DNA from: Clostridia bacterium
Lineage (GTDB): Bacteria > Bacillota > Clostridia > TANB77 > CAG-508
Assembly: GCA_017458285.1 (NCBI GenBank)
Contig: JAFTFU010000002.1
Location: forward strand, 92,171 to 156,170
Length of the DNA: 64,000 bases
Reading direction: 5' to 3'
In this document: one piece after another, positions 1-64,000 of the stretch
Layout: the number at the start of each line of letters is the position of its first letter
Numbering within the stretch: position 1 is the first letter of the stretch
The notes under the pieces: model-generated
The model's input: the letters and a program-made list of their open reading frames with translations, nothing else
Told to the model about the DNA's origin: nothing
Databases searched by the model: none
Program-made: the position numbers and the translations under genes

Positions 1-1
1 A

Positions 2-1690
2 AGTCCACAGCGTTGTTTGGCTTGTATATTATTTTTATTATCAGAGAATGAAAACAATGGTCACACAAAAATGAATCTTGCAGATTTAAGAAGTCAATGT
101 TTAAAACTAACACCAACTTGCGCAAGTCATTTTGTTGAAGTTATTAAAACCGATAATATATATTATAGTAAAGAAACAATGGATGCAGCACTCAAAGATA
201 CTTATGAAACTGAAAAATATATTGCTGATACTATTTTGAATAATATTGACAATAAAAATAATGTATGGAATTTTGATACTTCTAAATATCATGCTTTGAA
301 TGGTTTTCAGTTATCAGATGAACAAATGAAAATTATTGATTTAGTTTGTAAAAATCAAATTAGTATTTTAAATGGCTCGGCAGGCGTAGGAAAATCATCT
401 TCGATACAAGCTATTATAAATATGCTTATTGATAATCAAAAATCATTTAAAATTTTTGCTCCGACAGGAAAAGCAGCAAAAGTGATTTCAAATTTTACAG
501 GACAAAAAGCATCTACTATTCATAGAGGATTAGAATACAGTCCTGCCAATATAAAAGAAATAAAATTTTTAGATGAAAACGATAGAGAACAAACTGAATA
601 TACTTGTTGGGGATATAATCGACAGGATAAATTATTTTGTGATATCGTTATCATAGATGAGTTTTCAATGGTAGATTTGAATTTATTTAAAAAAGTAATT
701 GATGCAATAGATTTTACCAAAACAAAACTCTTAATGATAGGTGACAATGCACAGCTCCCTTCTGTTGGTTGCGGTAATTTACTTCACGATTTTATGAAAA
801 GTAAAATTATTCCTACTGTAACACTTACCAAAGTATTTAGATATAGTGAAGGTGGGTTAATGAAAGTAGCGACAGATGTCAGATGCTCAAAAACTTATTT
901 AGATAATACTATGAAATCAAAAGCTACTGTATTCGGCAATAATCAAGATTATGTGTTTATTGATTTGGACTCAGAAGCAATACCTAAAAATGCTGTTGCT
1001 TTATATAAGAAATTATTAGACAAAGGCAATACCATTGAAAACATACAAGTCTTAACTGCTAAAAATGTAAGTGAATGTGGCACAAATGTTTTGAATAATA
1101 TGTTACAAAGAATAGCAAATCCTAATTGTAATTCAGCAACAAATATAAAAGTAGGCGATACTACTTATTATATAGGTGATTTAATTATTCAAAAACAGAA
1201 TAACTATAAAGCTAAATTAGACTGCAATCATTTGTTAAGCAATATGAAATCAGTTGAAACAGAAAAAACTTTATTTGATTTAGAAACACAATTATTAAGT
1301 GATAGTATTAAAGATAGTGAATCTCCAACTGTATTTGTGGCAAATGGTGAAACAGGAATAATTAAAGATATATATGACATGACAGTTATAATTGATTTTG
1401 ATGGCATATATGTTAAATACAACAAAGAAGATATGAATATGGTTGGACTTGGATATGCGATTACCATTCACAAATCACAAGGCAGTAATATTGATAATGT
1501 TATCCTTTGTACCCCACAGAGCCATATTTTTATGCTTAACAATAATCTACTTTATACAGGCTTAACAAGAATGAGAAAGAAATGTTATCATTTGGGAACA
1601 TTAAAAAGTGTAAATCAGGCAATCAGTAAAAAAGCAAATTTGGAAAGAAATACATTTATGCAGAATTTATTAAAACAGACGGAGGTATAA
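2..1690 (+). CDS. RecD/Dda-like SF1 DNA helicase, probably 5'-truncated by the window edge
   Basis: Walker A GSAGVGKSS, Walker B VIIDEFSMV and a C-terminal AITIHKSQGS motif. The frame stays open from nt 2. There is no SD before TTG 17 or ATG 71. Confidence 0.8.
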   Translation, partial: SPQRCLACILFLLSENENNGHTKMNLADLRSQCLKLTPTCASHFVEVIKTDNIYYSKETMDAALKDTYETEKYIADTILNNIDNKNNVWNFDTSKYHALNGFQLSDEQMKIIDLVCKNQISILNGSAGVGKSSSIQAIINMLIDNQKSFKIFAPTGKAAKVISNFTGQKASTIHRGLEYSPANIKEIKFLDENDREQTEYTCWGYNRQDKLFCDIVIIDEFSMVDLNLFKKVIDAIDFTKTKLLMIGDNAQLPSVGCGNLLHDFMKSKIIPTVTLTKVFRYSEGGLMKVATDVRCSKTYLDNTMKSKATVFGNNQDYVFIDLDSEAIPKNAVALYKKLLDKGNTIENIQVLTAKNVSECGTNVLNNMLQRIANPNCNSATNIKVGDTTYYIGDLIIQKQNNYKAKLDCNHLLSNMKSVETEKTLFDLETQLLSDSIKDSESPTVFVANGETGIIKDIYDMTVIIDFDGIYVKYNKEDMNMVGLGYAITIHKSQGSNIDNVILCTPQSHIFMLNNNLLYTGLTRMRKKCYHLGTLKSVNQAISKKANLERNTFMQNLLKQTEV

Positions 1691-1734
1691 ATAGTAAATT
1701 TATAAAAATAATATAATAAAAATAAAAAAATTAC

Positions 1735-1763
1735 TTGACATATAACTAATAAAGATGTATAAT
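1735..1763 (+). promoter_or_regulatory. Consensus sigma-A/sigma-70 promoter upstream of nrdD
   Basis: TTGACA (1735-1740), a 17-nt spacer, then TATAAT (1758-1763), with an A-rich tract upstream. Confidence 0.7.
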
Positions 1764-1884
1764 AAATACAGTTAATTTATATGATTGATGTTGAGTGAAT
1801 CAATGACATACTCTATATTATAATATTATCAGTATTGAAAATAAATATAAAATGAGTATGTCATTAAAAATATATTTAACTAAT

Positions 1885-1950
1885 AAAGATGTATAATAAA
1901 TATAGTGGAGGCGGTTTAAAGATGTATAATAAATATAGTGGAGGCGGTTT
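1885..1950 (+). repeat. Perfect 33-bp tandem duplication spanning a TATAAT box and the nrdD Shine-Dalgarno
   Basis: The unit aaagatgtataataaatatagtggaggcggttt occurs at 1885-1917 and again at 1918-1950. A third partial copy (ctaataaagatgtataataaata) lies inside the promoter at 1746-1768. Confidence 0.9.
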
Positions 1951-1951
1951 G

Positions 1952-4216
1952 ATGAAAGTCATCAAAAGAGATGGCAGAATTGTTGACTTTGACAAACATC
2001 GAATAACTAATGCTATTTTAAAAGCATACAAACAAGTAGATGACAAACTTAACGACCAAACACGATTTGATGCTGAGAGTATTGCAGATAGAATTGAATT
2101 GTTTTGTCAAAATAATAACAATGACAATACATCGGTAGAACAAATACAAGATTTAGTTGAACAATATTTGATGAAAACATCAAGAAAAGATGTTGCAAAA
2201 GCATATATTATTTATCGTAACGATAGGACAAGGGTAAGGGAATCAAAAAGCGAATTGTCAAAAGAAATAACAAATAAACTATATGCTAAATCAGTTGAAA
2301 ATCAAAATGCAAATGTAGATGAACATTCATTTGGCGGCAGAATGGGATCTGCGACAAGTGCAGTAACGAAAGATTATGCTTTGAATTATTGTATGTCTGA
2401 AATGGCAAAAAATAATCATCTAAATAACGAGATTTACATACACGACTTAGATCATTATGCTATTGGTGACCATAATTGTTTATCTGTGCCTTTTGACAAA
2501 TTGCTTGCCAACGGTTTTAATACAAGGCAAACAGATGTAAGACCAGCCCAATCAGTGGGTACTGCATTTCAACTTGTCGCAGTTATTTTTCAGTTGCAAA
2601 GTTTACAGCAATTTGGCGGTGTTAGTGCAACTCATTTAGATTGGACTATGATACCTTATGTTAGGAAAAGTTTTTATAAGCATTTTAAGAACGGTGCAAT
2701 GTACTTATCTAATCCTCGTTTTTATAAATGGTTTAACGGAGAGGTATATAAAAATCTTAAATCAAACCCCAATATTCCAATAGACAAATTTAAAGAATAT
2801 ATTGCGGAATATTACGATACTGAACAAAATGATAATTTAGATTCAATATATCAATATGCTATAGATATGACAGAAAAAGAGATATATCAAGCAGTTGAGG
2901 GATTATACCACAATTTGAATACGCTCCAAAGTCGCTCAGGAAATCAGTTGCCATTTACCAGTATTAATTACGGTACTTGTACTAAACCCGAAGGTAGAAT
3001 GATTACAAAAGCATTGCTTGAAGTTTTGATTAAAGGTATTGGTAAATTACATAAGACATCTATTTTTCCTTGTGGTATCTTTCAAGTGATGAAAGGTGTA
3101 AATAAAGAGCCGGATAGTCCTAACTACGATTTATATAGACTTGCATTAAAATCCACATCGCTTAGACTTTATCCTAATTATGCAAATGTTGATTGGAGTG
3201 GCAATCAGGGTTACGATACCAATGACCCTAAAACTATTTTTAGCACAATGGGATGCAGAACTGCTAACGGATGGGATATAAACGGCTTTAGACAGCTTAA
3301 AGATGGTAGAGGAAATATTTGTCCTGTGACAATTATTATGCCTACACTTGCTATGCAAGCACTGAAAAAATGTATAACATCTGACGATAATGTTATAAAA
3401 ATATTTATGAATATACTTGACCAAAAAATCCATGAAGCTAAAGATATGTTAATTGAAAGATTTGAATGGATTTGTTCTCAATCTCCAGATTCAGCAAAGT
3501 TTATGTACGAGAATGGTCTTATGGAAGGATATATTCCAGAAGAAGGTATTAGGTCTGCACTCAAACATGGAACACTTGCTTTAGGGCAATTAGGACTTGC
3601 AGAAACATTACAAATTCTTATTGGGAAAGACCATACAACAAAGAAAGGAATGGAACTTGCTAAAAAGATAGAACAACTATTTAAAGATAAATGTGCAGAA
3701 TTTAAAGAGAAGTATAAACTAAATTTTGGCGTGTATTACACGCCAGCCGAAAATTTATGTTTTACAGCTATGAAAAAATTTAAAGATACTTATGGCGAAA
3801 TTCCTAATGTATCAGATAAGAAATTCTTTACCAATAGTATTCACGTTCCTGTGTGGAAAGACATTACTCCATTTGAAAAAATAGATATTGAATCTCAACT
3901 TACAGGATATAGTTCCGCTGGTTGTATTACTTACGTTGAATTACCTTCGTCTGCAAAGCATAATATTGATGCACTTGAAACCATAGTTAATTATGCAATG
4001 GATAACGATATTCCTTATTTTGCAATAAATGTTCCTAACGATACTTGCTTAGATTGCGGTTATACAGATGAAATAGGAAATAATTGTCCTAAATGTGGTA
4101 GTAAAAATATTCAAAGATTGCGTAGAGTGACAGGCTATTTAACGGGCGATTATAAAACAGCATTTAACGAAGGCAAACAACAAGAAGCAGAGATGAGGGT
4201 GAAACATACAAAATGA
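1952..4216 (+). CDS. nrdD: Anaerobic ribonucleoside-triphosphate reductase (class III)
   Basis: N-terminal ATP-cone (VIKRDGRIVDFDKHRITNAI), a C-terminal Zn site (CLDCGY...CPKCGS) and the glycyl-radical motif RRVTGYLTG. Start placed at ATG 1952, after the GGAGG of the second repeat copy. Confidence 0.9.
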   Translation: MKVIKRDGRIVDFDKHRITNAILKAYKQVDDKLNDQTRFDAESIADRIELFCQNNNNDNTSVEQIQDLVEQYLMKTSRKDVAKAYIIYRNDRTRVRESKSELSKEITNKLYAKSVENQNANVDEHSFGGRMGSATSAVTKDYALNYCMSEMAKNNHLNNEIYIHDLDHYAIGDHNCLSVPFDKLLANGFNTRQTDVRPAQSVGTAFQLVAVIFQLQSLQQFGGVSATHLDWTMIPYVRKSFYKHFKNGAMYLSNPRFYKWFNGEVYKNLKSNPNIPIDKFKEYIAEYYDTEQNDNLDSIYQYAIDMTEKEIYQAVEGLYHNLNTLQSRSGNQLPFTSINYGTCTKPEGRMITKALLEVLIKGIGKLHKTSIFPCGIFQVMKGVNKEPDSPNYDLYRLALKSTSLRLYPNYANVDWSGNQGYDTNDPKTIFSTMGCRTANGWDINGFRQLKDGRGNICPVTIIMPTLAMQALKKCITSDDNVIKIFMNILDQKIHEAKDMLIERFEWICSQSPDSAKFMYENGLMEGYIPEEGIRSALKHGTLALGQLGLAETLQILIGKDHTTKKGMELAKKIEQLFKDKCAEFKEKYKLNFGVYYTPAENLCFTAMKKFKDTYGEIPNVSDKKFFTNSIHVPVWKDITPFEKIDIESQLTGYSSAGCITYVELPSSAKHNIDALETIVNYAMDNDIPYFAINVPNDTCLDCGYTDEIGNNCPKCGSKNIQRLRRVTGYLTGDYKTAFNEGKQQEAEMRVKHTK

Positions 4217-4845
4217 GATATGCGAGAATAGACAAATGTGATATTTGTAATGGAAATGATGTAGGGGTATCAATCTTTGTTCAGGGTTGTCACTTTCATT
4301 GCAAAGGCTGTTTTAATAAAGAAACTTGGGATTTTAATGGTGGTAAAGAATGGAATGAGGGAATTGAAAAACAATTTATTGGATTAATTTCTAAACCATA
4401 TATTAAACGAGTATCTATATTAGGCGGTGAACCTCTTGCAGATGAAAATTTGGAATTAACACAAATGCTTATTGCTTTAATATTAAAAACATCATTATCA
4501 ACAAACAAAAAAATAATGATATGGATATATACAGGATATATTTTAGAAACAATACAAAATGACGTACATATTGCAAATCAAGAAATTTTCTTTTGTGAAC
4601 AAGATAAATTATCTGATGACGATATAGATAAAATAATAAAAAATAAAATTACTATATTTGATAATGATAATAGAATAAAAAGAAATAATATAGCATTAAT
4701 GTGTGATTATCTTGTTGACGGCAGATTTGAAATCGATAAACAAGATTTAACGTATAGCAAAGTCAAATTTGCTGGCAGCACAAACCAAAGAATAATTGAC
4801 ATACAGAAAACATTAGAAAAAGGAGAAATAGTATTATATGAATAG
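4213..4845 (+). CDS. nrdG: Anaerobic RNR activating enzyme (radical SAM)
   Basis: CxxxCxxC cluster (GCHFHCKGC) near the N-terminus. The start overlaps the nrdD stop (ATGA) and the size is typical for NrdG. Confidence 0.85.
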   Translation: MRYARIDKCDICNGNDVGVSIFVQGCHFHCKGCFNKETWDFNGGKEWNEGIEKQFIGLISKPYIKRVSILGGEPLADENLELTQMLIALILKTSLSTNKKIMIWIYTGYILETIQNDVHIANQEIFFCEQDKLSDDDIDKIIKNKITIFDNDNRIKRNNIALMCDYLVDGRFEIDKQDLTYSKVKFAGSTNQRIIDIQKTLEKGEIVLYE

Positions 4846-5371
4846 AATAGCTAAATTTGAAAAGGTAAGTTTTGAACAGTTTAAGAAAGATTTTATTAAG
4901 TGTTTTAACGGTGAGTCAACAACTTATAATGAAGCATATATAGAATCAATATATAATAACATTAAACTTCCTGAACGAAAGACTAAGCATAGCGGAGGTT
5001 ATGATTTTCATACACCAATTTCTTTTACACTTCCTTTTGGCGATAATATCATAGTTCCTACTGGTATTAAAGCAAGAATTGATGAAGGTTGGGTGCTTAA
5101 AGAATATGTCCGTAGCTCAATCGGATTTAAGTATGGTGTATCTCTTGCAAATGGTACAGGCATAATTGACGGTGACTATTATAATAATAAAGATAATGAG
5201 GGGCATATCTTTATTAAACTTTCAAACAACGATAGGACTTTTAAAAAAGCATTGACTATTTTTAACGGTGATGCTTTCTGTCAGGGTATATTTGTTCCTT
5301 ATGGTATTACAGTTGATGATAATGCAACAGATATTCGTAAGGGCGGTATCGGTAGTACAAACAGCAGATAA
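4838..5371 (+). CDS. dut: dUTP diphosphatase
   Basis: dUTPase motifs GGYDF, GIIDGDYYNN and C-terminal RKGGIGSTN. Confidence 0.8.
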   Translation: MNRIAKFEKVSFEQFKKDFIKCFNGESTTYNEAYIESIYNNIKLPERKTKHSGGYDFHTPISFTLPFGDNIIVPTGIKARIDEGWVLKEYVRSSIGFKYGVSLANGTGIIDGDYYNNKDNEGHIFIKLSNNDRTFKKALTIFNGDAFCQGIFVPYGITVDDNATDIRKGGIGSTNSR

Positions 5372-5387
5372 TTAATAATATTTCACG

Positions 5388-5422
5388 CTTCTAAATTACC
5401 TTATTTTAAGGTGATTTAGAAG
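5388..5422 (+). terminator. Long perfect hairpin after dut (16-bp stem)
   Basis: cttctaaattacctta / taaggtgatttagaag with one G-T wobble and a ttt loop. There is no clean U-tract, so it may be an RNA stability or processing element rather than a terminator. Confidence 0.35.
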
Positions 5423-5505
5423 TCCAAACTATCACTTAAAATTTAAGTTTTAAGCGATAAAACAAATAAACTAATAAAAATACATAATTGAAAGGTAGAT
5501 TAAAT

Positions 5506-6534
5506 ATGAGTAGATTAGTTAATAAATGGATAAATGGTGATTGTCTTAAAGTGTTAAAGAAAATGCCGGATAAGTGCGTTGACCTTATTATAACAAGTCC
5601 TCCTTATCATAATTTAAGAGTTTATAGTAATGATCCTTGTGATTTATCGAATTGCGAAAGTTACGAAGAGTATTATTATCTGCTTGGTCTTGTAATAACT
5701 GAATGTGAAAGAGTTCTCAAAGATGGCGGTAAGTTTGTAATGCAGTATGAAGATTACAATTATACTCTTGGTAGAGATAATAAAATGGGACAAGAGTCCT
5801 TAACTGGCGATATTGATAAGCTATTTAAGGATAACAATATGAGTTTGTGGACTAAAGCTTTTTGGCGTAAGTATTCAGCACAGAGAGCCATGTTGGCACA
5901 GGGTAATCTTTATTATCGTAATATGAAAGCAAGAGATACTATTTTGGCAGCTAATGTAGGTTTTGTTTATGTATATAAGAAGTCAGGGGATTGTGAACTG
6001 ATTAAGGCTTCGGATATTACGCTTGAAGAATGGGCCAACTGGGCTGACGGTGTATGGAATATAAGCAACACAGGCATAGGACACACAACACCTTTCGCAG
6101 AGGAACTTGTAAAAAGGTGTGTTAAATTATGGTCTTGCCCTAATGATACAATTCTTGACCCTTTCGCTGGTGCTGGAACAGTTAATAAGGTTGCTATTGA
6201 ATGTGGCAGAAATGCAATAGGTATTGAACTTAATAAGGAGTTTTATGATTTAGCAAATGAAAAGCGTTTCTCTTTGTGGGAGGACAGCGTTTTTGATAGC
6301 AGTGACTCTATTGAAAAAATGAAAGAAAGATTTAACGAACAACTTAATCTTGGCAAAGAGCAGAGTGAGAACGCTAAAAAGGATAAGCAAGAGCAAAAAG
6401 AATTAATTGATAAAAAGAAGGTACTCCAAAAACAGATAAAGGAAATGGAGTTGCAACTTAAAGTACTTGGTCTTAAAGCAAAGGAAATAAAATCTATTAA
6501 AGACAATGTATCTGAAGGTGAAAACGATGATTGA
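5506..6534 (+). CDS. Beta-class DNA methyltransferase (N4-C or N6-A) with C-terminal Lys/Glu coiled-coil tail
   Basis: Motif IV IITSPPYHN lies N-terminal and motif I LDPFAGAGT lies C-terminal. ATG 5506 is preceded by gaaaggtag. Confidence 0.8.
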   Translation: MSRLVNKWINGDCLKVLKKMPDKCVDLIITSPPYHNLRVYSNDPCDLSNCESYEEYYYLLGLVITECERVLKDGGKFVMQYEDYNYTLGRDNKMGQESLTGDIDKLFKDNNMSLWTKAFWRKYSAQRAMLAQGNLYYRNMKARDTILAANVGFVYVYKKSGDCELIKASDITLEEWANWADGVWNISNTGIGHTTPFAEELVKRCVKLWSCPNDTILDPFAGAGTVNKVAIECGRNAIGIELNKEFYDLANEKRFSLWEDSVFDSSDSIEKMKERFNEQLNLGKEQSENAKKDKQEQKELIDKKKVLQKQIKEMELQLKVLGLKAKEIKSIKDNVSEGENDD

Positions 6535-8029
6535 AATTATAGTGCCTGTTGAACAGATTCCATATATAAGAACAATCGAAGGTAGAAAATTTCATAACGG
6601 CAAATGGCAATTTCCTGATAACGCTATTGACACACTTAAAAAATATGGCTTAGTTGGCAGCGACTTAAAAATAGAAACTAAGACTTATAAGCAATATCCT
6701 TTATCAACACACCTTTATTCATATCAAAAAGAAGTTATTAACAAAGCACTGAATGAAAAGGGCTATGGACTCTTTCTTGACACAGGAACAGGTAAATCGG
6801 TATGTGGACTTGAAATCGCAAAGCATATAGGCAAAACTCTTGTACTCTGTCCATTGTCCGTTATTGAAACAGCTTGGATTGATGATTGTCATAGATTTTA
6901 TTCCGATTTGACGATAGTTAATTGTTGGGGGAGTAATAAACAAGACAGGCTAAATAAACTAAATCAAATTGCAGATATATATGTTATGAATTATGAAAGT
7001 TTCAAAATTCTTAAGAACGAAATACGTTCTGCTAATTTTAAATGTATGATTATTGATGAATCATCTGTTATGAAAAATATGAAATCTCAAATAACAAATG
7101 ATATACTTTCAATGATTGATGTTATCCCACGCAGATTCGTTTTAAGTGGTACACCCAATCCAAATAGCAATCTTGAATTATTTCCACAAATGAAATTTGC
7201 CATACCTGAATTATTTGGTAATTCATATTATGGCTGGCAAGCTACATATTTTCATCAGGATATGGCTAACCCTCATTATTGGTTTCAGACACAAGAAGAT
7301 AAAGAGAAATTATTTAGCAGATTATCTGAAGGCTGTATATTCTTAAAAAAAGAGGATTGTATTGATTTGCCACCTAAAGTGTTTGAAATAAAGCAATTTG
7401 AATTAAGTACAACACAGAAAACTTATTATGCTAATATATTACAAGATATTCACGATAATATTAATACTTGGTCTAAGTTTGAGTTCACTGCAAAATTGAT
7501 GAAGTTACGTGAAATTATTAGTGGCTTTATTATTAACAAAGACAATACAATTACTGATTTTGATACGAATAAAGATAAGGCGTTAGAAAATGCTTTTGAT
7601 GAAATCTGCAATAAGCCTATCATAGTATGGTGCCAGTTTCAACATGAAATAGAAAAACTTGCTGAGAAGTATAATGGTATAGCATTAACATCTAAAACTA
7701 AAAATCGTGATGAAATAATCAGACAATTCAAAGAGGGTAAAATCCAAAAACTGTTTACTCACCCTAAATTGTTAGGGAAAGGATTGACTTTTACAAACTG
7801 CACTTATAATATTTATTACTCTCTTTCATTTAGTTATGAGGAATTTAGACAAAGCCAAGATAGAATACACAGGATAGGGCAGATAAATAAATGTACTTAT
7901 ATTGTTTTACAAGGTAAAGATAGTATTGACAATAGAATTTATAATTGTCTTAATAGGAAAGCAAATATTGTCGATGAATTATATATAGAAATGGGCTTAA
8001 AAACAAAGCAAACTGATAAAGTTATATAA
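6527..8029 (+). CDS. SNF2-family helicase/translocase
   Basis: Motif I LDTGTGKS, motif II MIIDESS and motif VI QSQDRIHRIGQ. The start at ATG 6527 follows gaaggtg. Confidence 0.85.
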   Translation: MIEIIVPVEQIPYIRTIEGRKFHNGKWQFPDNAIDTLKKYGLVGSDLKIETKTYKQYPLSTHLYSYQKEVINKALNEKGYGLFLDTGTGKSVCGLEIAKHIGKTLVLCPLSVIETAWIDDCHRFYSDLTIVNCWGSNKQDRLNKLNQIADIYVMNYESFKILKNEIRSANFKCMIIDESSVMKNMKSQITNDILSMIDVIPRRFVLSGTPNPNSNLELFPQMKFAIPELFGNSYYGWQATYFHQDMANPHYWFQTQEDKEKLFSRLSEGCIFLKKEDCIDLPPKVFEIKQFELSTTQKTYYANILQDIHDNINTWSKFEFTAKLMKLREIISGFIINKDNTITDFDTNKDKALENAFDEICNKPIIVWCQFQHEIEKLAEKYNGIALTSKTKNRDEIIRQFKEGKIQKLFTHPKLLGKGLTFTNCTYNIYYSLSFSYEEFRQSQDRIHRIGQINKCTYIVLQGKDSIDNRIYNCLNRKANIVDELYIEMGLKTKQTDKVI

Positions 8030-8049
8030 TTAAAAGAGGTATAATATAA

Positions 8050-8790
8050 ATGATAGAAGAAATTGTAAAAAATCCGCAGAGAGAGAGAGATAGAGTATGT
8101 AAATTAATCAATGACGATTGTTTAAATGTACTTAAAAATATTCCTGACAACTCTATTGATTTAATTGTTACAGACCCACCTTATAAAACTATTACAGGCG
8201 GAAACAAAAATGGAATAAACTCTATTAGACCTAAAGGAATGTTAAGCGGAAATAGAAAACTATTTGCTTATCAAAATACGATACAACCAAATGATTGGAT
8301 GCCAGTAATATATTCAGTATTAAAACCTAATACTCATGCTTATATCTTTACTAACGCTTTAAATATGGAAATAATGCTAACAGAATCTCGTAAAGCAGGC
8401 TTCCAGTTACATAATATACTTGTGTGGGAAAAGAATAATTGTACGCCAAGTCAATATTATATGAAAAATTGTGAGTATGTATTATTGTTACGCAAAGGAA
8501 AGGCAAAATGGATAAATAATATTGGTGATAGTAAAACCGTGCATCAATTTAATAATATTATTGGTTCAAAGTTACATCCAACAGAAAAACCTATTGATTT
8601 GTTGAAGTTTTATATTAATAATTCATCTACGATAAATGATATTGTATTAGACCCATTTATGGGAAGTGGAACTACTGGAGTAGCGGCATTAAATAATGAT
8701 AGAAATTTTATAGGAATTGAATTAGACAAACAGTATTATGACATTGCAGTTAAGAGGATAAACAATGAGGGAAAGAAGAACTATGAATAA
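8050..8790 (+). CDS. Beta-class N6-adenine DNA methyltransferase
   Basis: Motif IV LIVTDPPYK and motif I LDPFMGSGTTG. Confidence 0.85.
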   Translation: MIEEIVKNPQRERDRVCKLINDDCLNVLKNIPDNSIDLIVTDPPYKTITGGNKNGINSIRPKGMLSGNRKLFAYQNTIQPNDWMPVIYSVLKPNTHAYIFTNALNMEIMLTESRKAGFQLHNILVWEKNNCTPSQYYMKNCEYVLLLRKGKAKWINNIGDSKTVHQFNNIIGSKLHPTEKPIDLLKFYINNSSTINDIVLDPFMGSGTTGVAALNNDRNFIGIELDKQYYDIAVKRINNEGKKNYE

Positions 8791-8989
8791 TAAAATGCCG
8801 CTTGTTTCACCGCCTAATGAAACAATTTGGGTTCAATATTTACATAATGAAATTCCAATTTACGCAATAACTTCTACTAAAATTAGAGATTGTTATTATC
8901 TATACGAAGTCAAAGACAATAAATTGATTAAAACAAAATATAAAAATAAAGACCCGACAGAGTTAGAAAAATATATTAAGTATAAATAA
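8783..8989 (+). CDS. Hypothetical small protein
   Basis: ORF only. It overlaps the upstream stop. Confidence 0.4.
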   Translation: MNNKMPLVSPPNETIWVQYLHNEIPIYAITSTKIRDCYYLYEVKDNKLIKTKYKNKDPTELEKYIKYK

Positions 8990-9001
8990 TGAGGTGATAT
9001 T

Positions 9002-9664
9002 ATGAAAGTCTTAGAGTTATTTGTTGGAACTCGCTCAATAGGAAAAGCCTTTGAAGCAAGAGGACACGAAGTATTTAGTGTTGATTGGAACAAAGATTTT
9101 GACAACATTAATTTATATAAAGACATAAACGAATTAAAAGCAGACGAAATATTAACAAAATTTGGACATCCCGATGTTATATGGATGTCACCTGATTGCA
9201 CCACGTTTTCAATCGCAGCTATCAGCCACCACCGAAGAAAAAATCAAGATAATGGCAGTCTTGAACCAATAAGCAATTATGCTAAATTTTGTGATATAGT
9301 AGATCAGCACTGCCTTGATTTGATAAGAGAATTAAACCCAAGATATTGGTTTATTGAAAATCCAAGGGGGTTAAGGAAGATGGTTTGGATGCAAGGATTA
9401 CCAAGATATACAGTTACATATTGCCAATATGGTGATAAACGAATGAAACCAACGGATATTTGGACTAATCATCCTAATCCCAAATTTAAACCACCTTGCC
9501 ACAATGGTGATCCATGTCATATTTCTGCTCCAAGAGGTGCAAAAACTGGAACTCAGGGATTAAAAGGTAGTGTTGAGCGTTCAGTGATTCCTCGCAAATT
9601 ATGTGAACACATAGTTAAAATATGTGAAGAGTCCTTAAAGACAAAACAAAGTTTTAAATGTTAA
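9002..9664 (+). CDS. Minimal C5-cytosine-methyltransferase-like protein (almost no target-recognition domain)
   Basis: Motif I-like LELFVGTRSIGKAF, motif IV SPDCTTFS with the catalytic Cys, motif VI IENPRG and motif X-like RSVIPRKL. The protein is only 220 aa. Confidence 0.65.
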   Translation: MKVLELFVGTRSIGKAFEARGHEVFSVDWNKDFDNINLYKDINELKADEILTKFGHPDVIWMSPDCTTFSIAAISHHRRKNQDNGSLEPISNYAKFCDIVDQHCLDLIRELNPRYWFIENPRGLRKMVWMQGLPRYTVTYCQYGDKRMKPTDIWTNHPNPKFKPPCHNGDPCHISAPRGAKTGTQGLKGSVERSVIPRKLCEHIVKICEESLKTKQSFKC

Positions 9665-9689
9665 TTTAATTATATACGGGGGTTTAAAA

Positions 9690-10325
9690 ATGATAAAGAT
9701 TGAAAATGTAGATGTGCATGGTGTTGCAAGAGCTATATATTCAGCAAGAAACGCAATGAATAGTTGGGATAAGTCAGATAGCAGATTTGAAACAGATACA
9801 ATGGGAGAAAACGATCTAAAACTTGCTAAACAGCTTGTTAAAGCAGGAACAGACCATGCAAAATTCATGCGAATGATAATGGTAACGCTTGACATAACTG
9901 CACCGATGTACTGGTGGAAAGAAGCCTCAACCTATAAAGTGGGAACGGTAAGAAATTCATGTAGCACAATGCACACAATTCACAAAAAAGAATTTACACT
10001 TGATGATTTTTCACATGAGCATTTACTCACCGAAAAGGAAACTGAATGGGGCGATATATGTCCGATCATCACTCTTGAATGTACGATATCTGCTTTGAAC
10101 AATTTTAGAAAAAAGTTTCTCGAAACCAAAGATAAAAAATACTGGTGGCAAATAATTCAGCTTTTACCTTCAAGCTACAATCAGAGGTCAACGGTGCAAC
10201 TGAATTACGCAGTATTGAGGAATATCTACCACAGCCGCAAAAATCACAAAATTGATGAATGGAGAGATTTTTGTAAGTGGATTGAGGGATTACCTTGCAG
10301 TGAATTGATTACGATGGAGGATTAA
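9690..10325 (+). CDS. ThyX-fold (flavin-dependent thymidylate synthase-like) protein lacking the RHR signature
   Basis: Collinear with ThyX: DHAKFMRMIMVTLDITAPMYWWKEASTYKVGTVRNSCSTMH matches HETPFEHivFtFhvkAPifvarQwfRHRiaSynElSgRY. RHR is replaced by TYK and SGRY by CSTMH. The later block LRNIYHSRKNHKIDEW matches nLRadsHAQwEI. Confidence 0.5.
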   Translation: MIKIENVDVHGVARAIYSARNAMNSWDKSDSRFETDTMGENDLKLAKQLVKAGTDHAKFMRMIMVTLDITAPMYWWKEASTYKVGTVRNSCSTMHTIHKKEFTLDDFSHEHLLTEKETEWGDICPIITLECTISALNNFRKKFLETKDKKYWWQIIQLLPSSYNQRSTVQLNYAVLRNIYHSRKNHKIDEWRDFCKWIEGLPCSELITMED

Positions 10326-10326
10326 A

Positions 10327-10575
10327 ATGAATAAAGAAGCAATAACGGTAGGAGATGTTTACACCTCAAACGAAGATAAAAATCATTATATGAAAACAAT
10401 TATTGTATTGTATTATACTTCATTTGGTGATTGCTATATTCAATCTACAGACGGTGAAGTCGTGCGTGTAACCATAAAATATTTAAGACATTATTATCAC
10501 AAAATCGGACATATTGATAAGTTCGCCGAAGCGTTGAAAGAGTTGCAAAAAATGGCGGGAAATGTTGAGAGGTAA
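10327..10575 (+). CDS. Hypothetical small protein
   Basis: ORF tightly packed between neighbouring genes. Confidence 0.45.
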   Translation: MNKEAITVGDVYTSNEDKNHYMKTIIVLYYTSFGDCYIQSTDGEVVRVTIKYLRHYYHKIGHIDKFAEALKELQKMAGNVER

Positions 10576-10581
10576 AAAGAT

Positions 10582-11295
10582 ATGAAAAAATTAAAAGTCT
10601 TAGTAGCTTGTGAAGAATCACAAAGAGTATGCACGGCGTTCCGAGAGCGTGGGCATGAAGCGTTTAGTTGTGATATCATAAAGCCCTCAGGAGGACATCC
10701 AGAATGGCACATTCTCGGAAACGCTCTAAGCGTACTGAATCCAACTGGTTACACAAATTCCATTAGTTTTCGTACTATGGACGGGAATGAGTATTTTGTG
10801 AAAAAGTGGGATTTGATTATTGCTCATCCCCCTTGCACATATCTCAGCAACGCTGGAGCGTGCAGACTCTACCCCAAAAAAAGACAACTCAACATAGAAC
10901 GATATAAACAAGGGCTTGAAGCTAAGGAGTTCTTTATGGAATTTCTAAACGCTGACTGTGAACACATAGCTGTTGAAAACCCCATACCTACACGCGTATT
11001 TGGGTTGCCAAAATATACGCAGATAATTCAGCCTTATGAATATGGACACCCATACACCAAAAAAACTTGCTTATGGCTGAAAGGGTTGCCGAAATTACAG
11101 CCTACAGATATTGTCGAGCCGATAGGACCTTATGTGTGCGGCAATTCGGAGATATGGAAGAAACAGGCGGCAAACGGTAAAGTTATCGGTAAAGAAAAAA
11201 GCGCAAAGCACCGTTCAAAAACCTTTCAAGGAATAGCAAAAGCGATGGCTGAACAATGGTCAAAATATCTTTGTGGAATCCCCGAAAACACTTGA
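10582..11295 (+). CDS. Short phage C5-methyltransferase-like protein (VLVACEESQ / HPPCTYLS family)
   Basis: Motif IV IIAHPPCTYLS, motif VI VENP and a C-terminal RSKTFQGIAKAMAEQW block. The glycine-rich motif I is absent. Confidence 0.6.
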   Translation: MKKLKVLVACEESQRVCTAFRERGHEAFSCDIIKPSGGHPEWHILGNALSVLNPTGYTNSISFRTMDGNEYFVKKWDLIIAHPPCTYLSNAGACRLYPKKRQLNIERYKQGLEAKEFFMEFLNADCEHIAVENPIPTRVFGLPKYTQIIQPYEYGHPYTKKTCLWLKGLPKLQPTDIVEPIGPYVCGNSEIWKKQAANGKVIGKEKSAKHRSKTFQGIAKAMAEQWSKYLCGIPENT

Positions 11296-11301
11296 TTGTT
11301 A

Positions 11302-11352
11302 TACCACAATATATAGTATAATACAGATATATTAACACGATATATTGTGGTA
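11302..11352. promoter_or_regulatory. 13-bp inverted repeat enclosing a TATAAT box
   Basis: taccacaatatat (11302-11314) pairs with atatattgtggta (11340-11352). TATAAT at 11317-11322 sits in the loop, with TTGATT 19 nt upstream. Confidence 0.35.
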
Positions 11353-11407
11353 ATAATGACAATAAAACTACCATTTTATTTAATATGATAATTAAAGAGG
11401 GAATAAT

Positions 11408-11620
11408 ATGAATATAGAGGAAATCATTGACAATTTAAAGTATATGATAAGCGGACAATGTACCGATACACAATACGATTTTCAAGATGAGATAAATTTT
11501 GCAATTAAAAACTTGAAAAAAGAAGTACCTATTAAGCCCATCAAAACAAGTGACCCTCGCAATGGTGATGAAATTATGATTTGTTGCGAATGTATTTCAA
11601 TAATTAAAGATGGTGAATAG
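11408..11620 (+). CDS. Small zinc-ribbon protein interrupted by an in-frame TAG (frame continues to 11689)
   Basis: CCEC precedes the stop, and CPNC follows 17 codons after CCEC in the same frame. Confidence 0.5.
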   Translation: MNIEEIIDNLKYMISGQCTDTQYDFQDEINFAIKNLKKEVPIKPIKTSDPRNGDEIMICCECISIIKDGE

Positions 11621-11678
11621 TCAGCAAAATACTGTCCTAATTGTGGTCGAAGAATAAATTGGAAACGGAGGCAATCAA

Positions 11679-12848
11679 ATGATAATTGATAACATAAATA
11701 TATCAGATAACGATATGAAACAAATCAATAAAAACACAAGAAAAGATTTTACCAGAGATGATATTTATACTTTTGAAATAACGCTATGTGATAGTGAGTT
11801 AGATGCAAATTATGAAGCTATCAGCAAAGATTGTCTATATAAATTAAAAGATTTATCCCTCGGTTCATCTGGTTTCTTAACTTCGGATATAATGGCAAGA
11901 ATTTTTGATACATATATAGAGAAAGTATTTATAAGTAGGTCAAATTCAATTTTAGCAGAAGAAACATATAAACTTAAAGCTAAAGCGTATGTTTTCAAAA
12001 ATGCTATTACCGAAGAAGAATTGAACCATATATTAAATCATTCAGAAATAAGCGTAGGATTCTCTGTTAAAAGACGAGTATGTTCAATATGTGGCAGTTC
12101 TGAATGTAGTAAACATATTAAAGGGCAGAAATATGTTGATGAAGCCGGAATTAAACAACTTTGTTATAATCTTTTAAATGACCCAACAGACTTTTATGAA
12201 TGGAGTGTTGTTCCTAAACAGCAGGAATCAAAATCAAATGATAATAAACCAAAAGAAAATAAGGTAGCAATAGTGAAAACTAAATTGATGATTAACGGCA
12301 AACTTACCGATGTTAAACTTGATGAAAATGGTGGAATAACCATAATTAAACCTAAGAAACAGGTTACTGGGTGGGAAAAATACACAAGTGTGCAAAAGTA
12401 TAATAATGAAATAATTTTTTATTTTAATGGTTTTGAAAAGATTGATAAACGAAAAGCAAATGCTAATATACTCACTGATAATAATTTATATACAATAGCG
12501 AATTATTATACAAACGAAAAGTTGGCTGAAAATATTAGTCGTATGCAGACACTTCAAAGAAAAATGTTTAGATGGCAAGCTGAAAATGATGAACCGATAA
12601 AACCTGATGCTGCTAAAACTAAATATTATATAATGTACAATATTGAAGATAAAGAATTTAATATAGGTTGTACATATACTAAACTTTTTACTTCCTTACC
12701 ATATTTTTCTTCAAGACAAAAAGCGTTACAATGTATTCATACGTTTAAAGATGAACTAATATGGTTCTTTACTGAATTTCAATGGAGAACAGACTATGAT
12801 AATAATTCAATATCTTGCAAAGAAAGTAGTGTGAACAAAAATGATTGA
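11679..12848 (+). CDS. Hypothetical two-domain protein
   Basis: The N-terminal ~190 aa contain an ISVGFSVKRRVCSICGSSECSKH Cys/His cluster. A Lys/Asn-rich linker and a C-terminal domain follow. No family recognised. Confidence 0.5.
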   Translation: MIIDNINISDNDMKQINKNTRKDFTRDDIYTFEITLCDSELDANYEAISKDCLYKLKDLSLGSSGFLTSDIMARIFDTYIEKVFISRSNSILAEETYKLKAKAYVFKNAITEEELNHILNHSEISVGFSVKRRVCSICGSSECSKHIKGQKYVDEAGIKQLCYNLLNDPTDFYEWSVVPKQQESKSNDNKPKENKVAIVKTKLMINGKLTDVKLDENGGITIIKPKKQVTGWEKYTSVQKYNNEIIFYFNGFEKIDKRKANANILTDNNLYTIANYYTNEKLAENISRMQTLQRKMFRWQAENDEPIKPDAAKTKYYIMYNIEDKEFNIGCTYTKLFTSLPYFSSRQKALQCIHTFKDELIWFFTEFQWRTDYDNNSISCKESSVNKND

Positions 12849-13404
12849 AAAGAAAATGCCTGTTATTTTACTTATAGGTGAATCAGGTTCAGGTAAAAAT
12901 ACTGTACAAGACGAACTTGAAAGGTTGTATGGTTGTGTTCCGTTGTTATCATATACAACAAGACCAAAAAGATATGATGATGAAAATACCCATACGTTTG
13001 TTACAGAAGAAGAGTTTGATAAAATCTTAAAAAACGAAAAAGTGATTGCTTTTACAAGATTTGATGAACATAGATATTGTGCTACAAACAAACAGTTAGA
13101 ACAATCAGATGTTTATATTATTGATATGGAAGGATTACAAACATTATTAGAATTAAAAACGAACAAAGAAATTAATATTCCTTTCGTTGCTTTTTACTTA
13201 CAAGTGCCTGAAGAAGAAAGAATAAAACGCATGAGAAAACGTGGTGATTCTGAGAGGGCAATTAAACAAAGAATAGAGCATGATAGAATAGCGTTTCAAC
13301 GTGCAAGCGAATTATGTGAATATACTATCGATAATATAGATAGTACCGCAACAGCAAAAATGATTTATAGTTATGTATATGATGTAGTAATGAAAAATGA
13401 TTGA
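12841..13404 (+). CDS. Guanylate-kinase-like (d)NMP kinase
   Basis: P-loop GESGSGKNT and the guanylate kinase signature-like SYTTRPKRYDDENTHTFVTEEEF. Confidence 0.7.
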   Translation: MIEKKMPVILLIGESGSGKNTVQDELERLYGCVPLLSYTTRPKRYDDENTHTFVTEEEFDKILKNEKVIAFTRFDEHRYCATNKQLEQSDVYIIDMEGLQTLLELKTNKEINIPFVAFYLQVPEEERIKRMRKRGDSERAIKQRIEHDRIAFQRASELCEYTIDNIDSTATAKMIYSYVYDVVMKND

Positions 13405-13551
13405 TAATTATATTTTAATAAAATACAAAATAAGCAGTAACATAACAGATTTAATTAATGAAGGTATAACAGGCAAAGAATATTTCTGATATTCGTATAA
13501 AATAAATTTTAATAGATATAAATTTTAACAGATGTAAGGTGAGTAAATAAT

Positions 13552-13752
13552 ATGAAAAAATGTGTACTATCTATTATAGACGTTTCAACGCTTCTTGACA
13601 TTGGGAAAAATCAAGCCTATAATATTGTACAAAGGGCGTACTTACAACCAGATAAATTTTTCCCTGTATTTAAGATAGGGAATAGTTATAAAATTCCAAA
13701 ACAACCATTTTATAAATGGTTAAATAATTCTAATACATATTATGATTTATAG
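13552..13752 (+). CDS. xis: Excisionase/AlpA-like helix-turn-helix protein
   Basis: 66 aa with HTH SIIDVSTLLDIGKNQAYNIV and FKIGNSYKIPKQPFYKWL, located directly next to attP and int. Confidence 0.55.
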   Translation: MKKCVLSIIDVSTLLDIGKNQAYNIVQRAYLQPDKFFPVFKIGNSYKIPKQPFYKWLNNSNTYYDL

Positions 13753-13763
13753 TGCCGTTCTCA

Positions 13764-13795
13764 TGGTAACAATCTGGTAACAAAATTGGTAACAA
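13764..13795 (+). repeat. attP left arm: three direct TGGTAACAA repeats
   Basis: Copies at 13764, 13775 and 13787, in the same orientation as the right-arm copies. Confidence 0.75.
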
Positions 13796-13868
13796 ATTAA
13801 AGAATAAAAGAAGTGAAACAATGGTAAAATAAGTGAAATGAACTATTATACAGTTTTTAAAAAACCTT

Positions 13869-13890
13869 ATTTTAAGCCGATTTTAAGCCG
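13869..13890 (+). repeat. Tandem 11-mer attttaagccg x2 within attP
   Basis: Copies at 13869-13879 and 13880-13890, followed by a partial third copy. Confidence 0.7.
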
Positions 13891-13930
13891 ATTTAACACT
13901 GCAAGTGATAATATAAAAAAATATTTTACA

Positions 13931-13957
13931 GGGGTTCGATTCCCCTCGTCTCCACCA
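13931..13957 (+). other. attP core: 3' end of a tRNA gene (T-arm, acceptor 3' strand and CCA)
   Basis: GGGG-TTCGATT-CCCC followed by TCGTCTCC-A-CCA. No D arm or anticodon arm lies upstream, where the sequence is AT-rich. Confidence 0.7.
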
Positions 13958-14034
13958 ACTTTTTAAAAGTCATCAATTAATTTTTTAAAAAAACATCAGT
14001 ATTCATGGTAGTTTTGCTAACTGCTTTAAATCTT

Positions 14035-14076
14035 TGGTAACAAAATATGTTGTTTTGGTAACAAAATTGGTAACAA
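14035..14076 (+). repeat. attP right arm: three direct TGGTAACAA repeats
   Basis: Copies at 14035, 14056 and 14068. Confidence 0.75.
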
Positions 14077-14095
14077 AAATTACCTATTTAAGGCG

Positions 14096-14124
14096 TTGAC
14101 TTAATCTCCTCTATGTTATATAAT
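14096..14124 (+). promoter_or_regulatory. Near-consensus promoter of the integrase gene
   Basis: TTGACT (14096-14101), a 17-nt spacer, then TATAAT (14119-14124). Confidence 0.6.
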
Positions 14125-14182
14125 AATTATAGTGAAAAAAATAGTTATTATAATGTATTATATACATGGAGGGACACTTATT

Positions 14183-15358
14183 ATGTCAAGCAATAAGCGT
14201 AAAAAAATTGCAAAAAATCTATATTACGACAGCGACAGAAAACTTTATTATGTTAAATTTTATTATGGTATTATCAACGGCAAACAACAACAAGAATGGA
14301 AAACATACAAAACTAAAAACGATGCTACTAAAGCATTAAAACTTTTTGAAATCAACAGAGATGACGGAAGGAGTCTTGACCCATCAAAGCAAACACTTAC
14401 AGAGTTCCTTGACTATTGGTTGAAATATAAATCTACTCGTTGCGAATACACTACTATATATGGATATAAAAATATTATAAATAAATATTTAATTCCACAT
14501 TTAGGTAAAATGGCTTTAAAAAAAATACAGCCTACTCATATAATAACTTATATGAGTAATATTTCGGCAGAAGGTTTATCAAATAATACAATAAAAAAGC
14601 ACTATGATTTATTGAAATCAGTATTTAAACAAGCTGTAATAGAAGATAAAATTCCATTTAATATAATGGAAAAAGTCGAGCCACCTAAAATACAAAAAAA
14701 GGAAATGTCATTTTACACCATAGAAGAGTTAGCTCTTCTGTTGGATATCATCTCTGCAAAGCCTGCCCTTGACATTGCCGTTCATATTGCTGTTTATACA
14801 GGACTTAGAAGAGAAGAAATTCTTGGCTTGAAATGGGATTGTGTTGATTTTGATAATTCAATTTTTACAATCAAAAAAGCAATCACTAAAGCAGGAAGTA
14901 CAGTTATAGAAAAAATGCCAAAAACAAAAGGTTCTTATAGAAAAATAAGAATACCTGATTATCTTTTGCAAAAACTTAAAGAATACAAACAAATTCAAAT
15001 TAGAAATGCTCGGTTGTTTGGGAATAATGAATATGAATATATTTTTTGCAAACCAGATGGAGGTTTTTATCATGTAAATTACATCTCGACTATGTTTAAA
15101 AATGTAATCGAACAATATAATTTAAAACCCATTCGATTTCATGACCTAAGACATACTTTTGCATCCATAGCACAAGAATGTGGTATTAGTATTTTTGAAA
15201 TCAGTAAGGCATTGGGTCACAGTACTGTGGCTACTACATCTAATATTTATACCCATCTATTTGATGACACTCACGCAAAAGTTATAGATGGTGTGGCACA
15301 AGGCATAGATATGGCAAGAAATAAATTAAATTTAATTAATTCACAAAAAAATCAATAA
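14183..15358 (+). CDS. int: Tyrosine integrase
   Basis: Catalytic R (GLRREE), HxxR (RFHDLRHTFAS) and LGHS...NIYTH tyrosine. GGAGGG lies 9 nt before ATG 14183. Confidence 0.9.
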   Translation: MSSNKRKKIAKNLYYDSDRKLYYVKFYYGIINGKQQQEWKTYKTKNDATKALKLFEINRDDGRSLDPSKQTLTEFLDYWLKYKSTRCEYTTIYGYKNIINKYLIPHLGKMALKKIQPTHIITYMSNISAEGLSNNTIKKHYDLLKSVFKQAVIEDKIPFNIMEKVEPPKIQKKEMSFYTIEELALLLDIISAKPALDIAVHIAVYTGLRREEILGLKWDCVDFDNSIFTIKKAITKAGSTVIEKMPKTKGSYRKIRIPDYLLQKLKEYKQIQIRNARLFGNNEYEYIFCKPDGGFYHVNYISTMFKNVIEQYNLKPIRFHDLRHTFASIAQECGISIFEISKALGHSTVATTSNIYTHLFDDTHAKVIDGVAQGIDMARNKLNLINSQKNQ

Positions 15359-15367
15359 CGTAAAAAA

Positions 15368-15412
15368 TAGGGAAGTATTCTACCGTTTTATTTAGTAGTC
15401 AATACTTCCCTA
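15368..15412. terminator. Bidirectional terminator between convergent int and the late operon
   Basis: tagggaagtatt / aatacttcccta 12-bp stem, flanked by an A-run on the left and an A/T-run on the right. Confidence 0.65.
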
Positions 15413-15425
15413 AAAATTTTTACAC

Positions 15426-16130
15426 CTATACCTCCATTAATGTATTTGCGTTAAGAGCATAATATTGTTTTCCATCATTGCATGGGTATACACTATTAGC
15501 CGTAACCGTACTGCAATCTTTCATTCCTATTATCTCATCTACTTTTTGCGTTCCTGATAATATTATTTTAGATGTTGAAACATCAATATCTACACCTGAT
15601 TCGCCACCAACATAATTAAATCGTGTTCGTGTTTTATACGGTTGATTGTTTAGGTCATAAAAATCTGTGTCGATTGCGGGGCTCGAAATATACGAACTCG
15701 AACCGGCATATTTATAAGCGTAAATGTTTTCTAAATTATTGCATTTAACGAAAATAAACTCATCATGCCACTTATCACTTCCACTAAATGTGGGTGGGAT
15801 AAGCTTCAAATCAATGCAATTATCATTCTCTGCGTATAAAACTTGTAGTCCACGCTCGGCAGATGCAATAGAAGAAGTCTGTGTAGATGTAGGTAGCCTT
15901 GTCTCAGAAGCTATTTCCGTGTCATTAACAAAAAGTGTCATTGTTACATAATACCAGTTTGAGTCTGGCACAAAGGTTATTTTATAAATATCATCGATAA
16001 TAACACCTTTATCTGTTTCGCTGTCAATTCTTTTAATTCTATCGCTCAATGAAGTTAAGCCGCTTAGAATTACTTCCATTGTCTCATCGCTACCGTAACC
16101 ATATCTTGTAAAGCGTTTTAGAATATACAT
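15426..16130 (-). CDS. Hypothetical protein (last gene of the late operon)
   Basis: ORF with a packed context; no motif recognised. Confidence 0.5.
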   Translation of the reverse strand: MYILKRFTRYGYGSDETMEVILSGLTSLSDRIKRIDSETDKGVIIDDIYKITFVPDSNWYYVTMTLFVNDTEIASETRLPTSTQTSSIASAERGLQVLYAENDNCIDLKLIPPTFSGSDKWHDEFIFVKCNNLENIYAYKYAGSSSYISSPAIDTDFYDLNNQPYKTRTRFNYVGGESGVDIDVSTSKIILSGTQKVDEIIGMKDCSTVTANSVYPCNDGKQYYALNANTLMEV

Positions 16131-16134
16131 TTAA

Positions 16135-16512
16135 TCACTCCTTACTTGTTATAAAATATTGTGTTGCTTTTTCGTTGTATGGATTGGTGGCTTCTACCCA
16201 AACTTTATATAATCCACTTTGCAATGTAATTTCTACTGTTGTGCCTTCACCACCAGTTGCAATTACTTCACCGCCTTTTGCATAGCCTGCACCCTCACAA
16301 TAGACTGCAAATTCGCAATTATCAGTGTTTGATGAACAAGTAACAGTTGCTCTCTGATTTATAACTTGAATTGTTGACGTATTATTTAAATTGCTGATTT
16401 TTAAAGCTTTAATATCAACAGTATTAAGCTTATAACCGCCTCTATTGCTGCACATACACTGTTTGAACTCACCTTGTAAACCTTGTGGTTTCATTAAATA
16501 ACCAACAATCAT
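16135..16512 (-). CDS. Hypothetical small beta-rich protein
   Basis: ORF only. Confidence 0.45.
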   Translation of the reverse strand: MIVGYLMKPQGLQGEFKQCMCSNRGGYKLNTVDIKALKISNLNNTSTIQVINQRATVTCSSNTDNCEFAVYCEGAGYAKGGEVIATGGEGTTVEITLQSGLYKVWVEATNPYNEKATQYFITSKE

Positions 16513-16532
16513 TAACTATCACCTCATATTAA

Positions 16533-16943
16533 TTAAAGCCTATTCCATTTTGTAGTTGTGCTTGTAATGTCATCCCCACCATATGTGATTTCATCAGTGG
16601 ACGTTTCTTCACTACCTACTACAGAAGGTAACACTCTAAATACAGAAGGGCGAATTATTGGTATACGTTGACCATCGGATTGCTGTAAAACGATATCGTA
16701 AATATATCGTCCTTCAGGAATATTCATTTCCTTAGTCGTTATATAAAGAAAATAGGATTCCATTTCTTTATGATAGTCTGAATTAGTCAAAACTTTATAT
16801 ATTAAATATCGATCGCTGTTTTTGTTTTTCACGCCGAAAATTAATTTTTCGTTTTGAGACAATTTATAATATCCATCATTATATGGAATAACAATGTTAT
16901 CGCTATACATTCTATTGTGCCATGCTTTTATTGTGTTCAACAT
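16533..16943 (-). CDS. Hypothetical tail-associated Ig-like protein
   Basis: EGRYIYDIVLQQSDGQRIPI...FRVLPSV resembles phage Ig-like/BppU-type N-terminal domains. The match is weak. Confidence 0.4.
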   Translation of the reverse strand: MLNTIKAWHNRMYSDNIVIPYNDGYYKLSQNEKLIFGVKNKNSDRYLIYKVLTNSDYHKEMESYFLYITTKEMNIPEGRYIYDIVLQQSDGQRIPIIRPSVFRVLPSVVGSEETSTDEITYGGDDITSTTTKWNRL

Positions 16944-16981
16944 TTCAGGTCACCTCGTTATCTCATTGTTAAAATTATCAT

Positions 16982-17299
16982 TTATGTATCGATCGATGGG
17001 GGAGTGGGTAAATTCATAAATTTATCATGTATATCATTCATCACACCATTCGCTCCTAAAGCATGATATTGTGTCCAGCAATTCTCAAAATTTTCTCTTG
17101 CATATATAGGGGCATATCCTTTTCCGTTCCAATAATTATAGTCGTTTATCATTTGACTTCTCAGCATAGCCTGTAAACCAAATTTTAATGCCGAATATTG
17201 TTCATTTTGTTTCTTGATAATTCTATAAAACCAAACTAAAACAGTCGCTACAGACGGCACTCCTAAAGCACCAAGTATCTGATACCATGTCATATACAT
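16982..17299 (-). CDS. Small membrane protein, holin-like
   Basis: N-terminal TM segment WYQILGALGVPSVATVLVWFY followed by a charged region, next to an LL-H-type holin. Confidence 0.45.
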   Translation of the reverse strand: MYMTWYQILGALGVPSVATVLVWFYRIIKKQNEQYSALKFGLQAMLRSQMINDYNYWNGKGYAPIYARENFENCWTQYHALGANGVMNDIHDKFMNLPTPPSIDT

Positions 17300-17309
17300 C
17301 CTCCTTTAA

Positions 17310-17346
17310 TTAAAAATAGGGGTTGTCGTTCAACACAACAACCCCT
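17310..17346 (-). terminator. Rho-independent terminator
   Basis: aggggttgt / acaacccct 9-bp stem, followed on the minus strand by ATTTTT. Confidence 0.55.
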
Positions 17347-17364
17347 AACTAATCTCTTGCACTT

Positions 17365-17745
17365 TTATTCCTTATGCTTATTAACAACCTCTTCGATTTT
17401 AGTAACAAGCCATTCTTCAAAATCACCATAATTGTCGCAAATAGTTTTCATAATATCTGCGTTAAACATAGTATTAACACTATCTTTGGCTTTCTGTAGT
17501 GCTATCTTTTGTGCTTCTCTATCAAACGAATCGCTGTCTTTGAGTGAATCAACGTAGGTCTGTGTTACTGAAAGAACCGCCTGTTCAACAATGGCATTAG
17601 CGGTTTCTATATTTTGTTTTACTTTTTCATTGTTGATTTTTTCTTCTGTGATTTTTGTAATCTGGTTACGAGCATAAATTACTATGTAATAAAAAATTGC
17701 AAATATTAAAGTTACAAGCACATCGCTAATAATTTCTTTAAACAT
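17365..17745 (-). CDS. Holin, LL-H-like
   Basis: A single N-terminal TM segment (VLVTLIFAIFYYIVIYA), then AIVEQAVLSVTQTYV...KIALQKAKDSV, typical of the Holin_LLH layout. Confidence 0.5.
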   Translation of the reverse strand: MFKEIISDVLVTLIFAIFYYIVIYARNQITKITEEKINNEKVKQNIETANAIVEQAVLSVTQTYVDSLKDSDSFDREAQKIALQKAKDSVNTMFNADIMKTICDNYGDFEEWLVTKIEEVVNKHKE

Positions 17746-17776
17746 ACAAACTCCTCCTTATGTAATTTATAGTATT

Positions 17777-19534
17777 TTATATAGTCTTTTTAATTTTTCC
17801 TTTGACATCGACCCTACTTGGTTGCACTGTTGTATCAACTGATAAAATGTTAATACCTGAGATTGTCGGTATCGCTACCCCTGTATCACTCATCGTAATA
17901 CTTTCACCCTCTGCAAGTGGTTCGTTAAGGTAGATGTTAGTTGTAATTTTTTCTCCACTTTCTTCCCTCACCGTTACGGGGATTTTAAAACCATAAGATT
18001 CAATATAATCTCCGACGTTGACAAGATGTGATTCTCCTGCGGTCTGCGGAACATACACCAAACGACCTCCGATATCCCAACTACATTCGGAACTGTAATA
18101 TAAATTCCAATAGAAACCGCCCGCACCAGTACCACCACTCCATTGTGCGCCCAATAGCGAAATTCTATATACATTCAGATTTGGAACGGTGTATAAGTAA
18201 TCTCCAACGGGGCGTGCGTAGTTTCCAAGGCATTCAGAACCCATAAACAACCAGTCACATTTTGTGGAATAACCCATTGCTGAAATGTAACCCCTTGTAT
18301 TGCTCACAGTGAAACCTGCACCTTCGTAATTTTCAGTACTCTTTGATTCAGCAAAATTGAAGTCATCTGCAACATAAGGTTCACCACCTGCCATGTTGCC
18401 ATTTCCCCAAATGTTGACACCATTTTCAAATTCCCAAATATTTCCCCAAGGATTTTCAAGTCCACGATAGGAAACAGAAAGTTTTCCTGCGGTGGTATCA
18501 ATGGTTTCAACACCGTCTGAACTGATGTGTTTTGTCTGTGTTGCCTGTCCTGTGGCATTTCCAAGGCTTGAAGTAGCACCTGTGTTAGATGCTTCGTTGC
18601 CAGCACCTAATGTATAAGAAACAATTCCCTGACCGATTGCAGTTTGAAAATTCATTGTTCCCATTTCAATCATGCAAAGAAGCTGATTCATTGAAGCAAC
18701 CTTTACTGTAGAACTGTGCCAACCATTACCACGATTTTGTGCAAGTGTTTCCACATTTGGTCTTGTAAGTCTCTGTGTTGAACCGCTTGCCGGCTTTACA
18801 TCAGCAATAGAACTGAATTTATCTTCAGAGACTTCCATAACCTGTGAATCATCAGTAATGTAACTATTTTCGCTCGAATCATATAAACAACCTTCATACG
18901 CTCCAAGCAGTACGTAGTCAACGGGTTCGCCTGCTTCATTATAAAATGCCGGGTGGAGTTTAAAACCTTCGCCTTTATAGTTAGAAATATAATAGTTAAC
19001 ATTTCTTAAATGATAACCAATTCCTGTGTCCTGCGCTTCGATTTTGATAGGTTCAACCTTGTAATAAAAGGCAGGCTGATAGACCATCACCTGACCGTTA
19101 GAACCGTCCTCAACATAATCGGAATCTCCATAGTACGCTGTAATAGTACCATCATCAAGAACATTACATCTACGCCGACCTCCAAAAGCTGAGAAATCGT
19201 TAAAATCGTCGCCAGCCGTTAGAGCTTCAGCATCTGCAAGCCGAGTAAAGGTACTTTTTTCAAAATCAACATTTAACCCGACAACATATCGAGACTTCCC
19301 ATCGGTGCTTTCCTCGGTGTTACCATAAATACGGTAATCTTCGAGTCTTTCATTTGTTTTAAATAACGACTTGTAAGTAAGCGGAGTTTTACCAGAAATT
19401 TCTCTTGCACCAATAAAAACTCTTTCATAAGAATTATTTATTCTTGCATATATCTCATTGATATATCCGCCATTTTGTGTTCTGATTTGTTTTACTTTTT
19501 TAATTTCATTATTTTTTATTGTGTTGATAGACAT
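17777..19534 (-). CDS. Tail fibre / receptor-binding protein
   Basis: 585 aa, Gly/Asn/Tyr-rich and beta-rich, positioned after a fibre gene. Confidence 0.5.
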   Translation of the reverse strand: MSINTIKNNEIKKVKQIRTQNGGYINEIYARINNSYERVFIGAREISGKTPLTYKSLFKTNERLEDYRIYGNTEESTDGKSRYVVGLNVDFEKSTFTRLADAEALTAGDDFNDFSAFGGRRRCNVLDDGTITAYYGDSDYVEDGSNGQVMVYQPAFYYKVEPIKIEAQDTGIGYHLRNVNYYISNYKGEGFKLHPAFYNEAGEPVDYVLLGAYEGCLYDSSENSYITDDSQVMEVSEDKFSSIADVKPASGSTQRLTRPNVETLAQNRGNGWHSSTVKVASMNQLLCMIEMGTMNFQTAIGQGIVSYTLGAGNEASNTGATSSLGNATGQATQTKHISSDGVETIDTTAGKLSVSYRGLENPWGNIWEFENGVNIWGNGNMAGGEPYVADDFNFAESKSTENYEGAGFTVSNTRGYISAMGYSTKCDWLFMGSECLGNYARPVGDYLYTVPNLNVYRISLLGAQWSGGTGAGGFYWNLYYSSECSWDIGGRLVYVPQTAGESHLVNVGDYIESYGFKIPVTVREESGEKITTNIYLNEPLAEGESITMSDTGVAIPTISGINILSVDTTVQPSRVDVKGKIKKTI

Positions 19535-19537
19535 AAA

Positions 19538-20722
19538 TTATTCCTCCTCATAAATGAAGTATAATTTAGCAGTCTTTTCTGATAAGGCATTGTATTCTGT
19601 TTCTGTCATTATGGGATTGTCGCTAATTTTCATATAACTACCTTTAATATCTTCTAAAGCAGAACTGACAACTTTATTCTGCACAGGATTCTCGCTTGTT
19701 GTACTTAAAACACTATCAACTATTGTTTTATTAGCTTCGACAGCGATACCATCTAATTTAGATTTATCTGCTGACGACATCAATCCTGATACATTTGTTG
19801 TAGCATCTGAGTATGTAGTATCAGAAGCAGGCGGGGTATAGCCCAAAGCTGTTGTTACATTATTTTTTGTTAATTCCCCACGTATAGTTGCAGACGATTT
19901 ATTTTCTACGTTTTCTAATCCGATTTCTTCTTTCGTTACATTATGTGGGTTTCCGCTCGTTACCTGACTATGGTCATATGCAATTTTACCTCTATCACCT
20001 CTATATGCCGTAGACAAGGTTTCTCCCAAAGCAATAGTTTCAGAAATAACAGTATATACACTACCCGTCCAACGATATGTTTTATCGTTATCAAGATTAA
20101 TATAAATCTTTCCAGATTCACCCGTTATGATATTAGTGTATGTATTGTCTGAATAAAATTTACCATCGCTGTAATATCCTTCGATAACATCATCTACATA
20201 GGAGGGAAGCTGAGAGGACAACACCTTTCCATTAGCATCTAATTCAGCGACACCATTGGCAGTTCCTTTAAGTGAAGTGTCTAATTTACTATCAAGTGCG
20301 TTTTTTACTACCTTATTCTGAACTGGATTAGTTGATGCGCTGTCTAACGTAGAATCAACAGTGGTTTTAGTTGCTCCTTCTATAATTCCATCGAGCTTCT
20401 TTTTGTCGTCAGCAGAGAGTAAACCGCTTGAAATTTGAGTTGCTTCTTCGTATGTAGTATCTGTAAACTTAGCATCGCTCGGTACAGATTTTTCTATAGT
20501 AAATCCAGTTGATTCTATCTTTCCGTCTGCTGTAAACTTTGGAATTTGATTTGTTTTACCAGTAACGATAGGAATGTAATCGCTTCGTGTATATTCTTGT
20601 GTACCTACATAAACTCTTTTTTGGTCTGTTATGAAATATATAGCATTGTCATTTTTAGTCGCAGAATCATAATCACTTTGCGAACCATAATAAATTACTA
20701 CATCAGAATTATTATTAGGCAT
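19538..20722 (-). CDS. Tail fibre protein with duplicated fibre-repeat module
   Basis: SGLLSADDKKKLDGI...NPVQNKVVKNAL and SGLMSSADKSKLDGI...NPVQNKVVSSAL modules. Confidence 0.65.
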   Translation of the reverse strand: MPNNNSDVVIYYGSQSDYDSATKNDNAIYFITDQKRVYVGTQEYTRSDYIPIVTGKTNQIPKFTADGKIESTGFTIEKSVPSDAKFTDTTYEEATQISSGLLSADDKKKLDGIIEGATKTTVDSTLDSASTNPVQNKVVKNALDSKLDTSLKGTANGVAELDANGKVLSSQLPSYVDDVIEGYYSDGKFYSDNTYTNIITGESGKIYINLDNDKTYRWTGSVYTVISETIALGETLSTAYRGDRGKIAYDHSQVTSGNPHNVTKEEIGLENVENKSSATIRGELTKNNVTTALGYTPPASDTTYSDATTNVSGLMSSADKSKLDGIAVEANKTIVDSVLSTTSENPVQNKVVSSALEDIKGSYMKISDNPIMTETEYNALSEKTAKLYFIYEEE

Positions 20723-20738
20723 AGTTATCCCTCCAATC

Positions 20739-21068
20739 TTATAAATGTTTCCATTTCATACTTATCAATGTAGTTCCTCCGCTGCCCCCAGTATCAATAC
20801 TCCATTTAATCCATTCTTTGTTGCAGAGTATATATGTTTCATTTGTATCAACTACGATAGCTTGTGAACCGTCAGCAGCGTTAGTAATCAAATTTAATTT
20901 ATTCAAATCTTTTTCCAAAAGAGTATATCCACGAATTCTGTATTTCGTCTCTTGTTCAACGTAACCAAATTGCGGTAGACCGACGTAATACATTTTTAAT
21001 GTACCAAAATCAGGTGCATTTTCTTTTGATTCAAAAGGCATATCCATAATATAATAAGCCATAACCAA
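20739..21068 (-). CDS. Hypothetical protein
   Basis: ORF only. Confidence 0.45.
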   Translation of the reverse strand: MVMAYYIMDMPFESKENAPDFGTLKMYYVGLPQFGYVEQETKYRIRGYTLLEKDLNKLNLITNAADGSQAIVVDTNETYILCNKEWIKWSIDTGGSGGTTLISMKWKHL

Positions 21069-21128
21069 ATCCTCCTTATTACGAAATAAAGTCTGCTACA
21101 GTTAGTAACGTAGCAGACTTTAAAAAAA

Positions 21129-22748
21129 TTATTTCTTAACAATCTTAACTTGTAATTTATCAATCCCTACACCTTTAATACCTGCGTAGCCATTATCATC
21201 ATTATTATTATAATCTGTAACCCAAGACAGATAATTGTTACTATTCAGCGTAGAAACTCTGTACTGTATTTTGTAATCGTCAATATCTATTAATTCTGCT
21301 TGAATACAATCTATATCTTTACCATAGATACCAGCGTAATCTTCTTCGTCAATTACCCAAGGGAGATAATTGCTTGATTCGATTAGTTTAACACGATACC
21401 TTATATGACCTTTAGACGACTTCATTTTAACTCCTTGAATCGATTGATTGGCAAGTCCTGCAAAATCTTCAAGATTCTTCACCCAAGGTAGCCAACGATC
21501 ATAGATGTATACCTGATAGGAGACATCGATACCTGTATCAGCAATATTTTTTGTTGTGCTGACATTGCTTTTAGAATTATCAGTATTTGTTGTAACTACA
21601 TCGTTCCATTTTGGGCGATAAAAAGCATATACATCATTATCATTCAGATATCTTGTTTTCTTTTTGAATGTTGATGTTTCAGCCCAATTTGAGTTATTAC
21701 CATCAACATTACCTTCCAAAGTTGTAATTGTATTACCATTAACACTTTCTACAATCCCTACATGACTTGAAAAATACTTATCCGTAGGAGATACACCCGA
21801 ATACCTAAAGAAAATCAAATCTCCTGATTGTGGGATTTTACTACCTTTTATAAACCAAGCACCATATACACCATCAGAGTATCTCGGGATATCCCCTGCA
21901 CCACCATAAACAGATTTAACATACTTTCCAATAAACCCACAGTCCTGCATAATGGCTGATACGGCAAAAGCACACCAATCATAAATTGTACCCAATTTGA
22001 GTTTTGTTTTACATACATATTCACCGTTTTTACCGATATAGTTTCTTGCGGTTTCAAGAAATTTTGTTTTATCATCAATAGTAGTTGTTTTAGTCGAAAT
22101 TGTTGTAGAAGTTGTTTTTGTTGTAGCACTTGTCGAACCGCTTGTTGTATTAAATAAACTATCGTCATACAGATAATCCATATCAACATCGCCATTTATG
22201 CCATTAACTTTGCCTTTCCATGAGTATTGCCAAATTGCACAAGTATAAACAGGTTTAGTTGCATCGGGAGCTGCATACCATAATTTATAATTTTTTATCT
22301 TATTATAATTGAATACATTTTTTAACCAATTATAATTAGAATAAAGTACAGGAGTGTAACCAGCACTTTTAATTCTCTCCATAAATGCAATAGAACAAGC
22401 TGTCCAATCAGGATTATAACCCATATTTTTAGCATATCTTACGCTATCTTCCTCGACATCTAAAACTATGAACTTTACATATTTTTTATATTCATTAGCT
22501 TTTTTGATTGCAAAATCAGCTTCATCTTTTGCAGTTTTTTCATTTACAAAATAGGCAAAGTGATAAGTTGCAAAAGGTATATTATTCTTTACACAACCTG
22601 TGGCATTTTTAAAATACTGACTATCTATTTGCGATTCTGACTCAGAACCGAAAGTTGACCTAAGAATTGCAAATTCAATACCTGATTTTTTTACTTCACT
22701 CCAATCAATACTAAGATTAGCATAACTTACATCAATACCTTTTTTCAT
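21129..22748 (-). CDS. Endolysin: GH25 muramidase + NlpC/P60-CHAP peptidase + 3 ChW-like wall-binding repeats
   Basis: N-terminal KKGIDVSYANLSIDWSEVKKSGIEFAILRS and LDVEED (GH25). Central YDWCAFAV...SSHVGIVES (Cys/His peptidase). Three C-terminal repeats of the form Y.V....W/YLPWV.D..DYAG..G..I..I. Confidence 0.8.
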   Translation of the reverse strand: MKKGIDVSYANLSIDWSEVKKSGIEFAILRSTFGSESESQIDSQYFKNATGCVKNNIPFATYHFAYFVNEKTAKDEADFAIKKANEYKKYVKFIVLDVEEDSVRYAKNMGYNPDWTACSIAFMERIKSAGYTPVLYSNYNWLKNVFNYNKIKNYKLWYAAPDATKPVYTCAIWQYSWKGKVNGINGDVDMDYLYDDSLFNTTSGSTSATTKTTSTTISTKTTTIDDKTKFLETARNYIGKNGEYVCKTKLKLGTIYDWCAFAVSAIMQDCGFIGKYVKSVYGGAGDIPRYSDGVYGAWFIKGSKIPQSGDLIFFRYSGVSPTDKYFSSHVGIVESVNGNTITTLEGNVDGNNSNWAETSTFKKKTRYLNDNDVYAFYRPKWNDVVTTNTDNSKSNVSTTKNIADTGIDVSYQVYIYDRWLPWVKNLEDFAGLANQSIQGVKMKSSKGHIRYRVKLIESSNYLPWVIDEEDYAGIYGKDIDCIQAELIDIDDYKIQYRVSTLNSNNYLSWVTDYNNNDDNGYAGIKGVGIDKLQVKIVKK

Positions 22749-22767
22749 AAAAATCTCCTTTCTAAAT

Positions 22768-22798
22768 ATAAAAATAAGTTGGCTAAATCATAGCCAAC
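22768..22798 (-). terminator. Rho-independent terminator upstream of the endolysin gene
   Basis: gttggcta / tagccaac stem, then TTATTTTT on the minus strand. Confidence 0.5.
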
Positions 22799-22810
22799 AA
22801 TCAATTTATA

Positions 22811-23026
22811 TTATTCAGTTTTTGATTTTTCCTGTTGTATTGCCTTGTCGTACTCTTCTTTATCACGCTTATATTGTTCAACGGATGCAATATGTACTTG
22901 TTCGAGAAAATACTTTAAAACATCTTCAACAATAAAAGGCGGCAAACCCGATTTTTCACATAGTTTTAAAATATCTTGCTTAAATTCTTCTCTTGCTACC
23001 GTAATAGGTTTTGATATTTCATTCAT
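22811..23026 (-). CDS. Hypothetical small protein
   Basis: ATG 23026 overlaps the Tal stop. Helical and charged. Confidence 0.45.
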   Translation of the reverse strand: MNEISKPITVAREEFKQDILKLCEKSGLPPFIVEDVLKYFLEQVHIASVEQYKRDKEEYDKAIQQEKSKTE

Positions 23027-26000
23027 TTTTATTACCTTTCCTTTCTTGATTTTTAAATTGATTTTCAAGATATATAGGTGTAAACTTTATAATTTCTTTT
23101 CCCTGTTCTTGTATGTCATCCGGCGTAGATTTTGACTTAATTCTTTTTAAAAATTCATCAACTTCCTTTTCGCTAAATGAATATTTCTTATCACTTTTGA
23201 ATTTATTTTTAGTTTTTGATTTTGACCCACCATCAATCTTTGCCGACAATTCCTGTATTGCCTTTATCAAATATGGAATAAACTTGATAGGCTGAATAGA
23301 TAATTTTGTAGTTAATTCATCTTCATGCACTAAATCAGGTAATATCTCCTGTAACTGTTGTGCGATAATGCCTATATCTTCATGTTTGTTATCTGTTCTC
23401 CAATCAAACGACTTCATCTCAATTTGATTTAATATATTAACTGCATTAATTTCACTATCAATAATATTTGTTTTCATTCTAACGTCAGAGCTGCTATTTA
23501 TTATCGCATTGTTAATTGCATAATTGTGCATATCAAGATTATTATAGCAGTTCACTAATCTGTTAGTGCTATTATATAAATTAAAAGCACCATCTTCAAT
23601 CTTAAAACTACCATCAGAACCACTGACTAACGCCGTAGTACCTTCAATCGAAACACCGTTTGTAGCTGAAAATATCCCGGCATCACCAGAATCGTATCTG
23701 ATAGTCCGTACATTTTCATTTAACCAGATATTGTTATCTAAATAAGTAACGTCGCATAAGTGTATTCCTTTGTTACCTCTTGTTGAATCTTCTGCATAAT
23801 ATACAATTTTAACATTATAATTTCCATTTCGTTCATCTTGATGCGCTAAAGCCAAATATGAGCCACCATAACTTAAACCCATGTGAAGTCCTCTAAATTT
23901 GCTATCACCTACCCAAGAATTTGTTCCAATTTTACCCACAACAAAAGGATTGTTATCCATTGAATACTTTTTATAATAATAAGTCTGACCCGTAGAATTT
24001 AATGACATTAATAAGTATGTAGTATCATCATCGGTATTAGTATACTTACCATACAAGTTTAATCCTGTAGTATTTAATTTTATCAAGGCGTTACCAGAAT
24101 TATTATTTATATTTAGCCCTTGATTATCTAAACGTAAAATTCTTTCTTTTTCTTCGGATGAATTATAAATGCTTAATCCTGCACGGTTTGAAACTTTATC
24201 AAATTGTATATATTGATCAACATCATTCCAAGCAACTCGAACTTTCTCACAATCCAAAGAAACGACTACACCTTCATCATTCCTTGATACAATGGCTGTT
24301 ATATCAGTTTCAGTTTGCGTAATTCGAGAAGTAGCACCTGTAATAGAATTGTTTGCAGTTATATCTAAGGCAGAGCCATCACCCTTAATATGAAGTGTGC
24401 CATTTTCATCTACATAAAAAATACTTTCTGTAGTGTTATTAACAGTTTTAGAAATTGTTAATAAATTAGTAGAATTAGGATTAACATTGAAAATATTTTT
24501 GTCGTTCTTAACTGTAAATCCATCACTATCAAATTTCATACTTCCAGTTTCATTATATATTCCTAATTGTTCGCCTAAAATCAATCTGCCTACGATTGTA
24601 TCACCATTGACACCATAAGCATATTTTACTTCATTCGTTTCGGGGTCAATATAATAATATTTGCCTATTGCTGTTTTGACATTTAACCAATTATCATCTG
24701 TAACAGCAAGAGTGGAATTAATGATTTTTAGTTGACAATTATCGTATTCATCTAAAATATCATTATACTGTCTACATAAAATCCCATGTTCGTCCCATGT
24801 TTGAGTTTGGTTGGAAGCTCCATTGATAATCTTGTTATTTGTAACATCTAATCCTTTTTCTACCCAATGTGAGATTGTTTGTTTACTTTTTTCTCCTTGT
24901 TCCGCTTGATGCTGAGTATAACTATAAGAAGTTGCCATATTTGACATTGACTGCATTAAAGACTGTTGATCTGAATAACCATCAGCGGTTTTCATTACAT
25001 CTGAAAACTCTACGGACATATCATCTAAATTACTATAATCAATTTCATAGTTTATCAACCTTAATTTATATACGTTGTCATCAACTAATATTCTTATCCA
25101 GTTGCCAACCTTGAAATATTGTGTAATAATTTTAAATTTAGGAATCACTAATAGATTCAATAAAGAAGCAGTTATAGAGTGTTGTAACTCAGCAGAAGTA
25201 TACAGTTCTTTTTGCGCTGTATCTATAAACTCTAAAGCCTTTTCAAATAATTCCGTATTATTTAAGCCATCCGAAATATAGTTAGAATTTGAAAACTTAT
25301 CCTCTCTTTTGTAAGCACAAAATTCTAACCATAAATCTAAACCAAGAAAATTTTCAAAATCTAAATTCTTTTGAATATTTGCTCTGTGTTCATTTAATAT
25401 CGATTGCAGTCCATGCTGTATCAAAACATCATTATCATATTTTCCGGTTATAATGTAGATTTCGTTTTGTCTAATGTTTTGTTCATTCTCAATGGCTTTC
25501 AATTTATTATAGTAATTTTTATAAATTTTTTCGTATAGATTATTGCCACCCCACGTCTGATTAGTGGCAACACCTTGTTCAACTAAGATATCAATACATG
25601 ATTGACATATATTCTGAAAACTATTCAAACTGTCAAGATTATATTTTTTTAGTTCACTCTTAAAATCAGAAATATCTTTTGCAAATAAACCTGTTATATC
25701 AGTTTTTTCTTGATTTTCTTGCGATAACGCTTTTTGAATTTTCTGATTAACATAATTCTCGTAGTTCGCATTTATCAGCACAGTTATTTTTGCACTTGTA
25801 GCATTATCATCTTCGTCAGAATAATTTTCAACATAAAAAATACCTTCCCATGTTGTTTTATTCAAACTCGACGAAGTTACTTTTATTCGATAATTGGCAT
25901 TAACAAGACACTTTGCTACAGATAATACGGCGTTATCTGCCGTAGCCAAAGATACACTATCGATATTTGTTACTGCAACAGGTGATATTGAAAATGAACC

Positions 26001-27251
26001 AAGTTTTGCTACTTCTTTTTCTGCATTAGTTTCAATCGGTTCGACTGTAGGCATCATCTCGGACTGCAAATACATAGCAAAATCAATATTCTGATAATAT
26101 GCAATCATTAAATTACCATATCCAACAATAGGGGAAGATAAAGGTGTTAAATCCGTTTTTGAAACTCTATACTCATCTATTAATTGATTGTATTCATTTA
26201 GTAAATTTTGATCTATAGTTATTAAATATTCTTTTTGATAGTATTCGTACAAATTATCGTACTCATTAATTTTTTGTACAAGATCATCTGACATATCTTC
26301 TTTAATATAATCAGGAATATACCAGATGTAGTCAGACCCGTTAGGATTGCAACTACGAATTGTAGCTGTCATTAAATCATCGCCAGCTTCTAATTTAAAG
26401 CAGTTTTTTTGAGAATCTGTATCTGATGTAAATTTAATATCTTTTCCTAATTCATCGGCGGTTATAAATATAGTGGTATCCTCGCCGTATCCCTCTAAAA
26501 TATCCGAACTCCCACATTTTGTACAAACGTGTGTAAAATGTCCTCTTTCTCCACATTTAGTACAATACGACTGTACATCATAAACTGAAATACCTCTTCT
26601 TATATTTCCATTTTCATCTGAATCTGATTGAAAAATAAATATACAGCCAATTTCTTCGGCTATCTCAGAACAGGCATCGTATATAGATATATCGTCAAAA
26701 GAAAACGTTCGTTGAATATTAGCAATAGTAGGGTCAACATGAACAATCTGATAATGTGGTGCTTTTTCTGTTATTCTATGCAATAATGAAATAGAATGAT
26801 TATCTTGATTATATAATACAGTAGGATTAATATAGTCATCCCTTGCAATATCGTTCTCAGTGTTAATTTCGATATCATATAGTATAATCTGTGACAACTC
26901 CGCTTGTGCCAGTTGCACGCACGAAATATTTTTAACAGGACTCAATTCTTCATCTATATCTACTTTTATCTGAAACCATAAATCACATTCTTTACACCAG
27001 ACGAGTTTATAATCTTTAATCTGATTCCACAAATAATCCTGCTCATTATTAAGATACTTATTCACCGTAAAAGTAATCTCTGCGCCATTCACCATATCAT
27101 CTTTAATGACAATATTTTGTGCATTGATTTTGCCTATTTTATTTCCACGCCTGTTTGCTAAAATTAGAGTAGGTTCTTCAGGGATATTCGCAGAATCGAA
27201 ATTGATTTTTATTGCCATTTGACTCACCGCCTTATATACTAACTTTGACAA
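23019..27251 (-). CDS. Tail-associated lysin/tip protein (Tal) with C-terminal S74 intramolecular-chaperone domain
   Basis: 1410 aa, positioned after Dit. The C-terminus SSDVRMKTNI...FDWRTDNKHEDIGIIAQQLQEILPDLV matches the peptidase S74 self-cleaving chaperone pattern. Confidence 0.75.
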   Translation of the reverse strand: MSKLVYKAVSQMAIKINFDSANIPEEPTLILANRRGNKIGKINAQNIVIKDDMVNGAEITFTVNKYLNNEQDYLWNQIKDYKLVWCKECDLWFQIKVDIDEELSPVKNISCVQLAQAELSQIILYDIEINTENDIARDDYINPTVLYNQDNHSISLLHRITEKAPHYQIVHVDPTIANIQRTFSFDDISIYDACSEIAEEIGCIFIFQSDSDENGNIRRGISVYDVQSYCTKCGERGHFTHVCTKCGSSDILEGYGEDTTIFITADELGKDIKFTSDTDSQKNCFKLEAGDDLMTATIRSCNPNGSDYIWYIPDYIKEDMSDDLVQKINEYDNLYEYYQKEYLITIDQNLLNEYNQLIDEYRVSKTDLTPLSSPIVGYGNLMIAYYQNIDFAMYLQSEMMPTVEPIETNAEKEVAKLGSFSISPVAVTNIDSVSLATADNAVLSVAKCLVNANYRIKVTSSSLNKTTWEGIFYVENYSDEDDNATSAKITVLINANYENYVNQKIQKALSQENQEKTDITGLFAKDISDFKSELKKYNLDSLNSFQNICQSCIDILVEQGVATNQTWGGNNLYEKIYKNYYNKLKAIENEQNIRQNEIYIITGKYDNDVLIQHGLQSILNEHRANIQKNLDFENFLGLDLWLEFCAYKREDKFSNSNYISDGLNNTELFEKALEFIDTAQKELYTSAELQHSITASLLNLLVIPKFKIITQYFKVGNWIRILVDDNVYKLRLINYEIDYSNLDDMSVEFSDVMKTADGYSDQQSLMQSMSNMATSYSYTQHQAEQGEKSKQTISHWVEKGLDVTNNKIINGASNQTQTWDEHGILCRQYNDILDEYDNCQLKIINSTLAVTDDNWLNVKTAIGKYYYIDPETNEVKYAYGVNGDTIVGRLILGEQLGIYNETGSMKFDSDGFTVKNDKNIFNVNPNSTNLLTISKTVNNTTESIFYVDENGTLHIKGDGSALDITANNSITGATSRITQTETDITAIVSRNDEGVVVSLDCEKVRVAWNDVDQYIQFDKVSNRAGLSIYNSSEEKERILRLDNQGLNINNNSGNALIKLNTTGLNLYGKYTNTDDDTTYLLMSLNSTGQTYYYKKYSMDNNPFVVGKIGTNSWVGDSKFRGLHMGLSYGGSYLALAHQDERNGNYNVKIVYYAEDSTRGNKGIHLCDVTYLDNNIWLNENVRTIRYDSGDAGIFSATNGVSIEGTTALVSGSDGSFKIEDGAFNLYNSTNRLVNCYNNLDMHNYAINNAIINSSSDVRMKTNIIDSEINAVNILNQIEMKSFDWRTDNKHEDIGIIAQQLQEILPDLVHEDELTTKLSIQPIKFIPYLIKAIQELSAKIDGGSKSKTKNKFKSDKKYSFSEKEVDEFLKRIKSKSTPDDIQEQGKEIIKFTPIYLENQFKNQERKGNKNE

Positions 27252-28032
27252 TAGGGGAGTAGACCATTTTTATTTCACATGGCAACGAAATAGAAATTTG
27301 ATTTATACTGTAATTAAATGTACTTACCAATCGAAAAAAATTCCAGTTGAAATCATTTTGTATTTTATGTGAACTCAAAGATGTCTGAATAATAGGGTAA
27401 TCAAGAGTGATTCTTTCTCCGACTTCGCAGTTAGCAATATACATATTCCTATCTTCGCTTTGATTATAAATACTTAAATCTCCATTTTCTTTAACTGTAA
27501 TTTCCATATGTGGATAGACAAAACCTTCTTCGTCAGACAAATTAATAATTTTTCGTTCTTGATTTGCCTCGGAGGTTTCAAGCATTATAGATATAGGATT
27601 GTGTAAAGCAAAAGGTCTATTCGTTATCATATTAAGTTCTAATCCACATAATTTACCATCAGATTCAATGCGACTAATATTAAAACTTGCTTCAAAATAT
27701 ACATCTGAATATTCATCATTATAATCAAGAAATTGTATTTTGTGGAATCCTTTTCTATTTAGCCAACTAATTAGGTCACGGCACTCATCAAATGACATCT
27801 CTAAATCTCTATTTTCACAAGTATTTTTACATATCTGAAAAGTCGTTTCCAGACATTCATTGTATTCTGCACTTGTTAATTCATGCTTTTCGCCATTGCG
27901 GACAGAAACAGTATTGAATGTCAAATTAGAACCACTTGATACCGTTTGCAATCCTTTTGAACCGAAAGAACAAATTATGTAACCAAAGTCACTCAATCTT
28001 AAATTATCGTATTCAAAATCATAAACATTCAT
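27232..28032 (-). CDS. Distal tail protein (Dit)
   Basis: Positioned between TMP and Tal, with the right size. GGAGGAG lies 6 nt before ATG 28032. Confidence 0.6.
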   Translation of the reverse strand: MNVYDFEYDNLRLSDFGYIICSFGSKGLQTVSSGSNLTFNTVSVRNGEKHELTSAEYNECLETTFQICKNTCENRDLEMSFDECRDLISWLNRKGFHKIQFLDYNDEYSDVYFEASFNISRIESDGKLCGLELNMITNRPFALHNPISIMLETSEANQERKIINLSDEEGFVYPHMEITVKENGDLSIYNQSEDRNMYIANCEVGERITLDYPIIQTSLSSHKIQNDFNWNFFRLVSTFNYSINQISISLPCEIKMVYSPIVKVSI

Positions 28033-28059
28033 GACTATCTCCTCCAATCATTGTAAATA

Positions 28060-28368
28060 TTAATATTTTTTTACACTTAAAATTCGTATTTTAAGTTTTG
28101 TGAAAATCGAAATTTTGGATTTTAACCCATCGTCTATAATTAATTTTTTGATTTTATTAATCTGTGTTATCAGGTTTTTATACTCTGTTTGATACTGTTT
28201 CAACTCCGATATTACTTCTTGCCAATTTTCTTGTGTTTCTTGTAATGTCAAAATTAATTGCTCTAAATATTGTTCATTATGTACTTGAAAATCATTCAAT
28301 ATAATCCTATCCCTTAAATCCTTTAGTTGCTTTATCTCATTATCGTTATTTATGTTCTTATTCCTCAT
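28060..28368 (-). CDS. Small coiled-coil protein
   Basis: ORF; ATG 28368 is preceded by gaggtcgag. Confidence 0.45.
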   Translation of the reverse strand: MRNKNINNDNEIKQLKDLRDRIILNDFQVHNEQYLEQLILTLQETQENWQEVISELKQYQTEYKNLITQINKIKKLIIDDGLKSKISIFTKLKIRILSVKKY

Positions 28369-28393
28369 ATTTCTCGACCTCGCTTCTATCATA

Positions 28394-28428
28394 GAAAAAA
28401 GAGCGTTAGCTATACAAAGCTAACGCTC
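28394..28428 (-). terminator. Rho-independent terminator just after the tape-measure gene
   Basis: gagcgttagc / gctaacgctc 10-bp stem, followed on the minus strand by TTTTTT. Confidence 0.65.
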
Positions 28429-28521
28429 CTAAATTATATTATCTACGGCATAGTGTATTCTATATCTCAAATACTTTCATAAATATACTAAGTATGATAT
28501 CATCTCCGCTCTCAATAATAT

Positions 28522-31500
28522 TTATATGTGATATTTTTTTAGAGAACTTCCTCCGAAAAGCCTGTCAGTAGTCATGGATTTGATTAAAGATTCAAACTTC
28601 TTATCGTGCTGCATGGCATAAATAAATTCATCATAGTTCTTTACGTTTGGCAAATTGAAATTAACATTATCCAAACTGACAGAGATACTATTCGTATTAT
28701 TACTAATATTTGGTGCAACATCAGAACTATTATTATCAAATAAATTATCTTTGATAAATGCACTGGGGTCATTCATCATACTAAATAAATTGGAAGTTGC
28801 ATTGCCATTTAAAATCATATCTCCTTTGGCGAGAGGGGTAAGGATAGCACCGTCAGAAGGTCTAATGATTGCTTCGGGAATACTATTCTCTTGTGTCCAC
28901 GCCATTTGAGATTTGTTGACTGATTGCGTACCTTGCTTAAATTTTGGAACACCGCTCAAACCACTCAAAAAACTTTTAGCATTACGTGTAATATCACCAA
29001 CACCGCTCAAACCACTCAAAAAACTTTTAATATTACTTGTATTAGAACTATTGTTTTTTGTAGCAGACTTAGAATTTGTGTTCTTTACATTTGTATCATT
29101 ATTAGCTTTTTTATCAAGAGCGGACACCATCGTATTAACACTGTTTGTCAAAGAATTGATAGCACTAATAACATTTGTAGTGGCATTAGTAAAATTAATC
29201 CCATATTCAGATAATACAGGTTGTGCGCCACCTTTCCAAATATTATTCATAGTAGAAGAAATTTTATAACCAACATCACTTGCTTGTTCAATCAGTGTAT
29301 CTTTGATAACATTAGCATCTTCATTAATATTTACAATCATATCAGAGATTAAACTATCAACATCGTCTAATCTTTCGTTCAATACCTTTTCATATTCATT
29401 ATACAAATCATCAAGCAATTTCTTTTGGTCGCTAACAAATTTATCGTATTGCGTTTCTTCCAGATTTTCTTTTGCTTCTTCCAAAGATACTTTAATTTGT
29501 TGTACTTTTGACTTTGTTTCTTCGGATGTATCGCCTGTATAAGCGGCTAATTGTTTCTGTAATGAGGTTATTTCCTTGGTTTGATCTTTAATCTTTTTTT
29601 GATAATCGTATAAATCTTTCTGACTATCTAACGCCTCATTATACTTATCAATTAGATCCTGTAAGGCATTTAACTCTAATTCAATGCCTTCTTTGACCAT
29701 ATCTACAATAGCCTGTTTTTCATCCTCGGCAGATAAAATCATCTGCTGTTGTAATTTCAGCAGCTCTTCTCTGCGTTCTGCAAGGTCTTGATTATAAGGG
29801 TCTTTCGCCAACTGTTTGTCAATTTTAATGATTTCTTTAGCGTACTTATCAGCTTGTGCCATATAAGTATTATAATTAACTCCATGCAACCCCATAGTAG
29901 CCTTGCCATTATTTGTAAGTTGTCCAGCACCTTGACCTTCTTCTTTGTAAAGCTTGTCATTTTGCATAAGTTTAATCAAAAAATCAGACTCTTGCGTTAT
30001 TTGAGATATCTTCTCTTGAATTAAATCAAAAATTTGCCACTTAATATCTCTTATAGAGTTATTAAATTCAATAAGAGATGTCGTTGATTGTTGAATGGCA
30101 ATATCAGTCTTTTCGATTTCATCCGTTAATTCATACCATGCTTGCGAACCAACTTTTATATCACCCGATGCAATCGCTGTTTGTAATTTAATGGATAATT
30201 CATTTTTCTTAGAAACAAGTTCGGCGTTATTTTTCTTTTCATTTTTTATCTGTGCTTCGTAATATTTCGTACTAACAAGATAGCCCTTTGCCTGAGTTTG
30301 TGCAATACTCTCATTTAATTTAGTTGCTTGATTTGTAATCTGGTTAAGCTTGTTATCGTGTTTAGTAGCGATATCATTAAATTCTTCAACGGCTAATTCA
30401 TGAATTGTTTTCTTGTATTCCTCGGCGTTTTCTTTTGCCTTTTTAATATTCTCTGTCCATTCGTACCAAGCTTTACTGTATTTTTGAATATCACCATTTT
30501 TTACCGCTTCGCCAAGTTTTTTCTGTAACTCACTTGCTTCGTTTAAAGCATAAACACTTTGTTGTTTATATGCCGACCTTAAACCACTGTAATTTTTAGT
30601 GGTTTTGCGTGTAGTATCACTGGCTTTAGTTTCAATCATACTGATTTTACTGCCATATGTTCCACTACGATTTTCCCAACGTGTTTGTATATCGCCAAGT
30701 TCTTCAACTGCTAATTGATGTCTTGCGTTTGCGGCTTGTCTCGCATTTGATTGAGCGTTCTTGATATCAGTTTTGTATTTATAATAATCATCATCGCCAA
30801 CTTTGATTCTGCCATGTTTGATATCATCTTGAAGTTGACCATACAGATTCGCTGCCTTGTCCGTTTCGTATTTTTCAGTTTTCTTATAATTTTTGCCAAG
30901 CTTTTTATAATTCTTGTTTATAGACCGTGTGTCCTTATCGAGATTATTATAATAATCACTATCGGCATTGATATAATTAATTCTGTTTTCATAATATGTT
31001 TCAATATTATCTAATCGTTGTCTTATATATTCTTTTTCAGTCTCTTTTAAATCTGAAACCGCATCCCTACAACTAATAGCTTTATCATACAATTCCTGAT
31101 AATTTTCTATCTTTTCTTTCAAATCAGCATTTTTTATTTCAGAAAGATTTATGCCACCTTCCCGTACAGCCTTTTTCCAATAACTACCAAGACCTACCTT
31201 ATTAGCTTCGTTCATATAATAACCATAAGCATTTTTATTAAAGGAAATTTCTTTTTCAATAGCGTTGATTGATTTTGAAATCTGTTTATTTTTCCCTTTA
31301 AAAGTGATATAATCTCCGACTTTTGAAAACACTTGTTTGGTATTATTAGCGAATTTCTTTAATCTACGTTCAATCCAATCGAAAACTTTTCCAGTCTCAG
31401 TTGTTGACGTATCTAACCCCGAATCACTTGAATCACCTGAGCTTTTTGTATTGCCAGTCAATTTATTCCATGTGTTAGTCGTGATTTTGTAAGGTTTGAT

Positions 31501-34281
31501 GAGTTCATCTAAGACTTTTTCTAATGCTGCATTGCCAGATCGAGTAAATTGTCCATGATCTCTATAATTAGCATAATCAGCATAAGTTAAGCCATAAGAT
31601 GATAATAAAGCATTTATTTTTTCTTGTGCTTCTGGCGAAGCATATCTTTTTAATTTACCAGTGTTTTTATCTAAAAATGCGCCACTTTTACTGTCATTAT
31701 CAATTATATTGTTAATCTTAGAATATACTTGCGATTCTTCAAAATGTTTTTGTATTTCGGCTTTAGCTTTAATCGCATTAGAAAAATTAGTAATGTCATC
31801 ATTATATAATTGTCCGAAATCTTTAATGAGTTTGCCTTGTTTAGATAATAATTCTGCATTAGTATTTTGTAATGCTGCCTTTTTAATTTCAGATAAATTA
31901 TCCCAATTAGTAATATCAATTCCATAAAAGTCATTAAAATACTTTATCTCATCTTGAATTTGTTTTATAGAATCGCCTAATAAGTTTTCATTATCTTTTT
32001 CTTTCTCTTGAACTGCTTTATGATACGCCTCATAGTCATTTTCATACATTTCAGCGTTGTACAAATCTTCATAAGCATCTTTTTGTTTAGCAACTAATTC
32101 AGTAATAGCAGTTTGCATACCTTCCATATCATTGATATATGGACGTAAAGATTGATAAGTGTCATCTGTCATTATAGTGTCGATACTGGAAAGCGATAAA
32201 GAACCATTTTCGCTGATTTCTTTTGTAAAACCAATAAGAGTTGATATACTACTTGATACACCTTTAATAGCCTTTTGAATGTCCTCAATTAAAGTCTTAG
32301 TGTCTTTAAGTTCAGGCTTTAACTGCTTTAATGCGGCAATCATACTTTGAATAGATTTTTTCGCTTCATCAGATAAATCCTGTGTATTTAGTACTTTTTC
32401 TAATTGACCTATTAATTCTTGTGGACGTTCTTTTATTACCTTATCTATTCCTTCTGCTAAATTGCCAAACTTTTCATCTGTCCAGTCAACATATTCGCCA
32501 AGAGTAGGGAAGAGGTCAACTAATTCAACAACATCATTTGTTGTTAATTTTCCAGCAAAAAGGTTTTGATATGCTTTGTTGAGTTTATCAACATCGGAAT
32601 GAACAGATTTTAATTCTTTTGTTTGGTCTTTGGATAATGCAAAAGATGATTCATCGTTTTTTTCTGCGACCTTTGTTTTAACAATTCCAAGTTTTTCTAA
32701 TGCACCAATATATTGTTCAACTGTAATTTCAGCTTGACCAGTAGCATCAGTCATACCGTTCCATAAATCTATATAACCTTTAATATTATCATATAAATTT
32801 TTCTCATCACCCGACAAAGATTCGTAATTCAAATCCCCTTTTGATAATATTGAATTAATATCATCAGATGTATAATTATTCTTATTAACAATTTCTTTTA
32901 TTTTATTACTATAACCATCGGGCGAACCTTCCAATTCTGCTTGAACATCAACAATAATAGGTGTTTCTTTTGATTGTTGGTACACTTGTTTTTGTACATC
33001 AGCAAACCAATTTTTTATACTTTCACCAGAAACATTATCCTCATCAACAAAATCAAGATTAAATATATCATGAAAAATGTCACGTAATTCAGTGTATGCT
33101 TGCGTGATTTCATCTTGATTGCCTGAAGCAAGTGCCTCTGTATAAGCCTTTTTCTTTTCAACTATTTTTTCGTAATATTCAGAATACTTATCATCAGTCA
33201 ATATCAGATTTTCTACAGCCGTATCATAAATCGTTTTATTAGTTTTATATTCATCACTACTTAATAATTCACTTTTTCTTTCTAATATTTCTGATTTTAA
33301 TTCCTTAAATCCTTGTAATTCTTGTTGTTCATACCAATTTAAACTATCTTTAGACTCATATTCCTTTATTTTAGTTTCTACGGCATTATGAAATTCATCC
33401 ATAGTAGCCAAAATTTCATCAATAGTACCACTAAATCCAACTTGTGTGCCGCTACTATTAGGCATAATATAAATATTTTTACCATTTTCATCAGCCCATT
33501 GGTTTATCCATTTTTTACTACTAACTTGTTGTCCGCTTCCCCAATTAACACCCAAGAAACTATTTCCGTTAAAATATTGATTAGCGTTTTTAGTTTCTGT
33601 AACATGAGTATCGTTCCAGTTTTTTGCCGCTTCTTTTTTTAATTGGATTAAAGCACTGGTTTCACCTTGTATAGATTCAGTTATATAACCTACAGCATCC
33701 TTTTCCTGACCATATTTCTTTATCAGTTCTTCTTGAATTTCGAGTAATTGTTTTCTTTTTTCTGTAGCTTCTGTTTGAGAAATACTATCATAATTTAAAG
33801 CTGTTTTTAAATCATTAATTTTACTAATATAACTATCAATATCATCAAAAGATTTTTTTAAATCATTTGCGCTATCAGCAACATCTTCAATGCTATTAGA
33901 CCAATTAGAAAATACCGTAACAGCAGTCGAAACAACACCAATTACTGTTGCTGCTGCAACCGCTATCGCACCAATAGGATTGCTTGCCATCGCTACTGTC
34001 AAACCTCTAAAAGCAGCACTTAAACCACCTGTTGCCGTTGTCAACGCTCCTGTGGATGCAGTTGCTGCCATTTCGGCTTGTGAAGCTGCTAAAGTAGCAG
34101 CAATTTGTTTTGCCTCTGCCTCAACAACACCATGATTCATAAGAATTTGTTGCATCTGTTCTTTATTTAATCCTGTCTTAACAAGGCAAGCCTTTAAATC
34201 TTCTACAGACATATTTTTAGTTACGGTATTAACTAATTCTAAACTTGTCGCACCCTCAATTCCCAGAATTTTTAATTGCAA
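28522..34281 (-). CDS. Tape measure protein, C-terminal portion (no recognisable RBS; only a TTG start)
   Basis: Gly/Ala-rich hydrophobic segment (ATGGLSAAFRGLTVAMASNPIGAIAVAAATVIG), more than 1500 aa of coiled coil, a duplicated KSFLSGLSGV motif and a terminal IPEAIIRPSDGAILTP block. Confidence 0.75.
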   Translation of the reverse strand: MQLKILGIEGATSLELVNTVTKNMSVEDLKACLVKTGLNKEQMQQILMNHGVVEAEAKQIAATLAASQAEMAATASTGALTTATGGLSAAFRGLTVAMASNPIGAIAVAAATVIGVVSTAVTVFSNWSNSIEDVADSANDLKKSFDDIDSYISKINDLKTALNYDSISQTEATEKRKQLLEIQEELIKKYGQEKDAVGYITESIQGETSALIQLKKEAAKNWNDTHVTETKNANQYFNGNSFLGVNWGSGQQVSSKKWINQWADENGKNIYIMPNSSGTQVGFSGTIDEILATMDEFHNAVETKIKEYESKDSLNWYEQQELQGFKELKSEILERKSELLSSDEYKTNKTIYDTAVENLILTDDKYSEYYEKIVEKKKAYTEALASGNQDEITQAYTELRDIFHDIFNLDFVDEDNVSGESIKNWFADVQKQVYQQSKETPIIVDVQAELEGSPDGYSNKIKEIVNKNNYTSDDINSILSKGDLNYESLSGDEKNLYDNIKGYIDLWNGMTDATGQAEITVEQYIGALEKLGIVKTKVAEKNDESSFALSKDQTKELKSVHSDVDKLNKAYQNLFAGKLTTNDVVELVDLFPTLGEYVDWTDEKFGNLAEGIDKVIKERPQELIGQLEKVLNTQDLSDEAKKSIQSMIAALKQLKPELKDTKTLIEDIQKAIKGVSSSISTLIGFTKEISENGSLSLSSIDTIMTDDTYQSLRPYINDMEGMQTAITELVAKQKDAYEDLYNAEMYENDYEAYHKAVQEKEKDNENLLGDSIKQIQDEIKYFNDFYGIDITNWDNLSEIKKAALQNTNAELLSKQGKLIKDFGQLYNDDITNFSNAIKAKAEIQKHFEESQVYSKINNIIDNDSKSGAFLDKNTGKLKRYASPEAQEKINALLSSYGLTYADYANYRDHGQFTRSGNAALEKVLDELIKPYKITTNTWNKLTGNTKSSGDSSDSGLDTSTTETGKVFDWIERRLKKFANNTKQVFSKVGDYITFKGKNKQISKSINAIEKEISFNKNAYGYYMNEANKVGLGSYWKKAVREGGINLSEIKNADLKEKIENYQELYDKAISCRDAVSDLKETEKEYIRQRLDNIETYYENRINYINADSDYYNNLDKDTRSINKNYKKLGKNYKKTEKYETDKAANLYGQLQDDIKHGRIKVGDDDYYKYKTDIKNAQSNARQAANARHQLAVEELGDIQTRWENRSGTYGSKISMIETKASDTTRKTTKNYSGLRSAYKQQSVYALNEASELQKKLGEAVKNGDIQKYSKAWYEWTENIKKAKENAEEYKKTIHELAVEEFNDIATKHDNKLNQITNQATKLNESIAQTQAKGYLVSTKYYEAQIKNEKKNNAELVSKKNELSIKLQTAIASGDIKVGSQAWYELTDEIEKTDIAIQQSTTSLIEFNNSIRDIKWQIFDLIQEKISQITQESDFLIKLMQNDKLYKEEGQGAGQLTNNGKATMGLHGVNYNTYMAQADKYAKEIIKIDKQLAKDPYNQDLAERREELLKLQQQMILSAEDEKQAIVDMVKEGIELELNALQDLIDKYNEALDSQKDLYDYQKKIKDQTKEITSLQKQLAAYTGDTSEETKSKVQQIKVSLEEAKENLEETQYDKFVSDQKKLLDDLYNEYEKVLNERLDDVDSLISDMIVNINEDANVIKDTLIEQASDVGYKISSTMNNIWKGGAQPVLSEYGINFTNATTNVISAINSLTNSVNTMVSALDKKANNDTNVKNTNSKSATKNNSSNTSNIKSFLSGLSGVGDITRNAKSFLSGLSGVPKFKQGTQSVNKSQMAWTQENSIPEAIIRPSDGAILTPLAKGDMILNGNATSNLFSMMNDPSAFIKDNLFDNNSSDVAPNISNNTNSISVSLDNVNFNLPNVKNYDEFIYAMQHDKKFESLIKSMTTDRLFGGSSLKKYHI

Positions 34282-34305
34282 TATAATTAAAGGCTATAAA
34301 GTTAC

Positions 34306-34334
34306 TTGACATTATTCAAATAAAACGATATAAT
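34306..34334 (+). promoter_or_regulatory. Perfect consensus promoter, antisense to the late operon
   Basis: TTGACA (34306-34311), a 17-nt spacer, then TATAAT (34329-34334). Confidence 0.7.
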
Positions 34335-34359
34335 ATTATCAAAAAGGTAGGTGTTGTAT

Positions 34360-34680
34360 ATGAGTGATAATATTCGTACTATCGGAATAATAGATTATGA
34401 TTGTCCGTTTTGTCATCATAACAAATCTTATGTTAAAATGTATTTAGAATATACAGAATTTGGTGAATGTATGTCTTGTGGGAAAGAGACTTATCAAAAG
34501 GTTTTAAAAACATTTGACTTTAATAAACCAAAATCTGTTCAATGTCCTTATTGTCATTCAACAAATACTAAAAAAATATCCACAACTTCAAAAGTTGGTA
34601 GTGTTGCCCTCTTTGGTATTTTTGCCGCCGGCAAAGTTGCTAAAGAATGGCATTGTAATACTTGTAAAAGTGATTTTTAA
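34360..34680 (+). CDS. Double zinc-ribbon small protein with a hydrophobic segment (moron-like, antisense to tail genes)
   Basis: CPFC...CMSC and CPYC...CNTC pairs with a VGSVALFGIFAAGKVA segment between the second pair. It has its own promoter, SD (aaggtagg) and terminator. Confidence 0.65.
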   Translation: MSDNIRTIGIIDYDCPFCHHNKSYVKMYLEYTEFGECMSCGKETYQKVLKTFDFNKPKSVQCPYCHSTNTKKISTTSKVGSVALFGIFAAGKVAKEWHCNTCKSDF

Positions 34681-34684
34681 TTTT

Positions 34685-34710
34685 AACCGTCATAGAAATA
34701 TGGCGGTTTT
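34685..34710 (+). terminator. Rho-independent terminator of the antisense gene
   Basis: aaccgtcat / atggcggtt 9-bp stem (one G-T wobble) running into TTTT. Confidence 0.55.
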
Positions 34711-35146
34711 GCATATTTGGAACATACATTAACAGCACATAAAATGTGGCTTTTATGTACTGCAAGGAATGGTGTCCTCTGAACATTCCCATTATTCAAA
34801 CTTTTATCCCGACATCGCTTGCACGATTGCTACTATCGGATTATATAGTTTTATCTTTCGACTAATGGGTGTGCTGCCAGTTACCAATTATATATCTGTC
34901 CGGCATCATTTTTTAGCCGTAGAAATCTCACTCCTGCTATTCAACAGTTTGACTTTTTTGCCTTATTTTTCGGCTACCCTCAAAATAGGGAAGAGGGTGT
35001 AGTGAGCATTATGGTTTCAGGCAATTTTTCCTTTGTTTGTTTGAAAACTCCCTTCTTATAGAGTTATCCTTATCGCCATTATGATAATTCTTCCCCTATA
35101 ATAGACCAATAACATCTTCTGGGTGATGTTGTAAACTCTCAACGAG
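34711..35146 (-). ncRNA. Structured non-coding segment inside the split tape-measure gene (candidate intron core)
   Basis: Visibly richer in G/C than the flanks. On the minus strand there are several stems: AUCGU-GCAA-GCGAU (34814-34827) nested in CCGA/UCGG, UAGCCG/CGGCUA (34914-34919/34971-34976), ACCCUC/GAGGGU, GGAAUG/CAUUCC and AACAUC/GAUGUU (35111-35130). Confidence 0.3.
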
Positions 35147-38100
35147 TCAATCCAAGTTTTTGATAAACGCAGTAATACCTACTGCTGCGATTGTAGTGCC
35201 TAATGCACCAAAGGCGTGTGTTATGCCATCTACAATATCAACTATTCCTGATGATCCATCAACTAAGAATTTTATTAAATCAGATGATAAGACTGTATTA
35301 GATAATGCTTGCCAAGAAGCGTTAAGTGCATCTAATTTGCCTTCCATACTTTGCATATACTTTTCGTTTTCTGCTGCTGCCGTTCCCTCGGCGTTAGATG
35401 CCGCATTAACTGCTTTTTCAACATTTGACCAGTTGTTTATAAGAGCTGCAACACTGTTAGCTCTCTGTTTTCCTGCAACAGTTTCAAGCAAGTCTGCACG
35501 CGATGTATCAGTAAGTTCATTCCAAATAGTACTAATCTCTTTAAATATCTGATATGTACTTTTAAAATCGCCATTATCTTTAAAAATATTTACTTTTCCA
35601 TTTGTAAGATTAAGTATATGAGTTTGCATTTTTGAAATTGACTCTACATTCTCATCTACTTCTTCGCCAATTTCTTCAAGCTGCCCCTTCATTCCTCTCA
35701 AACGCAAACTAACGACATTCAGTGTAGTACCTGCTTGTTCGGCGTTTTGCGTTACTTCTACTATACCTGTATTCATTCCTGCGGCTTCTTCAAATGTATT
35801 TCCAGCCATTTGGAGTGACGATGCTGACCTTTGCAGACTTTCACCAACATTAGCAGCGGTAACGGCAAATTCATTGCCCAATTTGTCGTACACGTCAGCT
35901 ATTTTCATTACTGCTTCAGTAGAATCACCATTAGATACTTGTAATAATTCGTCTTGATAACCCTTATAAGCTGTTACTAAATCCTTTACAGCAGTGTCGT
36001 TATCCAAATCTGTAACGTGCTGATACATAGCAGTTATTTCAGCTAATTTATTTGCCGTATTTGCTTCAAATCCAAGGCGTACCCAACTGGCAGTAGATTC
36101 AATAATGTCATTTAATGCAACACCATATTTCTTTGCACCAGCAACCATATTATCATACAACTGACTATATTGTTTATCCGTTAAATCAGTAACACGATAT
36201 AATTCAGTCATAGCAGTGTCAACTTTAAGTACATTGTCAAACATTGACTTTACGCCATTAATAGCATAAGAAATCATCATTGAAGCTGAAAAATAGGTAG
36301 CCAATGAGCCTAATTTACTTTTCAATTTATCGCCTAATGTCATTGTGGCTTTTCCTGCTGACATTATCTGGCTTTCGAGTTCTTTAACTTCTCTTTTCAG
36401 ATTAGTTAATTTTATATCATCTGCTGATTCTATTTCATTTTTTATCTGTTGTAATCTTGCACCAAATTGAGGTATAGCAGCAGAATATTTTTTAAACATC
36501 AAATCAATTTGCGTTGTTAATGCTGTTTTCTTGTTAGCAAGATTAGCTTCATCTTTTAATTTTTGCTGTTCTATTCGTAATGTCTTTATTTCATTTTGTA
36601 ATGTAACTAATGTTTTACCGAATTGTGTATAATCACCTGTAACTTTTTCAATATCGTCACCACTGGCTTTCATACTGCCTAACAAACTTCTTAATTCTTG
36701 CGTTTTAAGGTTTATTTCATCTTCTGTTTTACCTAATCGTCTATAATTATTTTCGATAGTAGCAATTTGATTTTCTAAAGTGCCATTCTCGATATTGCCT
36801 TTAATAGAATTAAGACCACTCTTTTTAACATCGTTGATTTTAGCTTGAACAGTTGCCATTTTATCAATAGTGGTTTGTAATGCACTATTAATTTCTGCTG
36901 TTTGCTCTGTGCTAAATTTTGAATCAAACGATTGTCGTGTTGCTTGATATGTAGCTTGCAATCTTTCTAATTGTGCCTCTAATTCTAAAATTTGGTTACT
37001 ATCTTTTGTTCCGTCTAATTTCAATAAATTAGTTTGAATATTTCTAATTTGTTGTATAGTAGATAATAATTCTTTATATGCGGTAGTTACTTTATCGGTT
37101 TCAGCTTTTTCCGCTTGTTTTCCAATTTGCTGCTCTGCTTGCAATGCTTTAAATTCTGCTTTAGCGACAACAAGCATATTCAAATATTCCGTTAGAGACT
37201 GCCTATCAGTAACCCCACCAAGTTTTACACTTAAATCACTTATACTATATGATTTTAGCTGCTCCAGTGCTATACCGATTGATTTTATTTTAGCTTCAAA
37301 TTCTCGTAATAATTGTATTTGTTCGCCTTTTATTGTTTCAATAGGTTTTGCTCTTAGCTGATTAGCCATTGATTCAACTTCACGATATATTTTAACTTGC
37401 GACCGTATTTCAGCAATAGCCGCTTTAACACTTGCTTCTGAAGATGCAAAACTTTCTTTTGTAGCTGTACCTAATGTGTTTACTTTTGCAATAGCTTCAT
37501 CATATAAAGAATTTAAGTGTTCTATATTTTTTGAATTTTGAATTGGTTTACTCGCATTAACATCAAGATATTCGTCTTTAAGAATTTTTAACTTTGAAGT
37601 ATAATTAGTAACAGCAGCAGTATTTCTCTCGGTTTGTTTTCTATCGGTTTCAAGTTGACGAGCATAATTATCACTACCAGTAGAACCAGAATATTGATAG
37701 CTTTGCCCGATTACTTTTCCTTTGCTATTTTCTATATTCGCTAAATTATATTTTAAAGATTCGATCTCTTGGTTGACATTTTTTACTTCTACTGTGAAGC
37801 CAGTAATTTCGCTTTTCGCATTTCTAAAAGGCTTAGTAGTTACTTCGCCAAATTTTCCAAAATAATTTCTCGTTACTTCAAAAAGTTTTTGTTCGTCCTG
37901 AATTATACCATTAATTTCTTCTTCAAATTCTTTTCGCACAGAAGAATTAATTAATTTAATTTCTACAGGCTTAATTTTTTGTACTGTTTGATTTGTGTTT
38001 TTTACAATATTATCGACTTGTTTTGTTATGTTCGATGAATTTATATTGCTGTTTACAACTACATTTATCTTACAATTATTTAAATTATCTAATTGATTTC

Positions 38101-38254
38101 TTATATTTTTAATTCTTGTTTCAATCTGAGAATCATCGATTTTTAATACAATAGGATTTTCACTTAATTTATTTATATCCTTTTGTATCTTTTCAAACTC
38201 GCCATTTTTTAATTGCAAACCTAATGCAATAGAAAAATCTTCCATAACCATCAC
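35147..38254 (-). CDS. Tape measure protein, N-terminal portion with TP901-type core
   Basis: Long coiled coil, then MTELYRVTDLTDKQYSQLYDNMVAGAKKYGVALNDIIESTASWVRLGF, a tape-measure core region. A strong SD (aaaggagag) precedes the start cluster. Confidence 0.8.
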   Translation of the reverse strand: MMVMEDFSIALGLQLKNGEFEKIQKDINKLSENPIVLKIDDSQIETRIKNIRNQLDNLNNCKINVVVNSNINSSNITKQVDNIVKNTNQTVQKIKPVEIKLINSSVRKEFEEEINGIIQDEQKLFEVTRNYFGKFGEVTTKPFRNAKSEITGFTVEVKNVNQEIESLKYNLANIENSKGKVIGQSYQYSGSTGSDNYARQLETDRKQTERNTAAVTNYTSKLKILKDEYLDVNASKPIQNSKNIEHLNSLYDEAIAKVNTLGTATKESFASSEASVKAAIAEIRSQVKIYREVESMANQLRAKPIETIKGEQIQLLREFEAKIKSIGIALEQLKSYSISDLSVKLGGVTDRQSLTEYLNMLVVAKAEFKALQAEQQIGKQAEKAETDKVTTAYKELLSTIQQIRNIQTNLLKLDGTKDSNQILELEAQLERLQATYQATRQSFDSKFSTEQTAEINSALQTTIDKMATVQAKINDVKKSGLNSIKGNIENGTLENQIATIENNYRRLGKTEDEINLKTQELRSLLGSMKASGDDIEKVTGDYTQFGKTLVTLQNEIKTLRIEQQKLKDEANLANKKTALTTQIDLMFKKYSAAIPQFGARLQQIKNEIESADDIKLTNLKREVKELESQIMSAGKATMTLGDKLKSKLGSLATYFSASMMISYAINGVKSMFDNVLKVDTAMTELYRVTDLTDKQYSQLYDNMVAGAKKYGVALNDIIESTASWVRLGFEANTANKLAEITAMYQHVTDLDNDTAVKDLVTAYKGYQDELLQVSNGDSTEAVMKIADVYDKLGNEFAVTAANVGESLQRSASSLQMAGNTFEEAAGMNTGIVEVTQNAEQAGTTLNVVSLRLRGMKGQLEEIGEEVDENVESISKMQTHILNLTNGKVNIFKDNGDFKSTYQIFKEISTIWNELTDTSRADLLETVAGKQRANSVAALINNWSNVEKAVNAASNAEGTAAAENEKYMQSMEGKLDALNASWQALSNTVLSSDLIKFLVDGSSGIVDIVDGITHAFGALGTTIAAVGITAFIKNLD

Positions 38255-38303
38255 TCTCCTTTAAGGCACAAACGCACCTTAAAGGTGCGAACTTATAATT
38301 ATG

Positions 38304-39362
38304 TTACTTTACATTATCATTTTCTAATGCCACTTTTAGTTTATCTAAGCCTTTCCATTTTCTGTCCTTAGCGGTCATATCGTTATAAATATTCACCATA
38401 TCTAAACTCGTCCAACCGATAATACTTTGCACTAAATCTTGCTCTAATCCAATCGCCAATAATGATGTCGTATAATAATGTCGAATACTATGTATATAAA
38501 AAGGTTTTTCGACAAATTTATTCCAACGTTCAACCCAACCTCTAAATGTAGAAACACTTGCCGGATCACCAGACTGTGTAATAAAGATATAATTATGCAC
38601 CTTTTTGTTTTCTTTCATTATTTTTTCTCGTATAGGTAGCCATTTTTGGTAATAGGGAAGAAAAGTATCTTTTAATATATATCGAATCAAGGATTTTCCT
38701 TTTACGCCTCTGCCTTTAACTTGGATTTCATCTGTCGTCTCCAAAAATAACCCTTCAAAAGCTGTTGAATTTTCATCTATAATATCAGTTGTAAATCTTG
38801 CTAATTCGCTTGCTCTTGAACCTGATGACATCATTAACGCCAATAAGCATTGTTCTTGTATTCTGTCCTCTTTACCAAGTTTGTTCATAAGGCTATCAAG
38901 TTCTTTTTTGGTGAACACAGATTTTTTTCGCACAGTCTCTTTAGGCAATTTTTCTATTTTGGGAAGTAAATTTCTAAAATCAGGATAACAATCATCGTAA
39001 TAATTTTCTACAAAAGCACTAAAGGAAGATAAACATGAGTGCATTTGTGCGAAACGACTTGAACCCCATTTAAGTTCTGTAACGCAAAAATCAAAAAAAT
39101 CCATTAAATCTAATTTTTTGATATCTATAAAAAAAATATTATCATTATATAGTACATTCCAGCAGAAAAATATCGATAAGTTTGACTTGTAATTAACGAC
39201 AGATTTAGGTGAGCGTTTAGTGGCAAAGTTTTTTAAAAACCGCAACACTAACTGCATATTCTTAGGATTTATTTGTTCTATTATTTCAGGAGAAGTAATA
39301 ATTTTTCTAAATGTTTCTCTACCCACCACTATCACCACCTTATAAATTTCGTAAATATCCAT
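38304..39362 (-). CDS. Second tyrosine recombinase (XerC/D-like) embedded in the tail module
   Basis: SGSRASELARF (catalytic R), IHSIRHYYTTS (HxxR) and GWTSLDMVNIYND (catalytic Y), plus an N-terminal SAM-like core-binding domain. Confidence 0.8.
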   Translation of the reverse strand: MDIYEIYKVVIVVGRETFRKIITSPEIIEQINPKNMQLVLRFLKNFATKRSPKSVVNYKSNLSIFFCWNVLYNDNIFFIDIKKLDLMDFFDFCVTELKWGSSRFAQMHSCLSSFSAFVENYYDDCYPDFRNLLPKIEKLPKETVRKKSVFTKKELDSLMNKLGKEDRIQEQCLLALMMSSGSRASELARFTTDIIDENSTAFEGLFLETTDEIQVKGRGVKGKSLIRYILKDTFLPYYQKWLPIREKIMKENKKVHNYIFITQSGDPASVSTFRGWVERWNKFVEKPFYIHSIRHYYTTSLLAIGLEQDLVQSIIGWTSLDMVNIYNDMTAKDRKWKGLDKLKVALENDNVK

Positions 39363-39403
39363 TTGGTGAGTTGTAAGAAACGTTCACATTCTTACATATA
39401 AAA

Positions 39404-39847
39404 TCATTCTTTTATAGGAATACCTTTGTCTTTTAAAGCTTGTTTTAGCCAGCGATACGCTTCTTGGCTTATAATAGGCATGGCGTTATTGAGGATACCA
39501 TTTCCCCCAGCTTCGCGATATCCACCATGAGGATACTTACCAATAACAGCAATTTCTAATATTCTTTCGTCTGATAATTCACTTTCAACATGGTTTAATC
39601 TACTGGCATCAAAATATACTACCGCCTTGTACCCATTCCCAACCTTTTCTATTTTAGATTTAACTAAGGATTTATATAATTGAAATGTTCTATTATATAC
39701 CTTTGGTTCAAACTCATCATAGAAATTATTGATAAATGCCTCTAAAACATCATATACTATTGCTTGTGATTCAAATACAGAGTCCTCCATTTTGGATAGT
39801 AAATACTTTTCTAAATCTTTTTTTGAATTAAAAACCATAGTAATCAC
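39404..39847 (-). CDS. Hypothetical tail-module protein
   Basis: ORF only. Confidence 0.45.
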   Translation of the reverse strand: MITMVFNSKKDLEKYLLSKMEDSVFESQAIVYDVLEAFINNFYDEFEPKVYNRTFQLYKSLVKSKIEKVGNGYKAVVYFDASRLNHVESELSDERILEIAVIGKYPHGGYREAGGNGILNNAMPIISQEAYRWLKQALKDKGIPIKE

Positions 39848-39854
39848 CCTATAA

Positions 39855-40496
39855 TTACTTTGATGTATTCAATATCTTTAACTGTTGATTTTGTTTAATT
39901 TTATTTATCGTATTTTCAAACTCTTGCCTTTTCTTTTCTTCTATTTTACGAGTATGTTTTTTGAATACATCAGATTTCTCATAAGCGTTAATTATTTCCG
40001 TAGGAGTAAAATTTTTTGCATATTTGCTAAATACACCAGCAAACTCAACAAGTGTTTTTATGTCTACCTCTTGCATTTTAGATTCAACAAGTTTTAGAAT
40101 CTGTGCTATCTCATCTTTTATAATATCTTTGTGAATACCTGTTTTATATTCAATATTCAAATCAACGGCTTCATGAAGCTCGGCAAGCAAACTATCAGCC
40201 ATATCTGCCTTAACTATCTCGGCAATATTAGTTTCGTTTAAAAGCTGTTCAATTTTACTAATAGAATTATTTGAATCATATATATAACTCACATCATAAT
40301 CAGTAAATATACTAATCAAGCCAAAATCAAAAAATAAATCTTTTGCAATGAAATTGAAATTATTTCCAACCAGATATCCCGTTACTGTATTAACAAACTT
40401 TACCTTGTCTACTGTACTAATATTTGTATTATAACTAAACGTATACTCTATTCCATTTTTTGTATATATATTATTTTTTTCAAAACTCATAATCAA
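39855..40496 (-). CDS. Hypothetical acidic protein (possible tail assembly chaperone)
   Basis: Position and composition only. Confidence 0.35.
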   Translation of the reverse strand: MIMSFEKNNIYTKNGIEYTFSYNTNISTVDKVKFVNTVTGYLVGNNFNFIAKDLFFDFGLISIFTDYDVSYIYDSNNSISKIEQLLNETNIAEIVKADMADSLLAELHEAVDLNIEYKTGIHKDIIKDEIAQILKLVESKMQEVDIKTLVEFAGVFSKYAKNFTPTEIINAYEKSDVFKKHTRKIEEKKRQEFENTINKIKQNQQLKILNTSK

Positions 40497-40504
40497 TCAC
40501 CTTT

Positions 40505-41035
40505 CTATGTTTTAAAAAATTCATCTAAATCCCATTTATAATGGACTCTCTTTTTCTGTCCTTGTATCTTCACTGCGTTATTCAACAGTAAGTCTATTTC
40601 GTTAAAACTATACTTAGTTATTTTTTTACACATCGCCTCGAAATCTTTTATATTCTGAAAATATGTTCTTTCGGTATTATTTTTTTCATCACGAAAATTA
40701 AAAATAAATCCTGCGACCACGTTTTCATATAAAGAATAATTATGCAAACCTAATATTTGATGTTTATGTATCATCTTCTTAGGTGGATTTTCTAAAGCGA
40801 TATCCTCAAATGTCATAGATTTATATTTTGTTGATTTTAATTCAAGTGCGTAAAACACCTGAGTTTGGCTTTGGAAACAATAATAATCACAAACATTTTT
40901 ACGAGAAAATTTTGTATCTATTCTCTGCGCAAATGCTTGTGGAGGGTCGGGAATACGAATTAATAAGCAATAATTAGGAATAGATTTTTTAAAACAATCT
41001 TCAAAAACTTTTCCTGCATTTTTCATATAATTCAC
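40505..41035 (-). CDS. RecU-like PD-(D/E)xK nuclease / Holliday junction resolvase-like
   Basis: NVCDYYCF...(14 aa)...YALELKS gives a D...ExK arrangement. Size and downstream HQILGL...AGFIFNF resemble RecU. Confidence 0.45.
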   Translation of the reverse strand: MNYMKNAGKVFEDCFKKSIPNYCLLIRIPDPPQAFAQRIDTKFSRKNVCDYYCFQSQTQVFYALELKSTKYKSMTFEDIALENPPKKMIHKHQILGLHNYSLYENVVAGFIFNFRDEKNNTERTYFQNIKDFEAMCKKITKYSFNEIDLLLNNAVKIQGQKKRVHYKWDLDEFFKT

Positions 41036-41040
41036 CTTTA

Positions 41041-41247
41041 TTAATGTTCTCTAAGTCGCCATTCATGCTTTAGTCTTTCGTGATCTTCTTTTCGGAATAC
41101 AAACGTAAAAAGTAATTTGTCGTTGACGAATAAATCTACAAGTTTAGCTCCTCTGAATACAAAATAAGCAGCTTGTACTGGATTTCTGTAAAATACACAA
41201 TCTTCGTTTATATAGTACTTATGAGTTATATTACTTAATGTTTTCAT
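41041..41247 (-). CDS. Hypothetical small protein
   Basis: ORF only. Confidence 0.4.
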   Translation of the reverse strand: MKTLSNITHKYYINEDCVFYRNPVQAAYFVFRGAKLVDLFVNDKLLFTFVFRKEDHERLKHEWRLREH

Positions 41248-41296
41248 TTATAATTTCCTTTCATATTTTATAACTTTCTTTCAATAATCAATATAG

Positions 41297-41342
41297 TAAA
41301 AAATAAGGGAGATACAATTACCTGTAAAGAACGTATCTCCCC
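41297..41342 (-). terminator. Rho-independent terminator
   Basis: gggagatac / gtatctccc 9-bp stem, followed on the minus strand by TTATTTTTT. Confidence 0.55.
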
Positions 41343-41375
41343 TTGTAAATATAATAAATTCTTCACACATAACTT

Positions 41376-41741
41376 TTATTCAGACTTCTGAACTTTTCTT
41401 CTTTTTTTCGTCTGATTTGCACTACTATCCACAAAAACAGGTTTGGTTATGTCTTGCTGGACATCCTCGTTTGTATATAAAATATCTTTGATTATTGCCT
41501 TGATATTATCTCTCAGTGTTTCCAAATCAGACAAATCAACATTCTGTAGTTTCTCTTTGGACTCTGCCTTGTTGTATACACCAATCGAATAACCGTGTAT
41601 AATTTGATAAATTTTGAAATGCTCAGAAGTGTCCGTGTGTAATTTCCAAGGATATAGATTTTTAAAATCCCTACAGGAATTACACATATAATACCCTTTG
41701 TTGCATATAGCACAAGTAGCGTTATTACTCATGTAAGACAT
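41376..41741 (-). CDS. Small Cys-rich (CxxC...CxxC) protein with basic tail
   Basis: CAICNKGYYMCNSC at the N-terminus and KKRRKVQK at the C-terminus. Confidence 0.45.
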   Translation of the reverse strand: MSYMSNNATCAICNKGYYMCNSCRDFKNLYPWKLHTDTSEHFKIYQIIHGYSIGVYNKAESKEKLQNVDLSDLETLRDNIKAIIKDILYTNEDVQQDITKPVFVDSSANQTKKRRKVQKSE

Positions 41742-41804
41742 ACATTCACCTCCGTGTATTCAAACAGGGTGAGCAACACCCATCACTGTTTGAATTTATC
41801 GACA

Positions 41805-42605
41805 TTACTCGGAAACGATAAGAGAGAACAATTCATCATTTTCCTCATCGCAATAATCCTTCATCATCTGGAACTCAAAAGCGTGTTTACCAGTAGAAGT
41901 TAGGGCAAGCTCAACCTGTTCAGGATTAAGTTTAGCTTTCGGGCAAATTATTTTACCAGAATATGTAAGACCATCATTGCACTTATCTTTAAAATAAGCG
42001 TAAATTACTACGCTACAAGATGACGGGAACTCAGAAGCCTTATTAGATACACGAACAGCGTTTTCTGTCTCATACTCGTATTCAACATAAATTTTCTTAT
42101 CTGCATCTTTAGCAAAATCTGTCGGCAAAGTAATTTTACCGGTTTCTTTGTTAATTACAAATTCTGTTGTAGAAGCAGTTGAACCAGCTGTATACGATTC
42201 ACCAATTTCATTATTAGCAATAGAGTAAATATATTTAATATCATTAGATGGCTTATTCTTTAGCGTAGCTTCCTCCGTTCCTTTGGCAACAGAAATAATT
42301 TCATAAGCATAATCTGTAATTTTCTTACCACTATTTGCAACTTCCTTTTTTGCACCAAACTGAGCCGCTGCAAGATCAAGAGAGATAAGCGAGTTTGTAG
42401 CAGAAAACGTAGCTTTCTTTGCACGATAAAGCGTTGTAATGACTGAACCAATAGCATCCGCTATTTCTTCGCCTTCCGATGTACACTGAAGTGAAGGGTC
42501 TTCAAGTGATGTCAGTCTATAAAGAAGTTCGCCTGTTGAAAGATCGTGAGCCGCAAGTGACCTAACACGATCAAGGATAAGTTCATTTTTATTAAATGTA
42601 GCCAT
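41805..42605 (-). CDS. Putative major tail (tube) protein
   Basis: Framed by hairpins or terminators on both sides, as is typical of highly expressed structural genes. GGAGG precedes ATG 42605. Position is upstream of the chaperone/TMP region. Confidence 0.45.
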   Translation of the reverse strand: MATFNKNELILDRVRSLAAHDLSTGELLYRLTSLEDPSLQCTSEGEEIADAIGSVITTLYRAKKATFSATNSLISLDLAAAQFGAKKEVANSGKKITDYAYEIISVAKGTEEATLKNKPSNDIKYIYSIANNEIGESYTAGSTASTTEFVINKETGKITLPTDFAKDADKKIYVEYEYETENAVRVSNKASEFPSSCSVVIYAYFKDKCNDGLTYSGKIICPKAKLNPEQVELALTSTGKHAFEFQMMKDYCDEENDELFSLIVSE

Positions 42606-42630
42606 ATTTTTTCCTCCGTTCAATTTTATA

Positions 42631-42664
42631 AAATAAAAAAATAAGCCTTGATATCATATCAAGA
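42631..42664 (-). terminator. Rho-independent terminator
   Basis: cttgata / tatcaag stem, followed on the minus strand by a long T-run. Confidence 0.5.
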
Positions 42665-42665
42665 C

Positions 42666-43517
42666 TCAAATATCAGCAAACATATCAAATCGGGTTTTGT
42701 CTATGCCTTTTAAGTTAGCAAATCCACTGTACGCACCTTGTAGTAGCGTATGAGCATCTTCTATTTTTCCTATTCTTTTAATATCTTCAAAGAAATTATT
42801 GATTTTCATATTCCAAATTTTTTCATCGCCACATTGACCACAGTATACCGCCAATGTAGATATTAATGAACGCAAAACACTTTTGTACGGCTTGTGCGAT
42901 GCCGCCATAGCTTCGTCTCTTGCATCATCAATCAAATCTCTTTTAGTTGCTTCATTTGCGGGGACTTGATTATTTCTTTTAAATCCATGAATTTTGCGTA
43001 CAACATCTACAAGTCGTCTATACACTAACCTGTCAATCGTTATATCGCTTTCAGGATTGTACAATATGATTTGCTCATCCTCTTTTTCTTTGTTTGATGT
43101 AACTTTCATAGGCATAAAATCCGCTAAATCTATGTTTAAAACTAAATGTAGAGGATTTATTAACATATCCTCTAATTCATCTTTAGATATATTCTTTAAT
43201 TCGTTTTCGTATTTTTCAGGATTTTCTGTTAATTCTTTGTACACCTTTTTTTTACTACCAACTAATTGAGATATAAATTTCACAAATAATTCGTAATCAT
43301 CAATTTGAGTATAGTCAATCTGATTGTAGTCCCAAAGTTGCCACTTTAGATCAGCGCCAACACTGGTAAAAATATGTACTGAATTAAAATAGTTTTTTTC
43401 TCCAAATTCTTCTATTTGAGATAGACTGGGTTGAGACACTACTATTTTATCTGTAATATAAATATCTTTTCCTCTATAAATTTTCAACTCATCATATTCA
43501 AACATACTTATCACCAT
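42666..43517 (-). CDS. Hypothetical structural-module protein
   Basis: ORF only. Confidence 0.45.
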   Translation of the reverse strand: MVISMFEYDELKIYRGKDIYITDKIVVSQPSLSQIEEFGEKNYFNSVHIFTSVGADLKWQLWDYNQIDYTQIDDYELFVKFISQLVGSKKKVYKELTENPEKYENELKNISKDELEDMLINPLHLVLNIDLADFMPMKVTSNKEKEDEQIILYNPESDITIDRLVYRRLVDVVRKIHGFKRNNQVPANEATKRDLIDDARDEAMAASHKPYKSVLRSLISTLAVYCGQCGDEKIWNMKINNFFEDIKRIGKIEDAHTLLQGAYSGFANLKGIDKTRFDMFADI

Positions 43518-44014
43518 TCTTGACTATCATCATCGCATAACGAATCATTCAAATCTAATCCCTCAAAAATCAATGTTCTATATATATAATCCTGCTGATA
43601 ACAGCCTTCAACATTACTTTTCAATATCAATTTATTAATTCCAAAATCTGATCTACCGTTCAGTTTCCTATCAATTAATTCAGAAAGATAATCATTGCGA
43701 TTTGAAATTACTTTAGGTACATTGTCTACAGTCATATGTGTTTTATGCGATATAATCCATATTTCTATAGTTGGTTTAATAAACGTAGTATCAGTATATC
43801 GAAGATTAGGGGGCATATGCACTTGTATAGTAATAAATGTCATTACCTTATTAATAGTATCAGGATTCTGATGGTAATTAAATATGTGAGTTCCAACTAA
43901 TTTTTCTGTAGTAGTAATTTCAGAAGCATTAATTGCTTGTACAATATCGTTATCTTTAATAAATTCTTTAATAATTTTCTTTTTGACTTTCCCTATAAAT
44001 GAACTATTAGCCAT
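43511..44014 (-). CDS. Hypothetical head-tail joining protein
   Basis: Position only. Confidence 0.35.
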   Translation of the reverse strand: MANSSFIGKVKKKIIKEFIKDNDIVQAINASEITTTEKLVGTHIFNYHQNPDTINKVMTFITIQVHMPPNLRYTDTTFIKPTIEIWIISHKTHMTVDNVPKVISNRNDYLSELIDRKLNGRSDFGINKLILKSNVEGCYQQDYIYRTLIFEGLDLNDSLCDDDSQEW

Positions 44015-44041
44015 AAATTACGCCCTTTCAAAAATTTTTAA

Positions 44042-45079
44042 TTAGAATAACGAATCAATTCCGACAACAATAGAAGCCTGTATAGTACCATCTTCGTTTG
44101 AAAAAATTAACTTAAATTCTTCGTCTACATAATCATCGTTGTCAATAGAAATTATAATTTCATTTCCAAATTGTTCTACTTCTAATTCATTTTTAAAATC
44201 ACACACTATATCCCATTTAGAGAACATGGTCGTAATTTCAATTTCATCATTGTAGAATTTGCCTGTATAAGTCTGACTATTACCGCCAGATTTTATAATT
44301 AAAGAATCATAAAAAATTTTTGCAATAATATTATCCGTAGCAGCTTCAGGTGCAGTAGTTGGTTCTCTATAATCACATATACCAATATCCGCTCTATCCG
44401 TTTCGATATTAAAAGGATGCTCATAAAGAGTTATTTTAACCAATCCCTTTGTTCCAAAATTATAGCTTGTATTGTCATTTTGTGTAATAATAAAAGTCGT
44501 GGGATTTGTTGTATTTTTATCCAAAATAAATCTCTGAGGTGTATTGAGTTGAACAGTATTTTCATCGCAAGGCAAAGTAATCATATGCTGAGACGAACCA
44601 ATGGTAATTTGTTGATTAAACTTCTCGCCACTGTTATACTGCGTAGCATTTGTATCATAACAAGGATATTCAAGAATATCACCTTTTTTGTTTTGCCATT
44701 TTAAAATCCAATTACATAATGTCAGTTTACCTTCCCAGTGAATATTATCTATGTTAAACGATTCGGTGCAAATGTAATATTCATTTGTTAAAGAACAATA
44801 AATTATGTCACCTACTATAATCGGTGTATCGATTAATGTATGAAATTTTACTGTTACGCCTACTGCTGCTGAATATCGTTTGTGATATAGTCTTATTTTA
44901 ATTACATCTTGTGTTTCATAAGACTGCAAACCTAATACCCACATATATACACCATTAGTTACAGAAGGGTCATCATCAAATGTTTTCTCTAATAATAATT
45001 TACTATTATTTATTTTTTCATTCCTAAGCGAACCGCCATTGATTTGCATTTTTCGCCTAAATTTATCATAACAATCCAT
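44042..45079 (-). CDS. Hypothetical virion protein
   Basis: Position only. Confidence 0.4.
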   Translation of the reverse strand: MDCYDKFRRKMQINGGSLRNEKINNSKLLLEKTFDDDPSVTNGVYMWVLGLQSYETQDVIKIRLYHKRYSAAVGVTVKFHTLIDTPIIVGDIIYCSLTNEYYICTESFNIDNIHWEGKLTLCNWILKWQNKKGDILEYPCYDTNATQYNSGEKFNQQITIGSSQHMITLPCDENTVQLNTPQRFILDKNTTNPTTFIITQNDNTSYNFGTKGLVKITLYEHPFNIETDRADIGICDYREPTTAPEAATDNIIAKIFYDSLIIKSGGNSQTYTGKFYNDEIEITTMFSKWDIVCDFKNELEVEQFGNEIIISIDNDDYVDEEFKLIFSNEDGTIQASIVVGIDSLF

Positions 45080-45097
45080 CGATACACCTCCAACCTA

Positions 45098-45580
45098 TTA
45101 TGTATTTTTCTTATAATTTGTGTTGTTGAATGTATTTGGAATACTATTTTTATCTTTTGTTAGGCTAAACCAAGCATAACGTGATAACAGTCCTTCGTTC
45201 TCAGATAAAAGAGTATCGTGCATAGACAATAGTTTGTCTAACTGATTTGCATTACTAAAAGCATGAAAGTCATTTGAACTTAAATTGACTTTTAATAACG
45301 TAGGTGTGCGTATATATGTAGAATCAAGATACTCTAACAACAAATAATTACTTATTATCTCTATTTCTAAATCAGATAAATCACAATTAAATTGTTTTAA
45401 CTCATCGTCTTTATCATTTAGATTTATTCGACATATATAAAACTTCGGTATTGCCGAAATTAAAAAATCATATAAATACTCCTCTATTTCTTCTGATGTC
45501 ATTATAGGAATTTCATAAGAATGGAACTTAGATAACACATTTGAATATATTTTGTTATATGGAGTAGACATATTAATCAC
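45098..45580 (-). CDS. Hypothetical head-tail connector protein
   Basis: Position only. Confidence 0.35.
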   Translation of the reverse strand: MINMSTPYNKIYSNVLSKFHSYEIPIMTSEEIEEYLYDFLISAIPKFYICRINLNDKDDELKQFNCDLSDLEIEIISNYLLLEYLDSTYIRTPTLLKVNLSSNDFHAFSNANQLDKLLSMHDTLLSENEGLLSRYAWFSLTKDKNSIPNTFNNTNYKKNT

Positions 45581-45597
45581 CCATTCCTATGTTTAAA

Positions 45598-46161
45598 TCA
45601 AAGTAAAGAAATTAAATCTAAGTTTAAGTATCTTTCCAAAGTTCTAATGACTGAAATATCTGTAATTTCACCATTGGCAATCATACTCTTAATCTTATTG
45701 AAAACCGCAATTTTCAAACCAGTAGGAGTAGCAATAATATTTTCACAAATGTCGCAAATAGTTGCTCTTGTATAATTTTCTCCATTCATAAGCAATTCGT
45801 ATTTTTTATAATTTTTAGTCAGACCGAATTTATTAATTACCCTATCGTCAAGTGGCTTTAACCATAAATCTTTAAAGTAACCCTTTGAATTTCGCCACAT
45901 ATTTTTTAAAGTATCGTAAGTTAAAAATTCTGAATGACCTACTTGTTCCCATTCATAAAAATCATTAGTTCTATTATCTTGATAACTGACATGGGGAATA
46001 AGGGAAATTACTTCAATTTCATCTGTATCAACAAGTGGCTTAACCACTTCTGTATTTTTTATTTCAACACCATTATCCATATTGTTGATAGCAGAGCTGT
46101 CTTTTACAACAGCTCCGTCATCAACAACGCTGGATTTAGATGTGGATTTTGTTCTTGCCAT
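45598..46161 (-). CDS. Hypothetical protein downstream of the capsid gene
   Basis: ORF; aaaggtggag precedes ATG 46161. Confidence 0.45.
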   Translation of the reverse strand: MARTKSTSKSSVVDDGAVVKDSSAINNMDNGVEIKNTEVVKPLVDTDEIEVISLIPHVSYQDNRTNDFYEWEQVGHSEFLTYDTLKNMWRNSKGYFKDLWLKPLDDRVINKFGLTKNYKKYELLMNGENYTRATICDICENIIATPTGLKIAVFNKIKSMIANGEITDISVIRTLERYLNLDLISLL

Positions 46162-46230
46162 ATTTGCTCCACCTTTCAATCTAAAACCAATTTATAATTA
46201 TATAAATAAACAGACAAAACCATTTTACGG

Positions 46231-47265
46231 TTAATTAAAAGTAAACAATCCAGTGTAAGTAGGAAGTACAAGTCCCATTCCAATAAGTGTCTGAACTTGA
46301 AAATCAATAGTCATATCATTGTTCTTCTTGCCTGTAGTGTCCATGTCTGACCTTGTGTCACCAATAACCTCCAGTTTAATAGGTTTAGTATCGCCGCCAA
46401 GAATAAAGAGTTGAGAATCATTAAGTGCAAGATTAAATGTACCAGACTGAAGCGTTTGAGGAATAACCATAAGTTTATTACCTTCCCACTCACCGATAGA
46501 ACCTGTAGCTGCTTTTGCCTCTTTCTGAGAGTTAGAGAACATCTTGTCAGGAACGATACCAGCGAGTTTTCTTAAAGCACCTTTAGTACCAGCAATAGTA
46601 AGACTTGCATAACCACCAGCAGCGGCTACTTTATCACAAAGACCGCCAACAGCAGCTTCGGAGTTTCCGTTTGAAGAGAAATCAGAAGGAATAGCATTGG
46701 CAACATTTTGGAACTGTGCATAAAGTCTATCCTGTATATATTTATTAATTGAAAGATAAACTTTATCAATCAGTTTCTCCAAAGGTGTAATGCCAATAAG
46801 GAATCTTTCAAGCTCCTCATAAACATGAATATAAATCCACTCTTTAGGAAGTGTAATCTCAGAACCAAGATCAATAGCTTGTCTATTAGTGTCCCAGTGG
46901 TTACCGGCGAATGTTGCAACAGAAAGCAAGCCACCTTCAGAATAAAAAGCAGACTTATCGCCCAATGCTCTATTCTTAACCTCCACAAAAGAGTCAATAA
47001 AAGGAGATTCAAGAACGTTATCGCCGATAGTGACATTTACAATCTCCTCAATAATCTCAAACATTACGATATTATTACGTCTAAATGCCTGATAAAGAGT
47101 TTTCCCTTTAAGAATGTCCTCTTGAATAGTTTTTCTCAAATAATTTTCAAGGTCTTTCTTTGTAACCTTTTCATTATCAATATGTGCAGAATAATCATTC
47201 CTTGCAAGGTCAAGAGCAAGGTCAAATACTTGCTGTTCTTGCTGTGTAAAATTAGTATATGCCAT
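46231..47265 (-). CDS. Major capsid protein (lambda gpE-like size and position)
   Basis: 344 aa, following the portal / protease-scaffold / small decoration-like gene order. Confidence 0.55.
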   Translation of the reverse strand: MAYTNFTQQEQQVFDLALDLARNDYSAHIDNEKVTKKDLENYLRKTIQEDILKGKTLYQAFRRNNIVMFEIIEEIVNVTIGDNVLESPFIDSFVEVKNRALGDKSAFYSEGGLLSVATFAGNHWDTNRQAIDLGSEITLPKEWIYIHVYEELERFLIGITPLEKLIDKVYLSINKYIQDRLYAQFQNVANAIPSDFSSNGNSEAAVGGLCDKVAAAGGYASLTIAGTKGALRKLAGIVPDKMFSNSQKEAKAATGSIGEWEGNKLMVIPQTLQSGTFNLALNDSQLFILGGDTKPIKLEVIGDTRSDMDTTGKKNNDMTIDFQVQTLIGMGLVLPTYTGLFTFN

Positions 47266-47288
47266 AATTAATCACTCCTTTTCTTTGA

Positions 47289-47864
47289 TTATACGGTTAC
47301 ATCTGTAATTTTAATTTCATATATATCCGTCTTACTACCGTATGTATGTGCAGCAGTTACAAGAGTAGCACCAGATATACGCTTACGCATAACCTGACCA
47401 ACAACTACACCAGATGAAGGTTTAGTAGTAGCGGCAACAAGTTTACCTGTTGTACTATCAATAGATGTATATACGGCGGTTGTAGTAAAGTCTGTAACAG
47501 TAGTAACGACAGACTGGGTAGCAGATGTCACGCCATCAATAGAAATACCAAATTCATCATTTTTCTTTACTACTCTTACTCTAAATCTTGTGCCAGCAGG
47601 AATAATATAGTTATCCCTACGCTGATTTGTAATTCTACTTGTATCTTCAGTCCATGCAGGATTATCTACTACAACAATATCACCAATTTTAAGACCTGAT
47701 TTTGTACCAGCCTTAAAGTTATATGTATTAGATTCACCAGTTGCAAGACCGTCAAGATAACCAAATGTACCATTTTCAATATCTGTAGTTGCAACAGCAT
47801 CAAAAATTCTTTCCGCATAACGTGTGCTACCAAGGTTTACGCTTTCAAAAACTGTATATGCCAT
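47289..47864 (-). CDS. Putative head decoration / capsid accessory protein
   Basis: Immediately upstream of the capsid gene. Confidence 0.35.
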   Translation of the reverse strand: MAYTVFESVNLGSTRYAERIFDAVATTDIENGTFGYLDGLATGESNTYNFKAGTKSGLKIGDIVVVDNPAWTEDTSRITNQRRDNYIIPAGTRFRVRVVKKNDEFGISIDGVTSATQSVVTTVTDFTTTAVYTSIDSTTGKLVAATTKPSSGVVVGQVMRKRISGATLVTAAHTYGSKTDIYEIKITDVTV

Positions 47865-47885
47865 AATAAAACTCCTCCTTAAATT

Positions 47886-49427
47886 TTATTCGCCGACAGG
47901 AATGTTACCGTATTTTGTAACAACAAATTTACTGTCAGTAGTATCATCATCCATAATTCCTAACTTAACTGAATCATTTTTACTGAAATTTGTTCCCATA
48001 TTTTGCTTACCAAAAATTGCATAACATTTTACTTCAATATCAGAAACAGTCATATCTTCTAAAAGACCTTTTTCAAAATTGTCTTTTAAAGAAATAAAAT
48101 CAGCATTATCTTTTAATGCTGATTCAAATTTTGTAAATATTTGATTTTTCTCAGCTATTTCCGCAGTTTTGTTTCTTACCTGTTCATCTTGAACATAAGC
48201 ATCATACTTGATTTTCATATCATCATATTTCGCTTTTATAGCAATATAATCTTTTTGTACGGCAGTACAATCATTTTGTACAGCTGTATAATCAGCCTGT
48301 ATGTCTGCGACCTTTTGATTTGCTTCTTCGACTTTCTGAAATGCTTTATCTTCAATTTGAGTAATATCAGCGCCAATATCAAAAACAGTTTCAGAAGATT
48401 GTGTACCATCTACATAATCTTCATAAACTATTTTCTTTCTTTTAGCGGATTCAAAATTAACAATAGGTTTATCACCATCTACTGTATAAGGACAGCCGTA
48501 AAATCCATAATTCTTTCTATCACGAACAATTACTTCGCTGTCTTGAATATCTACTAAACGATAACGAGAGATAGAATCACCCCATCTATCTGTTATCATT
48601 TCACTTTGAGAAACAATATTGCCAATATCTTCAAATTGTTCTATTGTAGTCTGAAAGTCTGTATTAGAATTAGACATTTTTTCATTACCTCCTTGCGTAA
48701 AATCAGTGTTTTGACTTTGTGTTGAATTAGAATTTATTTTTGCAAATTCCGTGTATTTATTATTCAATTCATCTTGTATTTTCTTTATAAAATCTGATAC
48801 AGTAAATTGAACTTCAACAGTTGAGTTAATCATTGCAGGACTATATTTGTCGCCTAAAATACAAGCAGCTCTAAATGAAAACTTTGTAAAATGGAACAAT
48901 CCATTTTCATCCTCATATCCATCATAGGAATCTTCATCATCCCATAATTCCATAGAATGAGATTTAATAATATCTCTTTTCATTATTTCTGAGCTATCTT
49001 CAAACATATCCCACATTATACCATCAACGACTAAAAATGTTCTTGTCTCACCATCATCACATAATCTTTCCTCGTAATGTGCATTATTATCTTCAGATGA
49101 TAAAATAACACCATAAGCTGAACCAACATATTTATGTTCAATCCCATTTTCAGTTTTTACGATAATATATCTATGGTCAGAAAAATCGTTTGTATCTTTA
49201 TCATCTTTACTCCCATTATCTTCTACGAAGCCAACAATAGGTACATATTGTAAAGTAGGAATAGCTTTATCAACTACTTCTTTTTCAAAAACTGAACCGT
49301 TAAAGTTCTGACCAAGATGTAAAAGCCATATTTTTACTTTGATAAATCTTTTACTTTCGTCATTTATATCATCTATCTTTTGAAACATTACAGGAAGTGA
49401 TAATTTTGACTTGACTTTTACTGACAT
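47886..49427 (-). CDS. Putative prohead protease/scaffolding protein
   Basis: Lies between the portal and capsid genes. The C-terminal half is coiled coil (KVADIQADYTAVQNDCTAVQKDYIAIKAKYDDMKIKYDAY). Confidence 0.4.
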   Translation of the reverse strand: MSVKVKSKLSLPVMFQKIDDINDESKRFIKVKIWLLHLGQNFNGSVFEKEVVDKAIPTLQYVPIVGFVEDNGSKDDKDTNDFSDHRYIIVKTENGIEHKYVGSAYGVILSSEDNNAHYEERLCDDGETRTFLVVDGIMWDMFEDSSEIMKRDIIKSHSMELWDDEDSYDGYEDENGLFHFTKFSFRAACILGDKYSPAMINSTVEVQFTVSDFIKKIQDELNNKYTEFAKINSNSTQSQNTDFTQGGNEKMSNSNTDFQTTIEQFEDIGNIVSQSEMITDRWGDSISRYRLVDIQDSEVIVRDRKNYGFYGCPYTVDGDKPIVNFESAKRKKIVYEDYVDGTQSSETVFDIGADITQIEDKAFQKVEEANQKVADIQADYTAVQNDCTAVQKDYIAIKAKYDDMKIKYDAYVQDEQVRNKTAEIAEKNQIFTKFESALKDNADFISLKDNFEKGLLEDMTVSDIEVKCYAIFGKQNMGTNFSKNDSVKLGIMDDDTTDSKFVVTKYGNIPVGE

Positions 49428-49439
49428 ACCATCACCGCC

Positions 49440-50981
49440 TTACATATTATTTTTATCTCCATCAACACTCTTTTCACCTTCATCAGATAATGGTTTGCCT
49501 ACCGAATCATTTGTAGGTCTGCCAGTCTGACTCGAAGAATTATAAGAAGAATTGAGGGGAACAAAGTTATTTTTAAAATCAAAAATATCTTTATGCAAAA
49601 TATAAGACCCCATCGTTCTTGATGGAGTCATGTCTAATGTTGCTAACCATTTATCAATAACCGTTGCACCTAAAGTACAAGCCTCCTTGTATCGTTTAGA
49701 AACATTATCTCTATTAAAAATTGTAATATCCAATAGATAAAAATTGAACTTATATGTTTTTTTGTTATATCCTTTTAATTTAATATAACGATTGCACCAT
49801 CGTTCTAATTGTCTATAAATATTGTAAATAAAAGCAGAATCATTTTCTATAGAATACGTAACTGCTGTAGCTGAAGCAGAACCATTAAACAATTCCTTGG
49901 TTTCGCCGGAGCTATTGTATAATTCATCAACTGCATCAGATACATTATTCCGAGTATTAGCAGAATCTTTAAAACTTATAGCTTGACCCGTAGAACCCAA
50001 TGTATGTATTAAACCAATATCATCACTCATATTCTCTTTGTTAATCTCTGCAAATATTCGCAATGTATCGGGTGTCAGTAAAGGCTTGTCAACCATTTTT
50101 TCATCAATAGGAACTTTCACCATAATTGCCTTATAGTTATCAGTTCTTGCTGATTGTAGTTTTAATTGTTTATAAACATCGACATCTAAAATATCTTTAA
50201 TCAAATTAATTAAAACAGGGAATGGGTAAGACCATTGATTGTTAAACTTTATACAGATCTGTTTATCTGAGGGTGGCAAATACCATTTATCAATTATGTC
50301 TTTTTTGTAATCATTGTATGCCTGTTGTACATAATCAGGATAAGCAGATAGTTTATCTTTGTTTATAGCAGATAAGTTTATTATAAAATTATATAATCCA
50401 TCGTCGATTTGATATAATTTACAAATATTATAATTTATCTCTTGATAATAAAAAGTATTATCATTTTCTACAACTAAACCACAATAAATATCTTGATAAG
50501 GCAATACTCTTACTATTTTTGAAAATTCATGTTTAATATTCATATTTTCAAATTTTGATGCGATAGCATTATAAGCTGTTTTAACAGTTTTAATATTTGC
50601 TTTATGTGAAATATCATATAAGTCTATCCACCAACAAAATAAAGCCATATTACCATATAACATATTTAATCTATAATAATGAGGCGAACTGTGCATTAAC
50701 ATTCTTGATACCGATAATAATACTTTCCAATAATGCTTTGGATATTTTATGGCAGTTAAAATTGTATCTAACTTATATTCTCCCAAACAACCAGTTTCTA
50801 ATATATTGGTATTTAAACATAAATCATTTATCATCAATCTTCTAAAAGAGCTATAATCAATATTATTATTTTTTATTGAATCATTGAATCTTTGTTCATC
50901 TTTTTTGTAGTCTTCTTTAGAGTAAATAGTTCGATATTGATATTGTTTTTGTTTACTTTCTTTCTTAGATTTTTTGCCCAT
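49440..50981 (-). CDS. Portal protein
   Basis: About 510 aa, directly downstream of TerL. GAGGTG precedes ATG 50981. Confidence 0.6.
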   Translation of the reverse strand: MGKKSKKESKQKQYQYRTIYSKEDYKKDEQRFNDSIKNNNIDYSSFRRLMINDLCLNTNILETGCLGEYKLDTILTAIKYPKHYWKVLLSVSRMLMHSSPHYYRLNMLYGNMALFCWWIDLYDISHKANIKTVKTAYNAIASKFENMNIKHEFSKIVRVLPYQDIYCGLVVENDNTFYYQEINYNICKLYQIDDGLYNFIINLSAINKDKLSAYPDYVQQAYNDYKKDIIDKWYLPPSDKQICIKFNNQWSYPFPVLINLIKDILDVDVYKQLKLQSARTDNYKAIMVKVPIDEKMVDKPLLTPDTLRIFAEINKENMSDDIGLIHTLGSTGQAISFKDSANTRNNVSDAVDELYNSSGETKELFNGSASATAVTYSIENDSAFIYNIYRQLERWCNRYIKLKGYNKKTYKFNFYLLDITIFNRDNVSKRYKEACTLGATVIDKWLATLDMTPSRTMGSYILHKDIFDFKNNFVPLNSSYNSSSQTGRPTNDSVGKPLSDEGEKSVDGDKNNM

Positions 50982-51000
50982 AACACAATTCACCTCAATT

Positions 51001-52911
51001 CTAATATATTTTAGGTTTGCGATTTAATTGCCTTAACCCTTTAGCATAATTCCTCATTGTATAATCATGCGGTAGTTTTTTAAACAATTCTTTTTCTATT
51101 TGTCTTTGCACCCAATAATTATACGCAGCAGAACTATATCTATCTTTTCTCGCACCTGATTTTTCCTTTATCTGAATTTGCGTACCTACAACTTTATGCT
51201 GTAAACCTACTAATTCTCTGACGAACAAATCTGTGTTGATATATGGTAATTGCAAGGACAATCTATCACTTGGTATCATTTTATTATAACCTTTAAAGTT
51301 ATCTTTTAATATTTCTTCACTTTCATCTTTAGAAACTAATAAATTAATTTTATTATTTTGAATACCTGTTCGCAGTTGAGTACATAATTCTGTGTTTAAA
51401 CTATCATACGCTTGTATAGCCCATATTACCTTCTGTGCATTTTGTTGAGCAAACGACTCATTCAAATCCTTATTCTTTTTTAAAACATCAGTTTCGTAAC
51501 AAGCTAATGCTGGATATACTATTCCTGTATGGGTATCAATTAAATCTTTCATCAATTCTTGTACAATAGGCAATCCTAAACCTCCAGCATCTATTGCTAA
51601 ATCAGTTGCTTTAAAATAATCAAATAGTATTCTTATTTTTAATGCCAAATCACTACCGATAATTCCCTCTATGCTTGTTAAATAAACAAAATTTCCAATA
51701 TATGTATTTCTATTTGTAGGTATAGCACGATTTAAAATAATAGAACTTGCATCGTTTTTATGCCTTGTAGAAGCCATCAATGCAATATCTACCGATAATA
51801 TTCTTCTTTCGTTTAACAATAAATCGGGTATAGCAGGAATAACTAAATTTTTAGACAAGTCATTTTTAAAATAATAAGGTATTTCAATTTTTCGTATGTT
51901 TAACAAATCATCATAATCAAAGAAAGCACCATCTGAGTCTCCAAAAAACAACCCTTCCATTTCAATAGAAAATTTTATTTCGTCAAAATCATCTTCGCTC
52001 ATTTCATCTTGTATTTGTTCTCTCGATAATAAATTATTTTTAATTGCGATTTGATATGGTAGATCGCAAACAAAGTATTTTTTATCATCTCTTAACATAT
52101 TTTTAAAATACGTTCGTGCTTTTGTGAAAGACCAGTGACTTTTATAATAAGCCGAGCCTGTATATATTTCTTTGTTTCTTTCTTGTAAATGTGCGTATTC
52201 TGGTAAATCTAAATATGCTGGATGTCTTGGTGCTGTTAAAAATCTACGCAATACAGTGTTGATTGTATTCAAATCTAACATCCAAAATTCATCAATAAAA
52301 AGAATATTTGCTCTTGCACCTCTGGCTGTATCAGATGGTGTAACGACTTTAATCCAAGAACCATTTGCAAATTGTATTTCAGCTTTGTTTTCACCAACAA
52401 CAGAATACGTTATTTCTTTCCGTAGATTTTCCGAACCCCATCCATAGTTCTTCATTAAATCTTCTGTTATCTTTAACAACATTTCATTTCCTTGCCTTCT
52501 TGTACTTGCAGCAACTACTATTTTAGTATGTGGAAATAAAATAGCATAAGTACAAGCACATATACTATCAAGAAATGTTTTACCTTGCCCCCTACTGGCG
52601 ATATATAGACTATAGTTGTTATGTAAAAATTCCCATAACAATACCTTTTGAAAATTCTTTAAATTAATATTAAGATAATGCTCCACAAAGAGATGCGGAT
52701 TTGCTCTAAATATCCCCACAAATTTAGCAATCTTTTTTAAAAATTCTAAATACTTATCATTTATTTGAATAGTCTTGTGTTTTTCTATTGCCTCATTAAC
52801 ACTATTATCTTTGTCATAATCCTCATAATCATTATCAGAAACATTTCTATCTAAAACCACGCCATCATCTATGTTTTTAATATTCATTTCGTCAATCATA
52901 ATATCGCCCAC
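51001..52911 (-). CDS. terL: Terminase large subunit
   Basis: Walker A ASRGQGKTF, Walker B ILFIDEFWM, and a C-terminal nuclease-like region with DAGGLG. Confidence 0.85.
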   Translation of the reverse strand: MGDIMIDEMNIKNIDDGVVLDRNVSDNDYEDYDKDNSVNEAIEKHKTIQINDKYLEFLKKIAKFVGIFRANPHLFVEHYLNINLKNFQKVLLWEFLHNNYSLYIASRGQGKTFLDSICACTYAILFPHTKIVVAASTRRQGNEMLLKITEDLMKNYGWGSENLRKEITYSVVGENKAEIQFANGSWIKVVTPSDTARGARANILFIDEFWMLDLNTINTVLRRFLTAPRHPAYLDLPEYAHLQERNKEIYTGSAYYKSHWSFTKARTYFKNMLRDDKKYFVCDLPYQIAIKNNLLSREQIQDEMSEDDFDEIKFSIEMEGLFFGDSDGAFFDYDDLLNIRKIEIPYYFKNDLSKNLVIPAIPDLLLNERRILSVDIALMASTRHKNDASSIILNRAIPTNRNTYIGNFVYLTSIEGIIGSDLALKIRILFDYFKATDLAIDAGGLGLPIVQELMKDLIDTHTGIVYPALACYETDVLKKNKDLNESFAQQNAQKVIWAIQAYDSLNTELCTQLRTGIQNNKINLLVSKDESEEILKDNFKGYNKMIPSDRLSLQLPYINTDLFVRELVGLQHKVVGTQIQIKEKSGARKDRYSSAAYNYWVQRQIEKELFKKLPHDYTMRNYAKGLRQLNRKPKIY

Positions 52912-54020
52912 TACTCTTCAGAATTGGAGTTGCCGCCTATACCACCAAAAATGTTATCAAATGATGTTTCCGAATCATAATCATCTTCATATTGTGGTTT
53001 ATTAACAGTAAATTGTTTCATTAGTTTAGAGTATGTTTCAGAATAAAAGTTCTGTATTCCGACCGCTTTGCAAGTATGTCCTCTTATAAATCCATCTAAT
53101 TCGCCTATATGATCTATATCAGCCAAATGTCCTTGTGGCGTAGGAATAGGTTTTAAAATTGTATCTTCCCATATTTCTGCCATTTCACCCAATGTGCGTT
53201 TATCGGTAGATAAAATATCGTTTTCTTTACTTTGTTTCGGCTGTAATTTACCTGTGTCAAGCAAATCTTTAAATGTCCTATCTAAGTCTTTTGTATCTTC
53301 ACCAGCGATATTAGCTTTATGTGCTTTCCATCTATTAAAACATATTGCCTTAAATACTTCTTCTTGTGCTTTAGTCTGACATTCATGCCGAGAAGTCCAA
53401 TCGTCATATTCGTTTTGTAAAAACACATAATCGTCTGAATTAAGACCACTACCAAAAAACTTACTTGCTTTAGTAACAATAGCTTCTTGATTAAAATCAT
53501 CATCATTAAAACTCGACATTAGTTTTTGTTTTTTTTTTATATCTTGATAATCTTTAAAAATTGTATCATTGTAATCTTTGGTTTTATATTGAAGTAATTT
53601 AACATGACGAAAATAATAAGGCATAAAACTCAATTCATTTTTTGAATTATCATTCTTTTTGGTAAATTCTGTCATTGCATTTTCATACAAATCATCTGAA
53701 TAATATAAATCAAATGACATACATATTCGTTGTGTTGCTTTTTTGTCAGGATTTTTATACTCTCTATTTTGACATTCTTTTAAGTATTCATCATATATTT
53801 TATTAATACAATCTTTACAATACGGCAATTTACCTTTTGCTTTGTATAAAATACTATCAGAATCATAGTATTCATTTATATCATTATCCTCGCCACAACA
53901 AGCACAAGACATCATAATCTTTGCTGTTTTGTCTTTGGGAGGTCTACCTCTTGGTCTTGGGTTGGATTGCACATCAGAAAGTGATATATCAATTTTAGGT
54001 GGTCTACCTCTTTTACTCAT
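52911..54020 (-). CDS. DNA-binding protein with two AT-hook motifs (small terminase candidate)
   Basis: KRGRPPK and PRGRPPK in the first 30 aa, then a Cys cluster (SCACCGE...CKDC). Directly upstream of terL. Confidence 0.4.
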   Translation of the reverse strand: MSKRGRPPKIDISLSDVQSNPRPRGRPPKDKTAKIMMSCACCGEDNDINEYYDSDSILYKAKGKLPYCKDCINKIYDEYLKECQNREYKNPDKKATQRICMSFDLYYSDDLYENAMTEFTKKNDNSKNELSFMPYYFRHVKLLQYKTKDYNDTIFKDYQDIKKKQKLMSSFNDDDFNQEAIVTKASKFFGSGLNSDDYVFLQNEYDDWTSRHECQTKAQEEVFKAICFNRWKAHKANIAGEDTKDLDRTFKDLLDTGKLQPKQSKENDILSTDKRTLGEMAEIWEDTILKPIPTPQGHLADIDHIGELDGFIRGHTCKAVGIQNFYSETYSKLMKQFTVNKPQYEDDYDSETSFDNIFGGIGGNSNSEE

Positions 54021-54051
54021 ACTTCACACCATCTTTCAATTTTCTTTTTTG

Positions 54052-55461
54052 TCATTTATTCATTTGTACCCTATTAGATTTAATGGGTGTGTAAATAACA
54101 TCCGTTAAACCATCCTCAATATCAAAAATAAATGTTTTACATTGTCGTTTAGAAGAATACCCATTGTCTGTAGTCCACTTAGACTTTGCGCTAATAGTGG
54201 GTAATCTTTGTATTCGCATATTAAACTCTTCCATTAAAACATTCTCAGTATGTAAATGTTGTAAAAACACCTCTGTTGTATCAACATCTGACCAATACTC
54301 TCTCGCTTCGTCTGCAATGAGCATAGGTAATTTCTTAACATTTGCATCATGAGCAAAGCATAATAATGTTTTGCCGAATTTCATATACTTTCTTGCAAGC
54401 GGTAAATAATCAACATTTATCGTATTATCGTTTCTGTACCACGCATCAATAAACTTTGCTATCTTAAAACCAGTTTGTTCATCATGATTAGCAGGAACGT
54501 ATATTACTTTTACTTTAGCTTTTTGACTTAATATATCAATAGCTTTGATTAACATATCACAACATCTTTCATAAGCATCATAATAATGAATATCGCAATC
54601 CTGTGCCGTGCCTTTGGTTGTCGTATTCTGTATGCTATCATTATTCAGCATATCACCGCCTATAATAAAAACTATTTCATTAAATTTATAATTGTTCGTT
54701 CTTGTGACTATATCTTCAATAACATAGGAAAACAAATCTTCCGCAATATCACAATCATATTCGTTTCCTGTTGTTAGCATTGAAGCTTGCAAATTCATAT
54801 GTAAATCAGCTATATTTATCAAAAGCAATTTATCGCCTTGTAAATAATCATTTCTTTCTTTAATCTTAGGCAAAGAGTAATTTCTATCTAATTTATCAAA
54901 AACTTCTTCTATCTTTGAAAGCGAAATATTATTATCCTGTATAGGTTTAACTGTCAAATAACTTGCATAGAGAGTAACAATACCATCTTGCTTACTTATA
55001 ACTTGACGAATGGTATTTCTTGCACTTGATATTTGCCATAATGAACTGTCAAACCCATGAGCTTTTAAAAGATATTCGGGATCTTTACTATCATTTTCAG
55101 TCATTTCTAATAGTTTACTGCTTGATAACGAGCCATCTTTGTTAATAGATACTTCACAGCCAAAACGCTTTTGAATATCATCAATTTTATTCTCTTGCTT
55201 GTGTTCATCACTTTGGTTATTTGTATTATTATTTTTTAATGAATTTTTGTGTTTCAAGTATTCATAAATAAAATAACCACCAAAAATCGTACCATTCGCT
55301 TTTCTGAGACTGTCGGTTGATATAGGTAATTGATATTGGTTGCATATTTCAGACCAATCTAAATCAATGTCACCATTCTTTTTATTAATAATAGTTCGCA
55401 AACATTCTTCGTATTGTTCTGCTGACAAGTCATATTGTTCCAATTCTTTTAAAATATCCAT
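54052..55461 (-). CDS. Calcineurin-like metallophosphoesterase domain protein
   Basis: NIADLHMN (DxH), IIGGDMLNND (GD) and VPANHDEQ (GNHD/E-like), in the canonical order. Confidence 0.55.
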   Translation of the reverse strand: MDILKELEQYDLSAEQYEECLRTIINKKNGDIDLDWSEICNQYQLPISTDSLRKANGTIFGGYFIYEYLKHKNSLKNNNTNNQSDEHKQENKIDDIQKRFGCEVSINKDGSLSSSKLLEMTENDSKDPEYLLKAHGFDSSLWQISSARNTIRQVISKQDGIVTLYASYLTVKPIQDNNISLSKIEEVFDKLDRNYSLPKIKERNDYLQGDKLLLINIADLHMNLQASMLTTGNEYDCDIAEDLFSYVIEDIVTRTNNYKFNEIVFIIGGDMLNNDSIQNTTTKGTAQDCDIHYYDAYERCCDMLIKAIDILSQKAKVKVIYVPANHDEQTGFKIAKFIDAWYRNDNTINVDYLPLARKYMKFGKTLLCFAHDANVKKLPMLIADEAREYWSDVDTTEVFLQHLHTENVLMEEFNMRIQRLPTISAKSKWTTDNGYSSKRQCKTFIFDIEDGLTDVIYTPIKSNRVQMNK

Positions 55462-55499
55462 ATATTCACACTACTTTCTTTTGTTTTTATTTAGTTTGG

Positions 55500-55671
55500 T
55501 TATTGGTAGGGCGACGTATCCTACATTTCGGATACCTTTCCGGATGTATCGGAAACCATTTCCGCTCTCAATAACCTAATAAGGCACAGTGACAGACTAT
55601 AAAGCCTACCGCTGTGCCGACCCGTAAAGAGTATATCTTTGTTTATAAGACCCGCAAGGGGTAGAATTGTT
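55500..55671 (-). ncRNA. G/C-enriched structured RNA segment between the tRNA and the next gene
   Basis: Stems: ACCC-GCAA-GGGT tetraloop hairpin (55650-55661), GGCACAG/CTGTGCC (55583-55618), TTTCCG/CGGAAA (55537-55555) and mutually exclusive GTAGG/CCTAC versus GTATCC/GGATAC pairings (55506-55536). Confidence 0.35.
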
Positions 55672-55747
55672 TGGGTGCAGAGGCAAGACTTGAACTTGCA
55701 ATCTTCAGGATATGAACCTGCCGAGCTACCATTGCTACTACTCTGCA
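55672..55747 (-). tRNA. tRNA with CAU anticodon (Met or lysidine-modified Ile2), CCA encoded
   Basis: 76 nt. Acceptor TGCAGAG/CTCTGCA, discriminator C plus CCA. Anticodon stem GCAGG/CCTGA with loop TTCATAT. T-arm GCAAG-TTCAAGT-CTTGC. The D-arm (TAGC-AATGGTA-GCTC) is slightly irregular. Confidence 0.65.
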
Positions 55748-55787
55748 ATATAATATTTGCAACAACAAAACAATCAAATATCCGATA

Positions 55788-55827
55788 ATAAAAAATTAAA
55801 GCTGCGACTTACCACAGTCACAGCTTT
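55788..55827 (-). terminator. Rho-independent terminator after the HU-like gene
   Basis: aaagctg / cagcttt stem with an inner GACT/AGTC pairing, followed on the minus strand by AATTTTTT. Confidence 0.5.
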
Positions 55828-55934
55828 AACATAATAAAAGAAAGGTGTTAAAATATGAATATTATATATAAACAGCTATTGCTGTTCATACCAAAAAATA
55901 AATAAATTAAGTATAGGACTCACTCGTAATCCTA

Positions 55935-56264
55935 CTATTTGGAATTTAGTTTTTGACAATATGTTCTGGTGATATTAACTTTTGGTTTAATTCTACTTGA
56001 TATAGTCATTTGCTTACCAGTTAAATTATTAACCTTTGTTTGCTCAGGTGCATATTCACCTTGAATCGTCATACCTTCAAACAACTTGATTTTTATATTT
56101 TGCTCATTTGTTGTCATAGATAAATATTGTCTTATATTATTTTCCAGTTCATTATAAATCATACGAATAGTATCTATGTCATATAATCTACCATTCTTTG
56201 CTATATCTCTTATAAGTTTGTCTTTTGTAATTGTAATTGTTTTTGTAGTTATTTCATTATTCAA
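55935..56264 (-). CDS. HU/IHF-like DNA-binding protein
   Basis: 109 aa. IKLFEGMTIQGEYAPEQTKVNNLTGKQMTISSRIKPKVNIT follows the HU beta-arm pattern (GFG.f....r.grNP.TGe.i.I....v.f). Confidence 0.5.
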   Translation of the reverse strand: MNNEITTKTITITKDKLIRDIAKNGRLYDIDTIRMIYNELENNIRQYLSMTTNEQNIKIKLFEGMTIQGEYAPEQTKVNNLTGKQMTISSRIKPKVNITRTYCQKLNSK

Positions 56265-56419
56265 TTCCCTTCACACCTCTATTATAAAATTATTCTATTA
56301 TGGGTTATTTTTTCTTGTTTCCCCTATTAGCAACTTTTTTTGATTTTTATAATACCTAAAAATAAGGTAATTCAGTTTTGATTAAATATTCTAAATTACC
56401 CTAAATTTAGGCATTATAT

Positions 56420-59377
56420 TTATTTCTCTTGTGAACTACTTAATTCCTTCCTTTTTAAATACGCACGTTTGTTTTGTTCTTTTCGCAATATTTTATTATG
56501 AACTTCATTACACTTATTGCATCTACAAGTTTGATTATCTTTATTCTTTATTTCAAACCAATCACCACAATCAATACATTGAATTACTTTTGTTATTTGT
56601 CTCTTGTGTTTTGATAAATTTTCATATAATACATTTCCATAGCAAGTCCATAATAAATCTTTATACTTACTGTCTTTTATACCATATAAATACTTAACAA
56701 GAATATCAGCAACTTCTCTATCTGAATATCCAAACTGCGATAATTCATTAGTAATGTCATTTATTATTGTCTGATATTTAGCCTTTTGACGTGTTTCAGT
56801 TTGCAATAAAGCATCTCTTGGTATAGTTTGCGAATCCATAGTATGTATTTTGCCAAAATATAATTTAGCTTTTTCAATATACTTTAATACAACAGGATTT
56901 GTACCTTCAATCAATCTACCATTATCTGCTTTGCATATTTGAAATTCAATATCAGGATTACTCATTAATAATTTATAATCAGGTTTAGGCAATTTTTTTG
57001 ATTTATGATTTTTAGTATATTTACAACTTATTCTCGGATTTGGTATTAAAGAATTAAGTTTATTGACAAAACTATTGTTTATAGATACTGTTTGTTCATC
57101 AGACTTATCTTTAGCATATTTAAAAAAATAGGGGAGAAGATTATTTGTAAAAGATGTTATTTGTTGTTTAACCTGTTGTGGGAACTCAGGTTTATAAAGT
57201 GTTTTTGCGTAATCCACAATGTAATTATTTTGACAACATAATCTTTTAATACAATCTATTGTTTGTTTTTTTTGCTCATCATTTCCATAAATAAAAACAT
57301 CATCATTCCATATTTTAGAAATGTTATTACTATAAATTCCTATATTACCACCTGTAAATGCAGTAATTAAACCATTATAAATATTCTCATCATTTATCAA
57401 AGATGGTTTTGCCTTTTTCATTTCATAATATAATGGCACAATATTAAATTTTCTTATATTTCGTTCAGCCACATCTATTATGGCTTTGTCTGATACTACA
57501 AGCGATTTATCTCCGTCAACATCGAACTGGAGAACTTTACTTATCATATCACTGCTACTTGTATATAAAGCATTAGTACAAAACCATTCTCTTATTTTCT
57601 CTTGTCTTTCGTTTTTATTACAAGCAATATTATTCCTAATACAATGTTCCATAAATAAATGCGGCGAACGTAAACAGTCTAACTTATCATTTAATCTAAA
57701 CAGCCAACAAAACACTTCACCATCTTTTAACAATCCTCGTGGTGTTTCTATTCCCATAAACCAATGTTCGCAGGCAGCATAAAAATCAGGAAGAATAAAA
57801 GTGTATTTACCTTTGACCTGTAATTTACCTGATTTATATTTTTTTATCAAACTATCCTTTATATCTTTTAATTTAATTCTGATATATACGTCATTAAGCA
57901 ATTCAGGATAAATCTCAATAGCCTTCTGAAATGAAGTCTTATATAGATTATAAGGTGTAACGCCAAATACATTTTTAATATTATCAACTGAGGAACAAAG
58001 ATTGTTTAATTTATCAATAGAAGATTTTGCGATTTGATATATTTCCTCATCTGTAATATCAGTTAAACTTTGAAGCATTTGATAATTGATAGTTGCATCT
58101 TTAATTCGTTCTTCTTCCGGATTGGTATAATTAGCAGAACAACGATATTGTTTAAAATATTCTTTGTACTGTTCCCAATTACAGTAATACGAATTAAACT
58201 TAAACTGACTTTTTGTAAATATAACTTGTATATCTTCTTTTATAATATCGTGTTCTACACCATATATATCTTTTATTATAGATGAACATTTATTGTCTTT
58301 TATAAATTTTACAAAATCAAACACTCCAAGAAGTCCTTTAACAAATGGCATCCTCGCCATCTTATTACATTGCTTAACACCAAAAGCATTTGGTAATATC
58401 ATTCCTGCACCGTCAGTATGTGTTATAGGTATATAGTCTTTTTTTCGTGTAATCGAAAAATCTGCATCATCTATAAAATCAAACTCACCATAAACATTGG
58501 TTTCAAAATCATCTATGACTATTGTTTTATCTATATCAAATTCTGTCCATTCATCTGTTGCACTATTGATTAAGGCAAGATAACTAAGATACTTATTAGA
58601 ATTGCAACCGCCTTGTCTATTTATCTCATCAACAGTCAAACCACACATTAAAGTTTTTTCATATTTCTTCCATACGCTTTCTTTGATAAATATACATTTT
58701 TTTGTTCTTATCTGTCCAGCTGAAGAAGTAAAGTAAATATATTTTTCACCTTTATATTTATAGCCATTAAATAGAATATCTCTTAATATATCAAAATAAT
58801 ATATTTGGATAACCATAAAATCATTAGTTAATTCATTTGGTTTAGCACCGATTGTTCTTGTAAAAGCTGATTCAAAGAAAGATATAATCTTCACATTTTT
58901 ATCATTTAGTTGTCTTATATGGTCTTTGCCTTTTGTTTTTATATTATAATCTGCTTTATTCTGTAAAAGTTTAAGCAGTTGATTTTTTATATCTTTAATC
59001 TTTTTTGTTTTTAATTCTACAATTCTTTTAAGTTTAACATATTGACCAGTTAATTCTAAAATTTCTTTTGCATTATCTTTATTATCATCATTAAAAGTCA
59101 TAAAAAAACTATTATCTGATTCTGCCTGTTTATAAACAGACAATAAATCTTTTTTAGACAGACCATATTCATATAATTGCCTTTCGATATTTTTAAGCCC
59201 TACATAAGTTCGTTTACCTTTACTATGAAAGTTTTTATATACCCCACCTTTAAGCAACTGTTTGCGTTCCATTCTAATCTGATGATTAAGTTTATGTAGA
59301 TACGCTTCGTGATTACTATAAAAATCACCTGTATCAGCAGCGTATATTTGAATTTGAGAATCAAGCAATATAATCAC
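56420..59377 (-). CDS. Candidate single-subunit two-barrel RNA polymerase (YonO / RdRP-like) with C-terminal zinc ribbon
   Basis: CLRSPHLF (compare beta-prime NRAPTLH) followed about 50 aa later by LQFDVDGDKSLVV, a DxDGD metal-binding signature. 985 aa. C-terminal CIDCGDW...CRCNKC. Confidence 0.45.
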   Translation of the reverse strand: MIILLDSQIQIYAADTGDFYSNHEAYLHKLNHQIRMERKQLLKGGVYKNFHSKGKRTYVGLKNIERQLYEYGLSKKDLLSVYKQAESDNSFFMTFNDDNKDNAKEILELTGQYVKLKRIVELKTKKIKDIKNQLLKLLQNKADYNIKTKGKDHIRQLNDKNVKIISFFESAFTRTIGAKPNELTNDFMVIQIYYFDILRDILFNGYKYKGEKYIYFTSSAGQIRTKKCIFIKESVWKKYEKTLMCGLTVDEINRQGGCNSNKYLSYLALINSATDEWTEFDIDKTIVIDDFETNVYGEFDFIDDADFSITRKKDYIPITHTDGAGMILPNAFGVKQCNKMARMPFVKGLLGVFDFVKFIKDNKCSSIIKDIYGVEHDIIKEDIQVIFTKSQFKFNSYYCNWEQYKEYFKQYRCSANYTNPEEERIKDATINYQMLQSLTDITDEEIYQIAKSSIDKLNNLCSSVDNIKNVFGVTPYNLYKTSFQKAIEIYPELLNDVYIRIKLKDIKDSLIKKYKSGKLQVKGKYTFILPDFYAACEHWFMGIETPRGLLKDGEVFCWLFRLNDKLDCLRSPHLFMEHCIRNNIACNKNERQEKIREWFCTNALYTSSSDMISKVLQFDVDGDKSLVVSDKAIIDVAERNIRKFNIVPLYYEMKKAKPSLINDENIYNGLITAFTGGNIGIYSNNISKIWNDDVFIYGNDEQKKQTIDCIKRLCCQNNYIVDYAKTLYKPEFPQQVKQQITSFTNNLLPYFFKYAKDKSDEQTVSINNSFVNKLNSLIPNPRISCKYTKNHKSKKLPKPDYKLLMSNPDIEFQICKADNGRLIEGTNPVVLKYIEKAKLYFGKIHTMDSQTIPRDALLQTETRQKAKYQTIINDITNELSQFGYSDREVADILVKYLYGIKDSKYKDLLWTCYGNVLYENLSKHKRQITKVIQCIDCGDWFEIKNKDNQTCRCNKCNEVHNKILRKEQNKRAYLKRKELSSSQEK

Positions 59378-60324
59378 CTACTTTTTGATATTCTATTATT
59401 TTGATTTTTAATTCTCTGTATTAATGTCGTAACACCACACATAGGATACCATGTTTTAATATAATCAATGCATTTATCATACTGCTTATTAGGCGTACAC
59501 TCTGTTCTGCTACTTAAAATTCCTTTTCTTTTCATTTCTTTGTATAATTCATTTTTAAATCCTATAATATACTTTAAATTATTCTTGTCTGAATAATCTA
59601 CAATATCTTGTAAGACATATAAAACTCTATTATGAATTGTATTTTTTATTACATCATGTTGAAATGTAGTTATTTCATCACAAGGATTAATTTGTCTAAA
59701 ATCATGTTCAACATCAACAATACTATTAAGATTTATATTATCTACTGTATTTTTCGCCCAATCAATTATTAGTTGTAAGCTATCAATATATTGTTGTTTA
59801 GTTTGTTTATCAAATAAATCTAACTCATTTGATAACAAATAATACTCACTTTGACGTTGTATGAAATCTTTACAGTTAATACAAAATTGTATAGCCTGTT
59901 TTTTAAATTTATTATGCCATTCCAATAAAATAGCATTATGAATAGGATTACTATAATCATTAAAATATTTCTTATCTCGTATTCTTATTAGTTCATTAAA
60001 TCTATTATCAATTTTACTGTCATATAAATTTCGACAAGACGACATATTCATCATAATCATATCTTCGATAATATCATCATCGTTATCATAAATTTTAACA
60101 TCTACCATAACAATATCTTTCCCTAATTCTTTGCAAGCTCTAACTCGCTGGTGTCCTGACACGATTACCTTATCCTGCGTGATAACAATAGGCTCGATAA
60201 CTCCACTTGTTTTGATTGACTCTAAAAACTCCTGCCATTTGTCACCCGACATATCATCAAAAAATTCTGAATTTCTTGGATGAGGTTTCAGCTCCTCAAT
60301 TTTCATTAACTGCATATTTTTCAC
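59374..60324 (-). CDS. ParB/Srx N-terminal domain protein
   Basis: IEELKPHPRNSEFFDD...GVIEPIVIT...VSGHQRVRACKELG. Confidence 0.7.
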   Translation of the reverse strand: MKNMQLMKIEELKPHPRNSEFFDDMSGDKWQEFLESIKTSGVIEPIVITQDKVIVSGHQRVRACKELGKDIVMVDVKIYDNDDDIIEDMIMMNMSSCRNLYDSKIDNRFNELIRIRDKKYFNDYSNPIHNAILLEWHNKFKKQAIQFCINCKDFIQRQSEYYLLSNELDLFDKQTKQQYIDSLQLIIDWAKNTVDNINLNSIVDVEHDFRQINPCDEITTFQHDVIKNTIHNRVLYVLQDIVDYSDKNNLKYIIGFKNELYKEMKRKGILSSRTECTPNKQYDKCIDYIKTWYPMCGVTTLIQRIKNQNNRISKSR

Positions 60325-60410
60325 CTTTCTTTATTACATTATTAAATTATACATATTTATTAGTTGGATAAAATTAAAATCAAATTTACTGTTTTTAATA
60401 TCAATAGTCA

Positions 60411-60701
60411 TCAATTATCTTCATATAAATCCTCGAAACATTCTTTATAGTAACTATAAAATTCTTTCGCATAATCCTCATAGTTATCACCATTGACTAT
60501 ATCATACACATTAGATTTATATTCTATTTCATCTAAGCCACTACACTCATCAATATTATCTATCATATCACAAAGACTTTGCTCTATTTGTTTTATATTT
60601 TCATTTTCCGCTTTCTGTTTTAACCTCAAAATATAATATCTATTTTGTTTTGAAACAGTAGGTTTTCTTCTAATTCTATATTTTGGTTTTTGATTTCCCA
60701 T
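60411..60701 (-). CDS. Small protein with basic N-terminus and strongly acidic C-terminal half
   Basis: ORF; aggtgg precedes ATG 60701. Confidence 0.45.
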   Translation of the reverse strand: MGNQKPKYRIRRKPTVSKQNRYYILRLKQKAENENIKQIEQSLCDMIDNIDECSGLDEIEYKSNVYDIVNGDNYEDYAKEFYSYYKECFEDLYEDN

Positions 60702-60738
60702 TTTAACCACCACCTTTCTATTTCATATAGTGCCAGAT

Positions 60739-61554
60739 TTATAATATATTGTGTTCCTCCAAATACTTAATCTTGTTTTCTACTTCTACTGAATAGTAAC
60801 CATCACCTTTCGCTTCTAAGTACACATCAGCACCTCTTTTTTTTCGTTTATAAGTATTGCAGAAAATATTAGTAGGCGTTCTGAATTTATATTCTTTTGT
60901 TTTTTTATCGTAATACTTAACAGGACTTCTTTCTCTAACATATGTCAAACCTAAGTCAACAAGAACGCTAACCGCTTTAGATACCGTTCTTTCTGACAGC
61001 CCTATATCATCTCCTATTGATTTATAATAAGCATTAAATGCTTCTGCGTTATCGCAATACTCATTATGCCTTATTGGTATATTGGCTCTTAGATAAAGGA
61101 ACACGAGAAGAACTATAGAACTGTCAAACCTGTTGTCATAAATATTATTGCTCCTATCCGATAAAATTATATTCAGCTCATCTAAATAGATAACAGCAAA
61201 TCTATTATTTAAACAGTAATTATGTATCTTATCTTTATCAAAATACAACTCTTTGCACTGCCTTTTTTTGATGTTGCCGTCATAAGATAAAAACCATTGA
61301 TATTTCATATAATCTAATAGTGGCAATATTTTTTCTGTATATGTATCATCCTTATGTGCCACACCTGTTTTTTTGCCTGCGTATTGTTTAAGATTTTCAG
61401 TATTGAATAACAGTGTATTATCTATACCTGTTTTTGAATATAAATATGAATATACCAGTCCTCTACGTTTATCTACTGTTTTTTCAATAATAATGTCATA
61501 GGGGATTAGAATATATTTACTTTGTTGTCCTGTTAATTTCTCTTTATCAATCAT
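60739..61554 (-). CDS. Winged-helix DNA-binding protein (replication initiator/organiser candidate)
   Basis: C-terminal HTH LSERTVSKAVSVLVDLGLTYVRE. It is the first gene of the leftward operon, next to the repeat-rich non-coding region. GGAGG precedes ATG 61554. Confidence 0.4.
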   Translation of the reverse strand: MIDKEKLTGQQSKYILIPYDIIIEKTVDKRRGLVYSYLYSKTGIDNTLLFNTENLKQYAGKKTGVAHKDDTYTEKILPLLDYMKYQWFLSYDGNIKKRQCKELYFDKDKIHNYCLNNRFAVIYLDELNIILSDRSNNIYDNRFDSSIVLLVFLYLRANIPIRHNEYCDNAEAFNAYYKSIGDDIGLSERTVSKAVSVLVDLGLTYVRERSPVKYYDKKTKEYKFRTPTNIFCNTYKRKKRGADVYLEAKGDGYYSVEVENKIKYLEEHNIL

Positions 61555-61972
61555 TATAAACCTCCAGTTAATTATTAAATATTTCAAAATCATATTACCC
61601 CCTAAAAATAAGGGGTGTTATTTTTAAAAATTAAGAAAATCTTGATTTACACCACCGTATTTTAGTAGGTAGTTCAACATTCTTCTACAAATAGATACAA
61701 TATAACAAATAGATAATTGTGGCTACGCCACTTTGTGAATGATATTTTACAAAAAATAAGAATAAATTTATATTGTTATTATATATCCGTATTAGTTAGG
61801 TAAATAAAAAATAATAATATTATTGTGATTGTTATTTTGTTATATAAATTTATTAGTTTAATTCTATTATAATATATTATTATATATTTGTCAAGAAAAT
61901 ATATAAAATTTTTATGAAATATTTTTATTCCCATATTTTAGTTTTTATGTTTAAATCTATATTCTTGTTTAA

Positions 61973-62038
61973 TCTATAGTTTTATTTAGTCCTATGGCTG
62001 ATCTGAGCAGCTATGCTGCTAACCATTAGAACTATAGA
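61973..62038. repeat. About 66-bp imperfect palindrome in an otherwise extremely AT-rich spacer
   Basis: Outer arms tctatagtt / aactataga (61973-61981 / 62030-62038). Central hairpin agcagc-tat-gctgct (62006-62020). Confidence 0.7.
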
Positions 62039-62740
62039 CTATAAATTTATAGTAAGAAGTATTCCTTGTTTCTTTTTTCTTTGTCGTTTACATTATTGAT
62101 ATTGTGTATGAATAAGGAATAGGGGATAAGATATGTATGAGTATAGATAAACTACTTTTTATTTTTTTATCGGTAATTATTATTAGAATTATTTTTTGAT
62201 TTTTTATTTTAGAAAAATATATTTATAAAATACATAAGTTTCAGGTAATTTATCGAAATAATTCTATTCAACGGATTTTTTTAATCGGTAAATCGTTAAT
62301 AATAGGTTGGTTTATTAGAAAATAGATTGCATAAAAATAAGGTTATTTAATGTATTGGTTTCCTGAGTTAGTTAGCTTATTTAAAATAATTTTATCGTTA
62401 TTTAATTGGTAATTTGGTATTTTAATTATTTGTTTTAAATTTTTAAATAATTTACTTTTGTTTATTATTTTGCCTATATTTGTCTTTGTTTTAAGGTCGT
62501 ATTTTCTTATAAGTTAAAGTTTATATTTTTATTTTTTTTATTTTAAATAATATATTACCGATGGATTTTCCGATAGCAAAAATATAGATTTGTGAAAATA
62601 TTTTTCGTATTTGCAATTTATTGACGTGTTATTTTGTAAATTTTTTACGAGTGATAGATGAAGCAGACTATGAAAAAAATGTGAATATAAAACGCTTTTT
62701 GTAGTGTAAAACACCCCCGATCATAGATGATTAAAATTGA

Positions 62741-62815
62741 ATATGATATTATTTGATTTTATCATATTCAACTCTATTTCAATTCTATGCTTGTTTAAAT
62801 TCTATGCTTGTTTAT
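62741..62815. repeat. 12-bp inverted repeat followed by a tandem 17-mer
   Basis: ttgaatatgata / tatcatattcaa, then aattctatgcttgttta repeated twice. Confidence 0.65.
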
Positions 62816-63063
62816 ATGATATGATATAATATGATATATCAATATGGTATTTATATATCGGTATACTATGTGTTACATAGTATTATATTTCACTATTTAT
62901 TCATTAACCTTCTTGAAGCTTCATACGTTCATAAAATGTTCATAATTTATTTAAAATTTATTCATGCAATCAGAGTAAAGCTATGGTATACTATAGTTAT
63001 AGCAAAAACAAAGCAGCCCTTCAAGCAGTCGAAAAAAAGTTTGAAAAAACTTTAAAAATCTAC

Positions 63064-63092
63064 TTGACAAATTGTTTTAATTATGCTATAAT
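63064..63092 (+). promoter_or_regulatory. Consensus promoter P1 of the rightward transcription unit
   Basis: TTGACA, a 17-nt spacer, then TATAAT, preceded by phased A-tracts (aaaaagtttgaaaaaactttaaaaa). Confidence 0.65.
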
Positions 63093-63312
63093 AGTTACAG
63101 TAAATAAAGCAAATGACATTTTGAAGGCGTCGACTGTATGACTAATATACAAATTTTGTGTAGTTAGTCAAAAGTTTAAAAGTTTAAAAGTCTACTATTA
63201 AGTTTTAAAATCTGAATGATACATTAAAGCAACAGATCTGACGACTGAAAACAATTAATTTAAAATCAGAAATTAAAACTTAAAAAAACTTAAAAAAACT
63301 TTTAAAAAATAC

Positions 63313-63342
63313 TTGACAAACTACAAAAAAATGATGTATAAT
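63313..63342 (+). promoter_or_regulatory. Consensus promoter P2, tandem to P1
   Basis: TTGACA, an 18-nt spacer, then TATAAT, preceded by aaaaacttaaaaaaacttaaaaaaactttt. It shares the GATGTATAAT box with the nrdD promoter. Confidence 0.65.
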
Positions 63343-63840
63343 ATAAGTACAGTAAAGCTGATTAAAGTTAGAAGCTTTATTCTACCCGACTCTAATGTGA
63401 GTCATTACCCAAACTAATTATTATATATAGTGAAATTAAAAAGTATTAAAAACTATATGTAATAACAACATGACTGTTGAAAAAAAGTCCGAGTCCATAG
63501 CAGCGTTATCGTTTTGGCGTATAGTCAGAGTATACGGCACATTGAAAATAAAACAAGATGTCCAGCGAGTAGGTTAAAACTCCGTGTCTGAAGACTCGGC
63601 ACATTGTATTGTGCATTATCGAGAAGGCTTAGTCAATCTCGCCGACCGAAATAGAATTAAATCCTTTTTCTTTATCTTTTCAACAAATGCAACTGTATAA
63701 TTGAGAGTGTTTTACACAAACGGTTATACAGTTGCACCAACACTAAAAACAGTACCTTGACGTGGTGTGTTGGCGTGATGCTCTAAAATTAGAGTGACTA
63801 AAACTGTACTATAATCATATTGAAAAGGTAAGTAATAGTT

Positions 63841-64000
63841 ATGAAAATTACAAAACGTACAATTAATCAAGAAATGCAAATGTCAATTTTCGATTTTGAG
63901 GGTTTTATTTCTGATGAAGTAATACTTCTTATGAGAATAATTAACAGATGCAAAGCACATAATGAAGCATTTGAAATGTCAAAAAGTGTAGAAAAAATCT
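63841..64000 (+). CDS. Hypothetical protein, 3'-truncated by the window end
   Basis: ATG 63841 follows aaaaggtaag. The frame is open to nt 64000. Confidence 0.5.
   Translation, partial: MKITKRTINQEMQMSIFDFEGFISDEVILLMRIINRCKAHNEAFEMSKSVEKI

Follow-up and report, generated by a model that had tools for sequence, protein, structure and literature searches.

Introduction

Group I introns normally are either empty or carry a homing endonuclease that serves their own spread. Some nuclear rDNA introns carry antisense His-Cys box endonuclease genes, the T4 nrdD/sunY intron has a sense-strand endonuclease ORF 3' of its core and a remote 3' splice site, and the IStron CdISt1 of Clostridioides difficile has an IS200/IS605-type transposase as cargo, which makes the chimera mobile. 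Prophage morons are independent promoter-gene-terminator units that sit between late genes. Capsid and tail genes of Cluster J mycobacteriophages contain group I introns for which splicing has been shown, and the capsid intron of mycobacteriophage LittleE has a LAGLIDADG ORF on its bottom strand (PMC3706429). In Clostridium phage phiCD211 (NC_029048), the tape-measure protein (TMP) is annotated as two coding sequences with an 'Intron_gpI' between them, an annotation that we did not reproduce at the Rfam gathering score.

Here we analyse an insertion that interrupts the TMP gene of a phage in the window, by which we mean the whole 64,000-nt stretch of DNA examined. As in Cluster J and phiCD211, the interrupted gene is a late structural one, a U precedes the 5' splice site and a G ends the putative intron; in phiCD211 that gene is even a TMP, from the same group of large siphoviruses and 29% identical, but the intron there lies at a different site, inside the PF10145 region. 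The window ribozyme differs from both in belonging to a lineage that escapes the Rfam group I model RF00028, and its cargo is not a homing endonuclease. Like the LittleE and rDNA introns, it holds a protein gene opposite to the intron RNA strand, but whereas their antisense ORFs are homing endonucleases for intron mobility, that of the window encodes a 106-aa zinc-ribbon protein without a nuclease motif and has a consensus promoter and a terminator. The order of ribozyme core, several hundred nt of cargo and a 3' splice site far from P7 is shared with the IStron and sunY, from which the window differs in that its cargo is antisense and neither a transposase nor an endonuclease. As in morons, the cargo has a sigma-70-type promoter and an intrinsic terminator, faces against the late operon and belongs to a temperate phage; yet morons lie between genes, whereas this cargo lies inside an essential gene, where its harmlessness would depend on RNA splicing.

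Results

An intron-less allele defines the boundaries of the insertion

The initial annotation described a TMP gene split into two ORFs, and both are as it described them: the upstream ORF (35147..38254, minus strand; 1035 aa) matches PF10145 (PhageMin_Tail) at aa 708-928 with an E of 7.8e-18, the downstream ORF (28522..34281, minus strand) has 1919 aa when counted from a TTG, and a plus-strand ORF is located in the gap between them. In relatives, single-ORF TMPs span both halves (L001, 2581 aa; L002, 3100 aa; L006, 3067 aa; L007, 3057 aa). Across the site L001 reads ...GFVKNFGKLKELGF..., and KNFG-KLKELG stands at the insertion site in both L001 and L002, where both halves form one ORF. The alignment to uninterrupted homologues that had been suggested at the outset fixes the insertion point through L001 and L039, a metagenomic intron-less allele that reads TTTATCAAAAACTTGGAT directly followed by CAATTAAAAA, matches the window exon ends exactly over 24+10 nt of DNA, and encodes a protein (P0125) with ...TAFIKNLDQLKNLG... 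over the site. Because this allele is identical to the two exon ends of the window, the inserted segment can be placed at exactly 35149..34279 on the minus strand (871 nt), with a U just before its 5' border, a G just before its 3' border and no ambiguity at either. It is a phase-0 insertion that separates codon D1035 of the TMP from the Q codon.

Compared with the span of 34282-35149 proposed earlier, the 35149 end stands, as does the 5' junction after GAU (35152-35150), whereas the 34282 end does not. The earlier 3' junction at CCU 34293, with the omega-G taken from a TAG, was 15 nt off: exon 2 begins with CAA at 34278 and omega-G is 34279, so the TTG 'start codon' at 34281 lies within the insertion and its G is omega-G. 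A join at CCU 34293 was rejected, as it would add PLIIL, which is missing from L001 and L039. With the boundary set by L039, the terminal nucleotide is G in 8 of 8 distinct 3' ends. Joining the two exons (Table 1) gives an ORF of 2953 aa with zero internal stops, against the roughly 2950 aa anticipated. The structural operon of the window is intact throughout.

Table 1 Positions of the interrupted gene, the putative intron and its parts in the window
Feature	Position	Strand	Description
Exon 1 of TMP	35150..38254	-	1035 codons; ends ...AFIKNLD; final base U of GAU at 35150; basis, ORF and PF10145 match, junction from L039
Exon 2 of TMP	28522..34278	-	1918 codons and stop; begins CAA, the Q of ...NLD/QLKILG... 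(slash, junction); junction from L039
Group I-type intron (putative)	34279..35149	-	871 nt; begins UGA (in-frame stop), ends ...UAUAUUG, omega-G 34279; basis, exact segment absent from L039, homologues at same site, structure and covariation
Extra helix, exon strand	35154..35160	-	AAAACUU (exon positions -11..-5); pairs with 35044-35050
Two hairpins directly 3' of 5' splice site	35111..35149	-	UGACUC/GAGUUU (35149-35133); AACAUC/GAUGUU (35130-35111, loop ACCCAGAA)
Internal guide sequence	35102..35112	-	5'-UUAUUG/GUCUA-3'; GUCUA with exon-1 UGGAU (P1, U.G at splice site); UUAUUG with exon-2 CAAUUA (P10)
P2 and P2a	35056..35101	-	P2 UUAUAG/CUAUAA encloses P2a UUAUC/GAUAA with conserved loop AUAAUGGC; compensatory pairs in both
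Extra helix, intron strand	35044..35050	-	GAGUUUU; between P2 and P3; found unprompted by RNAalifold
Catalytic core	34717..35033	-	P3-P8 and junctions; basis, covariation; order and motifs agree with RF00028 consensus
P3	35033-35028/34769-34764	-	core helix
P4	35024-35019/34879-34874	-	core helix
P5	35015-35012/34886-34883	-	branched extension
P6	34869-34863/34794-34788	-	with extension
P7	34779,34777-34773/34724-34719	-	bulged A 34778
P8	34762-34751/34744-34733	-	core helix
Core junctions		-	J3/4 AAA, J4/5 GAA, J6/7 ..GUUCA, J7/3 CCA, J8/7 UUAAUGUA
Hairpin and U-run	34685..34712	both	+ strand, predicted intrinsic terminator of the cargo; - strand, P9-position hairpin right after P7
Antisense cargo gene	34360..34680	+	encodes a 106-aa zinc-ribbon protein with four CxxC motifs; C-terminal module CPYC-x30-CxxC-SDF invariant
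Cargo promoter and RBS	34306..34353	+	TTGACA (34306-34311), 17 nt spacer, TATAAT (34329-34334), RBS AGGUAGGUG (~34345-34353)

At this TMP site, more than 25 contigs have a homologous element; they come from IMG/VR, rumen metagenomes, Clostridia MAGs and Ruminococcus sp. YE282, and belong to phages of rumen/gut Clostridia. Of these copies, 18 distinct ones were aligned (15 sequences in an earlier alignment). The ribozyme part is 79-81% identical, compared with 62-64% for the flanking exons; no conserved ORF was found in it on either strand, and selection in this part appears, from these comparisons, to act on the RNA and not on coding. A blastn search with the gap as query found zero matches in 50,697 phage records. 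In group B copies (L044 and others), the point at which the TMP resumes was not located within the contig sequence examined. The gaps of L004, L005 and phiCD211 could not be aligned with that of the window by MAFFT and are different elements.

A covarying group I core that escapes the Rfam model

RF00028 gave zero matches at E<=10 on a 1.8-kb slice of the window (33800-35600) and zero at the gathering score on the window, although the same model does detect two introns in L004. As for a group II intron, we found no Rfam match and no RT ORF, and the insertion starts with UGACUC (versus GUGYG). The Rfam group I/II search named in the initial annotation came out negative and would on its own have wrongly refuted the intron idea.

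Across the aligned copies, however, the canonical group I order of P1-P10, with the P3/P7 pseudoknot, could be mapped. In the 15-sequence map 97.3% of cells are paired, as against 37-45% in slid controls, and 32 pairs show two-sided changes, as against 2-5; both values were reached by 0 of 500 shuffles. With 18 more diverse sequences, 96.8% of cells are paired and there are 38 compensatory pairs: P7 is 100% paired with 3 of them, P3 has 2, and P6 and P8 have 6 each. In P7, an invariant G-C (columns 500/557 of the 18-sequence alignment) comes next to a bulged A/C, the arrangement of a group I guanosine-binding site, and most helices were recovered independently by RNAalifold. A local hairpin, GGAA(C)...UUCC, at the R element in place of P3 was ruled out by L023 and the group B copies, in which the compensatory changes fit the P3 register. 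Compared by eye, without a scoring model, the core motifs resemble the RF00028 consensus as follows: AAAUUGCUUGAA with AAUUGCGGgAAA; AACGAGCAGCG with AAuCCGCAGCC; GUUCAGAGGACA (GUUCAACGAGCA in group B copies) with GGUUCAaAGACUA; and UUAAUGUAUGUUCC with GAAGAUAUAGUCu.

No convincing conserved P9.0 was found, the search for a closing stem being inconsistent among copies, nor any alignable helix that would bring the 3' splice site (438 nt past P7) to the core; L009, L018 and L026 have a strong stem closing off the cargo, which is weak in the window. These alignments are best read as a group I intron whose lineage goes unrecognised by the Rfam model, with splicing inferred.

Exon recognition may involve a second helix

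The guide of the window forms 5/5 pairs in P1 and 5/6 in P10, and L014 and L017 have a perfect one (5'-UAAUUG/GUC-3' against GGU/CAAUUA). The U.G at the 5' splice site is present in 18/18 copies, and P10 has 4-6 of 6 pairs in every copy for which both exons are known. P1 has only 3-5 bp (3 bp in most copies, 5 bp in the window), which is shorter than usual. About 40 nt, including two hairpins, lie between the 5' splice site and the guide; both hairpins form in every copy despite differing sequences and are also predicted by RNAalifold. Together with the exact absence of the segment from L039, the U before the 5' site, the terminal G and the covarying core, a guide that matches both exons supports the group I reading put forward in the initial annotation.

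In addition, exon 1 is predicted to pair with an intron segment outside P1 (Table 1). Cells of this helix are paired at 99% in the 15 sequences and 95% in the 18, and in the window, L020, L025 and the group B copies its compensatory changes fall on codon positions of the exon. To our knowledge, such a helix does not belong to the standard set of group I elements. This 7-bp helix was also considered as the true P1, with splicing after ACUU, and rejected: no G-ended 3' site would restore the frame, and U.G is not conserved there.

The insertion carries an antisense gene with expression signals of its own

The antisense gene is present in every copy with a readable 3' part. Independent transcription, inferred previously, is supported at the level of sequence signals by its own promoter, RBS and terminator: the promoter matches the consensus at 12/12 positions, other copies have comparable promoters and GGAGG-type RBSs, and every copy has a hairpin of its own at the terminator position. 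In the window this hairpin has -13.1 kcal/mol on the plus strand (z -3.0), followed by UUUUG, and -8 kcal/mol on the minus strand. The cargo protein has 157 homologues. Synonymous and non-synonymous differing codons number 344:419, and on this codon evidence the gene is under purifying selection.

No homing endonuclease motif (LAGLIDADG, GIY-YIG, HNH, His-Cys or PD-(D/E)XK) was found in the cargo, which had only generic zinc-ribbon Pfam matches; PHROGs and PADLOC scans gave nothing informative, and the AlphaFold model (pLDDT 73) had no significant match in a PDB fold search. The layout resembles the LITAF-like order of CxxC, hydrophobic segment and HxCxxC, with a hydrophobic stretch of only about 12-15 residues; PF10601 (LITAF-like) has an E of 0.06 for the window protein and is outside the top families for 35 relatives.

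An integrase is encoded in the window, so the phage is temperate, and the signals of a prophage moron (promoter, terminator, integrase) are present at sequence level. In a temperate phage, the most likely time of cargo expression is the prophage state, with the late operon silent, as in a moron, though this is inferred. A point on the other side is that convergent transcription from the strong antisense promoter could disturb late expression.

Discussion

What we observe at this locus are the boundaries of the insertion, its conserved and covarying structure, signals for expression of the antisense gene and constraint on its coding sequence, and we consider it probable that they reflect a self-splicing intron which gives a 2953-aa TMP and hosts an independently expressed accessory gene. 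In the absence of RNA or protein data, splicing, the timing of cargo expression and the function of the cargo are inferences. The ribozyme would fold into P1-P10 within the late transcript, its 5' exon held by the short P1 (UGGAU with GUCUA, U.G at the cleavage site) and by the 7-bp helix between exon positions -11..-5 and the P2-P3 segment, while P10, using nucleotides just 5' of the P1 guide, would align exon 2. Guanosine-initiated splicing would then join GAU to CAA into a single reading frame, with an expected ligated junction of ...AACUU(C/G)G(A/G)U followed by CAAUUAAA..., and the in-frame UGA that forms the first intron codon may keep ribosomes out of the ribozyme. From P7/P9 to omega-G, the last 430 nt of the intron would act as a separate opposite-strand transcription unit, with a sigma-70-type consensus promoter, a strong RBS, the 106-aa gene and a terminator predicted to stop antisense transcription just short of the ribozyme core. 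The intron would thereby render the insertion of the cargo into an essential gene harmless.

Alternatively, splicing could be absent and two TMP polypeptides made, one of 1035 aa and one of about 1919 aa that starts at TTG 34281; the insertion would then be a moron cassette with a conserved structured RNA of another role, such as transcript stabilisation or regulation. Rfam detects no intron, TMPs are encoded in several ORFs in some related phages (L005), and an ATG or TTG directly 5' of exon 2 in most copies formally permits independent initiation. In L014, L017 and L019, those bases are part of the -35 hexamer TTGCAT of the antisense promoter, and in L020/L027 the triplet is AAG, i.e. the start codon is missing. 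As noted initially, the second ORF lacks an SD: no purine-rich one occurs in the 28 nt 5' of TTG 34281 (tcaagtaactttatagcctttaattata), and none precedes this ORF in any copy, yet the antisense gene and ORF1 (preceded by AAAGGAGA) have strong ones. Two separate polypeptides would also leave unexplained a full group I core with its P3/P7 pseudoknot, a guide complementary to both exon ends, covariation between exon and intron nucleotides, and U and G borders relative to the intron-less allele, and we regard this possibility as very improbable.

It is likewise improbable that the insertion descends from a group I intron that no longer splices, in this copy or in the lineage, and that the TMP is a pseudogene of a defective prophage. 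A transposase insertion in the ribozyme has clearly killed one copy (L019), and the window has U.U at the final P4 pair and at the opening pair of the first hairpin; but the window copy pairs in all core helices, its exons are intact across 2953 codons within an intact structural operon, and compensatory change upholds the structure in at least 18 diverged copies. As for an element that moves as DNA, be it an IS, a MITE or an integrative cassette, some support comes from weak matches to PF12760, a transposase-type zinc ribbon, in 21 of 35 cargo family members, but Pfam found no transposase or recombinase domain beyond generic zinc ribbons, and a search of the insertion ends for terminal inverted repeats or target duplication returned only short, chance-level repeats. 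Ribosome bypass or recoding over the gap would meet stops in all frames, and we know of no precedent for an 871-nt bypass; neither the mobile element nor bypass is a serious contender.

If the insertion is indeed a spliced group I intron, the standard Rfam test misses a whole lineage of such introns, and because it does, giant TMP genes of gut/rumen phages enter annotations as broken or as two or more genes. Here a single 2953-aa protein would be the true product, which bears on the inference of tail length. What the intron carries is an unrelated gene, well conserved and with a promoter of its own facing the opposite way; should the prophage express this gene, the intron is what lets an accessory gene live in an essential late gene, which would be a new route of moron acquisition. 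The covarying exon-intron helix outside P1 allows bipartite exon recognition by a group I ribozyme to be tested. Taken jointly, and with rather less than even confidence, we propose that self-splicing introns in the TMPs of large temperate Clostridia phages may be safe harbours for independently promoted, lysogeny-expressed accessory genes, and that in this lineage two elements, a short P1 and a second 7-bp exon-binding helix, would share the recognition of the 5' exon.

The same zinc-ribbon family also occurs antisense in TMP-splitting elements with unrelated ribozyme sequences (L032, L033 and L035/36), whose cargo-bearing TMP gaps gave zero Rfam matches in L032, L033, L035 and L036, and L004 has a different small membrane/zinc-ribbon gene in an equivalent arrangement. 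This recurrence suggests a functional partnership, possibly with the cargo as a prophage factor against DNA injection by superinfecting phages or as a factor required by the intron; its function here is inferred. A copy with a cultured host, Ruminococcus sp. YE282, lies at about NZ_FMUV01000001.1:120324-121232.

An insertion with group I-type boundaries splits the tape-measure gene

The virion operon, complete on the minus strand of the window, includes a tape-measure protein (TMP) gene divided into two open reading frames, ORF1 and ORF2 (see table), and here the initial annotation is confirmed: ORF1 has a Shine-Dalgarno sequence (SD; AAAGGAGA), none is present in the 28 nt preceding TTG 34281, the sole possible start of ORF2, and a + strand ORF lies in the gap between the two halves. 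Relatives found with the exon 1 protein have a one-ORF TMP (L001, 2581 aa; L002, 3100 aa; L006, 3067 aa; L007, 3057 aa), and joining GAU (35152-35150) to CAA (34278-34276) would give the window AFIKNLD-QLKILGI at the place of GFVKNFG-KLKELGF in L001. Using this predicted junction peptide as a query, we retrieved P0125, the protein of an intron-less allele (L039), which has an uninterrupted TAFIKNLDQLKNLG and whose DNA, TTTATCAAAAACTTGGAT directly followed by CAATTAAAAA, is identical to the window exon ends over 24 + 10 nt. Because the intron begins with T and exon 2 with C, and exon 1 ends with T and the intron with G, the insertion can be placed without ambiguity; it is preceded by U and ends in G. 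Comparison with uninterrupted homologues (L001 and L039), as advised in the initial annotation, thus located the insertion point; the 5′ junction proposed there, after GAU, was right, and the 3′ junction, at CCU 34293, lay 15 nt too far upstream. What looks like the TTG start codon of ORF2 is the intron end, and with the corrected junction the joined ORF encodes 2953 aa, in line with the roughly 2950 aa expected.

The exon-end identity between the window (35150-35173 and 34269-34278) and L039 includes synonymous sites, in proteins only 46% identical overall; a signature of a homing site or of co-conversion is one possibility, a guide-pairing constraint another. The window is part of a large temperate phage, marked by its integrase, anaerobic ribonucleotide reductase NrdD, two DNA methylases and SNF2/RecD-type helicases.

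Features of the window and of related tape-measure loci
Feature	Position	Strand	Details
ORF1 (exon 1, 35150..38254)	35147..38254	-	1035 aa; PhageMin_Tail/TP901 tape-measure core PF10145 at aa 708-928, E 7.8e-18
ORF2 (exon 2, 28522..34278)	28522..34281	-	1919 aa; after the gap downstream of ORF1
Insertion	35149..34279	-	871 nt
P1			UGGAU/GUCUA
Two hairpins			between 5′ splice site and guide sequence
Guide	35112-35102		UUAUUG/GUCUA
P2 and P2a			mapped in window
Extra exon-intron helix	35160-35154 with 35050-35044		exon positions -11 to -5; intron side between P2 and P3
P3			AAGGAA/UUCCUU; J3/4 AAA
P4			UUGCCU/UGGCAG; J4/5 GAA
P5			branched extension
P6			CCCAUUA/UAAUGGG, with extension; J6/7 ends GUUCA
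P7			G[A]GGACA/UGUUCC, bulged A; J7/3 CCA
P8			12 bp; J8/7 UUAAUGUA
Antisense promoter	34306-34334	+	TTGACA-17-TATAAT, 12/12 match
Antisense RBS		+	AGGUAGGUG
Antisense ORF	ATG 34360, stop 34678-34680	+	106 aa
Antisense terminator	34685-34712	+	10-bp hairpin and U-run; -13.1 kcal/mol, z -3.0
Tyrosine integrase	14132-15358	+
NrdD	1889-4216	+
Skipping-rope RNA (RF02924, 57.7 bits) and adjoining tRNA gene	55498-55576 and 55675-55747	-	between virion-operon blocks (Rfam)
L032 TMP gap	5480-6822		zinc-ribbon cargo
L033 TMP gap	4927-5944		zinc-ribbon cargo
L035/L036 TMP gap	4746-6130		zinc-ribbon cargo
L036 TMP gap	8337-8834		zinc-ribbon cargo
L004 elements	9204-10015; 14366-14653; 15516-15799
L005 TMP gaps	6072-6535; 7802-8003		464 nt; 202 nt

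The insertion contains a covarying group I-type core

The Rfam intron-model search suggested in the initial annotation was negative for the gap, even at E<=10; in a relative, L004, the group I model RF00028 picks up two ordinary group I introns, located in the TMP downstream of its split and in the gene that follows. Given 15 distinct copies of the element, RNAalifold predicted most helices unaided, and the order of helices and motifs parallels the RF00028 consensus. Across these sequences 97.3% of cells pair, against 37-45% with partners slid, and two-sided changes affect 32 pairs, against 2-5 in the slid controls; these values were attained by 0 of 500 shuffles. Since the 15 copies had been fished with a 19-mer from the R element, a conserved core motif, P7 could not vary among them, and the scan was therefore repeated with a P6 motif, which added diverged copies, including a group B with the more canonical GUUCAACGAGCA. 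In the resulting 18 sequences 96.8% of cells are paired, with 38 compensatory pairs; P7 is 100% paired, shows three compensatory pairs and keeps an invariant G-C beside the bulge, P3 has two compensatory pairs, and U.G stands at the splice site in all 18. Both 5′ hairpins form in all copies, from differing sequences. Identity is 79-81% in the ribozyme part against 62-64% in the flanking coding exons, and the ribozyme part has no conserved ORF on either strand. Three copies (L017, L021 and L030; columns ~170-250 of alignment A2) carry an ~80-nt insertion with its own hairpins in the P5b loop, which is typical peripheral variability of a ribozyme.

In two copies (L014 and L017) the guide 5′-UAAUUG/GUC-3′ is the complement of the ligated junction GGU/CAAUUA, and P1, of only 3-5 bp, and P10 are predicted to sit on one contiguous guide. 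An unexpected helix joins the exon upstream of P1 to the intron; it is 95-99% paired, and in independent copies its compensatory changes involve positions within exon codons (AAG to AAA and AAC to GAC). To our knowledge no standard group I element resembles this helix, which we infer to be a second exon-binding site clamping the weak P1.

The probable intron carries a conserved antisense gene

A complete + strand unit, encoded in the 3′ 430 nt of the intron, has a terminator hairpin that is predicted to end antisense transcription 5-10 nt before P7 of the ribozyme. This layout recurs in every copy with an available 3′ part, each having a promoter, a GGAGG-type RBS and a terminator hairpin of its own. 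The protein has four CxxC motifs; in its 157 homologues the zinc-ribbon N-termini vary, and the C-terminal module that follows them (CPYCHSTNTKKIS..SK.GS.ALFGIF..GK..K.WHCNNCKSDF) is almost invariant. Its differing codons comprise 344 synonymous and 419 non-synonymous changes, which marks it as a real coding gene under constraint. Pfam gave generic zinc-ribbon matches only, PHROGs and PADLOC nothing informative, and an AlphaFold model of moderate confidence had no significant neighbour in a PDB search; as it contains no nuclease motif, the protein is not a recognisable homing endonuclease. In L014, L017 and L019 the -35 hexamer, TTGCAT, is the complement of the intron-final AUG plus exon 2 CAA, so that the promoter straddles the splice junction, which may explain the conserved ATG before exon 2.

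Distribution and interpretation of the element

More than 25 contigs, drawn from IMG/VR viral contigs, rumen-type metagenomes, Clostridia MAGs and the isolate Ruminococcus sp. YE282, carry this element at one and the same position of the TMP, after ...F(I/V)KN(F/L)(D/G); they were retrieved with the antisense protein and with a pair of short conserved DNA motifs. In a group B copy (L044; IMGVR_UViG_2531839012_000002, 4954-13250) the intron starts at 8365, after ...AFIKNFD, and its P9 domain is elaborate. Beyond it lie at least 4.4 kb bearing several ORFs in both orientations, in which no TMP resumption was found; this TMP is again interrupted upstream, by a 345-aa CxxC-rich sense ORF with an EYDGEQH-type endonuclease-like motif.

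The data are explained most simply by a self-splicing group I intron through which a one-piece TMP is restored and which houses an accessory gene with transcription of its own, probably active in the prophage when the late operon is silent; both splicing and expression are inferred, in the absence of RNA or protein data. The U and G boundaries, the covarying core and the gene's own promoter, RBS and terminator bear out the initial proposal of such an intron. Against it stand the negative Rfam result, the short P1 with its large loop, the fact that neither P9.0 nor a closing stem is clear in the window copy, and the triplet before exon 2, which among eight distinct 3′ ends, all with G as last intron base, is ATG in five and TTG in two. 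These potential starts would suit separate translation of the two TMP halves, but no copy has an SD before exon 2, and the eighth end (L020/L027) has AAG and hence no start codon there. That the intron might be dead has a precedent in L019 (JAQXZA010000054.1), which shows that such copies exist: upstream of position 3346 a transposase gene/IS, lying in the intron core, replaces everything 5′ of the R element, evidently leaving the intron dead and the TMP truly broken. Neither of these readings, nor that of a DNA transposon, explains as much as a self-splicing intron.

In its arrangement of core, cargo and distant 3′ splice site the element resembles IStrons and the T4 nrdD intron. Phage virion genes are already known to contain group I introns, and the phiCD211 record has Intron_gpI annotated between two TMP CDS, at a site different from that in the window. 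Cluster J mycobacteriophages have spliced introns in capsid and tail genes, one with a LAGLIDADG ORF on the bottom strand (PMC3706429). The window intron differs from these in that it belongs to a ribozyme lineage invisible to RF00028, has an exon-binding helix beyond P1, and carries a non-nuclease passenger that is antisense, self-promoted and conserved across the family.

Related cargo and other gaps in tape-measure genes

The cargo family also lies antisense in TMP gaps of other phages (L032, L033/34 and L035/36), where the intervening sequence is not alignable with the window ribozyme and where Rfam detected none of the L032, L033 and L035/L036 gaps; one further homologue (L037) has no obvious phage context. 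Three antisense genes lie in the L032 gap, another gap of L036 contains a second cargo copy, and the L033 gap has a canonical-looking core, CCCCAGAGACUGCCA...AAAUAUACAGUCC. The TMP of L004 is interrupted ~20 codons downstream of the site used in the window. The 0.8-kb element responsible, missed by Rfam, contains an R-like GTTCAGAGACTACC and, antisense, an unrelated ORF of 108 aa (two TM segments and a zinc ribbon) with a strong terminator. The TMP of another relative, L005, consists of three ORFs, and the two gaps between them, neither matched by Rfam, may be further unrecognised introns.

Follow-up and report, generated by a model that had tools for sequence, protein, structure and literature searches.

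Results

Organization of an interrupted tape-measure locus

We analysed a 64,000-nucleotide stretch of DNA (hereafter the window, with positions counted from its first letter) in which the gene for a tape-measure protein (TMP) is annotated as two open reading frames on the minus strand. The upstream frame, 35147..38254, encodes 1,035 residues ending in ...GITAFIKNLD before its stop codon; the downstream frame, 28522..34281, is listed as a 1,919-residue protein with a TTG start (MQLKILGIEG...). Between them lie a small gene on the plus strand, a hairpin followed by a T-run (34685-34716), and a non-coding stretch of 0.44 kb. The TMP sequence matches proteins of large siphophages of Clostridia, Brevibacillus and Enterococcus, and in relatives the product of the upstream frame contains a PF10145 domain. 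Public sequencing runs in which the window is present were made from gut or rumen samples of cattle and sheep, and megablast and blastn searches of 50,697 GenBank phage records found no DNA similarity to the region. At Rfam gathering thresholds only two RNAs are detected in the window, both 20 kb from the interruption: a skipping-rope RNA (RF02924; 55498-55576, minus strand; 57.7 bits against a cut-off of 36.7) and, about 100 nt from it, a tRNA gene (55675-55747, minus strand; 47.3 bits).

An earlier note, made from the letters of the window alone, had described positions 34711-35146, on the 5' side of the TMP interruption, as non-coding, hairpin-dense and enriched in G/C, with minus-strand stems typical of a self-splicing intron or another large ribozyme. 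The segment is indeed structured on the minus strand, where 34681-35160 folds with a minimum free energy of -117.8 kcal/mol, below that of shuffled sequences (z = -3.16). The one frame within it, a 77-codon ORF at 34769..35002 that the note had discounted, is not credible as a gene: the frame is not conserved, and homologues differ by indels of 1-2 nt and by larger insertions, of about 20 and 80 nt. The G+C fraction of the stretch, 0.36-0.40, exceeds that of the adjacent small gene (0.27-0.31) and of most of the downstream TMP frame (about 0.31), but the enrichment is only modest because the neighbouring upstream frame is equally G+C-rich.

Homologues in rumen and gut phages

Homologues of the segment were recovered by exact-pattern scans of IMG/VR, JGI/ENA metagenomes and GTDB genomes with conserved core motifs, and a profile search yielded 20 copies that are complete or nearly so, plus one fragment. 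Among them are 15 distinct full-length sequences, which share 75-80% identity with the window and derive from phages of the rumen and gut and from one Ruminococcus genome (Ruminococcus sp. YE282, contig NZ_FMUV01000001.1, locus L055). All are inserted at the same codon of giant TMP genes, after ...AF(I/V)KN(F/L)(D/G), all carry the small antisense gene, and downstream of every copy the TMP frame resumes with (Q/H/R)(L/I)(K/R)(L/I)LG. More distant TMPs, at loci L002-L004, are uninterrupted across the insertion site; those of L003 and L004 exceed 2,300 residues with neither gene end reached.

Several relatives carry other insertions in the TMP gene, upstream of the shared site: L005 (974-2790), L042 (5554-6702), L051 (3518-4471), L041 (7250-8188) and L002 (851-2068 and 2533-3798). 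Each holds a sense-strand ORF of 313-422 residues, that of L005 encoding zinc fingers and an endonuclease-like tail. These insertions are probably further introns; an Rfam scan of those in L005 and L002 reported none. At L052 (2206-3415), an ORF for an IS30-like transposase adjoins a truncated copy of which P7-P8-P7', the antisense gene and the downstream TMP exon are left, an arrangement that reflects either insertion of an IS element into the ribozyme or a chimeric contig.

Conserved fold of the non-coding segment

A group I structure was drawn manually over the alignment of all 15 sequences (A3), and its pairs were counted independently. In the resulting P1-P8 fold with a P3/P7 pseudoknot, 97.8% of 1,718 cells are paired. 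Comparative alignment, which the earlier note had proposed as a check, reveals compensatory changes on both sides at 48 of 115 pairs, compared with 5-8 in controls whose 3' partners were displaced by 1-3 columns, and none of 500 shuffles reached the observed pairing values. RNAalifold on eight of the sequences already gave 26 compensated pairs. Helices 7-20, which correspond to P3-P8 in canonical order, have 80-100% of their cells paired, or 98.7-100% when minor peripheral hairpins are excluded. G.U pairs account for 208 of the 1,718 cells (12%) and would become A.C mismatches on the plus strand; the fold therefore belongs to the minus-strand RNA.

From its 5' end, the minus-strand RNA first forms two hairpins within the P1 loop, P1a (35132-35149) and P1b (35112-35129, with the conserved loop ACCCAGAA); these are helices 3 and 4 of the alignment and contain 4 and 5 covarying pairs. 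P2 (35094-35101 with 35056-35063) and its inner hairpin P2a (35083-35087 with 35070-35074) follow as helices 5 and 6. P3 joins AAGGAA (35028-35033) to UUCCUU (34764-34769), and its 5' strand is followed by an A-rich J3/4 (AAAU, 35024-35027). P4 (35018-35023 with 34875-34880) and P5 (35012-35015 with 34883-34886) both covary and are separated by a J4/5 of AA/AA. The P5 extension, inside 34875..35023, comprises P5a, a variable P5b, a GCC/GGC hairpin, P5c and P5d (34895-34923). P6, which also covaries, and its extension occupy 34783..34874, with P6a capped by a GAAA loop, P6b, P6c, and P6d capped by a GCAA loop. J6/7 (UCA) and the 5' strand of P7, G[A]GGAC with a bulged A, lie at 34774..34782; the P7 partner is GUUCC (34719-34723). 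P8 is a 13-bp hairpin (34732..34763) with 5 covarying pairs, and J8/7 is UAAUGUAU (34724-34731). GUUCAGAGGACAC and AAUGUAUGUUCC, from the P7 and joining region, resemble the classical R and S consensus elements.

P5b varies freely in length (A3 columns 170-250, about 34976-34994 in the window): hairpin-forming extras of about 80 nt occur in L011, L046 and L055, and extras of about 20 nt in L024 and L030.

Most stems named in the earlier note have a place in this fold. AUCGU-GCAA-GCGAU within a CCGA/UCGG helix is P6d within P6c, GUC-GAAA-GAU is the covarying P6a, ACCCUC/GAGGGU is the variable P5b hairpin, and the ACAUAAAA/UUUUAUGU stem is P8; P6d covaries and P6c never varies. Two of its pairings do not survive. 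The variable base of GGAAYG (C or U) changes in step with the 5' strand of P6, and CAUUCC is the 3' strand of P3, which dissolves the proposed GGAAUG/CAUUCC helix. The strands of the long-range UAGCCG/CGGCUA helix are used instead in the local helices GCC/GGC and CGGC/GCCG, the latter of which shows, in three sequences, a compensatory change from C-G to U-A.

The catalytic centre itself hardly changes. The strands of P7, J6/7, J8/7 and P3 are constant across sequences that are 75-80% identical elsewhere. P7, whose G-C pair beside a bulged base has the form expected of the guanosine-binding site, is invariant in 15 of 15 sequences and hence gives no covariation signal; more generally, covariation says nothing about P7, P6c and most of P3 because they never vary. 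The one departure in P3, a double change from G.U to U-A in L028, establishes the P3/P7 pseudoknot and excludes the different pairing proposed by RNAalifold.

The Rfam scan that the note had also proposed returned only the group I family RF00028, at 12.5 bits against a gathering cut-off of 50, a threshold that is a criterion of detection, not of biochemistry. P5, P6 and the P1 loop carry large insertions, which the model penalizes, and the RF00028 alignment places P4, J4/5, P5, P6 and J6/7 on the same bases as the hand-drawn fold. Gathering-threshold and E-value scans of the window, L001, L002, L005 and L059 found no significant family at the elements; they gave two weak RF00028 matches, one of them nonsensical. 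Judged by its predicted fold, the element appears to have the structure that defines a group I intron and to fall short only of the Rfam score. The note had left the intron class unnamed; the evidence supports group I.

Splice sites and exon pairing

The predicted intron, 871 nt on the minus strand (34279..35149), begins at U35149, the first base of the in-frame UGA stop, and ends with G34279. It separates TMP exon 1 (35150..38254; 1,035 codons, ending ...AAC UUG GAU) from exon 2 (28522..34278; 1,918 codons and a stop, starting CAA UUA AAA for Q-L-K-I-L-G), both on the minus strand. Its 5' end reads UGACUC and its 3' end ...UUG. The region singled out in the earlier note is thus the ribozyme core, but the intron extends further, from 35149 down to 34279 and through the antisense gene.

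Exon recognition appears to centre on an internal guide sequence, UUGGUC (35104..35109, minus strand), in which GUC (35104-35106) serves P1 and UUG (35107-35109) serves P10. P1 consists of 3 bp between exon 1 GAU (35150-35152) and GUC, including U35150.G35106 at the 5' splice site. This U.G pair is invariant in 15 of 15 sequences, and position -2 switches between A-U and G.U. The invariant U at -1 occupies a third codon position and its partner G lies within the invariant UUUGGUCU; the only in-frame 5' site that follows a U is the one after GAU or GGU. In each case the first intron codon is the UGA or UAA that ends the exon 1 ORF.

At the 3' end, the G before exon 2 is invariant in every full-length copy and the two bases preceding it vary, the triplet being AUG in most relatives, UUG in the window and L037, and AAG in L041. 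In L051 and L048 a stop codon stands immediately upstream of this triplet. Taking the terminal G as the final intron base puts the start of exon 2 at a codon boundary, on CAA, CAU or CGA. P10 pairs exon 2 CAA (34276-34278) with the guide UUG over 3 bp. In L028 the guide is UCGGUC, which predicts an exon 2 that starts with CGA, as is found; this A-U to G-C compensation is a single event.

A further helix of 7 bp joins exon bases AAAACUU (35154..35160) to GAGUUUU (35044-35050), 3' of P2. Across the family, A(G/A)AACUU in the exon pairs with AAGUU(C/U)U beyond P2, with compensatory changes in the window, L041 and L031. Together with P1, this helix means that the 5' exon is held by two intron segments that flank P2, which to our knowledge is unusual. 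A search across relatives for P9.0, or for a P9 closure that would draw the distant 3' splice site towards the core, turned up no consistent pairing.

We also considered a 5' site after AACUU, with either the proximal GAGUU as guide or the distal AAGUUCU helix as P1. This site was rejected because it leaves no terminal G, puts a U-A pair at the splice site in 14 of 15 sequences and is contradicted by the cDNA junction described below. The boundaries adopted here follow from the invariant U.G pair and terminal G, from the reading frame and compensation in P10, and also from a cDNA contig that departs from the genomic sequence exactly at 35150. In Ruminococcus sp. YE282, the expected spliced junction is ...AACUUCGGU joined to CAAUUAAAA.

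Joined exons in metatranscriptome contigs

RNA evidence was drawn from assembled contigs of metatranscriptomes, and the joined contig comes from a bovine metatranscriptome. In run X30 (RNA-Seq cDNA), the match of a 338-nt contig to exon 1, with 12 differences in 159 nt (about 92% identity), reaches exactly to 35150, and the contig then runs on for 179 nt. The 30 nt nearest the junction (CGAAUUAAACUUCUGGGAUUAAGUGGUUCA) read, on the mRNA strand, CGA AUU AAA CUU CUG GGA UUA AGU GGU UCA and encode R-I-K-L-L-G-L-S-G-S. This is the exon 2 start of a relative, in frame and without the terminal G. In the sister run X26, a 1,362-nt contig of the same variant has its first base exactly at 35150, as would be expected if the assembly graph branched at the splice site.

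The genomic locus of this spliced variant was found neither among the loci compared nor in IMG/VR, so an intron-less allele keeps a place as a source of the joined contig, albeit an unlikely one. A search of 5.8 billion proteins with the spliced junction peptide found no close allele without the intron; its nine match clusters are exon 1 fragments that end at the junction. A DNA search for an intron-less allele, with a pattern built on the rejected AACUU junction, gave chance matches only. Whichever its source, spliced RNA or intron-less allele, the X30 contig fixes the boundaries. The reading offered in the earlier note, of a self-splicing intron or large ribozyme that flanks the TMP interruption on its 5' side, is supported by group I architecture, covariation, splice-site rules and a joined cDNA.

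Contigs of other RNA runs span the unspliced junction. Within the intron, contigs from X27 and X33 (34693-34963) and from X34 (34818-35129) cover only the ribozyme core, and X26 contigs have the Illumina adapter joined directly at the P9 hairpin (about 34716) and inside the antisense gene (about 34524). The core-only contigs and adapter joins hint at a stable core RNA, either excised or processed.

An antisense zinc-ribbon gene in the 3' part of the intron

The 3' 0.4 kb of the intron are occupied by the gene on the plus strand (34360..34680), which encodes a 106-residue protein with four CxxC knuckles (109 residues from an alternative GTG start at 34351). Upstream lies a promoter (34306..34334, plus strand; TTGACA-17 nt-TATAAT) that matches the consensus at 12 of 12 positions and is followed by the Shine-Dalgarno sequence AAAGGTAGGTG. 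The 3' 100 nt of the intron, which contain this promoter, are not conserved in sequence. Promoter elements are present in all relatives, as a -35/-10 pair or as TGnTATAAT, along with a strong Shine-Dalgarno sequence. RNA contigs, which may derive from either strand, cover the gene.

The gene is followed by a hairpin (34685..34708) at the place expected for P9. It was read from the sequence and can form on both strands; on the plus strand, with the T-run, it has the form of an intrinsic terminator. A terminator scan did not list it. Of 12 full-length relatives, 11 have a hairpin of different sequence at the corresponding position, and the hairpin may double as P9 and terminator. Promoter, Shine-Dalgarno sequence and P9-position hairpin recur in relatives, and by these sequence features the gene resembles a moron that lies in reverse orientation within the 3' part of the intron.

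Among 30 cluster representatives of the protein, the C-terminal 45 residues (CPYCHSTNTKKISTTSKVGSVALFGIFAAGKVAKEWHCNNCKSDF) are nearly invariant and the N-terminal half is variable. Searches of Pfam, PHROGs, PADLOC and the PDB returned generic zinc ribbons only, with no nuclease or defence family, and no homing endonuclease domain (LAGLIDADG, GIY-YIG, HNH, His-Cys box, PD-(D/E)XK or EDxHD) was found in the protein. One member weakly matches an HNH PHROG (E = 0.006) over a single CxxC knuckle, and one member matches LITAF in Pfam (E = 0.05). A scan of IMG/VR with the single protein of the small ORF gave no match. The succession of CxxC, hydrophobic stretch and HCxxC recalls the LITAF-type zinc ribbons that insert into membranes; by this conjectural analogy, the protein could conceivably be directed to a membrane.

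The same zinc-ribbon family lies antisense in two other intervening sequences of TMP genes, at L001 (4742-5554) and L059 (1980-3322; GCA_965357865.1), the latter with two tandem zinc-ribbon copies and a 58-residue ORF. These intervening sequences show no similarity to the ribozyme of the window and no Rfam match.

Discussion

The segment 34279-35149 on the minus strand is, with little doubt in our view, a group I intron in the TMP gene of a large rumen siphophage or prophage, and 34711-35146 is its ribozyme core. Two apparent genes and an orphan spacer thereby become one TMP. The spliced gene (28522-38254, minus strand) would encode 1,035 + 1,918 = 2,953 residues, which is among the longest tape-measure proteins and implies a very long tail.

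The main alternative is that TMP-N and TMP-C are two independent genes, separated by a moron gene and a structured RNA that does not splice, such as a leader, a small RNA or a decayed remnant of an intron. Gene callers do give two ORFs, and exon 2 begins right after an AUG in most relatives, but a start codon is absent in some; independent translation of exon 2 is unlikely because it has no Shine-Dalgarno sequence of its own in the window and because L041 and L037 carry AAG or UUG in place of AUG, as the window itself carries UUG. A decayed or non-splicing RNA would fit the Rfam score, which is far under threshold, and the coverage of the unspliced junction by some RNA contigs. Against such an RNA stand the invariance of P7, J6/7, J8/7 and P3 at 75-80% identity elsewhere, the covariation of the exon-intron pairings and the cDNA contig that joins the exons at exactly the predicted bases. 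We consider two separate genes very improbable.

We give still less credence to a structure formed on the plus strand, whether as a 3' UTR or small RNA downstream of the zinc-ribbon gene or as an RNA antisense to TMP. The small gene does end just upstream, at 34680, and plus-strand folding of 34681-35160 also beats shuffles (z = -2.38), but the terminator-like hairpin and T-run at 34685-34716 precede the region, the 12% of G.U cells turn into A.C mismatches and the fold takes in the ends of the minus-strand exons. A group II intron or another undescribed splicing ribozyme, to which the covarying Watson-Crick pairing of exon bases 35154-35160 with a distant intron segment might point as an IBS1-EBS1-like contact between exon and exon-binding site, is just as implausible given a group I core topology with group I junctions, the lack of a GUGYG 5' end, of a domain V/VI near the 3' end, of an AY terminus and of a match to any Rfam group II model, and a cut that follows a U.G pair with loss of the terminal G from the joined RNA.

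For the group I intron, we propose the following course of splicing. The pre-mRNA would fold into P1-P8, placing exon 1 GAU on the guide GUC with U35150.G35106 at the cleavage site, and seven further exon bases would bind the intron segment 3' of P2. A free guanosine held in P7 would then attack after U35150. The terminal G34279, about 440 nt downstream of the core, would next take the place of the guanosine, and the 3-bp P10 between exon 2 CAA and guide UUG would help to position it; recruitment of so distant a 3' splice site is presumably aided in this way. Ligation of the exons as ...K-N-L-D joined to Q-L-K-I-L-G... would yield the single 2,953-residue TMP. On this scheme, catalysis would proceed without the help of a protein.

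A more speculative reading, which we regard as rather doubtful, treats the intron as the carrier of an autonomous antisense moron whose membrane-directed zinc-ribbon protein is expressed from the prophage. One hairpin would then serve as both P9 and moron terminator; the excised intron, abundant late in infection, would be an antisense RNA against the moron mRNA; and transcription of the moron would interfere with splicing of the TMP mRNA. If so, lysogenic and lytic expression would be coupled. On this reading, the recurrence of the protein family in non-homologous intervening sequences (L001, L059) would point to the gene, and not the ribozyme, as the conserved partner. The gene could also be a new kind of factor in intron mobility or phage competition.

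Beyond this locus, a family from rumen phages that the Rfam model misses and that has no relative among GenBank phages suggests that introns in uncultured phages are probably under-counted. Its antisense, promoter-equipped cargo, which encodes no nuclease, and its split binding of the exon are unusual for bacterial group I introns, and offer a system for asking how introns acquire and express passenger genes.

Group I introns are known from TMP genes of Bacillus cereus-group prophages (TMP-IVS1, -IVS2 and -IVS3; Tourasse and Kolsto 2008, PMC2504315), where some are without a complete homing endonuclease gene and are passively carried by the phage (PMC2504315). As in those introns, a prophage TMP gene is interrupted here and P1/P10 are adapted to the insertion site. 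The B. cereus introns belong to IA1/IA2 and are detected by standard methods, whereas the present family scores 12.5 bits on RF00028; it also differs in its antisense non-nuclease gene and in having no P7.1/P7.2 hairpins, typical of phage IA introns, between P3' and P8.

In the nrdD (sunY) intron of phage T4, the ribozyme core comes first, the ORF lies downstream and the 3' splice site is distant. The present intron likewise has a full core before the ORF region and a 3' splice site hundreds of bases downstream that would need the terminal G and P10. In T4 nrdD the ORF specifies a homing endonuclease and reads in the sense direction, whereas the ORF here runs antisense, comes with a sigma-70-type promoter and a putative terminator of its own and lacks nuclease motifs. 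Antisense genes do occur in nuclear rDNA group I introns, in the form of homing endonuclease genes, as in Dir.S956-2 of Didymium iridis (PMC3679873). There, as here, the protein gene is opposite to the ribozyme strand in a peripheral part of the intron, but the Dir.S956-2 type is a eukaryotic IC1/IE intron with an antisense homing endonuclease, and ours is a phage intron with a small zinc-ribbon protein.

The IStrons of Clostridioides difficile, finally, combine a group I ribozyme with an IS element fused at its 3' end. The present intron resembles them in having a group I core at the 5' side and foreign cargo at the 3' side, and in its removal, here predicted, from the mRNA of a Firmicute; unlike them it contains no transposase, its cargo being a single moron-like gene. 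Group I introns in prophage TMP genes are thus already known; what is new is a family invisible to Rfam that carries an unusual antisense cargo.
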